Shown: positions 1 to 42,163, counted from the stretch's first letter. The stretch is DNA of 42,163 bases from Oculatellaceae cyanobacterium bins.114 (GCA_033764315.1 JANRJA010000234.1:1-42163); one strand, 5' to 3'. Notes: generated by a model from the letters alone, not told the origin. A program made the numbers and translations.

Positions 1-314
1 GTTTGAGGAAACCATCGGTTACATCACGAACCTGGAAGGAAATGCAACACAATTCCTCCAGCACATTCAGCAGCATTGGGGAATTGAAAATCGATTGCAT
101 TGGGTTAGAGACGTTTGCTTTGAGGAAGATACGGCTCGTCCGGGGGGCAATGCTCCAGTCATTTGGGCAATCCTCAATTGTTTTCTCATCTCCATTGTCC
201 GCCAGCTTGCCTTCCGCACCATTCCTCAAGGAGTGCGTGCACTCACCAACCAACTCAAACAGGTTTACACGATCCTCACCCAAGGTTTTCCTCCACCTCA
301 ATGAAACCACCCTG
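1..314 (+). mobile_element. Right end of an ISAs1-family insertion sequence (truncated by window edge)
   Basis: Frame +2 reads ...IQQHWGIENRLHWVRDVCFEED..., the ISAs1 transposase C-terminal signature; the element ends ...ACCACCCTG at 314 (CAGGG-type terminal repeat on the reverse strand). Confidence 0.85.
2..304 (+). CDS. ISAs1-family transposase, C-terminal part (5' truncated)
   Basis: Open frame from base 2 to TGA at 302-304 with the HWxIENxLHWVRDVxFxED motif. Confidence 0.88.
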   Translation, partial: FEETIGYITNLEGNATQFLQHIQQHWGIENRLHWVRDVCFEEDTARPGGNAPVIWAILNCFLISIVRQLAFRTIPQGVRALTNQLKQVYTILTQGFPPPQ

Positions 315-340
315 CTTTTCAAGGGGGATTGAGGGGGATC
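315..340. repeat. Right half of a cyanobacterial CCCCCTT..AAGGGGG-type hairpin repeat abutting the IS end
   Basis: CTTTTCAAGGGGGATTGAGGGGGATC resembles the fuller copy at ~37768-37807 (GTCCCCCTTAACAAGGGGGAT...GGGGGATC). Confidence 0.55.
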
Positions 341-385
341 GAGCCAGGTTTTGAACTCTCAACCCGAGATCTGTGTACACGGTAG

Positions 386-680
386 GAGTTCTGAGGGTGA
401 AGTTTGATGCTCGTAACTCGACCATTCAGCTTCAGAGGTCGGTGTTTCGAGTTCTGAAGGGGAAGTTTGATGCTCGCAACTCGACCGTTCAGCTTCAGAG
501 GTCGGTGTTTCGAGTTCTGAAGTGCATCTTTCGAGTTCTGAAGCTGAATGATGGCGATCGCCACTCAAACATTCAAGCTCTGAAGTGCATCTTTCGAGTT
601 CGGAGGTTGAACGATGGCGATCGCTACTCGAACGTTGAGGTTCGGAAGTCCATGTTTCAAGATTTGAGGGCGATCGCTCT
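386..680. repeat. Degenerate tandem array with 21-bp base period (63-bp higher-order unit), core TCGAGTTCTGAAG
   Basis: GAGTTCTGA-like cores at 386, 449, 512, 533, 575, 596, 638 (all offsets multiples of 21); the minus frame reads xTSELEx heptads. Confidence 0.85.
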
Positions 681-685
681 TTCAC

Positions 686-719
686 AGACCTCCGAGGTTT
701 CCCAAAACCTCGGAGGTCT
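686..719. terminator. Hairpin at the 3' end of the TIR-WD40 gene
   Basis: AGACCTCCGAGGTTT-CCCA-AAACCTCGGAGGTCT, perfect 15-bp stem touching the stop codon at 719-721. Confidence 0.7.
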
Positions 720-3700
720 CAATCTGGTGAGTTAGACAAGTAGCCGTCACAGAGGGGGCGATCGCTCTCGTGGGTAATTAAATACACCTTGATCCAATCG
801 CAGCCCATTGTCATCAGGCGATCGAAGTCCCAGACCCAGAGTTTGATGGTGCCGTCGGCACTGGCAGAGGCGATCGTCTTGCCATCGGGACTAAAACTAA
901 CGCTCCAAGTCGTTCCTTTATGCCCTTCCAGGGTGTGCAATAGCTTACCCGTCGCCACTTCCAGTAGCTTAACAGTATTGTCGTAACTGCCTGATGCGAT
1001 CGTCTTGCCATCGGGGTTGAAACTAATGCTAAGCACGGGTGATTGATGCCCTTCGAGGGTGTTTAAGAGCTTACCCGTCTCCACATTCCAGAGTTTGATA
1101 GTGTAGTCAAAACTGCCCGATGCGATGGTTTTTCCATCGGGACTAAAACTGACGCTAGCCACTTCACTCTGACGCCCTTCGAGGGTGTTTAAGAGCTTGC
1201 CTGTTGCTACGTCCCACAGTTTGATAGTGTAGTCAAAACTGCCTGAAGCAATAGTCTTGCCATCCGGGCTGAAACTGATGCTAGTCACTCTATCCTGGTG
1301 TCCTTCGAGAGTGTTTAAGAGCTTGCCCGTTGCTGCGTCCCAGAGTTTGACAGTTTGGTCAATACTACCCGATGCGATCGTCCTACCATCTGGGCTGAAA
1401 CTGATGCCAAGCACCGGTAACTGATGTCCTTCAAGAGTGTTTAAGAGCTTACCTGTCGCCACATCCCACAGCTTAATCATTTGGTCATAGCTGCCCGAAG
1501 CAAGCGTTTTGCCATCTGGACTAAAGCTAATACTAGCCACCAGAGCCTGATGTCCTTCAAGGGTGTTTAAGAGTTTACCCGTCGCTACATCCCATAACTT
1601 GATCGTTTGGTCATCACTGCCCGAAGCAAGCGTTTTGCCATCGGAACTAAAGCTGACCGCATACACCGCATTTTGATGTCCTGACAAAGTATGAAGTGGG
1701 GTGTCTGTTACGCTCCAGAGTTTGATCGTTTTGTCAGAACTGCCCGAAGTGAGCGTTTTGCCATCGGGGCTAAAGCTGATACTAAACACCGGAGCCTGAT
1801 GTCCTTCAAGGGTGTTTAAGAGTTTACCCGTCGCCACGTCCCATAGCTTAATCGTTTGGTCATAACTGCCCGAAGCGATCGTTTTGCCATCGGGGCTAAA
1901 GCGGATGCTCATCACCTGGGCCTGATGTCCTTCAAGGGTGTTTAAGAGTTTACCCGTCGCCACGTCCCATAGCTTGATAGTGTTGTCACCACTGCCAGAA
2001 GCAAGCGTTTTGCTATCGGGACTAAAGCTGATACTAAACACCAGAGCCTGATGTCCTTCGAGGGTGTTTAAGAGTTTACCCGTCGCTACGTCCCATAGCT
2101 TAATCGTTTGGTCATGACTGCCCGATGCAAGTGTTTTGCCATCGGGACTAAAGCTAATGCCCCAAACTCTGTCTTGATGTCCTTCGAGAGTATTTAATAG
2201 CTTACCTGTCGCCACGTCCCATAACTTGATGGTAGTACCATCACTGCCCGATGCAAGTGTTTTGCCATCAGGACTAAAGCTAATGCTCCGAACAATGTTT
2301 TGATGTCCTTCGAGGGTGTTTAAGAGTTTACCCGTCGCCACATCCCATAGCTCGATGGTGTTGTCACCCCTGCCCGAAGCGATGGTCTTGCCATCAGGAC
2401 TGAAACTAATGCTATTCACCGCATTATGTTGTCCTTCGAGGGTGTTTAATAGCTCACCGGTTGCCGCGTCCCACAGTTTGATGGTGTTGTCAAAACTGCC
2501 TGAGGCGATAGTCTTACCATCGGGACTAAAGCTGACACTAGCCACCACATCCTGATGGCCTTGGAGGGTGTTTTTCTCATGGATTCCAGTGATTGCTTGC
2601 TGGAGTGCTGCCATGATGCGCGGCTGTAAATCCTTCCATTCCGCGCTATCTGCCCGAAATTGGTTTTGGAGCGCTTGCCCTGACTGAAGTGCTGTTAGTA
2701 ATGCCCCAAACTTATTGCCAGATAGTGACTGTTCGCTAGAGGCTGCCGTTTGCAATCTCACGTCGGCAACTTTGATTTTCGTTTCGGCTTGCCATGCAAA
2801 CCAGCCAGCAACCCCGGCAACTAGTAAACCAATACTTCCGGCGATCGCCCCTACCATCACCAAGCGTTTCCCTTTCGCTGCCGCCGCTTTTAGAATCTGG
2901 CTGGCTTGCTGATTGGCATCTTCTACCGAACGACTGTTGGCAATGTAGCTCTGCTGCAACTCTGTGGGTTGCGGTTCTTTACCCGCACTCTGCGCCAACC
3001 ACTGTTCCGCATCAGTTAGCTCATCTTCCCGCAACAGCAGGCTTTCCTTACGTCCTTTTTCATCCCAGGCGATCGCCCTTAACAACAAACGAGTATGGGC
3101 ATGAAGATGGTCACTATCCGTATCGAGAATTCGCAGCAGTTCGGTGAAATTGGCGGAAAAGTCACCCCCTCGCTGGTTAAAGTCGAGCCATTGAACTTTT
3201 GCCAGTTCGGGATGCAGAGTGGAGGGGTCGATGGGTTGATGCAGCAGCGTCACGAAGCGTTTGTTGAGACTGGCAGCATACTCCACCTCATCGGCACAGT
3301 AGGGCGAATTAAGCGATCGCGGCGACAACACAAACAAAAACGTATCAGCACTTTCGATACCACGATGGATCTCCTGCTGAAAATCTGCCGTTCCTGCGGC
3401 GATGCTCTCCTGGTCAAACCAGGTGCGTTTGCCTTGAATTTGCAAGGCATCATTTAACCTGCGGGCAAACCCAGAATCGGCACGAGAATAGGAGATGAAC
3501 ACATCCAGCGAAACTCCTGGAGGTTGACGCAAGCTCTCGGCAATCAAGGTGTCTTGTAACGGCAAGGCTGGATAAGCAGGCATCTGTTTGGCTAGCTTCA
3601 ACCAGGCTTCGGCTTGTTGCAAGTTGTAGCCCCGCAGCAACAGCGTTGGGTTATGGTGTTGCCGCTCCCACTTTAACGCTTTCGTCAGCAATAGCTTGTG

Positions 3701-4819
3701 GGTTTCGTGATAGGCAGCATTCTGGCGCAACACCTGCAACAGCTGGCTTTCATCCGCCTGGTAATCCGATTCCTGCACATTATCCGTCAGATCAATGTAC
3801 TGCAATCCCTGGACACCGGGAGGGATCTGTTCGGGTGCGATCGCCTCCACCAACACGGGAATAATCCGCTTGTTGAAGGACAGGGCATACGCCAACTCAT
3901 GCTGGCAATGGGGCGATCGCACACTTGCAGGAGACAACAAATACACAACATTGTCGGCTTCTTCAATGCCGCGATCGATCACCGTCTGAAACTCCGCTCC
4001 AGCATGAATGTCGGTGGTGTTTGTCCAGACGGTAAAGCCTTCCCGCCGCAGGCTATTGCGAATTTGCTCAGCCGCTGCCCAATTCTCCTCGGCATAGGCA
4101 AGAAACACCTCGGTCATCAAGTTATCGGCATTCTTGCGGCTCTCAGTAACAAACTCGCAATGCAGCTCGGTGGGTAGACACGGGGGTTGAGACTCTTTGA
4201 ACCGCACCTTTAGCCACTCTTCTGCCCGGAGTCGTTCTTCGCCGATGAGTAAAAAGGGCGATCGCTTCTGATTCTGCTCCCATTCCAGGGCTTTGGCTAA
4301 CAGCCGCGTGTGTTGATTTACATAATCTTTGTGGCGATCGAAGATGGCTAACAGTCCCTGAAACGAGGCTTCAAAATCGTCAACCCCTTCTCGAAAATAG
4401 ATCCAGTTAATCTTAGAAATAGCCGGGTGGATGTTGGGAAAGATGGAATGTTGTCCCTCTGCCTGGTAAACGTCCCAGGCTTCATCTGTGCCGTTTGGAT
4501 GACGCTGCTGCCAGGTTGCTCGACTGATTTGTTCAACATGCAACAGGGGAATGATGCGTTTGTTGCGTTTGAGGGCAAGTTCAATCTCTAAGCGACAGTA
4601 GGGCGAGTTGACCGATCGGGGTGACAGGATAAACAGGAAGTTATCGGCTTTATCAATGCCGTCATTAATTTGTTTCTGGTAGTCCACTCCTAATGGAATG
4701 TCATCAAAGTCAAACCAAACTGTTAACCCATGATCGACCAGGCGACGATTTAACTGAGCCGCAAAACTTTTGCTATCTTCTCGCCCGTAAGAGATGAACG
4801 CATCCTGAAACGTCTGCAT
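719..4819 (-). CDS. Triple-TIR, single-TM, 14x WD40 protein (alternative start 4852)
   Basis: Three TIR domains (DAFISYGR..SPYCRLE; VFLAY..SPHCQHE; DVFISYSR..SPYCADE), each followed by an H.RLL..A..WE..LLRG..L..AE.WL module; hydrophobic helix LVMVGAIAGSIGLLVAGVAGWFAW; 14 GH...FSPDGK...WD repeats. Confidence 0.92.
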   Translation of the reverse strand: MQTFQDAFISYGREDSKSFAAQLNRRLVDHGLTVWFDFDDIPLGVDYQKQINDGIDKADNFLFILSPRSVNSPYCRLEIELALKRNKRIIPLLHVEQISRATWQQRHPNGTDEAWDVYQAEGQHSIFPNIHPAISKINWIYFREGVDDFEASFQGLLAIFDRHKDYVNQHTRLLAKALEWEQNQKRSPFLLIGEERLRAEEWLKVRFKESQPPCLPTELHCEFVTESRKNADNLMTEVFLAYAEENWAAAEQIRNSLRREGFTVWTNTTDIHAGAEFQTVIDRGIEEADNVVYLLSPASVRSPHCQHELAYALSFNKRIIPVLVEAIAPEQIPPGVQGLQYIDLTDNVQESDYQADESQLLQVLRQNAAYHETHKLLLTKALKWERQHHNPTLLLRGYNLQQAEAWLKLAKQMPAYPALPLQDTLIAESLRQPPGVSLDVFISYSRADSGFARRLNDALQIQGKRTWFDQESIAAGTADFQQEIHRGIESADTFLFVLSPRSLNSPYCADEVEYAASLNKRFVTLLHQPIDPSTLHPELAKVQWLDFNQRGGDFSANFTELLRILDTDSDHLHAHTRLLLRAIAWDEKGRKESLLLREDELTDAEQWLAQSAGKEPQPTELQQSYIANSRSVEDANQQASQILKAAAAKGKRLVMVGAIAGSIGLLVAGVAGWFAWQAETKIKVADVRLQTAASSEQSLSGNKFGALLTALQSGQALQNQFRADSAEWKDLQPRIMAALQQAITGIHEKNTLQGHQDVVASVSFSPDGKTIASGSFDNTIKLWDAATGELLNTLEGQHNAVNSISFSPDGKTIASGRGDNTIELWDVATGKLLNTLEGHQNIVRSISFSPDGKTLASGSDGTTIKLWDVATGKLLNTLEGHQDRVWGISFSPDGKTLASGSHDQTIKLWDVATGKLLNTLEGHQALVFSISFSPDSKTLASGSGDNTIKLWDVATGKLLNTLEGHQAQVMSIRFSPDGKTIASGSYDQTIKLWDVATGKLLNTLEGHQAPVFSISFSPDGKTLTSGSSDKTIKLWSVTDTPLHTLSGHQNAVYAVSFSSDGKTLASGSDDQTIKLWDVATGKLLNTLEGHQALVASISFSPDGKTLASGSYDQMIKLWDVATGKLLNTLEGHQLPVLGISFSPDGRTIASGSIDQTVKLWDAATGKLLNTLEGHQDRVTSISFSPDGKTIASGSFDYTIKLWDVATGKLLNTLEGRQSEVASVSFSPDGKTIASGSFDYTIKLWNVETGKLLNTLEGHQSPVLSISFNPDGKTIASGSYDNTVKLLEVATGKLLHTLEGHKGTTWSVSFSPDGKTIASASADGTIKLWVWDFDRLMTMGCDWIKVYLITHESDRPLCDGYLSNSPD
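835..2575 (-). repeat. Intragenic 126-bp WD40 tandem repeats (14 copies, high nucleotide identity)
   Basis: TGATGTCCTTC.AGGGTGTTTAAGAG.TTACC.GTCGC recurs at ~126-bp spacing. Confidence 0.9.
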
Positions 4820-4928
4820 ATTTCTACAGCTAAAATTATTGATCACCAGCATCGCTGATCATCCGATTTAACTCAACCAAAATCGGCGCAATCAGGAGAC
4901 AACAAATTTAAGATTTGGCAAAGGGGAT

Positions 4929-7055
4929 CTACTCAACGCGATCGCTCGTATCAGGTGATGAAGCCCTAACTAGATGGGTAGTGATTGTGTTAATTATTTG
5001 CAATTCCTCAGGAGTAATCACTCCATCTGCTTGAGCAATTTTTTGGCATTGAGCAATCAGAGAGACAGCAAAATCACGGCTTAACTTCTGCAAAAGCTGC
5101 TCTAGAGCAGGCAAGCCATCAGGATTAGCCTGTATAAGCATCAGGGCATCTGGACTCAGCTTTAGGTTCTTTAACTGTGGCAGCAATTGTTTCAGGGTCT
5201 TCTTAGGATTTCCAGCCAGTACCAGATGAACCAGGATTTGATCCATCACGACTTGTTGATCAAAAATCTTCTGTAAATTTTTCTCATTCTCAGATTGGGA
5301 AGCCTGTGAATTGACCTGAGAACCAGGGTTGAGTTTTGCCTCATAGAATCGACAAGCGGCATATCCCAAGCCATACAACATCGCTGCGTTGCTACTGGCA
5401 CCGATCGCTGCTCCAGCCACGGGAATATTACGGGCAACACCAAGTCCAGCCTTCAACGCCGCATTTCCTCCAAATGCCATGCCAAACACGGCTAGTACTT
5501 CTCCTTTTCGTGCAGGCTCTTTCAAATTTAAGCCATAGGCACTGGCAATCTGATACACCATTTCAGCTTGTAGTGCCATCGTTGCGAGTAAATCTACAGC
5601 AAACATAGCGGCTGCAAATCCAGGCATGACACTACTAGCAAAACCTGAACCAGCGACATAGATTGCTTTCTCAAGCATAATTCGATGGGCAATCTCACTG
5701 GCACTTTCATTGGGATACTTACGTTTCAGGTTTTTAACATGAGTCTCAGCCTTGACCACGTCAACTTTGTCAATCAAAAGCAGGAATTTATCAACCTGTA
5801 GCGTTTTGGTTAATTCCTGTAGGTGGGGGCTATTGGATAGCATGTCAATGACATAACCTACACCATCTGTTGTTTGTAGAGCCGCTCCACCGATCGCCCC
5901 GACGACACCCGTTGCAGTGCTAGCGATCGCTCCCCCCGTGGAGGTAACTGCACCACTGACTGCCCCAGTCACATTGGTAGCTGTTCCTGCGATCGCTCCT
6001 CCTGTGGAAGCAACTGCACAACCAACTGCTCCGGTTACGCTTGAAACAGTGCCCATGACAGAATCCCACAGCGATATAGATTGAGGTTGTTCTAACGTAA
6101 ATTCCTCTGTCCAAGCCGTAAAACTTGAGTTTCTCCGTCGTCCGTACAATTTTACTTGCCTTATCGAGGTTAACTTCAATTCCTTCAAAACCTTGCGAAC
6201 ATAATCGGTAGTTTGTTCTTGATCTGGAGTTTCGTGACTTTGAAGCATAACAAGCAAACAATCTCCTGTTAGCGTGATGGCAGCTACTAAACCTTTAGGT
6301 TGCAACAAATAGTTCATAGCCTTCGAGATCGCTTGAACATCGCCTTTCCGAGCTAGCTCAAGCTGACTAGTTTGAGATTGTGTTGCTACTTCAGTACTGT
6401 TTGTCAGGCTAGCTAAAGATGATTTGACTTCAGATAAGACTTTGAGTGCGTCTTTCTGTAAATCTGTTGTTTTAGAAAGATTAAACTCTTGCTGCCAGTC
6501 GAAAAACTCATCCCCTGGCTCACGGCTGCTAATTTTCAGCTGAGTGCAATCTTGAATGCCTAACTTCTTAATTTGCTCAAGTAAAGTAGAAGAAATTTTA
6601 GCTTGGTCTATAGGTTCGCTCGTTTCCAACAAAACCCTCAAACAACCATTCTTAAAGCTAACTTTGGCAAGGATTGCAGGAGAGCTCAACCACTGATTAA
6701 CAAGGGTGGCGATCGCTTCAATATCCCCTTGTTTTGCAAGCTCTGTTGTATCTAGGATTGATCCCGACTTAAGCTCAACCTCTTCCTCCCATGCTGGAAA
6801 ATCCTCACCCCGTTCGCGCCCATAAACTCTTAATTGAGTTAGGGATTCTACCCCTAGATTCCCGATAACATGATGAACTAACCCAACACACATTACTTGA
6901 TCTGGGACGTCTGCCGACTCCAAAATAATATGCAAGCAATTTGATTTCATGGATGCCTTTGCCACTATCTTGTATGCATGAAAGGCTTCACATAGCAGAT
7001 TTGTAATTGCTTTAGGATCAACTTGTTGAGTTACTTGAGATGAGTTAGGTGTCAT
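4929..7055 (-). CDS. Multidomain protein: three copies of an ~90-aa cyanobacterial domain, G/A/T-rich repeat linker, EcsC-like membrane region, C-terminal TerB-like motif
   Basis: Repeats ELA.QGD..AI..L....CL.V.L.S...PDQ....YGR......AW..EF; EcsC-like DLLATMALQAEMVYQIASAYG...IPVAGAAIGASSN; C-terminal IAQADGVITPEELQII (TerB-like ADG...E). Confidence 0.7.
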   Translation of the reverse strand: MTPNSSQVTQQVDPKAITNLLCEAFHAYKIVAKASMKSNCLHIILESADVPDQVMCVGLVHHVIGNLGVESLTQLRVYGRERGEDFPAWEEEVELKSGSILDTTELAKQGDIEAIATLVNQWLSSPAILAKVSFKNGCLRVLLETSEPIDQAKISSTLLEQIKKLGIQDCTQLKISSREPGDEFFDWQQEFNLSKTTDLQKDALKVLSEVKSSLASLTNSTEVATQSQTSQLELARKGDVQAISKAMNYLLQPKGLVAAITLTGDCLLVMLQSHETPDQEQTTDYVRKVLKELKLTSIRQVKLYGRRRNSSFTAWTEEFTLEQPQSISLWDSVMGTVSSVTGAVGCAVASTGGAIAGTATNVTGAVSGAVTSTGGAIASTATGVVGAIGGAALQTTDGVGYVIDMLSNSPHLQELTKTLQVDKFLLLIDKVDVVKAETHVKNLKRKYPNESASEIAHRIMLEKAIYVAGSGFASSVMPGFAAAMFAVDLLATMALQAEMVYQIASAYGLNLKEPARKGEVLAVFGMAFGGNAALKAGLGVARNIPVAGAAIGASSNAAMLYGLGYAACRFYEAKLNPGSQVNSQASQSENEKNLQKIFDQQVVMDQILVHLVLAGNPKKTLKQLLPQLKNLKLSPDALMLIQANPDGLPALEQLLQKLSRDFAVSLIAQCQKIAQADGVITPEELQIINTITTHLVRASSPDTSDRVE

Positions 7056-7178
7056 TTGAGGAGTGAGAAACTTTTCTTTACTAACGTACCCGCACCCTAC
7101 TTACCTCACCCATTCTTCGTACTCTCGATTGCAGATCAGTAAACCTTATAATGCTTTGATCTCTATTTTCTTTTTCTC

Positions 7179-8954
7179 TCAGGAATTCCCCAACTGGAGG
7201 GCATAGAGGTTGGCATAAACCCCTTGTTTTTCAATCAACTCGGCATGGGTGCCATGCTCTACAATTTCTCCTTGTTGCACGACGAGCACCTGATCGGCCT
7301 GAGTGACAGTGCTGAGACGGTGAGCAATGACAAAACTGGTGCGATCGCTCAACAAACGGTCGATCGCCTCCTGCACCAGAGCTTCGGTGCGGGTGTCGAT
7401 GCTGCTGGTGGCTTCATCCAAAATCAAAATGCGGGGATTCACCAGAACAGCACGGGCAATGCTCATCAACTGCCGTTGACCCTGGCTCAGATTCACTCCT
7501 CGTTCGCCAATCATGGTGGCATAGCCTTGCGGCAGTTGGGTAATGAACTCATGGACGTTGGCGATTTGGGCAGCAGACTCGATCTCTGCTTGAGTGGCTT
7601 GCGGGCGACCAAAGGCGATGTTTTCAGCCACAGTGCCCGTAAACAGAATATTGTCTTGTAGCACCAGCCCAATCTGACGCCGCAGGCTACTTTGAGTGAC
7701 GCTGCGAAGGTCAACGCCATCAATGGTGACACTGCCCTCGCTGACATCATAAAACCGCAGAATCAGGTTAATGATGGTGCTCTTTCCGGCTCCAGTAGGG
7801 CCGACAAGGGCAATCATCTGTCCTGGTTTGGCGTGCAGTGAAACGGCTTTGAGCACGGGCTGATTGGGGTTATAGCCAAAGGTGACGTTTTCAAAGCAGA
7901 CCTCGCCTTGAATGGCGGGCATGGCGATCGCCCCTTCTTCATCCTGTAACTGAGATGGCTCATCTAACAGGCGAAAGATCCGTTCTGCGCCTGCCAGAGC
8001 CGACTGAGCTTGAGTATAAAACTGGCTGAGAATTTGAATCGGGCGAAAGAATAACTGTACATACAGCAAGAACGCAGTCACCGTGCCGACGGTAGCCGCT
8101 CCCGTTATTGCCAGATAGCCACCATAGGCCAGGATTCCCGCTGTTGCTAGTGTGTTGAGAAAATCGATTGAGGGGAGAAAGGCGGCTGTAATAGCAACTG
8201 CTTGGACGTTAGCTCCTCGATTTGCAGCATTTAACTCGACAAATTCTTGAATGTTAAGGGGAACGCGATTAAAGGCTTGTGCCTCTCGCACACTGCCGAT
8301 GTCTTCTTCAATTTTGGTAGACAGGTCGCCGATCGTTTCGCGGGTGACTCGAAACCTCGCCCTCGCCCAGCGAGCAAACAACCCCGTGGTAAAGATCATC
8401 ACGGGCACAATCAAGTTGCTGAGCAAGCCCAGTTGCAAGTTGATCAACAACATGGCGATGATGATGCCCACCAAGCTAAACAGGTTACCCAACATTTGCG
8501 CCACGGTTTGACCAAAGGCTTGATTGATAACGCTGACATCATTCAGCAGACGACTCATCAGATCTCCCGCTTCGCTGCGATCGAAAAAACTGACGGGTAG
8601 ACTCTGTATCTTGATAAAGATATCCTGGCGCAACTGTGCTAGCACTCGCTGCACAATCCATCCGACCCGAATGATTTGTTGTCGAATGGCTTGAATGCCA
8701 CTGACATAAATTAGCGTCAATAAACCCATCATCAGCAGCAACCCTCGCAGATTGCCAGCACTGATGAGATGGTCGATCGACCACCCAATCAAAAACGGCC
8801 CGATCGACTGAGTCGCTGCCCCGATCGCCACCATTGACAGGGCAATCGGAATCTCTTTGCGATAGGGCTGTAGATATCTCAGCAGTCGCCGCAGCGTAGG
8901 GATTTGCTGACTGGCTTTATACTCTGGGGCAACAACGGGTCCAAACCCTCTCAT
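7179..8954 (-). CDS. ABC exporter, fused permease/ATP-binding subunit
   Basis: N-terminal TM domain; Walker A GPTGAGKS, signature LSQGQRQ, Walker B ILILDEAT, H-loop IAHRLST. Start placed at ATG of MRGFGP. Confidence 0.93.
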   Translation of the reverse strand: MRGFGPVVAPEYKASQQIPTLRRLLRYLQPYRKEIPIALSMVAIGAATQSIGPFLIGWSIDHLISAGNLRGLLLMMGLLTLIYVSGIQAIRQQIIRVGWIVQRVLAQLRQDIFIKIQSLPVSFFDRSEAGDLMSRLLNDVSVINQAFGQTVAQMLGNLFSLVGIIIAMLLINLQLGLLSNLIVPVMIFTTGLFARWARARFRVTRETIGDLSTKIEEDIGSVREAQAFNRVPLNIQEFVELNAANRGANVQAVAITAAFLPSIDFLNTLATAGILAYGGYLAITGAATVGTVTAFLLYVQLFFRPIQILSQFYTQAQSALAGAERIFRLLDEPSQLQDEEGAIAMPAIQGEVCFENVTFGYNPNQPVLKAVSLHAKPGQMIALVGPTGAGKSTIINLILRFYDVSEGSVTIDGVDLRSVTQSSLRRQIGLVLQDNILFTGTVAENIAFGRPQATQAEIESAAQIANVHEFITQLPQGYATMIGERGVNLSQGQRQLMSIARAVLVNPRILILDEATSSIDTRTEALVQEAIDRLLSDRTSFVIAHRLSTVTQADQVLVVQQGEIVEHGTHAELIEKQGVYANLYALQLGNS

Positions 8955-9351
8955 GGCGATCGCTCTGCAACACTCCACCCATCGTATTAGACCGGAGGCA
9001 ACTTAGATTTTTCTACGGCAACCGAGGAAAGCTTTCTCTAGAATTGTTAGGCTTCCCTGATGATTTGTTTAAATAACCATTACGATTTGCCCCGTTTTAA
9101 CCCAGTTTGGGAGAAATTTTAAGACATGATTCGTCACATTGAACATTGTTCCTGAAAGGAGTCATTCAGCGATCGCTCACCTGAGAGATCAACTTAAGTT
9201 ATGTCGTGCTCTTTTCGACCCAACCGCACCGATCTGATCACAATGTTTCTTTTAGTTGAGATTGCTGTTAAATCCGTTCGCTAAGCTAAAGGTAAGCCTG
9301 CGCAACAGCGAACTGTGACACCGTGATTGCTCAAGCAACCTTTCCTTCAAA

Positions 9352-9978
9352 GTGATGTTAGAACAACGTACCCAAAGCAACGTGCAACGAGTGGATGAGG
9401 CAGATCTAGAGGCAGAGCGACTGCTCCAAGTCCGCATTCTGCTCGATCATTTATTCAAGCATGAAGAGACAACGGTTAAGTTGATTTTGGGGTATTTGTA
9501 CGACGTTGGCTCAGTCAATCTGATTAATCAAAAGTTTCAGCGGCGATCGCTCAATCGCTTCATGCGGATGGTAGCTGGAATGTCGAAACCAATTTTTAAG
9601 GTGATTGCCCTACGCTGGTTTAAGAAAAATTGTCCGCAACTGATCACCGATTGGCTCCAGACTCAGGTGACGTTTGCCCCGGCAAAAATTGCAACGACCG
9701 CAGCCGCTATCGAACTGGCAGGCGTTGATGCGGTGGCGATGCCCAGTAGTGCTCCGGATGGGGTGATCCCTGACCTGGAAACCCGAAATCAAGAAATTCG
9801 ATATCTCCATCGACAAGTTCGGTTGCTCACAGGCATGTTAGTCGTGACAACGGTGGCACTAAGCAGTGTTGTAGTGTGGATTAGCTATCAACCCCGTTGG
9901 GCGTCTGCTCAGGCACAACCATTACAGCCTTCCCCCATTGAGGCAGTGCGCGAGCGGGCTGAGAGTCTCTACCGCTAG
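9352..9978 (+). CDS. Hypothetical protein with coiled coil and C-terminal TM helix
   Basis: 208-aa ORF filling the gap between divergent/convergent genes; hydrophobic LLTGMLVVTTVALSSVVVWI. Confidence 0.75.
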   Translation: MMLEQRTQSNVQRVDEADLEAERLLQVRILLDHLFKHEETTVKLILGYLYDVGSVNLINQKFQRRSLNRFMRMVAGMSKPIFKVIALRWFKKNCPQLITDWLQTQVTFAPAKIATTAAAIELAGVDAVAMPSSAPDGVIPDLETRNQEIRYLHRQVRLLTGMLVVTTVALSSVVVWISYQPRWASAQAQPLQPSPIEAVRERAESLYR

Positions 9979-9996
9979 AGGTTTTGGGGTTCTCTC

Positions 9997-11961
9997 TTAA
10001 ACCTGCACCGATTCCGTTGGCTGATCTACATCTCCTACCCATGCGGTTTGGGTTAAATCTTCAAACGTAACCTGCCGCTGTTCTCGATCTAGAGCTTCAA
10101 TCCGCTTTGTCTCAGCGTTGATCTGATGTTGAAAGCTTTGGCTCAATTCAGGGGCGGTGATGCAATCCGTCTGTTTCCACAGTTCAATAAAATGCCGCCG
10201 CCGCTTTTCACACATCACCCGCTCCATACTGGCGATCGCTGCCCGAATTACCAACGGTGCCCGCAGAATGTCTCGCCGTGTTTTTTCGTTCAGTTGAAAC
10301 AACGCCTGAATCTCTGGGTAATAGTCTGTGGCTTCAGTGCAACGGTCTTGCAACTGCTGGATCAGGGGATTGGCATCGGGTTTAGAGTCAGCGATCGCCT
10401 GTGAGGAATTGATCTCTTCTAGCTCTAAGATTTGCTGCCACAGAAACCGATGGTGCGAGATGCTGAAATCTAGATCCCGTTCTTCGAGAGCCTCAACAAT
10501 GCTGAGGCGATGATCGGGGAGGTGCAAATAGAGCCGCAGCAGGTGTGACTCTGATTCGGCCAACAGGGTGCGATCGCCCGCACTTTGCCACCGTTGCGAT
10601 CGCCCATGCCAGCGTTGACCCCGCACCTGGGTTCGCAGATCCGATTCGAGTTGCAGGGCTAAACGAGCACTCCCCTGACTGAGCAACTCGGCGCAGTGGT
10701 GAATGTAGTGCGTTCGCAGGCTAGCGTTGGGGAGGTTGCCCAACAATTTGGCGATCGCCTCTGTGCCCTGTTGAAACTGGTCGGCTTTGTCCAGGTCAGT
10801 TTCCGCCAAGATTTGTTGAATTTGCCAATCGATCCACAGCGGCGCATCGCTCAACAACTGGCGATAATCAGCGGGACTGTGGGCTTTGAGAAAGTCATCG
10901 GGGTCTTTGCCATCTGGCAGATTCAGCACCCGCAACTGCACTTCTCCCCGATACGCCAGATCCGCCACTTCTCCAATTGCCCTTTCTGCCGCTCGCTGTC
11001 CGGCGGAGTCGTCATCAAAGTTAAAGACAATTTGTTTTGACTCGGTATAGCGCAAGAGCTGTTTGACCTGTGCCAGACTGAGTGCTGTTCCCAACGAGGC
11101 AACCGCATTAGGAATGCCCGCTGCATGTAGGGCGATCGCGTCAAAATAGCCCTCCACCACCACGGCTCGATCGTCTTTGGCGATCGCGGCTCTGGCGAGA
11201 TCTAAGGCAAACAACGTCTTGCCCTTGTCAAATAGCTCCGTTTCAGGGGAGTTGAGATATTTGGGCTGCTCATCCGACAGCGTTCTGCCGCCAAAGCCGA
11301 TGGTGCGTCCCTGCAAATCGTGAATCGGAATCATCAGGCGATCGCGAAATCGGTCATAGTATCCACCTCCACCCTGGCGCGGCACAATCAACCCTGCCTG
11401 CTCCACCAAGTCCGCTGGAAATCGCTTCTGTTCCACCAGATAGCCATAGAGCGTCTGCCAACCCGCTGGCGCATAGCCCAGTTGAAACTGTTGAATCGTC
11501 TCCTCACTCAACTGTCGAGCAGAGCGGAGATAGCTCAGTGCTTTCTCCCCGGTCGATTGCCGCAATGCATGTTCATAAAACTTGGTTGTTAATGCCAAAA
11601 TCTCGTAGAGCTGTTCCCGCAAGGACAATTGCCGTTGCAGTTCCTGACGTTGCTCTGGCTCTAGCGTTTTGATGGAGACTTGATAGCGGCGTGCCAACTC
11701 CAGCACCACATCGCCAAAGGATTGCTTGCCCAACTCCATCAAAAACTTAATCGCATTGCCCCCTGCCCCGCAACTAAAGCAGTAATAAAACTGTTTGCTA
11801 GGACTGACGCTAAAACTGGGGGACTTGTCATCGTGGAACGGGCACAACCCTGTGAAATCCTTTCCCTGCTTACGCAACACCACGTGCTCGGATACCACAT
11901 CGACAATGTCAACGCGCTGTTTAACCTCTTCGATGGTGTCGGGGTGGAGACGGGGAGACAT
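9997..11961 (-). CDS. dnaG: DNA primase
   Basis: CHC2 zinc finger CPFH...CFSC, DRFRDRLMIPI, KYLNSPET, Toprim VVEGYFD and FDDDSAG. Confidence 0.97.
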   Translation of the reverse strand: MSPRLHPDTIEEVKQRVDIVDVVSEHVVLRKQGKDFTGLCPFHDDKSPSFSVSPSKQFYYCFSCGAGGNAIKFLMELGKQSFGDVVLELARRYQVSIKTLEPEQRQELQRQLSLREQLYEILALTTKFYEHALRQSTGEKALSYLRSARQLSEETIQQFQLGYAPAGWQTLYGYLVEQKRFPADLVEQAGLIVPRQGGGGYYDRFRDRLMIPIHDLQGRTIGFGGRTLSDEQPKYLNSPETELFDKGKTLFALDLARAAIAKDDRAVVVEGYFDAIALHAAGIPNAVASLGTALSLAQVKQLLRYTESKQIVFNFDDDSAGQRAAERAIGEVADLAYRGEVQLRVLNLPDGKDPDDFLKAHSPADYRQLLSDAPLWIDWQIQQILAETDLDKADQFQQGTEAIAKLLGNLPNASLRTHYIHHCAELLSQGSARLALQLESDLRTQVRGQRWHGRSQRWQSAGDRTLLAESESHLLRLYLHLPDHRLSIVEALEERDLDFSISHHRFLWQQILELEEINSSQAIADSKPDANPLIQQLQDRCTEATDYYPEIQALFQLNEKTRRDILRAPLVIRAAIASMERVMCEKRRRHFIELWKQTDCITAPELSQSFQHQINAETKRIEALDREQRQVTFEDLTQTAWVGDVDQPTESVQV

Positions 11962-11992
11962 GGGAAAGGTAGGAGGAGGGAGATCTGATCTT

Positions 11993-12083
11993 AAAGGATA
12001 AAGGCTGAAGGATGAAGGATAAAAAAAGAATGAAAAAAGAAGAGTGAAGGGTGAAAAAGAATGAAAAAAGAAGAGTGAAGAAA
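11993..12083. repeat. Heptameric short tandem repeats (AAGGAT[A/G]) plus a duplicated purine-rich 27-mer upstream of dnaG
   Basis: AAGGATA AAGGCTG AAGGATG AAGGATA; AAAAAGAATGAAAAAAGAAGAGTGAAG occurs twice. Confidence 0.75.
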
Positions 12084-12200
12084 AACCTCCTGGTTCCTAG
12101 CTTCTGGCTGAGCCTCTGAATTTGGAGGGGCCTCCTATGATCCCAGCTTTTGTGGGTTGGGTTGAGTCTGCAAAATCTAACCCCCTGTAGGATCTAATCA

Positions 12201-12425
12201 AGTCAAAAGGTCGAAAGGTCGTGTTCAGAACTCGAACCGTTGGGTAAAAAGGTCGGAGGGTCGTGTTCAGAACTCGGATAGTTGAGTCAAAAGGTCGGAG
12301 GGTCGTGTTCAGAACTCAATTTATTGAGCAAAAAGGTCGAAGCTTCACCTTCAGAACTCAACCGATCGCCTTCAGAGATCGAAGAGTCGAGATCAGGACA
12401 GGGGCGATCGCCCTTAGAGATTGAA
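12201..12425. repeat. 42-bp tandem array (21-bp sub-period), core TTCAGAACTC; same family as 386-680, opposite orientation
   Basis: TTCAGAACTC at 12224, 12266, 12308, 12350, then degenerate copies at +21 and +63. Confidence 0.85.
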
Positions 12426-12716
12426 TCGCGCAGACCCAACCGCAACGCTGGACACGGCTCCGCAAAGACTTGTTAAACCGGGAACGCTGGTTCCAAGGGG
12501 GCAAAGCAGCTTTAACTGAGATGACTCAACACTTCGCGGACAACAACATATTTGTCAAGAGTGCGATCGCCTTTCTTGAAGAATTTAGCAAGGAAACAAA
12601 ATAATTCTCTAGATTTCATCGATATGGATGCATTTTTTTCTTCTTTTTTCTCTCTTCTTTCTTCCCTTTTCCCTATTTCGGTTAACCTGAGTTAGTGATG
12701 AGGATGGAGAGAATTG

Positions 12717-14081
12717 ATGGGACGAATCTTTATCTCAGCCGGACATGGTGGTTTTGAAGGCAGAAGCCGCGATCCAGGCTCGATTGTGGGCAACACAACC
12801 GAAGCTCAGGAGATGATCTTGATTCGAGATTTGGTAGCTCCAGAGTTGCGATCGCGCGGATTTGAAGTGCTGTCGGTGCCTGATGATCTGAGTGCGCTAC
12901 AAACGTTGGATTGGATTAACTCTCGTGCTCGAACTGGAGATGTGGCACTGGAAATTCAAGCGAATGCCTTTGCCAATACAGCGACACGCGGCACCAGTGT
13001 TTATTACATCGCTAATAACGATCAGCGCAAAGCCCACGCTGAGTTGTTGCTGTTAGCCCTATTGCGGCGGGTGCCCCAGTTGCAGAGCCGGGGGGCTAAA
13101 GCCGATACTACTGCTGCCATTGGTAGCCTGGTTTTTTGTCGTCAGGTGGTGCCTCCGTCACTGCTGATGGAGATTGGGTTTCTCTCAAACCCAGACGATC
13201 GCGCCATTATTCAAACCCGACGCCGCGATGTGGCATTGGGGATTGCAGATGGCTTAGCATCCTGGAGTCGAGCTGTCTCAGGGGTGACTCCGACTCCTAG
13301 CCCAACCCCCACACCACCCGCTTACTCCACGGTTGATATCAATATCAATGGCGGCATTTACGACGAAAAGGGCATCATTGTCAACGGGAATGCCTACATT
13401 CCGGTTGATTTAGCCGATCAGTTGGGGGTTAACCTGGCGCAATCTCCTGAGATTCGTCGTATCAGCTATCGCAATGTAGTCTACGTCAAAGCGATCGAGC
13501 TACGAGCCTTTAATATCTCGGTCAGTTGGGAATCTGCCACGCGCACTATTGTGCTGCGATCGATCTCTGCCATCTGCCCTGGGCTGATCGATCGCATTAT
13601 GGGACATGGCAACACCTCCGAAGTGCAACTGATGATGTTCCTTAAAAGCAACAACGAAGATGCCCTAGTCCGCTTTCCTGACCTGCCCAAGCTCTATCGA
13701 GAAGAGGCGGCGATCGAAGGCGTCAACCATGACATTGCTTTCTGTCAAATGTGTGTTGAAACTACATTTTTGCGATTTGGCAGCAATATCAGCCCAGAAC
13801 AAAATAACTTTGGGGGAATTGCAGCAGTGGGCGGCGATGAAGATGGAGCCGCCTTTCCGAGTGCTCGCATTGGGGTGAGAGCACAAATTCAGCATCTTAA
13901 AGGCTATGCCAGCACAGCCCCCCTGGTACAAGAGCTGGTTGATCCCCGCTTCCGCTTTGTCACGCGCGGAGTCGCCCCCCTGATTGATCAACTGAGTGGG
14001 CGTTGGGCGGCGGATGTGCAATATGGCACTAAAGTAATGGCAATCTTGCGACGACTCTATGAGTCCGCTGGGCTACTTTAG
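12717..14081 (+). CDS. tftA: Amidase_3 plus glucosaminidase cell-wall hydrolase, TftA-like (hormogonium tapered terminus protein)
   Basis: GRIFISAGHGG..DPG..TEA..(LEIQAN)..LLMEIGFLSN amidase domain; C-terminal AFCQMCVETTFL..QNNFGGI..WAAD..YG glucosaminidase domain. The tftA name is from recalled architecture and N-terminus. Confidence 0.72.
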   Translation: MGRIFISAGHGGFEGRSRDPGSIVGNTTEAQEMILIRDLVAPELRSRGFEVLSVPDDLSALQTLDWINSRARTGDVALEIQANAFANTATRGTSVYYIANNDQRKAHAELLLLALLRRVPQLQSRGAKADTTAAIGSLVFCRQVVPPSLLMEIGFLSNPDDRAIIQTRRRDVALGIADGLASWSRAVSGVTPTPSPTPTPPAYSTVDININGGIYDEKGIIVNGNAYIPVDLADQLGVNLAQSPEIRRISYRNVVYVKAIELRAFNISVSWESATRTIVLRSISAICPGLIDRIMGHGNTSEVQLMMFLKSNNEDALVRFPDLPKLYREEAAIEGVNHDIAFCQMCVETTFLRFGSNISPEQNNFGGIAAVGGDEDGAAFPSARIGVRAQIQHLKGYASTAPLVQELVDPRFRFVTRGVAPLIDQLSGRWAADVQYGTKVMAILRRLYESAGLL

Positions 14082-14085
14082 CGAT

Positions 14086-14121
14086 TTAGATCTCCGACTT
14101 CTTAAGAAGTCGGAGATCTAA
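14086..14121. terminator. Perfect 36-bp palindrome between convergent genes (likely bidirectional terminator / dispersed repeat)
   Basis: TTAGATCTCCGACTTCTT|AAGAAGTCGGAGATCTAA. Confidence 0.75.
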
Positions 14122-14129
14122 CCCTGAAA

Positions 14130-14480
14130 TTACATTCCAGGTAAATTCAACCCACCCGTCAATTCTTCCATCCGCTCGCGCATGGTGGCGGTGGATTTGT
14201 TGTAGGCGTCTTTGGTGGCTGCCAACACTAGATCAGAGAGGACTTCTGCCCCTTCACCCAAAACGTCGGGCGAGATCTCAACACGACGAGGTTCCTGGTT
14301 GCCGCTCATCACCACTTTGACCAGCCCACCGCCAGCTTCGCCGACCAGTTCCATTGCTTCTAATTCTTCTTGCAGCTTTTTGGCACCCTCTTGCACCTGC
14401 TGCGCTTTCTTAAACGCTTCGGTCAGCTCTTTCATCTTGCCTAGACCAAAGCCAAATCCTTGTCCCTGTCCTTTTGTCAT
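14130..14480 (-). CDS. ybaB: YbaB/EbfC family nucleoid-associated protein
   Basis: [13 protein letters not shown]...[26 protein letters not shown]...[13 protein letters not shown]. Confidence 0.95.
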
Positions 14481-14634
14481 AATGTCCTACTTATGAATTG
14501 CAACGATGGGTGAGTCAGGGTGTGTTGACACCGACTGCGTGAGCAGTTCTACCATCTTATAGCTCACCCTGGATGGTGACTCGCGAAAACTTCATTATCT
14601 TAACCTTCAAAGGGGGAGTTTGTGTGGAGGGGGA

Positions 14635-14725
14635 AAGGATGAAGGATGAAGGATAAAGGATGAAGGATAAAGGATGAAGGATAAAAGGCAGAAGGATAAA
14701 GGATGAAGGATAAAAGGCAGAAGAC
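14635..14725. repeat. Heptameric short tandem repeat tract (AAGGATG/AAGGATA)
   Basis: About a dozen consecutive 7-mers. Confidence 0.85.
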
Positions 14726-14741
14726 AAAGCTAGCCAGTCGG

Positions 14742-14767
14742 GTGCTGTTAGCGATCGCGTAACGCAC
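14742..14767. repeat. REP-like hairpin centred on a HIP1 site
   Basis: GTGCTGTTAGCGATCGCGTAACGCAC, imperfect inverted repeat downstream of the pseudogene. Confidence 0.55.
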
Positions 14768-14797
14768 TGCCATCACTTTGTCACCATCCCAAATTAT

Positions 14798-15308
14798 TTA
14801 CTTCTTTTGCGAATTAATCCATTGCTGGAAGGGCTGACCCACCGCTAGCAATTCTTCATAGTCTTGCTCAAGCACTGACCAATCCATATAGTCCTCATTA
14901 ACGTAGTCAAGGTCAACATATATCTGTAAAAAATTGCCTCGAATATCGTCTGATAGCCCGATATCACTCCAGATGAAACGTTATAAGTGGCTCAACAACT
15001 GCCTGTGTTTGGGCTGGGCAAATTGCCTTTGTTCAATCACAATGCTTGGGTACACGTCTCCTAGCTTTGGCAATGACAAGCCGCCACGAAATATCTAAAT
15101 CCTTAACACCTGGCACTAGATCCAACAGGTGAATTACATCTAACAGATGTTTATCTGCACTGGTTGACAGGTCAATCATCCAATTTGAAGGACAATCTAT
15201 CTCCTCAATCAGTTGATCTACCCAAGCAATTACTTCATCGACTGAGCCAAGCCCCAACCATAAGCATATTGAAAAGTAATCAGCATAGTGTTTGAGGCTA
15301 GGTTGCAT
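14798..15308 (-). pseudogene. Disrupted gene for an ~170-aa acidic hypothetical protein
   Basis: Removing one base at the A-run 15066-15068 continues the 91-aa ORF as KLGDVYPSIV...LSHL*RFIWSDIGLSDDIRGNFLQIYVDLDYVNEDYMDWSVLEQDYEELL...NSQKK*; internal TAA at 14981-14983. Confidence 0.7.
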
Positions 15309-15314
15309 TATTCC

Positions 15315-15911
15315 TCACTCCCCACTCCCTGCCTTCAAATAGCCCGCCGAAACACACTCATCAATGACGGTTTGAACGTACGTCCACAAGTCAGGGGCAC
15401 CTGCCTCAATCGGCTCCATGCGTTTGATCACCCGATCGCGCGTGACGCTATGAATGCGCCAGGTGCCTCCTTCGGTTTGCTGGTTGTGCAACAAGGGTTG
15501 TAGTCGGTCAAGGGCTGTCGCAAAACGAGCCTCGATGGTGGTTTGTGCTTCAAATTCATTCCAGAGCGATCGCAATTCTGCTCCTTGATCGGGGGGCAAC
15601 AACCCAAACAGGCGATCTGCCGCCTGCATCTCTCGTGCCGCTTTGTCTAGATTGCCCTGCCTGTCATAACAAAAGGTATCGCCTGCATCGATCTCCACCA
15701 GGTCGTGAATCAGCAGCATTTTCATCACCCGCAGCAGATCGACTGGCTCCGGGGCATACTCTGCCAATAGCATTGCCATCATTGCCAGATGCCAGGAGTG
15801 CTCAGCACTGTTTTCGCGACGTGACCCATCCGTTAACAGGGTTTGGCGCAAGATCAGTTTGAGTTTATCGATTTCGAGAATGAACTGAATCTGTTGGTGC
15901 AATCGAGACAT
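15315..15911 (-). CDS. HD-domain phosphohydrolase (YfbR/HDDC2-like)
   Basis: DKLK..LRQT...RENSAEHSWHLA..LIHDLVEIDAGD...LDRLQP. Confidence 0.92.
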   Translation of the reverse strand: MSRLHQQIQFILEIDKLKLILRQTLLTDGSRRENSAEHSWHLAMMAMLLAEYAPEPVDLLRVMKMLLIHDLVEIDAGDTFCYDRQGNLDKAAREMQAADRLFGLLPPDQGAELRSLWNEFEAQTTIEARFATALDRLQPLLHNQQTEGGTWRIHSVTRDRVIKRMEPIEAGAPDLWTYVQTVIDECVSAGYLKAGSGE

Positions 15912-16001
15912 GGGAAGAGTGAAAAACGAAGAATGAAGAAAGAATAAAGGAAAACGGAATAGGGACGAGGGCTATTCTTTTTCTCTCTTCTTTTTTCTTT
16001 C

Positions 16002-16811
16002 TTAAATCAGCTCTCCGCGCAAAACGGTGACGGCTTGACCAGAGAGATAAACGCGTCGTTCCTGGGGATTGCCAGACGGGTCATAGCGAACGTGTAATAC
16101 GCCTCCTCGGGCAGAGGCTTGATAGGCCACAAACTCAGTTTTGCCGAGGCGATCGCCCCAGTAGGTCGCGAGGCAGCAGTGGGCTGCCCCTGTAACGGGG
16201 TCTTCGTCGATGCCAAGGTTGGGGGCAAAAAAGCGTGAGACAAAATCAAACCCAGGGGTGCTGGCGCGGCTGGTGACGATTACCCCTTCGGCAGGCAGCG
16301 ATCGCACCAGGGTTAAATTGGGCTGGAGCGATCGCACCATGTCTTCAGACTCGACCTCCACTACGTAAGCAAAGGGGTCAGTCAAACTGACACGGATGCA
16401 GGGCACACCTAGAGCCTCAGCGATCGCAGGAGGAGTCTCGACTGGGTTGGCATATTTGGGTGGAAAGTTGAGTTCGATCCAATCGCCCTGCTTTTGCGCG
16501 GTTAACATGCCACTCAATGTATGAAACCGAGCTTGTTCGGTGGGGGCTAAATGTCCCTCAGACCAGAGCACATGGGCACTGGCAAGGGTGGCATGACCGC
16601 ACAGGGGCATCTCAACTGTGGGGGTAAACCAGCGCAGTTGAAAGCCATCTGGTTGACGCAGCAAAAACGCTGTTTCTGACAGATTCATCTCACAGGCAAC
16701 ATTTTGCAACCACGAGTCTGCTTGAGGGCTGGGCAACACCACAACGGCGGCTGGGTTTCCGGCAAAGGGCTGATCGGTAAAAGCATCTACTTGAGTCAGG
16801 CTAAATCCCAT
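16002..16811 (-). CDS. PhzF family isomerase
   Basis: VDAFT..PFAGNPAAV, MNLSETAF, LRWFTP..E..LCGHATLA, EDPVTGAAH. Confidence 0.95.
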   Translation of the reverse strand: MGFSLTQVDAFTDQPFAGNPAAVVVLPSPQADSWLQNVACEMNLSETAFLLRQPDGFQLRWFTPTVEMPLCGHATLASAHVLWSEGHLAPTEQARFHTLSGMLTAQKQGDWIELNFPPKYANPVETPPAIAEALGVPCIRVSLTDPFAYVVEVESEDMVRSLQPNLTLVRSLPAEGVIVTSRASTPGFDFVSRFFAPNLGIDEDPVTGAAHCCLATYWGDRLGKTEFVAYQASARGGVLHVRYDPSGNPQERRVYLSGQAVTVLRGELI

Positions 16812-16955
16812 AGTGATTTGAGAAAAAAAGACTGAAAAAGACGACTGGATTGAGTTGGAATGATTTCAGAATAGCGGTATGAGGACGATAGACCCTAATG
16901 ATCGAATGTAAGGTTGTGCTTTGCTAGGTACAACTGGGTGATTGTCAGTAGGTTA

Positions 16956-17211
16956 ACGTGAATTTGGGATAAGGATTTTGGCGGTTGAAACCGCAACTAC
17001 AGGAGCAAAACCGACCTGATATGAAATCTGGCTGCTTCCCTGTTGTAAGGCTAGGCTAAAACCTTTGCCTGTAGGAAAGTAATGAGTCAGCAACTAGCCG
17101 GATTTTATAGGAGTCGGTTCACTCAACCCTTAATTTTCTGTAGTTCGCGAAGGCGAACTTCGCTCTGATAGCCGCGAATTTATTCGCCAGGCTCTTAAAC
17201 CGAACTGACGT
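16956..17211. mobile_element. MITE-like element with imperfect terminal inverted repeats and 7-bp target duplication TAGGTTA
   Basis: Ends ACGTGAATTTGG...CCGAACTGACGT; TAGGTTA at 16949-16955 and 17212-17218; second copy starts at 42055. Confidence 0.8.
17019..17110. mobile_element. Smaller inverted-repeat element nested within the MITE
   Basis: TATGAAATCTGGCT...AGCCGGATTTTATA ends; segment is absent from the sister copy, which reads GACCTG-CGTCGGTTC at ~42110-42126. Confidence 0.75.
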
Positions 17212-17232
17212 TAGGTTAAGCAAGGGTTGAAC

Positions 17233-19080
17233 TCAAAACCGATTTAAGTGGCTATTAGCCATGCAGTTTGATAAATGGAATGGACTGGCAGAAAGTTGAT
17301 CGGCAGAAATAGCCAAAAGCACCGTAAAACTCGTTTGATTGTCTCGACTCTCGACTCGAATAGTGCCATCCATTTGTTCGACCAGCTTTTTGATTAAGGC
17401 AAGCCCTAACCCTGTTCCACCATGCTTCCAGGGGTCGTTGTTGGGAATGCGATAGAACTTATCAAAGATCCGAGATAACTCTTCAGTGGCAATTTCTACC
17501 CCTGTATTGGCAACAGTGATCTGCAACGCTGGGGTGAAATGAGTCTCGTGAGAGGGTTGAGTCATGCTGGCTGAGATAGCAATAGTCCCTCCTGGTGGGG
17601 TGTACTTGCAGGCGTTGCTGAGGAGTTCGGTCACGATGCGATTGATGGCGAGTAGGTCAAGCGTGAGAGACGGCAAACCAGGGGCAAGATTGACTTGAAG
17701 GATTTGTTGTTGATTGTGAGTCCGAATTTCAAATGGCTCAATCAGGTGAGCGAGTAAATCGTAAAGGTTAATGGTGGTTGTCTGGCTGTTATATGTTCCT
17801 GCTTCAGCGTGTTGCAGATGTAACAGATCTTCGACTAGAGCCAGTTCTCGATCGCACTCCTCTCTCAATACTTCTAGATATTGAACCACTTTATTGTTTT
17901 GGTTAGAAGACTTAGAAATTTCCTCAACCAAGGTGCGCCCCTGATTAGTCACTGTTGTGAGGAGTTTGATCACCATTTTCATGCTGGCAATGGGCGTTCG
18001 CAGTTCATGAGAAATCGTGCTGAGAAAATCGTCTTTGAGTTGATTCAGTCGCTCTAATGCTTTGACCTGGGCTTGAGCCTCTTCATAGAGTCGAGCTTGT
18101 CGTAGGGCGATCGCACACTGGTTGGTGACTTGTTGGACTAAGTGAATTTCGAGTTCGCTGAACGTAGCATCGGAGCCTTTAAATAACCACAAGTCACCCA
18201 AAATTCCTACTTGATTGACCTGTTCATCAAAAATTGGACAGGAAAGAATAGCGGACTGACCACAAAGCGGGGTGAACTGAGTTTGGCAGAAAGCAGAATA
18301 AGACTGTTGATCTTGGAGTTGGTGATAGATTTTGGGGACGTCTGGCAGACACAACAGGTGACTTTGAACAGCATCTCCCCCTGATGCGACATATTGATAA
18401 TGTTTGAAAGACGATGGGTGCTCAGAATTGTAGAGGACGGCATGACAACAAGGCACTTCTAATGCCTTGGCGAGTTCTTCTACTGCATTTTGCAGCACCT
18501 GATGCGGATCGAGTGAGTCTCGAACTTTGTCAGAGATGCATTTGAGGGTTGTTTCAAATTTGAGAGATTGGTGTAACTCCAGTGTCCGGGCTTGTACCCG
18601 TCGTTCTAAATCAGCGTTGAGATGCCGAATTTCAGCCTCTGCTTTTTTGCGCTCTTGAATTTCTTGTTCAAGTTGATGTTGGTGTTGTTGAATCAGAAGC
18701 TGATTTCTAACCCTTGCCAATACTTCCAACTCTTGAAAGGGTTTTGTGATGTAATCTTGTCCACCGATCTCAAAGGCTCGAACTTTATCCGTAATTTGGT
18801 CAAGTGCACTAATAAAAATAATTGGAATAGAGCGAGTGGCTTCTGATTCTTTTAATATTTTGCAGACTTCGTAGCCATTGATCTCTGGCATATTGATGTC
18901 GAGCAAAATTAAATCGGGTGGGTCACGGTAAACCGCCTGCAATGCCATTTTGCCGCTCAAAGATTTGCGAACTGTGTAATTATGAGATTCTAAAATTTTG
19001 GCAAGTAAGCGCAAGTTATCAGGGGTGTCATCGACCACTAGAATATTGGTTTCAACAGCGGGTTTGAGTAGGTTATTCAT
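17233..19080 (-). CDS. Hybrid histidine kinase REC-GAF-HisKA-HATPase
   Basis: ILVVDD..LILLDINMP..YITKPF; GAF without bilin CH motif; SHELRTP; ELLSNACKY; GGTGLGL. Confidence 0.92.
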   Translation of the reverse strand: MNNLLKPAVETNILVVDDTPDNLRLLAKILESHNYTVRKSLSGKMALQAVYRDPPDLILLDINMPEINGYEVCKILKESEATRSIPIIFISALDQITDKVRAFEIGGQDYITKPFQELEVLARVRNQLLIQQHQHQLEQEIQERKKAEAEIRHLNADLERRVQARTLELHQSLKFETTLKCISDKVRDSLDPHQVLQNAVEELAKALEVPCCHAVLYNSEHPSSFKHYQYVASGGDAVQSHLLCLPDVPKIYHQLQDQQSYSAFCQTQFTPLCGQSAILSCPIFDEQVNQVGILGDLWLFKGSDATFSELEIHLVQQVTNQCAIALRQARLYEEAQAQVKALERLNQLKDDFLSTISHELRTPIASMKMVIKLLTTVTNQGRTLVEEISKSSNQNNKVVQYLEVLREECDRELALVEDLLHLQHAEAGTYNSQTTTINLYDLLAHLIEPFEIRTHNQQQILQVNLAPGLPSLTLDLLAINRIVTELLSNACKYTPPGGTIAISASMTQPSHETHFTPALQITVANTGVEIATEELSRIFDKFYRIPNNDPWKHGGTGLGLALIKKLVEQMDGTIRVESRDNQTSFTVLLAISADQLSASPFHLSNCMANSHLNRF

Positions 19081-19087
19081 ATTTCCC

Positions 19088-22000
19088 TTAAACCTCGGTG
19101 AGAGTCGCGATCGCTTCTAGTTGAAAGTGTTCAACCAGAGAGAGTAGGTTTTGAATTAACCTTTGCTCGTGTGGAGGAATTTGGGTGATCAGGTGGCGGA
19201 TCTTGCTATCGTTGAGATCGAGGGCTGCCTCGTGCACTTGAGCGATCCACTGAGCGGGCATCACGTGCAGGTCTTGCAAGGTTAACGGCTGTTGTAGTGA
19301 CGTTGCAGACGGTTGCACCGCTTGGTTAGCATAACGGTACTGCACCCCTAGCTGGTGAGCGATCGCCTCAAACAGATCCTTTTCAGTAAAGGGTTTTGTA
19401 AGATAGTCATCACACCCTGCCTCTAAACTGACAATGCGATCGGTCTCAAAGGCATAGGCAGTCAAGGCAATGATGGAGGTGGGCGAGTGGGACTCATCAT
19501 CCCCTCTCCCGCGCTCCTGTTCTCGAATGTGGCGAGTGACCTCATAGCCATCCATCAGGGGCATCTGAATATCCATCAAGATCAAATGGGGATGCCAGGT
19601 TTGCCATTGGGCGATCGCTTCCAGGCCCGTCTCAGCCGTTCTGGTCTCAAACCCGATTGGCTCTAGCAGGGTCACGAGCAGTTGCCGATTTTCAGGGGAG
19701 TCTTCAGCAACCAAAATGCGATAGGTGGGTTGCCCTGACTCCAGCCCGATCACGAGACGAACCGCTTCGGGTTCCAACAGATCCATCGCTTGGGGTTGAT
19801 GTAAAACGACTTGATAGGTAAAGGTTGAGCCGTGACCAACTGTGCTTTGAACGGTAATGTCACCTCCCATCAATCGGGCAAACTGGCGGCTAATCGATAG
19901 ACCCAATCCAGCACCTGTGACATGGCGACCTTGCTCAGTTTGCGTAAAGGCTTCAAACACCGACTCCCAATCGTGGCGATCGATCCCACATCCTGTGTCT
20001 TCGACCACAAAGGAGAACCTGTCTGCCTGACAGGAGCTTTGAGCCGTGGGATAGCAACTACAACCGGGTTTGGTTGGGTCAGTGACTGCCGCACTGACCC
20101 GCACAGCAACGCTGCCCTGGGTCGTAAACTTGATCGCATTGCTGATCAAATTAATGAGAATTTGTCGTACTTTGGCTTCGTCAGCACACACATACTGAGG
20201 CACGTTCAGATCTGCAATAAAAGACAGGGTCAGCCCTTTTTGAGCCGCCTTGAGCGCAAACAGGTCTTGCAGCGATCGCAACAGTCGGTGCAGATTAAAA
20301 TGCCGCTCTGTCAACACGAGTCGTCCTGCCTCAATTCTAGATATCTCTAGCACGTCATTGATCAGGGTCAGTAAATGTTCGCCACTGCGATTAATAATGC
20401 CAAGCGGTTCCTGAAACTCAATTGGGATCTGAGGATTGCGGTTCATCAACTGGCTAAACCCAATAATGGCATTGAGCGGAGTTCGCAGTTCGTGGCTCAT
20501 TTTGGCGAGAAACTGGCTCTTAGCCCGATTGGCGATCGCGGCTTGTTCGGCAACTTGTTCTAATGCAATTTGAGAAAACTCCAGCAGAGCCAGCATTAAG
20601 GTATTCCGCATCATTCGGGCCGCTTCAATTTCTGCCGATTGCCAGGGCAGCGACGTTTCTTGCACAGTTTCCTTCCAGATTGCAAAGGACTTGCGGGGAC
20701 ACAGATGTAGTTTTCCCAGGTCATCAACGGTCATAGCATCTTGAGGATTGCCCGCCCAATTTACCGTTTGAAATTGCTCTGGTCGAAACCAGATCAGGTG
20801 ATAAGACTTTTGATGCAACACAATAGATATCGCCAAGATGCCACTCGCAATCTGTTTAAAGGCTCTGGCAGCGGGATAAAGTCGGGCAAGGCAATCGGTC
20901 AAATAGATCTCAGGTTGATTGAGTTGGGGCAACCAGGCCAAGAGAGACTGAACCTCTGGCAAAGATGGAGTTTGACCGATCAGCGTCATAGTTTGATCAA
21001 GCGCGATCGCCACCCCATCGGCATGAACCAGACTGAGCAACTCAGTCGCGTGGCGAGTTAATAGGGGTTGAATGAAATTTGGCTCTTGTAACAGAGCTTG
21101 TTGAAGTTGATCTCGAATGGTTTTGACCTGAGTTCGGTAGCTGTCTAATTCTCGATCTTGTTGATGGATCAGCTCGATAGAGGCAAATTGCCCTAAAAAT
21201 GCACAGGTTTGGCGCGTTTCATAGTCTACCTGTTTGGGGCTGTAGTGATGGCAGGCAATCAGACCCCACAACTGTCGATCTGCTATTAATGAAATGGTCA
21301 GCGTCCCGGCAACCCCCATATTCTGCAAGTACTCAATGTGATAGGGTGACACGCCGCGCAAGATGCAGTCACTCAGGTCTAAGGGTTGGTCAATCGCACA
21401 ATCCTGCGGGGCAATGAGCTGAGCGGGACTGTGATTGACATCTGGAATTTGACGCACCCAACTGCGAAGAAATAATTTGCGGGCAGGGGCAGGAATATCA
21501 ATTGAGGGAAAATGGAGTCCCAGATAACTCTCTAGATCAGGTTCTTTTGCTTCAGCAATGACAACCCCATGATCGTCTCTCTCAAAGCGATAGACCATAA
21601 CGCGATCGAACCCTGTAATCGCTCTCACTTGCTGGGTCAGTGTCTGAGCTAAATCGGCTAAACTGCTTGCATTTCGGAGGCTCAAAATCGTAGCATGCAG
21701 CCGATGATAAAACTGAATAGAGTGAATTTTCTCGGTTAAACGCTGAGGTTCCAGTACCAAAATCAGGGCGTTAGTGGTTCGGTGTAGGCTGCCTCTAAAG
21801 GTTGTTGTCTGTGTTTTTAACTCAAATGGATTGCACAATTCCAGGTTGTCTTGACGGAGACAATTTGCAATCTGTTTAACCTGAGTGCGAGAAAACAGTT
21901 TCTGCAAGGGTTTCCCTAAGACATCGGCTGGGGGAACACCCCAAAATTGCGCTACATTCTCACTCATTTGCAAGATTTTGAGGTGAGGTTCTTGCAACAC

Positions 22001-22171
22001 CAATAGCACTCCATAGGGCTGGATATAACCAGGAGCATACACTGACTCTTCGCTACAGTCTTCCAATGTGGCTAGCGTTGAAAGGTCGAATTCAGAAGGT
22101 TTAGTGGTGGCGATCGAAGGTTCCATGAGTGCGATGGAGTAAGAGGACGTGGGTTGAAGAACTGTATTCAA
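19088..22171 (-). CDS. Bacteriophytochrome-type hybrid histidine kinase (PAS-GAF-PHY-HK-REC)
   Basis: [50 protein letters not shown] tongue [18 protein letters not shown]-terminal REC. Confidence 0.92.
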
Positions 22172-22177
22172 TAAAGC

Positions 22178-27241
<5,064 letters not shown>

Positions 27242-27255
27242 ACCTATCCCGCCTC

Positions 27256-27645
27256 CTAAGCAGGTAACCGTTGTAAATTCTGACTGATGAAGGTTTGTGA
27301 TGCTTCGGGGGCGATGGCCTGCCATTGAGGGTTGATGGCTTTTTTGTCTTGCCAGACAAAGGTGACCCGACTGAAATCAGTTGGGTTGAGCGTGCGATCG
27401 GCAGACGAGTATTGCTCAATCCAAACTAGGTTGTCAGGATCAAGCTGAAACTCTTGAACAACCTGGTTAACGAGCGTTTCAACAATGAAGGGGTTAAACC
27501 AACCGATCTCAAATGCCATATCGGTAATGATCACCACTTGCTGCTCTGCTTGTGGTTGAAAAACACAAAGATGACATTGCAGGTGCCAAACGTTAGATCC
27601 TTGACCAGAGATTTGACAGTGATAGATTTGGTCGATGGTCTTCAT
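27256..27645 (-). CDS. Hypothetical protein (~129 aa)
   Basis: ORF in operon position, 14 bp from next start; globular-looking QEFQLDPDNLVWIEQY..FSRVTFVW..NPQW. Confidence 0.75.
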   Translation of the reverse strand: MKTIDQIYHCQISGQGSNVWHLQCHLCVFQPQAEQQVVIITDMAFEIGWFNPFIVETLVNQVVQEFQLDPDNLVWIEQYSSADRTLNPTDFSRVTFVWQDKKAINPQWQAIAPEASQTFISQNLQRLPA

Positions 27646-27717
27646 GATGGTTTCTGGACAAAGACAGGAGCAGGGGGGCAATGAAAGTCAAAAAATATGG
27701 CATCACTCGCACAGGTT

Positions 27718-27906
27718 TTAGACCGTAACCAGCGATCGCCTGAAGCTCAACGGCACAAACTGCTGTCTTAGGGCAGACGAAACCAGGTTTAAGCTGGGTT
27801 GTTCAAATAAGGGCATTTCTTGCCAGCAACTCCGGCAAAACCAGTAGACTTGATGGTGCCGAACATGTTGCAGCATTTGATTAGAACAACAGGGGCAATT
27901 TGTCAT
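27718..27906 (-). CDS. Small Zn-ribbon-like protein (62 aa)
   Basis: MTNCPCCS..ML.HVR...YWFCRSCWQEMP (CxCC...CxxC); GAGG upstream of ATG 27906. Confidence 0.8.
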   Translation of the reverse strand: MTNCPCCSNQMLQHVRHHQVYWFCRSCWQEMPLFEQPSLNLVSSALRQQFVPLSFRRSLVTV

Positions 27907-28013
27907 AAAAACCTCGTTTCTTAAAAAGACAGAGTTGATCAAGACAGAGTTGAAGACAGACAAACCCTGAACCTGCCGTAAAAAGCTTGGCAGGCTGAAT
28001 GACCAACAGTTCG

Positions 28014-28048
28014 ACATTAATCAGAGAAAATGGAGATTTGGTAAAGAT
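28014..28048 (-). promoter_or_regulatory. Putative promoter: ATCTTTACCAAATC-N15-TAATGT
   Basis: 14-bp motif at 28035-28048 identical to 28990-29003, with a TAN3T hexamer at the same spacing. Confidence 0.55.
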
Positions 28049-28209
28049 GAACTGGACTGTTAAGGAACTGTCTTAAATTGAAATATTTGTCAAAAAAGTA
28101 ACTACTTTAAAGAAATGTATCAATGTCGCAACACTATCAAGTTGCTCTTAAGCATTACAAAAATGGCTTTTATTTAAAATTTAAGCGTCTCAATCTCATC
28201 GTCTCAATC

Positions 28210-28635
28210 TCATGACGAGTGGCTATTGTCATCGATCCACTGAGGCTCTTCATCCCAGTTGAGCAAGGTGGCAATTTGTTGAGCGAGCCGGATTGGATCC
28301 GATAAATCATCAATCACCCCTGTTACCTGAAACTGTTGCAATAGCTCGATATTGAGCCATTTCATGCCAGCCGCCAATAACACAATTGGAATCTCTTGAG
28401 TCACAGGTTGGTCGCGCAAGTTTTTCAGGAAAGTAAAAAAATTCATGCCTGAAGTTGAGAGATCAAACACGATCGCATCGGGTTGATCTTGGGCAGCATA
28501 CTCTAACCCCTCTAAAGGAGAACTGGCATTTAAGACCTGCCATCCTCCCAGGTGGCTCAGACAGGCTTGCATCACTTCCTGACCATTGGGTTCACTATTA
28601 ATTAATAAAATTGTTTTGGTGATCATTGCCATCAC
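28210..28635 (-). CDS. Atypical (pseudo) receiver-domain protein
   Basis: REC fold similar to 29203-29613 (V.ACL..L.GW..L.A.S..EGL) but acidic pocket is INSE and the conserved Lys-Pro is replaced. Confidence 0.85.
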   Translation of the reverse strand: MMAMITKTILLINSEPNGQEVMQACLSHLGGWQVLNASSPLEGLEYAAQDQPDAIVFDLSTSGMNFFTFLKNLRDQPVTQEIPIVLLAAGMKWLNIELLQQFQVTGVIDDLSDPIRLAQQIATLLNWDEEPQWIDDNSHSS

Positions 28636-28968
28636 CTATAAATTCCTCATAATTATGATTTGATTATGATGTGTCACTCAATGCAGCTATTCTCAATCTC
28701 AGAGCGGGTCTATTAATAGAAGGGCTTGATCTCCCTAGACTTCGCTTTAAATAGGGGACTTCAGCCTTTTGTTTGGGCTTCCTCCCGTTGACAAGGAGGA
28801 CAGGTGGGAGCAAGTAATTGTAAACGAAGGTTTACGATTGACTTGATCCAGTGGCTCTTATGCAATTACTTGAATCAATTACTTGAATCATGACTCTTAA
28901 TATGGATGGGCTGAGATCACGGATGAGATGAGACGCTCTCACACCCGATTTGGAAAGGCTGTATCCGT

Positions 28969-29003
28969 AGGCTAAACAGTAAAGATGTGGATTTGGTAAA
29001 GAT
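28969..29003 (-). promoter_or_regulatory. Putative promoter: ATCTTTACCAAATC-N15-TAGCCT
   Basis: Second exact copy of the motif; an extra ATCTTTAC half-site lies at 28979-28986. Confidence 0.55.
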
Positions 29004-29047
29004 TGCAATTTTTTAGGTGTAAATTTTTTGTGAATATAAAATTCTGA

Positions 29048-29145
29048 TACCCATTTGAATTGGCTTCGCTGCACATGATTCCGTAAGGGCGTTTCGCGAA
29101 ACGCCCCTACCCAGTGATCTGTCACAATCAAAAATTAAATTGGTA
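29048..29145. mobile_element. MITE-like element (TACC.ATT ends, TGA duplication) carrying a GTAG-type REP hairpin
   Basis: TGA-TACCCATTTGAATT...AATTAAATTGGTA-TGA; internal GTAAGGGCGTTTCGCGAAACGCCCCTAC. Confidence 0.75.
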
Positions 29146-29202
29146 TGAGATGCTGCCAGGGTGGGTTTAGTGTGGCACTGAAAAACTTAAATGGGCTGCA
29201 AT

Positions 29203-29613
29203 TCACAACAGATCACCTTTCATATCCGCAGGCGACTCAGCCCAACCCAAGATCTCGGCGATCTCGGCGATTAACGTTGTGGGTTGAATGGGTTTAGAAA
29301 TGATGCCAGTGACTCCCATCTGGGCAAATTTGGCGCGATCGCTGGGCAAGACCTTAGCCGTTAGCAAAATCACTGGAATCGTTTGAGTCACAGCATTCGC
29401 CTGAAGCCGTTCATAAACGGCGACCCCATCCATTCCGGGCATCGACACATCCAACAAAATGGCATTCACCTGTTCGGTTTGCAAAATCTGCAAGCCCTCT
29501 TCTCCAGAGGCAGCCGCGAGGGTTTCCCAGCCTGCCAGGTCTTCTAAACAAGCCTGTACCAGTTCCCGGAGCCGTTCCTCATCATCTACTACAAGAATTT
29601 TTCTGTTTGTCAT
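29203..29613 (-). CDS. Single-domain response regulator (CheY/RcaF-like)
   Basis: ILVVDDE, ILLDVSMP, ILLTAK, ISKP; ATGA overlap with upstream kinase. Confidence 0.93.
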   Translation of the reverse strand: MTNRKILVVDDEERLRELVQACLEDLAGWETLAAASGEEGLQILQTEQVNAILLDVSMPGMDGVAVYERLQANAVTQTIPVILLTAKVLPSDRAKFAQMGVTGIISKPIQPTTLIAEIAEILGWAESPADMKGDLL

Positions 29614-32600
29614 ACCGTGCTTTGGGGTGAGGTGGGTAGGGTAAAGAAAAAAGTACTGCCTTCGCCTAAGGTGCTTTCAACCCAGATTTTGCCTCCATGT
29701 CGCTCAACAATACTGCGGCAGATGGGTAGCCCTAAGCCCGTCCCTCCTTTTTCACGAGAATCTGATGCATCGACTTGTTGAAATCGCCCAAAGATCGTTT
29801 CTAGCTTGTCAGCAGGAATGCCTCGTCCTTGATCGCTAACCTGAAATAGCACGTCATCCAGTTGACGCTCGGCCCCCAGACGAATCACTGAATGAGCCGA
29901 AGAAAACTTAATGGCATTGCTCAACAAGTTGGTCAGGGTTTGAATAATCGGATCTGGAGCCGCCCAAACGGTGGCATTGGTGGGGGCAACAGTCAGCCTG
30001 ATGTTTTGCTGAGTGGCGATCGCTTGCACTCCATCTACGGCTTGCTGCATCAACTCAGCCGCTCGACACACCGTCTTCTCAAGCACAGCTCGCCCAGACT
30101 CTAATCGCTCTAGATCTAAAATGTCATTAACCAGATTAACTAATCGACTCGTATCGGTCAGAGCAATCTCAATCATGCGTTGAGACTTTTCAGGTTTCTT
30201 GGCATAAATGCCTGTTTTTAGAAGTCCGAGCGACATTTGAATGGCTGTTAATGGGGTGCGCAGTTCATGGCTGACGATGCCAATAAACTCGTCTTTCATC
30301 GCTTCGACTTTTTGCCGTTCGGTAATGTCTTCCCCAATACTGATGGTGCCGATAACAGCACCATTTGAGTCTTGCAACAGGGTATTGTTCCAGGCGATGA
30401 ACCGTTCCTCACCCGATTTGGTCAAGATGAAGTCTTGATAATAGGGATAGGTATTGTGCGTCAAGATGTCTAAGAAGACAGTTTGAATGATCGCTTGACG
30501 GGACGGGGGTAAGAAGTGCTCAAACCAATTTTTGCCCACCACCTCTGATTCTAAATATCCAGTGAGGCTCAAAAAACAAGGATTAACATAGTTGACATTG
30601 CCGGAGTGATCTAGCCCGACCACAATCAACTGCACGTTGTCCAGCAGCGATCGCCAGCGTCGTTCTGCTTCTCGGAGGATGGCAGTGGCTTGTTTGCGGT
30701 CTCGCAATTCGACTTGCAACTGACTATAGAGGTGCGATTGTTGAATGGCGATCGCCATCTGGCTAGCAATTTGTTGCAGTAACTCGATCTCCCAGATTTC
30801 CCAGGTGTAGGGAGCCGCATTTTGATAGAGAGCCAACAGCCCCCAAAGAGAGTCACCGACAAAGATAGGGGCGATCGCATAAGCTCTGGCTTGAAACTGC
30901 TCTAGCAACTCAATATGACACGGTTGCAGATTGGCAGTGTAAATATCGGTGACTGTTAAGGTTTCATGGTTTTGAAAGCGACCCCCCTGAGTTTCTTGCA
31001 GATAAGTGTCTTCCCAGACCTTATCAACGTTGGGTTCGACCAGTTTGACCCACTGATCGGTGACAGACTCCACCACAAAATCACCATTCCAATCAGGGTT
31101 AAAGCGATAAACGGCTGTTCGATCGACGTCTAACAGTTGCCTTACCTCGGTGACAGCCGCATTCAAAATAACTTCAAGATCTAACGATTGGCGAATCTTT
31201 TGGGTGATATTCCAAAGTAACTGTTTTTGTCTCGTTTGCTGTTGCAACGCTACTTCAGCTTGTTTGCGCTCGTCTTCGACCCGCTTGCGATCGCTGATAT
31301 CCTCTGCTAGTCCTGCGATTCTTAACAGCTTTCCGGTTTCATCTTTGATTGAGAAGGCGCGATCGCGAATCCATCGAGTAGAACCGTCTGGGCGGAGGAT
31401 ACGATACTCCTGGTCATAATGTCCGACACTGGTTAGTTGCAGGGCGGCTGTCTCAACCCGGAGGTGATCTTCCGGATGGATGCTCTTAATCCAATTGGAA
31501 AAGTCGTGATATAAACTGTCACAGCTTTGTTGCCAAATGGTCTCATAGGCAGGGCTGACATAAATGACCTGTGGTTTTTGCCCATCTCGCATCCAAAAGA
31601 CGGCCTCGATATTTTCCGCGAGCTGACGAAATTTTGCTTCACTGTCTCGCAGCGCAGCTTCGGTCTGGCTGCGGTCGGCCTCGATCTGTTTGCGATCGTT
31701 AATATCAAATAAAATGGTGCGGCTCATCAAAAATTGACCTGCTGCATCATAGGTCGCTGTTGAATTCAAATTAACCCAACGGGTTGATCCATCTTTGTTG
31801 AGCAACTCAAACTCTAGATTATTGATCCACCCTTGTTGGAGAAACCGGGCAAAGTTTTCATGAAAAACAGCTTGGCTTTCTAGAGTTACCAGATCCACAA
31901 ATTTCTTTTGATGCACCACTTCATCACGGGTGTAACCGAGCCAATCTAGCTCTGTTTGATTAATCCGAATAATGACGCCATCAGCATTGAGCGAGTGATA
32001 ACCACACGGGGCATTGTTGTAAAGATCTTCTGTTTCTTGTTGAGCCTGTTGCAGAGCAAGCAATGAGTTCAGCAGGTGCTCGTTTGTCGTCGTGAGTTCT
32101 GCGGTGCGGTCTGTCACTCGTTGTTCTAATTCCAGGTTGAGTTGCTGCAATGCAGCTTCAGCCTGTTTGCGTTCGGTCAGTTCGGTTTGCACCTGCTCTA
32201 ACAAGGCAGATTGTTGTAAAGCGATGCTCACTTGAGACGCAATTTGTCGCAGCAACTCAATCTCTGACTCTTGCCACTCACGAGGAGCCTGACAGTGATG
32301 GGCTGCTAGCAATCCCCACAGTTTGTTGTCTTTGAGAATAGGAACGACTAGATTTGCCCGAATCTGGAATTGTGCCAAAAACTCAATGTGACAGGGGGTA
32401 ATGTCAGCGTTATAAATATCAGCTTTGGCCGTGACTAAACCTTGTTTAAACGGTTCAAGATATTGACTTCCGACACAAGGGTCATGGATATCAGATGGCA
32501 AGATAGCCAATGTTGGATCGACTACCGACTCGACCATCACGGTTCCGCCCCAACCCGGTGTAAATTGAAAAACAATCACTCGATCGATGTGAAGAAACTG

Positions 32601-33449
32601 GCGTACCTCGTTCACAGTTGTTTGCAAAATGTCGTGCAATTGCAGGGATTGACGAATGCGCTGGCTCATCTCCATCACCAGTCGCTGTTGTTCTAATTGC
32701 TGTTGCAGCAACAGTTGAGCTTGCTTGCGCTCGTCGATCGCGATTACAGTGCCTAGCATGCGTATCGGATGCCCTGCTTCGTTATAAAAAGCTTGGCCCC
32801 ATCCTTCAATCCAGTGAAGACTGCCATCTGACCACCTCACGCGAAACTCGTGATGATAAGGAACTCGATCGTGCAGAGAACGAGCGATCGCCTGATTTAA
32901 TCCGGGTCGATCATCTGCATAAAGACAGGCATCAAAGGTTTCATACCTGCCATCAAAAGAGCCGATGGACAACCCAAACAATTGCTCATGCTCTGGCGAC
33001 CAGCAAATTTGACCTGTCACGATGTCCCAGTCCCACATGCCCATTTGAGCTGCATTCAAAGCAATCTTCAAGCGACTGACACTGTCGTCTACTAATCGGT
33101 GGTTAAGGTGTTCAACGGTTTGTTTATTCTGTCGTAAGTTGTGCGTGAGCACCATAATCATGAGCGACACAAGAGCAAACAAACCTAACCGAAGCGCATC
33201 ATTGATATTTGAGATCGAGATCTGATGAGGCGGTGACATGAAGTAATAATTCAGTGCCAACATCGACAGGATAATCGTGATTAGACCCGATCTGACGCCG
33301 CCATACCAGGTGTTAATCGCGACGGTGATGTAAAAGAAAGCTCCAATCATCCAGTGAATGATAGGTTCTAGCCAAAGACTGAGGAATAGAGCGATCGCCG
33401 TTGAACCTATCGCCACTCCATCAGGCCATAATCGCCGATATCCAGTCAT
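29610..33449 (-). CDS. Cyanobacteriochrome histidine kinase: DUF4118-like TM domain, PAS, CBCR-GAF (DXCF-like), 2 PAS, CBCR-GAF (red/green type), PAS, HK
   Basis: GAF1 HDPCV...PCHIEFL; GAF2 WEDTYLQETQGGR...[31 protein letters not shown]. Confidence 0.92.
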   Translation of the reverse strand: MTGYRRLWPDGVAIGSTAIALFLSLWLEPIIHWMIGAFFYITVAINTWYGGVRSGLITIILSMLALNYYFMSPPHQISISNINDALRLGLFALVSLMIMVLTHNLRQNKQTVEHLNHRLVDDSVSRLKIALNAAQMGMWDWDIVTGQICWSPEHEQLFGLSIGSFDGRYETFDACLYADDRPGLNQAIARSLHDRVPYHHEFRVRWSDGSLHWIEGWGQAFYNEAGHPIRMLGTVIAIDERKQAQLLLQQQLEQQRLVMEMSQRIRQSLQLHDILQTTVNEVRQFLHIDRVIVFQFTPGWGGTVMVESVVDPTLAILPSDIHDPCVGSQYLEPFKQGLVTAKADIYNADITPCHIEFLAQFQIRANLVVPILKDNKLWGLLAAHHCQAPREWQESEIELLRQIASQVSIALQQSALLEQVQTELTERKQAEAALQQLNLELEQRVTDRTAELTTTNEHLLNSLLALQQAQQETEDLYNNAPCGYHSLNADGVIIRINQTELDWLGYTRDEVVHQKKFVDLVTLESQAVFHENFARFLQQGWINNLEFELLNKDGSTRWVNLNSTATYDAAGQFLMSRTILFDINDRKQIEADRSQTEAALRDSEAKFRQLAENIEAVFWMRDGQKPQVIYVSPAYETIWQQSCDSLYHDFSNWIKSIHPEDHLRVETAALQLTSVGHYDQEYRILRPDGSTRWIRDRAFSIKDETGKLLRIAGLAEDISDRKRVEDERKQAEVALQQQTRQKQLLWNITQKIRQSLDLEVILNAAVTEVRQLLDVDRTAVYRFNPDWNGDFVVESVTDQWVKLVEPNVDKVWEDTYLQETQGGRFQNHETLTVTDIYTANLQPCHIELLEQFQARAYAIAPIFVGDSLWGLLALYQNAAPYTWEIWEIELLQQIASQMAIAIQQSHLYSQLQVELRDRKQATAILREAERRWRSLLDNVQLIVVGLDHSGNVNYVNPCFLSLTGYLESEVVGKNWFEHFLPPSRQAIIQTVFLDILTHNTYPYYQDFILTKSGEERFIAWNNTLLQDSNGAVIGTISIGEDITERQKVEAMKDEFIGIVSHELRTPLTAIQMSLGLLKTGIYAKKPEKSQRMIEIALTDTSRLVNLVNDILDLERLESGRAVLEKTVCRAAELMQQAVDGVQAIATQQNIRLTVAPTNATVWAAPDPIIQTLTNLLSNAIKFSSAHSVIRLGAERQLDDVLFQVSDQGRGIPADKLETIFGRFQQVDASDSREKGGTGLGLPICRSIVERHGGKIWVESTLGEGSTFFFTLPTSPQSTV

Positions 33450-35347
33450 TCTTCCGGTCTCCCTTGGTTACTGCTGCCAGTACTCCCTGGTTTTTGATGC
33501 AATCGGTGACGCTCAATGCGGCTGAGCACGCGGGTCACCAGTTCTGGGCCTAAAACGGGCTTGCTAATAAAATCATCGGCTCCAGCCGCAAAGGCGTGTT
33601 GGAGTGACTCAGCATCGGTGTGAGCCGTCACCACCAAAATGGGCAAGTCTCCCCACTCAGCATCTTGTCGCACCACCTGACATAGCTCTAATCCATTAAT
33701 ATGCGGCATTTCCAGGTCTAACAAGATTAAGTTGGGTGAAGTCGCTAGCAAAGTTTTCCAAAAATGCTGGGGTTCACTCAAGGTCGTGATGTCTAACCCC
33801 CAAGGAGTGAGCACATTGGACAGGAAGGCTAACGTCGCCAAGTCATCGTCAACAATGAGTACTTTGGTGTCGGAGAGTTGAGGTTTTGATAAAACACGGG
33901 CGATCGCTTGAAAAATCTGCTCGGTTGTCGCGGGCTTGTGCAGAAATTGTCGGGCACCCAGGCGCGATGCGGCCAAGCGGTCTGCGAGGCTATCTCGTCC
34001 TGTAAAAACGATGACAGGCAGGTTGGGCAAGGCTTGAGTTAGCTCTTGCAACAGCGATAACCCATCTTCTTGGGTTGTCGGAAAACTCAGGTCTAACAAA
34101 ATCACATCAGGGGTTGCCAGAGTCCAAAGAGAACGGGCGATCGCCAGATTAGAAGCACTTTTCAGGCGAAACCCCCAGGCATTGGCCGCTGCCTTTAGCT
34201 GCTCAGTCAAGGCAGCATCGTCATCAATCACCAAGATTCGATAAGAATGAGCCGATACCAGCGGTGCAGGCACAGATGTGACCGGAGCCTTACTGAGGTC
34301 TTGTTGTAAAGCTGCAACGAATTCAGCAAATCGAGTCACATTGGGGGCAGAGATGCCATCTTCATGGATCAGTAAATGCTCGATTGAGCGAGCCAATTTT
34401 GACCCCTCTGGGTAGCCAAATGATGCCAATGAACCTGCCAGCTTATGGGCTTCTTGCCTTGCGGCTTGCTGCAATTCTGGCTCTAGACTTCCTGCCAACA
34501 GACCTGCGGTTGCTCGTTCTAAAACGGCAACTTGTTCATCAAAGACACCTCGAAACCGCTCTAACACTTGGGCGATCGCAGATTTGCTGTCAGAGGGCTG
34601 AGTGCGAGTTTGCTCGTTTTCTAAAGCATTCGCAGGAGAGGATTGCAGAGGCGCAGGCTTGAGTCGATAACCCATGCCATACACTGTTTCAATTATTTCT
34701 TCGGTTAGCCCACCCGCTTTCAGCTTCTTTCGCAGATCTTTAACATGGGTCACAATGGCGCGATCGGTAGGCGCATCATCAAACCCCCATAGCCGATCAA
34801 GAATGGCACTGCGGCTAAAGATGCGATCGGGGTTGCGTAAGAACAATTCCAGCAGGTTATATTCTGTGGCGGTCAGTGTGATCACCTGTTCGCCAAACGT
34901 CACTCGTCCGGCATCCAAATCTAAGCTCAGCTTTCCCCAGGTTAAGATCGCCTCCGAAGGATTTACAAAGCTGCTTGCCGCGATCGCCCCACTGCGCCGC
35001 AACAAGGTGCGTATCCTTGCCAACAACACTTCTGACGCACACGGCTTGCTAATGTAGTCATCGGCTCCGGCGTCAAATCCAGCAACAGCAACAGCATCTG
35101 AATCATTGGCGGTGAGGAGCAAAATGGGTTTGCCATAGCCCTGCGATCGCAATTGCCGACAAAGGCTAATTCCGTCTAGCTTCGGAATCTGCACATCCAG
35201 CAAAATCAAATCATACTCAACCGTTGTTGCCAGCTCTAAGCCGATCTGTCCGTCAGATGCCAAGTCGATCGCATAACGATGAGCCTCCAGCACCTTTGTT
35301 AGGGCTGCTCCAAGCATTACATCATCTTCTACTAGCAAAATTTTCAT
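33446..35347 (-). CDS. Multidomain response regulator REC-wHTH(OmpR)-HPt-REC-REC (RcaC-like architecture)
   Basis: MKILLVEDD; LTATEYNLLELFLRNP..ETVYGMGYRL; AHKLAGSLASFG; two more intact REC domains; ATGA overlap with the kinase. Confidence 0.93.
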   Translation of the reverse strand: MKILLVEDDVMLGAALTKVLEAHRYAIDLASDGQIGLELATTVEYDLILLDVQIPKLDGISLCRQLRSQGYGKPILLLTANDSDAVAVAGFDAGADDYISKPCASEVLLARIRTLLRRSGAIAASSFVNPSEAILTWGKLSLDLDAGRVTFGEQVITLTATEYNLLELFLRNPDRIFSRSAILDRLWGFDDAPTDRAIVTHVKDLRKKLKAGGLTEEIIETVYGMGYRLKPAPLQSSPANALENEQTRTQPSDSKSAIAQVLERFRGVFDEQVAVLERATAGLLAGSLEPELQQAARQEAHKLAGSLASFGYPEGSKLARSIEHLLIHEDGISAPNVTRFAEFVAALQQDLSKAPVTSVPAPLVSAHSYRILVIDDDAALTEQLKAAANAWGFRLKSASNLAIARSLWTLATPDVILLDLSFPTTQEDGLSLLQELTQALPNLPVIVFTGRDSLADRLAASRLGARQFLHKPATTEQIFQAIARVLSKPQLSDTKVLIVDDDLATLAFLSNVLTPWGLDITTLSEPQHFWKTLLATSPNLILLDLEMPHINGLELCQVVRQDAEWGDLPILVVTAHTDAESLQHAFAAGADDFISKPVLGPELVTRVLSRIERHRLHQKPGSTGSSNQGRPEE

Positions 35348-35668
35348 CGTGATATTTTTGCCTTTGATGATCAGTACCTTAACGGATTCAAGGGGTGCGA
35401 TCGCCGACTTTTTACAAAATACTTCCAGTGTGGTTCTGCGATCGCGTGTCGCTATTCCCTAAGCCCCTAACACCACCATAGGGAACAAGCCCATCAAACT
35501 CCCTAAACTCCGCTTCTGGGATTTAGAAGTGGGGTTTTTGTTGATGACTCTTTATAGTTCTCTGACCGATAGTTCTCTGACTGCTCCAAAGAATCTGTAG
35601 TATAACCTTGGCACCGTGCAGTATTTTGTATTACGTTTGTAGCGTGAGATAAGACATCAAGGAACTAA

Positions 35669-35768
35669 TACCAATTTGAATTGAAAACACGACAGATCCT
35701 GGTACGGGTTTGGCACTGCCAAGCCCCTCCTGAACTTTGATCTGCCCAAAAATCCGTTTAAATCGGTA
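35669..35768. mobile_element. MITE-like element of the same end family with a different REP hairpin
   Basis: TAA-TACCAATTTGAA...TTTAAATCGGTA-TTA; internal GGGTTTGGCACTGCCAAGCCC; CGACAGATC sub-terminal motif. Confidence 0.7.
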
Positions 35769-35921
35769 TTATTTAGGACTACCAAAAACTGAATAACGCT
35801 ACCGTTGGAAAGATAGCAACTGTCAAGATAGTTGCTACAAGGGAACTTGAGGAAGCAGTTGTTTTGGGCTTACTTCCTTTTACCAACCCACTGTTTGGGT
35901 TGACTCCCGTGTTCGGCAATC

Positions 35922-35981
35922 ATATAGCAGTCCTAAATCATTTGTGAGATTAGCAGGTTAACCCAGTTGGGGTTGCTATAT
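35922..35981. mobile_element. Miniature element with TATAGCA termini
   Basis: ATATAGCAGTCC...GGGGTTGCTATAT. Confidence 0.55.
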
Positions 35982-36102
35982 TTGGCTTAATGCTATCGTT
36001 GCGGCGATCGCTTTTTATGATGGGTTTATCAAGTCAGCAGAAATGACCACATCAACATCAACCACAACTCAAGTGCGTGTGTAATTAAAACTTGTCTGCA
36101 CC

Positions 36103-36154
36103 GATTTTGAGCACTGGTTTTGAGCACTGATTTTGAGCACTGATTTTAAGCATT
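36103..36154. repeat. 13-bp tandem repeat x4 (GATTTTGAGCACT) in the leader of the TPR gene
   Basis: Units at 36103, 36116, 36129, 36142. Confidence 0.85.
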
Positions 36155-36203
36155 GAGCGATTTTGCCTTCATCCTGACCTGTTGTATGAGCTAATTTAGA
36201 AGG

Positions 36204-37223
36204 ATGCAGCAGGAGTTGTATCAACACGGTTTAAGCAAAGCCCTAGCACAGGATTTTCAAGAGGCGATCGCGGCCTTTGATCAAGTCCTGTCAGAGTCTC
36301 CTGAGTGGGCAGAAGTGTATTATCAACGGGGGTTAGCCCACTTTAAATTAGGCCATGTAGAACAGGCGATCGCCGATTACACTCAGGCTCTAGAGTTGGG
36401 TTTGCAAAGCCATGCTATTCATTACGCTCGTGGGTTAGCTTATTGGATCACAAACAACCTGGAAGGGGCAATTGTTGATACAAAACAAGCGATTTTGTTA
36501 AAACCAGGACAAGCCGCTAGCTACGATTTGTTGGGTCAACTGCGACAGCGTCAGGGAGATTCACTCAAGGCGATCGCCAGCTATCGACGAGCTGCTGAGC
36601 TATATCTCGACAATCGCGATGTGTCAAACTGCCGCCGCTGTTTAGACAAGATTCAACAACTACAACCCCCGTCTCCAGCTCCATCTACGACTTCGTCAGG
36701 GGTGGTTCAGCCATTGCTAACCGTCGAAGATTTTTTGCAACAGGCAATGAGCAAGGCAGCCCAGAGCAATTATCGGAGTGCAATGGAAGACCTGGACTGG
36801 GTCATGCAGATTGACCCCCAAGACCCTCAAGTCTATATCTGTCGCGGGCAGGTGCACACCCAAATGGGCAACCTTGAAGCGGCGATCGCTGACTATCAAC
36901 AAGCGGCACGACTATTTTTAGATAAAGCTGACAAGGCAATGGCGCAACAGCTACTAGAGCAGATTGGGCAGTTAAAAATTCGCTTAAAGAAGCAACTGTC
37001 TCAACGGCAGTCTGTTCCCCCATCGTCTGCCCGTTCTTCTCGCCAAATCGTCCCCACGGGTAGACCGAGCCGAGCCATTCAACAAAAATTGCTGCGGTTG
37101 GTTGGCAACGATCGCCGGATTGTGGCGGGGTTGGTAGAACGCTTGAAAATGAAACATCCAGGGATGTCAGAAGATTGGTATTGGGAAAAAGCAATTTATG
37201 ACTTAGAGCGCGATCGCCGATAG
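36204..37223 (+). CDS. Tetratricopeptide repeat protein with small C-terminal helical domain
   Basis: YYQRGLAHFKLG..AIADYTQALEL-type TPRs; C-terminal LLRLV...WYWEKAIYDLERDRR. Confidence 0.9.
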   Translation: MQQELYQHGLSKALAQDFQEAIAAFDQVLSESPEWAEVYYQRGLAHFKLGHVEQAIADYTQALELGLQSHAIHYARGLAYWITNNLEGAIVDTKQAILLKPGQAASYDLLGQLRQRQGDSLKAIASYRRAAELYLDNRDVSNCRRCLDKIQQLQPPSPAPSTTSSGVVQPLLTVEDFLQQAMSKAAQSNYRSAMEDLDWVMQIDPQDPQVYICRGQVHTQMGNLEAAIADYQQAARLFLDKADKAMAQQLLEQIGQLKIRLKKQLSQRQSVPPSSARSSRQIVPTGRPSRAIQQKLLRLVGNDRRIVAGLVERLKMKHPGMSEDWYWEKAIYDLERDRR

Positions 37224-37278
37224 CGTTAGTCTGGGTTGAATTTTCTCATGAAAGGGGATATGCTCCAGATCAAAACAT

Positions 37279-37294
37279 TTCAATAAAATTTGAT
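37279..37294. promoter_or_regulatory. ArsR-type operator overlapping the arsR start
   Basis: TTCAA-TAAAAT-TTGAT, one mismatch to the cyanobacterial ATCAA-N6-TTGAT ArsR box. Confidence 0.6.
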
Positions 37295-37614
37295 GAACAA
37301 ATCCATCCCTGTCCCATCAAGTTCAACCATTTTGGAGTCCATGCACTCCCTCAACTCTAACGAGTTTAACTCTTAAAGGTGCTAAGAGATCAGGAACGGT
37401 GCGTTCGTGATTGTTGTAAAAAACTGGGAGTCGTCCAATCCCAGCTTTCCCTTCACTTAAAAAGTTTGTAAGAGGTCAGATTAATGCGATCGCGTCATTC
37501 AGAAGGCTGGGTGTATGACAGTTTGAATCTGACTCAAATTGTGATCTTAGAGCCATATTTGGCTGAATTGGTCGATTTAGCTCAGTTTTATCGTCTCGCT
37601 CCTACTTTGATTAA
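37293..37614 (+). pseudogene. arsR: ArsR/SmtB family repressor pseudogene
   Basis: From 37373: LKVLRDQERCVRDCCKKLGVVQSQLSLHLKSL*EVRLMRSRHSEGWVYDSLNLTQIVILEPYLAE, matching ArsR ELCVCDL..QSKLSFHLK.L..GRW.YYSLN; stops at 37358, 37367, 37469 and frameshifts near both ends. Confidence 0.85.
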
Positions 37615-37664
37615 GTTTATTCCATCAACTTTATTAAGAATGATATTTATTCAATGTGATTTGC

Positions 37665-37692
37665 TTGACATACAATATCAATTTATTTTGAA
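37665..37692 (+). promoter_or_regulatory. Putative gap-arsJ promoter (-35 TTGACA) with ArsR-type box
   Basis: TTGACA at 37665-37670; ATCAA-TTTATT-TTGAA at 37677-37692; no clean -10 identified. Confidence 0.55.
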
Positions 37693-37712
37693 ATGATAGA
37701 ACTAGCCTCTTA

Positions 37713-37837
37713 TCCCAATTGAAACAGTTTTTACGACAGATCATTGCCCCGAACTGATTCCCCTCAGTCCCCCTTAACAAGGGGGATGCCGGAGGCAAGG
37801 GGGATCTGATGTGTCGCATTCATAACTCAAATGGGTA
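37713..37837. mobile_element. MITE-like element of the same end family (TTA duplication) carrying a CCCCC/GGGGG hairpin
   Basis: TTA-TCCCAATTGAA...TCAAATGGGTA-TTA; CGACAGATC motif; internal TCCCCCTTAACAAGGGGGA. Confidence 0.75.
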
Positions 37838-38042
37838 TTAGTTGCTGGATGGAAAATTTAGACCCAGGTAGTACAAGACCGCGTTGTAAGCAGCTGTAAG
37901 CAACACTTTGTCCAGTAACACTCTGTCAGCAACAAAGTTGGAACCGTTTTTACAGGAGAATCACAAACCAATCTCTCTCTGGCCGAACGACTGCAACCCG
38001 AAAAAAGCTTTTAGTTTTGTCGTCAACTTCACAAAAACAAGT

Positions 38043-39053
38043 ATGGTCATTCGAGTTGGCATCAATGGATTTGGCAGAATGGGGCGACTGACGACGAGGG
38101 TCGCCTGGAATTGGGCAGAGTTTGACATTGTTCACATTAACGAAGTCAACGGAGGCGTGGAAGCCGCTGCTCATTTGCTCAAGTTTGACTCGGTGCATGG
38201 TCGCTGGGCCCCGGACGTCAACGCCAGCGATAACCGAGTTTGGATTGATGACAAATCTCTCAGTTTCAGCGACTACTCTACACCAGGTGACGTGCCGTGG
38301 GATGAGTTAGGGGTTGATCTAGTGCTGGAATGCTCTGGCAAATTTAGAACTGTGGCAACCCTTGACCCTTACTTTAAGCGAGGTGTGCAAAAGGTGATTG
38401 TAGCTGCCCCAGTCAAAGAAGGAGCACTGAATATCGTGATGGGCATCAACGACCATCTTTATGATCCTGAGCAACACCACCTGTTAACTGCCGCATCTTG
38501 CACCACAAATTGTTTAGCTCCGGTCGTGAAAGTCATTCACGAGGAGTTGGGTATTCGACATGGGGTAATTACCACGATTCATGACAATACCAATACACAA
38601 ACGATTGTGGATGCACCTCACAAAGATTTGCGGCGGGCACGAGCCACTAGTTTGTCTCTCATTCCCACTACGACTGGGTCAGCCACCGCGATCGCCCTGA
38701 TTTATCCTGAACTCAAAGGCAAGTTGAATGGATTGGCCGTGAGGGTGCCATTGCTCAATGCCTCTCTCACGGACTGTGTGTTTGAGGTGACACGCCCCAC
38801 CACCGTTCAAGAAGTCAACTCCCTTTTAAAAGCGGCAGCCGACAGTTCACTGAACGGCATTTTGGGCTACGAGGAACGTCCTCTGGTCTCGATCGATTAC
38901 AAAGATGATCCTCGTTCTGCCATTATTGATGCCCTCTCGACGATGGTGGTCGATGAGACGCAGGTCAAGATCCTGGCCTGGTATGACAACGAGTGGGGCT
39001 ACGTCAACCGCATGGCAGAACTGACACGCAAAGTCGCGTTGAGCCTGACTTAA
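38043..39053 (+). CDS. gap: ArsJ-associated glyceraldehyde-3-phosphate dehydrogenase
   Basis: [32 protein letters not shown]; directly upstream of arsJ. Start set at ATG 38043. Confidence 0.93.
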
Positions 39054-39210
39054 GCCTGATCCTGCTTAGTCTCTTTGCTCCTCATCAACCTTTCCTTTCA
39101 AAGAGAGAATCGCGCCGCTCAAAGTCTCTCAAGTTTCCTTACTTAAGGGGTGATCAAGGCAGGCGATCAGGAATGGTATCTCAAACCTACTCTCACCCTA
39201 TTCCTCAATC

Positions 39211-40473
39211 ATGACTTCTACCACTGCTTCGGGTGCCAATCTCAAAAATTATATCCTGGTCACGTTTGCCTACTGGGGCTTTACGCTGACCGATGGGGCA
39301 TTGCGGATGCTGGTACTGCTCTACTTTAATGAGATTGGCTACAGCCCTTTAGAAATTGCGTTTTTGTTTCTCTTTTATGAAGTCTTTGGCGTGATCACCA
39401 ACTTCTTGGGTGGGTGGATCGGCTCCCAGATGGGGTTGAAGTTGACTCTTTATACTGGGATTGGGCTACAGGTCTTTGCTCTGATGATGCTGTCGTTCTT
39501 AAATCGAGAGTGGATGCAAGGAATCGCGATCGCCTATGTGATGACGGCTCAAGCCTTTTCAGGGATTGCCAAAGATCTGACCAAAATGAGTTCTAAGAGT
39601 GCAATTCGCCTAGTGGTGCCACAAGATCAGCAATCGTCGCTGTTTAAGTGGGTGGCCGTGCTCACAGGTTCTAAAAATGCTCTTAAAGGCGTTGGCTTTT
39701 TTATGGGAGCCGCATTGTTAGCAACGTTAGGCTTTGTCAATGCGCTGTGGGTCATGGCAGGAGGTCTATTTTTGGTGCTGCTGACCGGATTGTTCTTGCC
39801 TCAAGGCATAGGTAAAATCAAAGCCAAGGTCAAATTCACTCAGCTTTTTTCTAAGAGTTCAGAGATCAACATCCTTTCAGCAGCACGTTTCTTCTTGTTT
39901 GGTTCTAGAGATGTGTGGTTTGTCGTGGGGTTGCCTGTATTCCTGCGGAGTACGTTGGGTTGGTCATTTTTTCAGGCAGGCGGATTTTTGGCATGTTGGG
40001 TGATTGGCTACGGTGCGGTGCAGTTTTTTGCGCCCATATTGCTGAGTCAGTTTAATGGAGGCAAACCCCCTCAATCAAGCACGATTCAATTCTGGACGTT
40101 TGCTCTGACGGGGGTGCCCGCCGCGATCGCTATTGCCCTGCAATTAAGGGTGCCTGCCAATCAGGTGATCATTGTTGGATTGACAGTTTTTGGAATTGTG
40201 TTTGCCTTTAACTCTGCGGTTCACTCCTATCTGGTGCTGGCCTTTACCGATGATGACAAAGTTGCGTTGAACGTCGGCTTTTACTACATGGCAAACTCTG
40301 GGGGTCGGTTGATTGGCACAGTGCTTTCTGGATTGGTCTATCAACTGACGGGGCTGATTGGTTGTCTGTGGGTATCCACTTTCTTGGTGTTAGCTGCCGG
40401 GATCATTTCACTGAAGTTGCCTGATCCACAGCCATCAAAAGCGATCGCCTGGAAAGCGGGAGATGGAGACTAA
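39211..40473 (+). CDS. arsJ: Organoarsenical efflux MFS transporter ArsJ
   Basis: YWGFTLTDGALRMLVLLYF, SGIAKDLTKMSSKSAI, LTGSKNALKG, ARFFLFGSRDVWFVV, VGFYYMAN. Confidence 0.93.
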   Translation: MTSTTASGANLKNYILVTFAYWGFTLTDGALRMLVLLYFNEIGYSPLEIAFLFLFYEVFGVITNFLGGWIGSQMGLKLTLYTGIGLQVFALMMLSFLNREWMQGIAIAYVMTAQAFSGIAKDLTKMSSKSAIRLVVPQDQQSSLFKWVAVLTGSKNALKGVGFFMGAALLATLGFVNALWVMAGGLFLVLLTGLFLPQGIGKIKAKVKFTQLFSKSSEINILSAARFFLFGSRDVWFVVGLPVFLRSTLGWSFFQAGGFLACWVIGYGAVQFFAPILLSQFNGGKPPQSSTIQFWTFALTGVPAAIAIALQLRVPANQVIIVGLTVFGIVFAFNSAVHSYLVLAFTDDDKVALNVGFYYMANSGGRLIGTVLSGLVYQLTGLIGCLWVSTFLVLAAGIISLKLPDPQPSKAIAWKAGDGD

Positions 40474-40491
40474 TGACCCCTGTCTATAAAG

Positions 40492-40615
40492 GTACTGCGG
40501 GATGTATTTGAGGATTGGCAACTGGATGCCCCCAAAGGAATAACCGATTGAACTCTTTCGACAAGTTCGAGATGAAGTTCAAGAACGGGTGGTTTTATGG
40601 CCGAAAGAGTTGAAA
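40492..40615 (+). pseudogene. arsC: C-terminal remnant of cyanobacterial LMW-PTP-type arsenate reductase
   Basis: VLRDVFEDWQLDAPKG / frameshift and stop at ~40540 / PIELFRQVRDEVQERV, matching the FEDWQL.DP.G.....FR.VR..V.ERV C-terminus; N-terminal catalytic region absent. Confidence 0.75.
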
Positions 40616-40647
40616 GACTCATCAGAATATAATGAAGCTATTGCACC

Positions 40648-41313
40648 ATGAAAGTTGAGCACAAACCAAAAATTTTGTTTTTCTACGGTTCTTTGCGAGA
40701 ACGATCCTATAGTCGGTTATTAGCTGAAGAAGCGGCTCGTATGTTGATAGATCTGGGTGCAGACGTACAGTTTTTTCATCCTCACGACTTGCCATTACAT
40801 GGCAGTGTGCCTGATAGCCATCCTAAAGTTCAAGAATTGCGTGAACTGGTGCAATGGTCAGAAGGTCAGGTTTGGTCAAGCCCAGAGATGCATGGCAATA
40901 TCAGTGGCTTAATGAAAATGCAGATTGATTGGATTCCGTTGAGCATTGGGGCAGTGCGCCCAACTCAGGGCAAAACCCTGGCGGTGATGCAGGTTAGCGG
41001 CGGCTCTCAATCCTTTAATGCAGTTAATACCATGCGAGTTTTGGGTCGCTGGATGCGGATGTTTACCATTCCCAATCAGTCTTCAGTGGCTAAAGCATAT
41101 GAGCAGTTTAATGACGATGGCACGATGAAAGACTCGCCCTACCGCGATCGCGTTATTGATGTGATGGAAGAACTATACAAATTTACCCTGTTGTTGCGGG
41201 GGCACGTCGATTATCTCACCGATCGCTATAGTGAACGCAAAGAAAAAGGGATGCAAGAGTCCATGAGTGATATTGGCAAAACCATCCGTGGTGTTGATTT
41301 AGAACAGATGTAG
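40648..41313 (+). CDS. arsH: Arsenical resistance NADPH-dependent FMN reductase ArsH
   Basis: [64 protein letters not shown]. Confidence 0.95.
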
Positions 41314-41509
41314 CCATTATTTACAGTCATTTATAGTCATTTGTAGTTATTAAACTTTGTACTCGTTCCTCAACAGTGAGTTTGATTAAAAAGCGGTCTG
41401 ATTAAAAAGCGGTTCACACGATTGAATAGTGTCAATGTTTAATAGTGTGATACTGAATTGTGAGAATGACTGATCTTGCTCAAGTTCCTCTAAATTTAGG
41501 AGATTTACG

Positions 41510-41965
41510 ATGACGACATTTAAGACCCATGTTGCCCTTAGAGTGGCCCATCTAGAAAACTCCATCACCTTTTATCAGACGATGTTTGGGGTGGCTCCAG
41601 TGAAACATAAAGTAGGCTATGCCAAGTTTGATTTGGAGAATCCGGCTCTCAACCTGACGTTGAATTTGGGTCAGGGAATACAGCCGCATGGAACGCTCTC
41701 TCATTTGGGAGTCCAAGTAGGTAGCACCAATGATGTGCAAGCTGCGATCGCCCGCTTTAAAGCATCGGGGTTAGCCACTTTTGAAGAACAGAACACTGAC
41801 TGCTGCTATGCCTTGCAAGACAAGGTTTGGGTAACTGATCCCGATGGCAATCGATGGGAGATCTTTGTTGTCAAGGTGGGTGATACTACACCTGAAGAAA
41901 ATCTTGGCTCACTTGAGGCGACAGTGCCCAATCCACCCGAAGTTTTGAAATCATGCTGCTCTTAA
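41510..41965 (+). CDS. arsI: ArsI/CadI family VOC metalloenzyme (C-As lyase-like)
   Basis: HVAL, YAKF, HLG, TDCCYALQDKVWVTDPDGNRWE, C-terminal CC; AGGAG RBS. Confidence 0.88.
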   Translation: MTTFKTHVALRVAHLENSITFYQTMFGVAPVKHKVGYAKFDLENPALNLTLNLGQGIQPHGTLSHLGVQVGSTNDVQAAIARFKASGLATFEEQNTDCCYALQDKVWVTDPDGNRWEIFVVKVGDTTPEENLGSLEATVPNPPEVLKSCCS

Positions 41966-42012
41966 AGGTAAATGATTTGTAAAAATTGTCCTGTCATGGA
42001 TTATGGATCATG

Positions 42013-42043
42013 GGTCATGGTCACTGGTCACTGGTCACTGGTC
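42013..42043. repeat. Heptameric tandem repeat GGTCACT
   Basis: GGTCAT GGTCACT GGTCACT GGTCACT GGTC. Confidence 0.75.
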
Positions 42044-42054
42044 TGGCCTAAGTA

Positions 42055-42163
42055 ACCTGAGTTAGGGACAAGGATTTTGGCGGTTGAAACCGCTGCTATA
42101 GGAGCAAAACGACCTGCGTCGGTTCAGTAAACCTTTGATTTTGGTAGTCCGCGACGGCGGACT
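42055..42163. mobile_element. Second copy of the 16956-17211 MITE family (truncated by window end, no nested insert)
   Basis: AAGGATTTTGGCGGTTGAAACCGC...AGGAGCAAAAC..GACCTG..GTCGGTTCA shared with 16971-17121. Confidence 0.8.

Follow-up and report, generated by a model that had tools for sequence, protein, structure and literature searches.

The question raised by the locus described here is what purpose may be served by a cyanobacterial protein that joins three TIR domains to a single transmembrane (TM) helix and a long WD40 array, and whether such a protein is a bacterial analogue of the Toll-like receptors, as predicted here, or an ordinary member of some known system. The gene was found in a stretch of 42,163 nucleotides from the Oculatellaceae cyanobacterium bins.114—referred to below as the 42-kb window—and the reading favoured here, with moderate confidence, is that of a type II single-pass, outside-in TIR signalling receptor belonging to a family of filamentous cyanobacteria.

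Architecture of the protein

The gene is a single open reading frame on the minus strand, 719..4852 with the stop codon included, coding for 1377 amino acid residues. The second ATG of the frame (M12) lies at 4819, the end coordinate given in the sequence-only reading that preceded this analysis, and this is probably the true start, yielding 1366 residues, since the alignment of 60 orthologues begins at this residue, as does the database record P0002 (1366 aa). The architecture proposed in that reading—three TIR plus helical modules, one TM helix and 14 WD40 repeats—is borne out by Pfam, by alignment of the modules and by hydropathy.

Concerning the N-terminal part, the Pfam family TIR_2 (PF13676) was matched three times (aa 19-106, 249-368 and 451-573), with a whole-protein E-value of 7e-85 and a score of 282 bits (cut-off 28), each of the three pieces scoring 93-102 bits when searched one by one. 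As delimited by Pfam, alignment and the AF2 model, the modules, all on the minus strand, comprise aa 12-242 (4127..4819), where the TIR domain bears the motif SPYCRLE with Glu89 and a 27-aa insertion, aa 244-445 (3518..4123; SPHCQHE, Glu319) and aa 447-642 (2927..3514; SPYCADE, Glu522), the TIR being followed in each case by a helical sub-module. The Glu after the S..C motif is present in all three exactly as had been described, and the presumed identity of the helical modules holds as well, the three units being mutually alignable end to end at 36-45% identity, with the helical positions H170, L173, L174, A177, W180, L190, L191, A199, E200, W202 and L203 invariant across them. The AF2 model of aa 12-760 (pLDDT 85.6, pTM 0.75) exhibits three alpha/beta TIR folds with helices after each, and every one of the 27 PDB matches that Foldseek gave at E<=0.001 contains a TIR domain, with the SPARTA TIR-APAZ 8qlp_E (5.5e-5), Hydra TRR-2 and SARM1 among the best; the TM-score (target) against solved TIR domains reaches 0.89, as for a flavodoxin-like alpha/beta TIR fold. 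The closest solved TIR domains by sequence are those of Cat1 (9mud_K, E = 3.4e-6) and SARM1 (about 1e-4), and the Glu motif aligns with the motif WCWDE of the Cat1 TIR (9mud_K). Glu89, Glu319 and Glu522 conform to the pattern [W/Y]CxxE of enzymatic TIR domains of the NADase or ADPR-cyclase type, the Glu of which is established as the catalytic residue of such enzymes. The putative catalytic column holds a Glu in 454 of 500 modules and in all but one of those from three-module relatives (179/180), and the TIR array may accordingly be viewed as a candidate NAD+-cleaving enzyme.

It should be pointed out that no NTPase was found, as the sequence-only reading had maintained. A motif search revealed no Walker A sequence G....GK[ST] in the protein, the GK[ST] strings occurring only inside the WD repeats as the 'DGKT' of the SPDGKT-type motif; no NTPase family of Pfam was matched by aa 1-760 even at E<=10; and neither the AF2 model of aa 12-760 nor Foldseek contained an NTPase fold, but only TIR folds and helices. 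The P-loop (Walker A/B) that defines an ordinary STAND or NLR-like NTPase was thus detected by none of these four approaches. In a neighbouring protein, L019_2, an nSTAND1 NTPase precedes the same helical and TM cassette, so that the TIR array occupies the position held elsewhere by an NTPase; according to the sequence-only reading, the three TIR domains in cis might stand in for NTPase-driven oligomerization.

The WD40 part covers aa 757-1343 (824..2584, minus strand; Pfam, repeat alignment and TRF) and consists of 14 units of 42 residues, one of them of 41 (Pfam WD40, E = 1e-188, 14 stretches), which TRF recognizes at the DNA level as a tandem array with a period of 126. Within the 42-aa repeat, positions 12, 13, 15, 31 and 33 are hypervariable, the remainder being near-invariant. 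The number of 14 repeats fits propeller closure and suggests two seven-bladed propellers, with the five variable positions probably forming their ligand-binding top face. The C-terminal tail (722..823, minus strand; sequence and alignment) carries a two-Cys motif GCxW...YL...C, common to 29 of the 63 WD40-type relatives.

The family and its gene neighbourhoods

A search for relatives uncovered a large and almost purely cyanobacterial family. Of 8000 candidates scored in the protein search, 1355 were hits at E<=1e-3, those named by organism being almost all cyanobacteria, plus Parabeggiatoa, and 539 genomic stretches in the genome collection were confirmed by tblastn, from which 79 loci, all cyanobacterial and up to 5 per genome, were kept for the study of neighbourhoods. 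The members possess 2 to 8 TIR modules, and there are several paralogues per genome as well as tandem paralogue arrays. The C-terminal domain after the TIR array and the TM helix is interchangeable, WD40 being the commonest partner, with CHASE2 (49), FGE-sulfatase (10), dCache_1, dCache_2 and DM9 occurring in the same place. No published description of a TIRx3-TM-WD40 family was found in the literature, and the TIR-TM-sensor family seems to be unstudied so far.

The neighbours of the gene in the window are housekeeping and two-component genes, with no defence island; SLATT, SLOG, Macro and patatin genes were not found within the 42 kb, there is no synteny between the window and the loci of relatives, and the closest relatives examined (L001, L002, L003 and L005) have no SLATT, SLOG or patatin neighbours. 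At 19 of the 79 relatives' loci, covering about 12 named genera, a gene for a SLATT, a SLOG or a CapV-like patatin protein is located at most 4 genes from the TIR gene, usually right next to it and in the same orientation, and the WD40 type accounts for 18 of the 22 TIR genes present there. The assignments were confirmed by Pfam for 15 of the 16 DUF4231/SLATT genes (with 106 bits for the NCBIfam model SLATT_1, whose cut-off is 41), for 10/10 of the LSDAT_prok SLOG genes and for 4/4 of the patatins, the patatin example tested scoring 128 bits with the NCBIfam model CBASS_lipase, i.e. under its cut-off of 200. The partner SLATT proteins of the relatives carry lysozyme, GH19 or C39 domains. Support for the putative immune-type role comes solely from the relatives' loci, the 42-kb window offering none. 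In six loci, the TIR gene is neighboured by one encoding an AAA_35-TM-WD40 protein.

For the nature of the ligand and the activation step, we infer a scheme in which the outer part with its 14 WD40 repeats would face the periplasm, or perhaps the lumen of the thylakoids, and a ligand would be bound by the variable propellers. Binding would alter the packing or the clustering of the receptors, upon which the cytoplasmic TIR domains would assemble into active TIR-TIR sites, where NAD+ would be split and a signal derived from ADP-ribose set free. In the relatives this signal would be read by the SLOG/SLATT or SLOG/patatin proteins encoded alongside, and in the case of the present gene the reader protein would come from another part of the genome, or the loss of NAD+ would itself be the output.

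An alternative is that the TIR array is itself a terminal effector, which upon triggering would deplete the cell of NAD+ and so arrest or kill it in a SARM1-like manner, with neither messenger nor partner needed. The lack of an effector gene in the window and beside the closest relatives examined would suit such a function, as would the 60 of 79 loci without a SLATT, SLOG or patatin neighbour, the high local NADase capacity expected of three to eight catalytic-type TIR domains per chain, and the presence of the SARM1 TIR among the best matches of both fold and sequence. It is nevertheless judged rather unlikely, because the close same-strand linkage seen in 19 of the 79 loci, across many genera, would be unexplained if the diffusible product were irrelevant.

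Equally doubtful is an outside-in receptor of a non-immune kind, transmitting environmental or cell-cell cues to the physiology or development of the filament via NAD+-derived signals, with programmed cell death, differentiation and NAD metabolism as possible outputs. Cache and CHASE2 domains, both found among the exchanged sensors, generally respond to small molecules, a property as compatible with environmental signalling as with immunity; the housekeeping and two-component surroundings of the present gene and the restriction of the family to filamentous, multicellular lineages point the same way. The partners of the relatives (SLATT proteins with lysozyme, GH19 or C39 domains, and CapV-like patatins), however, correspond to cell-killing effector types of CBASS and Thoeris, and the hypervariable WD40 positions, the tandem arrays and the multiple paralogues resemble diversifying immune receptors.

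Membrane helix and predicted topology

Only one stretch of the 1377 residues exceeds a Kyte-Doolittle value of 1.4 in 19-aa windows (window starts 661-670, the maximum being 2.31 at 664). It corresponds to the uncharged span aa 664-689 (2786..2863, minus strand), which by hydropathy and family comparison is the predicted single TM helix and the sole strongly hydrophobic segment of the protein, although AF2 confidence is low there, with pLDDT <50 at model residues 654-672. The span is preceded by the basic juxtamembrane end of a long pre-TM helix (aa 643-663, 2864..2926, minus strand; hydropathy, AF2 and flank charges), ending with ...KAAAAKGKR, and followed by a helical linker (aa 690-756, 2585..2785, minus strand; AF2 and alignment). 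A TM helix directly after the last TIR module is present in 113 of 120 members in one set and 238 of 251 in another.

With regard to orientation, K+R residues are more numerous in the N-terminal than in the C-terminal flank of the helix in 40 of 60 members of the WD40 class (the reverse in 6/60) and in 40/40 of the CHASE2 class. The net flank charges are +3.1 (N) vs +0.78 (C) for the former (n=60), its C flank being also mildly basic, and +4.42 (N) vs -0.85 (C) for the latter (n=40). Sensing outside the cytoplasm is the canonical task of CHASE2 and Cache domains, and further closing TM helices, as expected for periplasmic sensors, are present in the CHASE2 and dCache paralogues. Since the positive-inside rule is obeyed and CHASE2 or Cache stands at the sensor position in paralogues, a type II topology appears to be indicated, with the N-terminal TIR domains in the cytoplasm and the C-terminal WD40 propellers outside it; the disposition put forward in the sequence-only reading has thus gained support from the position of the helix, the flank charges and the domain exchanges.

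The TM helix is, on the other hand, absent from 6 of 133 WD40-type members, which tells against a strict form of the receptor reading. The loss was examined in three TM-less variants (P0003, P0047 and P0048) and proved to be a clean deletion, with the flanking linker kept, in P0003 and P0048, from which it follows that a TIR-WD40 protein of this design is able to function entirely in the cytoplasm. These otherwise identical variants, here and in the wider set, agree with the idea that both halves of the present protein are cytoplasmic, the helix being a tether or remaining uninserted and the WD40 part sensing intracellular proteins, e.g. those of phages, in an NLR-like manner. The idea is also in line with the neighbouring nSTAND1 protein, where the same helical and TM cassette joins a cytoplasmic NTPase to repeats, and with the AAA_35-TM-WD40 protein encoded nearby. 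We regard it as improbable, given that one uncharged span (25 residues on average) cannot keep both ends on the same side of the membrane, that the positive-inside bias places the N-terminus inside, and that the CHASE2 and Cache domains of canonical periplasmic topology hold the same position in paralogues.

Relationship to known systems

The receptor favoured here shares with Thoeris the TIR_2-type domains with a conserved Glu and, in the 19 of 79 loci mentioned above, a TIR gene close to SLATT, SLOG or patatin genes, a layout described in a recent preprint (bioRxiv 10.64898/2025.12.03.692087), according to which the validated type VII Thoeris combines a TIR protein with a SLATT effector (ThsH) and signals through cADPR, and type III combines multiple TIR proteins with a SLOG effector. 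It differs in that a single chain contains three TIR domains, all of them accompanied by an additional helical module, that a TM helix links these to an extensive WD40 (or Cache/CHASE2) part with a predicted extracytoplasmic location, and that the 42-kb window has no effector gene and hence no Thoeris-like operon; the NCBIfam model Thoeris_type3_ThcB4 scored 110 bits, under its cut-off of 220. Bacterial STAND or NLR-like proteins (nSTAND1 or AAA_35 plus repeats) occur in the same organisms with the same sort of repetitive WD40 or pentapeptide sensor, and the helical module and TM helix also follow nSTAND1 in L019_2, the difference being that here a TIR array replaces the P-loop NTPase. The EACC2/TRADD-N caspase-TM-CHASE2 proteins are likewise built of an N-terminal cytoplasmic effector enzyme and variable C-terminal domains, some of them, such as CHASE2, extracellular with TM helices (Kaur et al. 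2021, PMC8195603); in comparison, the present family has a TIR array rather than a caspase, a repeated TIR plus helical unit, and WD40 as the commonest partner. The TIR NADases SARM1, Cat1 and SPARTA, sharing the Glu-bearing motif, include the closest solved TIR domains by sequence and fold. Their activation proceeds by ARM-domain release, cA4-driven filaments and Argonaute tetramers, respectively, whereas the regulatory parts of the present protein are only the helical modules, the TM helix and the predicted outer sensor.

The animal Toll-like receptors are similar in combining an ectodomain made of repeats with a single TM helix and a TIR domain in the cytoplasm—the topology being here a predicted one, with the hydrophobic span aa 664-689 as the putative single helix between the sensor and the TIR domains—and the TIR domains of TLR1, TLR2-type receptors, TLR6, TLR10 and Hydra TRR-2 are structural matches in Foldseek. 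The polarity is, however, reversed in comparison with the type I TLRs, the TIR domains being N-terminal and, by flank charges, type II (N-in); there are three of them vs one, and WD40 propellers in place of LRRs, no LRR family being present among the best 25 of the 73 Pfam matches. The conserved NADase-type Glu suggests enzymes rather than scaffolds, and non-enzymatic TIR domains that serve to recruit further TIR proteins or adaptors, in the way known from TLR-MyD88 signalling in animals, are very improbable despite the TLR, MyD88 and MAL domains among the fold matches, since the Glu retained in 454/500 modules would be unexpected for pure scaffolds and no TIR-only adaptor gene recurs beside the relatives. 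There is no evidence that the TLR-like architecture as a whole shares ancestry with the animal receptors.

To our knowledge, the known bacterial TIR systems (Thoeris, the TIR-type CBASS and Pycsar effectors, and SPARTA) respond to intracellular events, and TIR enzymes coupled to extracytoplasmic sensors would give bacterial immunity or signalling a new input layer, in a family whose members number 1355 or more and occur as several paralogues in a genome and as tandem arrays. In filamentous cyanobacteria, one continuous periplasm is believed to run the length of the filament. A tentative proposal, possible but not the likelier outcome, is that filamentous cyanobacteria use outside-in innate immune receptors, in which diversifying periplasm-facing sensors (WD40, Cache, CHASE2 or FGE-sulfatase) act through one helix on 2-8 cytoplasmic TIR enzymes, the NAD+-derived messenger of which fires SLATT-lysozyme pores or CapV-like lipases. 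If true, this would be the first Thoeris-type pathway with its trigger outside the cytoplasm and an independently built functional counterpart of TLR signalling, with cis-linked TIR domains in place of the NLR-like NTPase switch. The switching on of TIR domains across a membrane, a question at the heart of research on TLRs, SARM1 and plant TIR proteins, would moreover gain a simple model in which no NTPase is involved, and the operons to which the family points are those of TIRx3-WD40 with SLATT-lysozyme and of SLOG with patatin and TIRx3.

Architecture of the window protein and the absence of an NTPase

The window protein is most economically seen as a member of a modular receptor family in which a single helix connects an outer sensor with an inner TIR array; this array would make or consume NAD+-derived nucleotides. 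Its gene is a long ORF of 1377 aa on the minus strand (719..4852). The end coordinate 4819 of the sequence-only reading corresponds to the second ATG (M12), and it is the likelier start because the database record of the protein (1366 aa) begins there, as do the 60 orthologues of the alignment. Three TIR_2 domains (aa 19–106, 249–368 and 451–573; Pfam E = 7e-85; 282 bits vs a cut-off of 28) carry the motifs SPYCRLE, SPHCQHE and SPYCADE, each TIR forming together with the next ~75–90 residues one repeated module, with the three copies being 36–45% identical. Kyte-Doolittle hydropathy exceeds 1.4 in one stretch only—overlapping 19-aa windows starting at 661–670, with the peak of 2.31 at 664—and the uncharged span covers aa 664–689, directly preceded by KAAAAKGKR. 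The WD40 part (aa 757–1343) is made of 14 repeats (Pfam, E = 1e-188), i.e. 14 units of 42 aa, one of them of 41. The architecture described from the sequence only—three TIRs with their motifs, helical modules, a TM helix and 14 WD40 repeats—was thus confirmed in every point. The AF2 model of aa 12–760, based on a 60-sequence alignment (pLDDT 85.6, pTM 0.75), exhibits three α/β TIR folds, helices after each of them and then long helices around the hydrophobic segment. The two-copy complex prediction for aa 447–760 scored 0.02 vs a mark of 0.42, which counts neither for nor against self-association. It should be mentioned that TIR1 alone contains a 27-residue insertion (aa 110–136 of module 1; window approx. 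4400–4500), the Trp, Arg, Gly and His positions of which are invariant or nearly so among the 60 orthologues.

Concerning the WD40 sensor, the mean pairwise DNA identity of the repeats is 72.6%, and in the protein they are near-identical except for repeat positions 12, 13, 15, 31 and 33, each presenting 6–9 different residues. The variable positions lie next to the beginning of the GH..V strand and to the conserved Asp. All five are probably top-face hotspots of WD40 propellers and correspond to the positions that evolve under diversifying selection in WD40 proteins of the fungal NLR type.

A hidden NTPase, which would make the protein an ordinary STAND protein, was looked for and rejected by four approaches. 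A regular-expression search found no Walker A motif in the protein, every GK[ST] string being part of an SPDGKT-type WD-repeat motif; Pfam revealed no NTPase family on aa 1–760 or four sub-pieces at E ≤ 10, but only TIR-related families and noise; the AF2 secondary structure offered none; and all 27 Foldseek matches in the PDB at E ≤ 0.001 were TIR-domain proteins, including SPARTA TIR-APAZ, Hydra TRR-2, SARM1, TLR1, MyD88, MAL and TIR-STING. The module size of ~200–230 residues leaves no room for an NTPase, and the statement of the sequence-only reading that there is none holds.

The helical module, modelled alone (AF2, 74 sequences; pLDDT 92), is confidently predicted as a small bundle of helices that continues into the long helix before the TM segment. 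Foldseek found nothing significantly similar in the PDB (best E = 4.1), and no Pfam family covers it; the ESM Atlas provided weak leads, among them one cluster with nSTAND1 on 13% of its members (score 0.76). The module profile retrieved 9634 clusters (50% identity) at E ≤ 1e-3, 5108 at E ≤ 1e-10 and 341 at E ≤ 1e-30; the 150 clusters listed of the 9634 have 2–7 module copies each, and TIR+helical modules were present as well in every listed cluster to which the module HMM was applied. One gene of a relative's locus, L019_2, encodes nSTAND1 (aa 63–476), a helical module (aa 450–516; E = 5.9e-6 with an HMM built from TIR-family modules only), a TM segment (window start aa 529) and pentapeptide repeats; a word-based search with its nSTAND1-type piece found only that protein itself. 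An AAA_35-TM-WD40 layout is seen in L071_0 (TM window start aa 465), a neighbour family present in 6 loci. From these two layouts it follows that the TIR array occupies the position of the STAND-type NTPase of sister architectures, which is compatible with the earlier idea that TIRs in cis could replace NTPase-driven oligomerisation.

Spread of the family, its C termini and gene neighbourhoods

Using the N-terminal 760 aa as query, 1355 proteins were found at E ≤ 1e-3 among 8000 scored candidates, and those with an organism name came almost entirely from cyanobacteria, with Candidatus Parabeggiatoa in addition. Among the scored candidates, the closest originate from Scytolyngbya sp. HA4215-MV1 (80% identical) and Oscillatoria sp. 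FACHB-1407 (78%). A tblastn check confirmed 539 stretches of the species-representative genome collection. The 79 loci kept all come from cyanobacteria, in the main filamentous ones; up to five loci per genome were counted, which is a lower bound since no more than the best 80 were retained. Tandem paralogues occur as three head-to-tail TIRx3-WD40 genes on Microcoleus contigs (L031:1–13525 and L054:77–14621) and as two in a row in L017, L026, L047 and L074, which is local gene amplification of the receptor-gene-cluster kind. The number of TIR+helical modules per family protein is 2, 3, 4, 5, 6, 7 or 8, and the database names are 'TIR domain-containing protein' or 'WD40 repeat protein' only.

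The C terminus is swappable. In a pool of 258 family proteins, taken from the top lists of the N-terminal-query and module-profile searches with P0261, the window protein and the database copy of the latter excluded, 133 are WD40-like, 49 CHASE2, 10 FGE-sulfatase, 3 dCache, 11 short and 52 other. The 34 'other' proteins scanned with Pfam are mostly diverged WD40, but also contain dCache_1 (P0164, P0200), dCache_2/Cache_3-Cache_2 (P0137), CHASE2 (P0248), DM9 (P0209) and, in P0162 and P0242, WD40 with about 12 TM helices behind it; in several of the 34, the C-terminal part is without a Pfam match. In P0162, P0242, P0192, P0208 and P0235, TIRx3-TM and ~400 residues precede 10–13 more hydrophobic helices without Pfam match, the ~400-residue part of P0162 and P0242 being a WD40 propeller.

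With regard to neighbours, a gene for SLATT, SLOG or patatin lies within 4 genes of the TIR gene in 19 of the 79 loci, mostly adjacent and on the same strand; these loci contain 22 TIR genes, 18 of them WD40-type. Pfam confirmed 15 of 16 clustered DUF4231/SLATT genes (NCBIfam SLATT_1 106 bits vs a cut-off of 41), all 10 LSDAT_prok SLOG genes and all four patatin lipases, one of which, when tested, reached 128 bits with NCBIfam CBASS_lipase, below the cut-off of 200. Three arrangements recur: TIRx3-WD40 followed by SLATT, a 108/111-aa ORF and a 447-aa ORF (L032, L040, L042, L044, L050), the two latter ORFs matching neither Pfam nor NCBIfam in the five loci (e.g. L032:15823–17533); SLOG followed by patatin and TIRx3-WD40 (L041, L053, L062, L063); and a TIR gene or tandem array followed by SLOG (L028, L031, L047). 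The SLATT proteins often possess a C-terminal GH19, phage lysozyme or Peptidase_C39_2 domain (L006:1877–4081, L050:7160–8638, L038:17216–18112 and others); the 2TM-plus-lysozyme layout resembles a holin-endolysin pair.

TIR plus SLATT has been validated by experiment as type VII Thoeris with canonical cADPR as signal, and several TIR proteins plus a SLOG effector constitute type III Thoeris, according to the parts consulted of the preprint by Yirmiya et al. (10.64898/2025.12.03.692087), Table S1 of which may include tandem-TIR clusters of the family type. Within the window, the gene is not part of a Thoeris operon, and its ThcB4 score does not reach the curated cut-off. Adjacent membrane-breaching or lytic effectors would read the output of the TIR array in a quarter of the relatives; for the window gene, the output partner could be encoded elsewhere or NAD+ depletion itself could be the output. 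Among the closest relatives examined (loci L001, L002, L003 and L005), no SLATT, SLOG or patatin neighbours were found. The CHASE2 and Cache termini would also suit a receptor for environmental signals outside immunity, an explanation that is rather unlikely in view of the effector genes of the 19 loci.

Membrane topology and the putative enzymatic role of the TIRs

In 238 of the 251 members with at least 60 C-terminal residues (113 of 120 in the first set), the last module is immediately followed by a hydrophobic helix, whose mean uncharged span of 25 residues suffices for a single pass but not for a hairpin. Around this helix, the WD40 class (n = 60) has K+R values of 4.03 (N-terminal flank) and 3.05 (C-terminal flank) and net charges of +3.1 and +0.78, with N>C in 40 proteins and N<C in 6; for the CHASE2 class (n = 40), the values are 4.85 and 2.27, and +4.42 and −0.85, with N>C in 40 and N<C in none. 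The CHASE2 forms have one to five extra hydrophobic helices near the C terminus and the dCache forms one helix just after the Cache domain; this is the standard layout of these extracytoplasmic sensors and would place the TIR array on the cytoplasmic side, where NAD+ is found. The WD40 forms should likewise be N-in and C-out, given that their array, juxtamembrane helix and TM helix are homologous. The orientation proposed earlier, TIRs inside and propellers outside, is in this way supported by the flank charges and the CHASE2/dCache counterparts as a predicted topology, read from hydropathy, flank charge and domain swaps, in either the plasma or the thylakoid membrane.

The same evidence makes a wholly cytoplasmic sensor rather unlikely. 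In its favour, the helix is missing from 6 of the 133 WD40-type proteins, AF2 confidence is low for the TM segment, and wholly cytoplasmic versions do exist, because P0003 and P0048 have lost the helix by a clean deletion that spares the linker beside it. As to the family proteins concerned, P0003, P0047 and P0048 are WD40-type without TM helix, and P0048 shares its genome with the TM-bearing P0024.

The Glu of TIR NADases is the catalytic residue. In the 60 orthologues, the corresponding column does not vary in TIR1 and TIR3, while its conservation in TIR2 is at least 90%; overall, 454 of 500 modules have Glu there, and among the 180 modules belonging to three-module proteins 179 do. Of the solved structures, the one matching best by sequence is Cat1, a filament-forming CRISPR-associated TIR (E = 3.4e-6), whose SDWCWDELE aligns with SPYCADEVE of the window protein, SARM1 being next (about 1e-4). 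From these sequence features we infer that the TIRs of the family are probably enzymes. TIRs serving just as a scaffold are very improbable in view of the Glu column; its exceptions are concentrated in the last module of five-module proteins (Gln in 15 of 47). For the receptor with an enzymatic TIR array, activation might, speculatively, involve ligand-driven re-packing or clustering of the TIRs.

Comparison with known systems and surroundings of the gene

The window protein would work like a reversed Toll-like receptor (type II, with WD40 for LRR) without being a member of that family; it differs from it by its three TIRs, in which the Glu of TIR NADases is retained, and from STAND/NLR proteins by the absence of their defining NTPase. 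A related design principle, that of caspase-TM-CHASE2 proteins, is already in print (PMC8195603, parts consulted), as are TIR effectors in conflict systems of multicellular bacteria (PMC7159879, parts consulted). Tandem TIR-TM-WD40/CHASE2/Cache proteins were not found described in the searchable full-text literature, subscription journals and bioRxiv supplements being outside this scope, and are absent from the consulted parts of PMC10907252, PMC13142454, PMC5587647 and PMC9153377.

There is no conserved neighbourhood: the window genes match the 79 loci only by generic ABC, amidase and receiver domains. A 708-aa uncharacterised ORF (4929–7055, minus) lies 76 bp upstream of the TIR gene in the same orientation; visual inspection suggests three repeats of ~100 aa at its N terminus and a hydrophobic central part rich in Gly/Ala, its matches being weak in Pfam (EcsC, 3.1e-5; TerB; DUF697) and none in NCBIfam, and in none of the 79 related loci does it neighbour the TIR gene. 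A promoter/terminator scan of 200–7300 gave fewer sites than shuffles. The further surroundings of the TIR gene in the window, likewise unrelated to it, include genes for an ABC exporter, DnaG and a cell-wall amidase, and an extended series of two-component/phytochrome genes. This dense sensory series (17233–35347, minus) comprises a hybrid His kinase, a phytochrome-type kinase (PAS_2-GAF-PHY), a 1715-aa CHASE-PAS kinase, three single receiver proteins, a 1279-aa GAF/PAS kinase and a triple-receiver OmpR/Hpt protein. Downstream of the TIR gene, a C-terminal fragment of an ISAs1-family transposase (2–304, plus) is found, the frame of which passes the window edge (NCBIfam NF033564, 51.7 bits vs a cut-off of 70; model positions 254–313 of 314). 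Just downstream of the TIR stop codon, two adjoining tandem arrays of a 63-bp unit (386–658), one with 2.2 copies at 94% identity and the second with 2.4 copies at 82% and holding GCGATCGC, create spurious ORFs on both strands.
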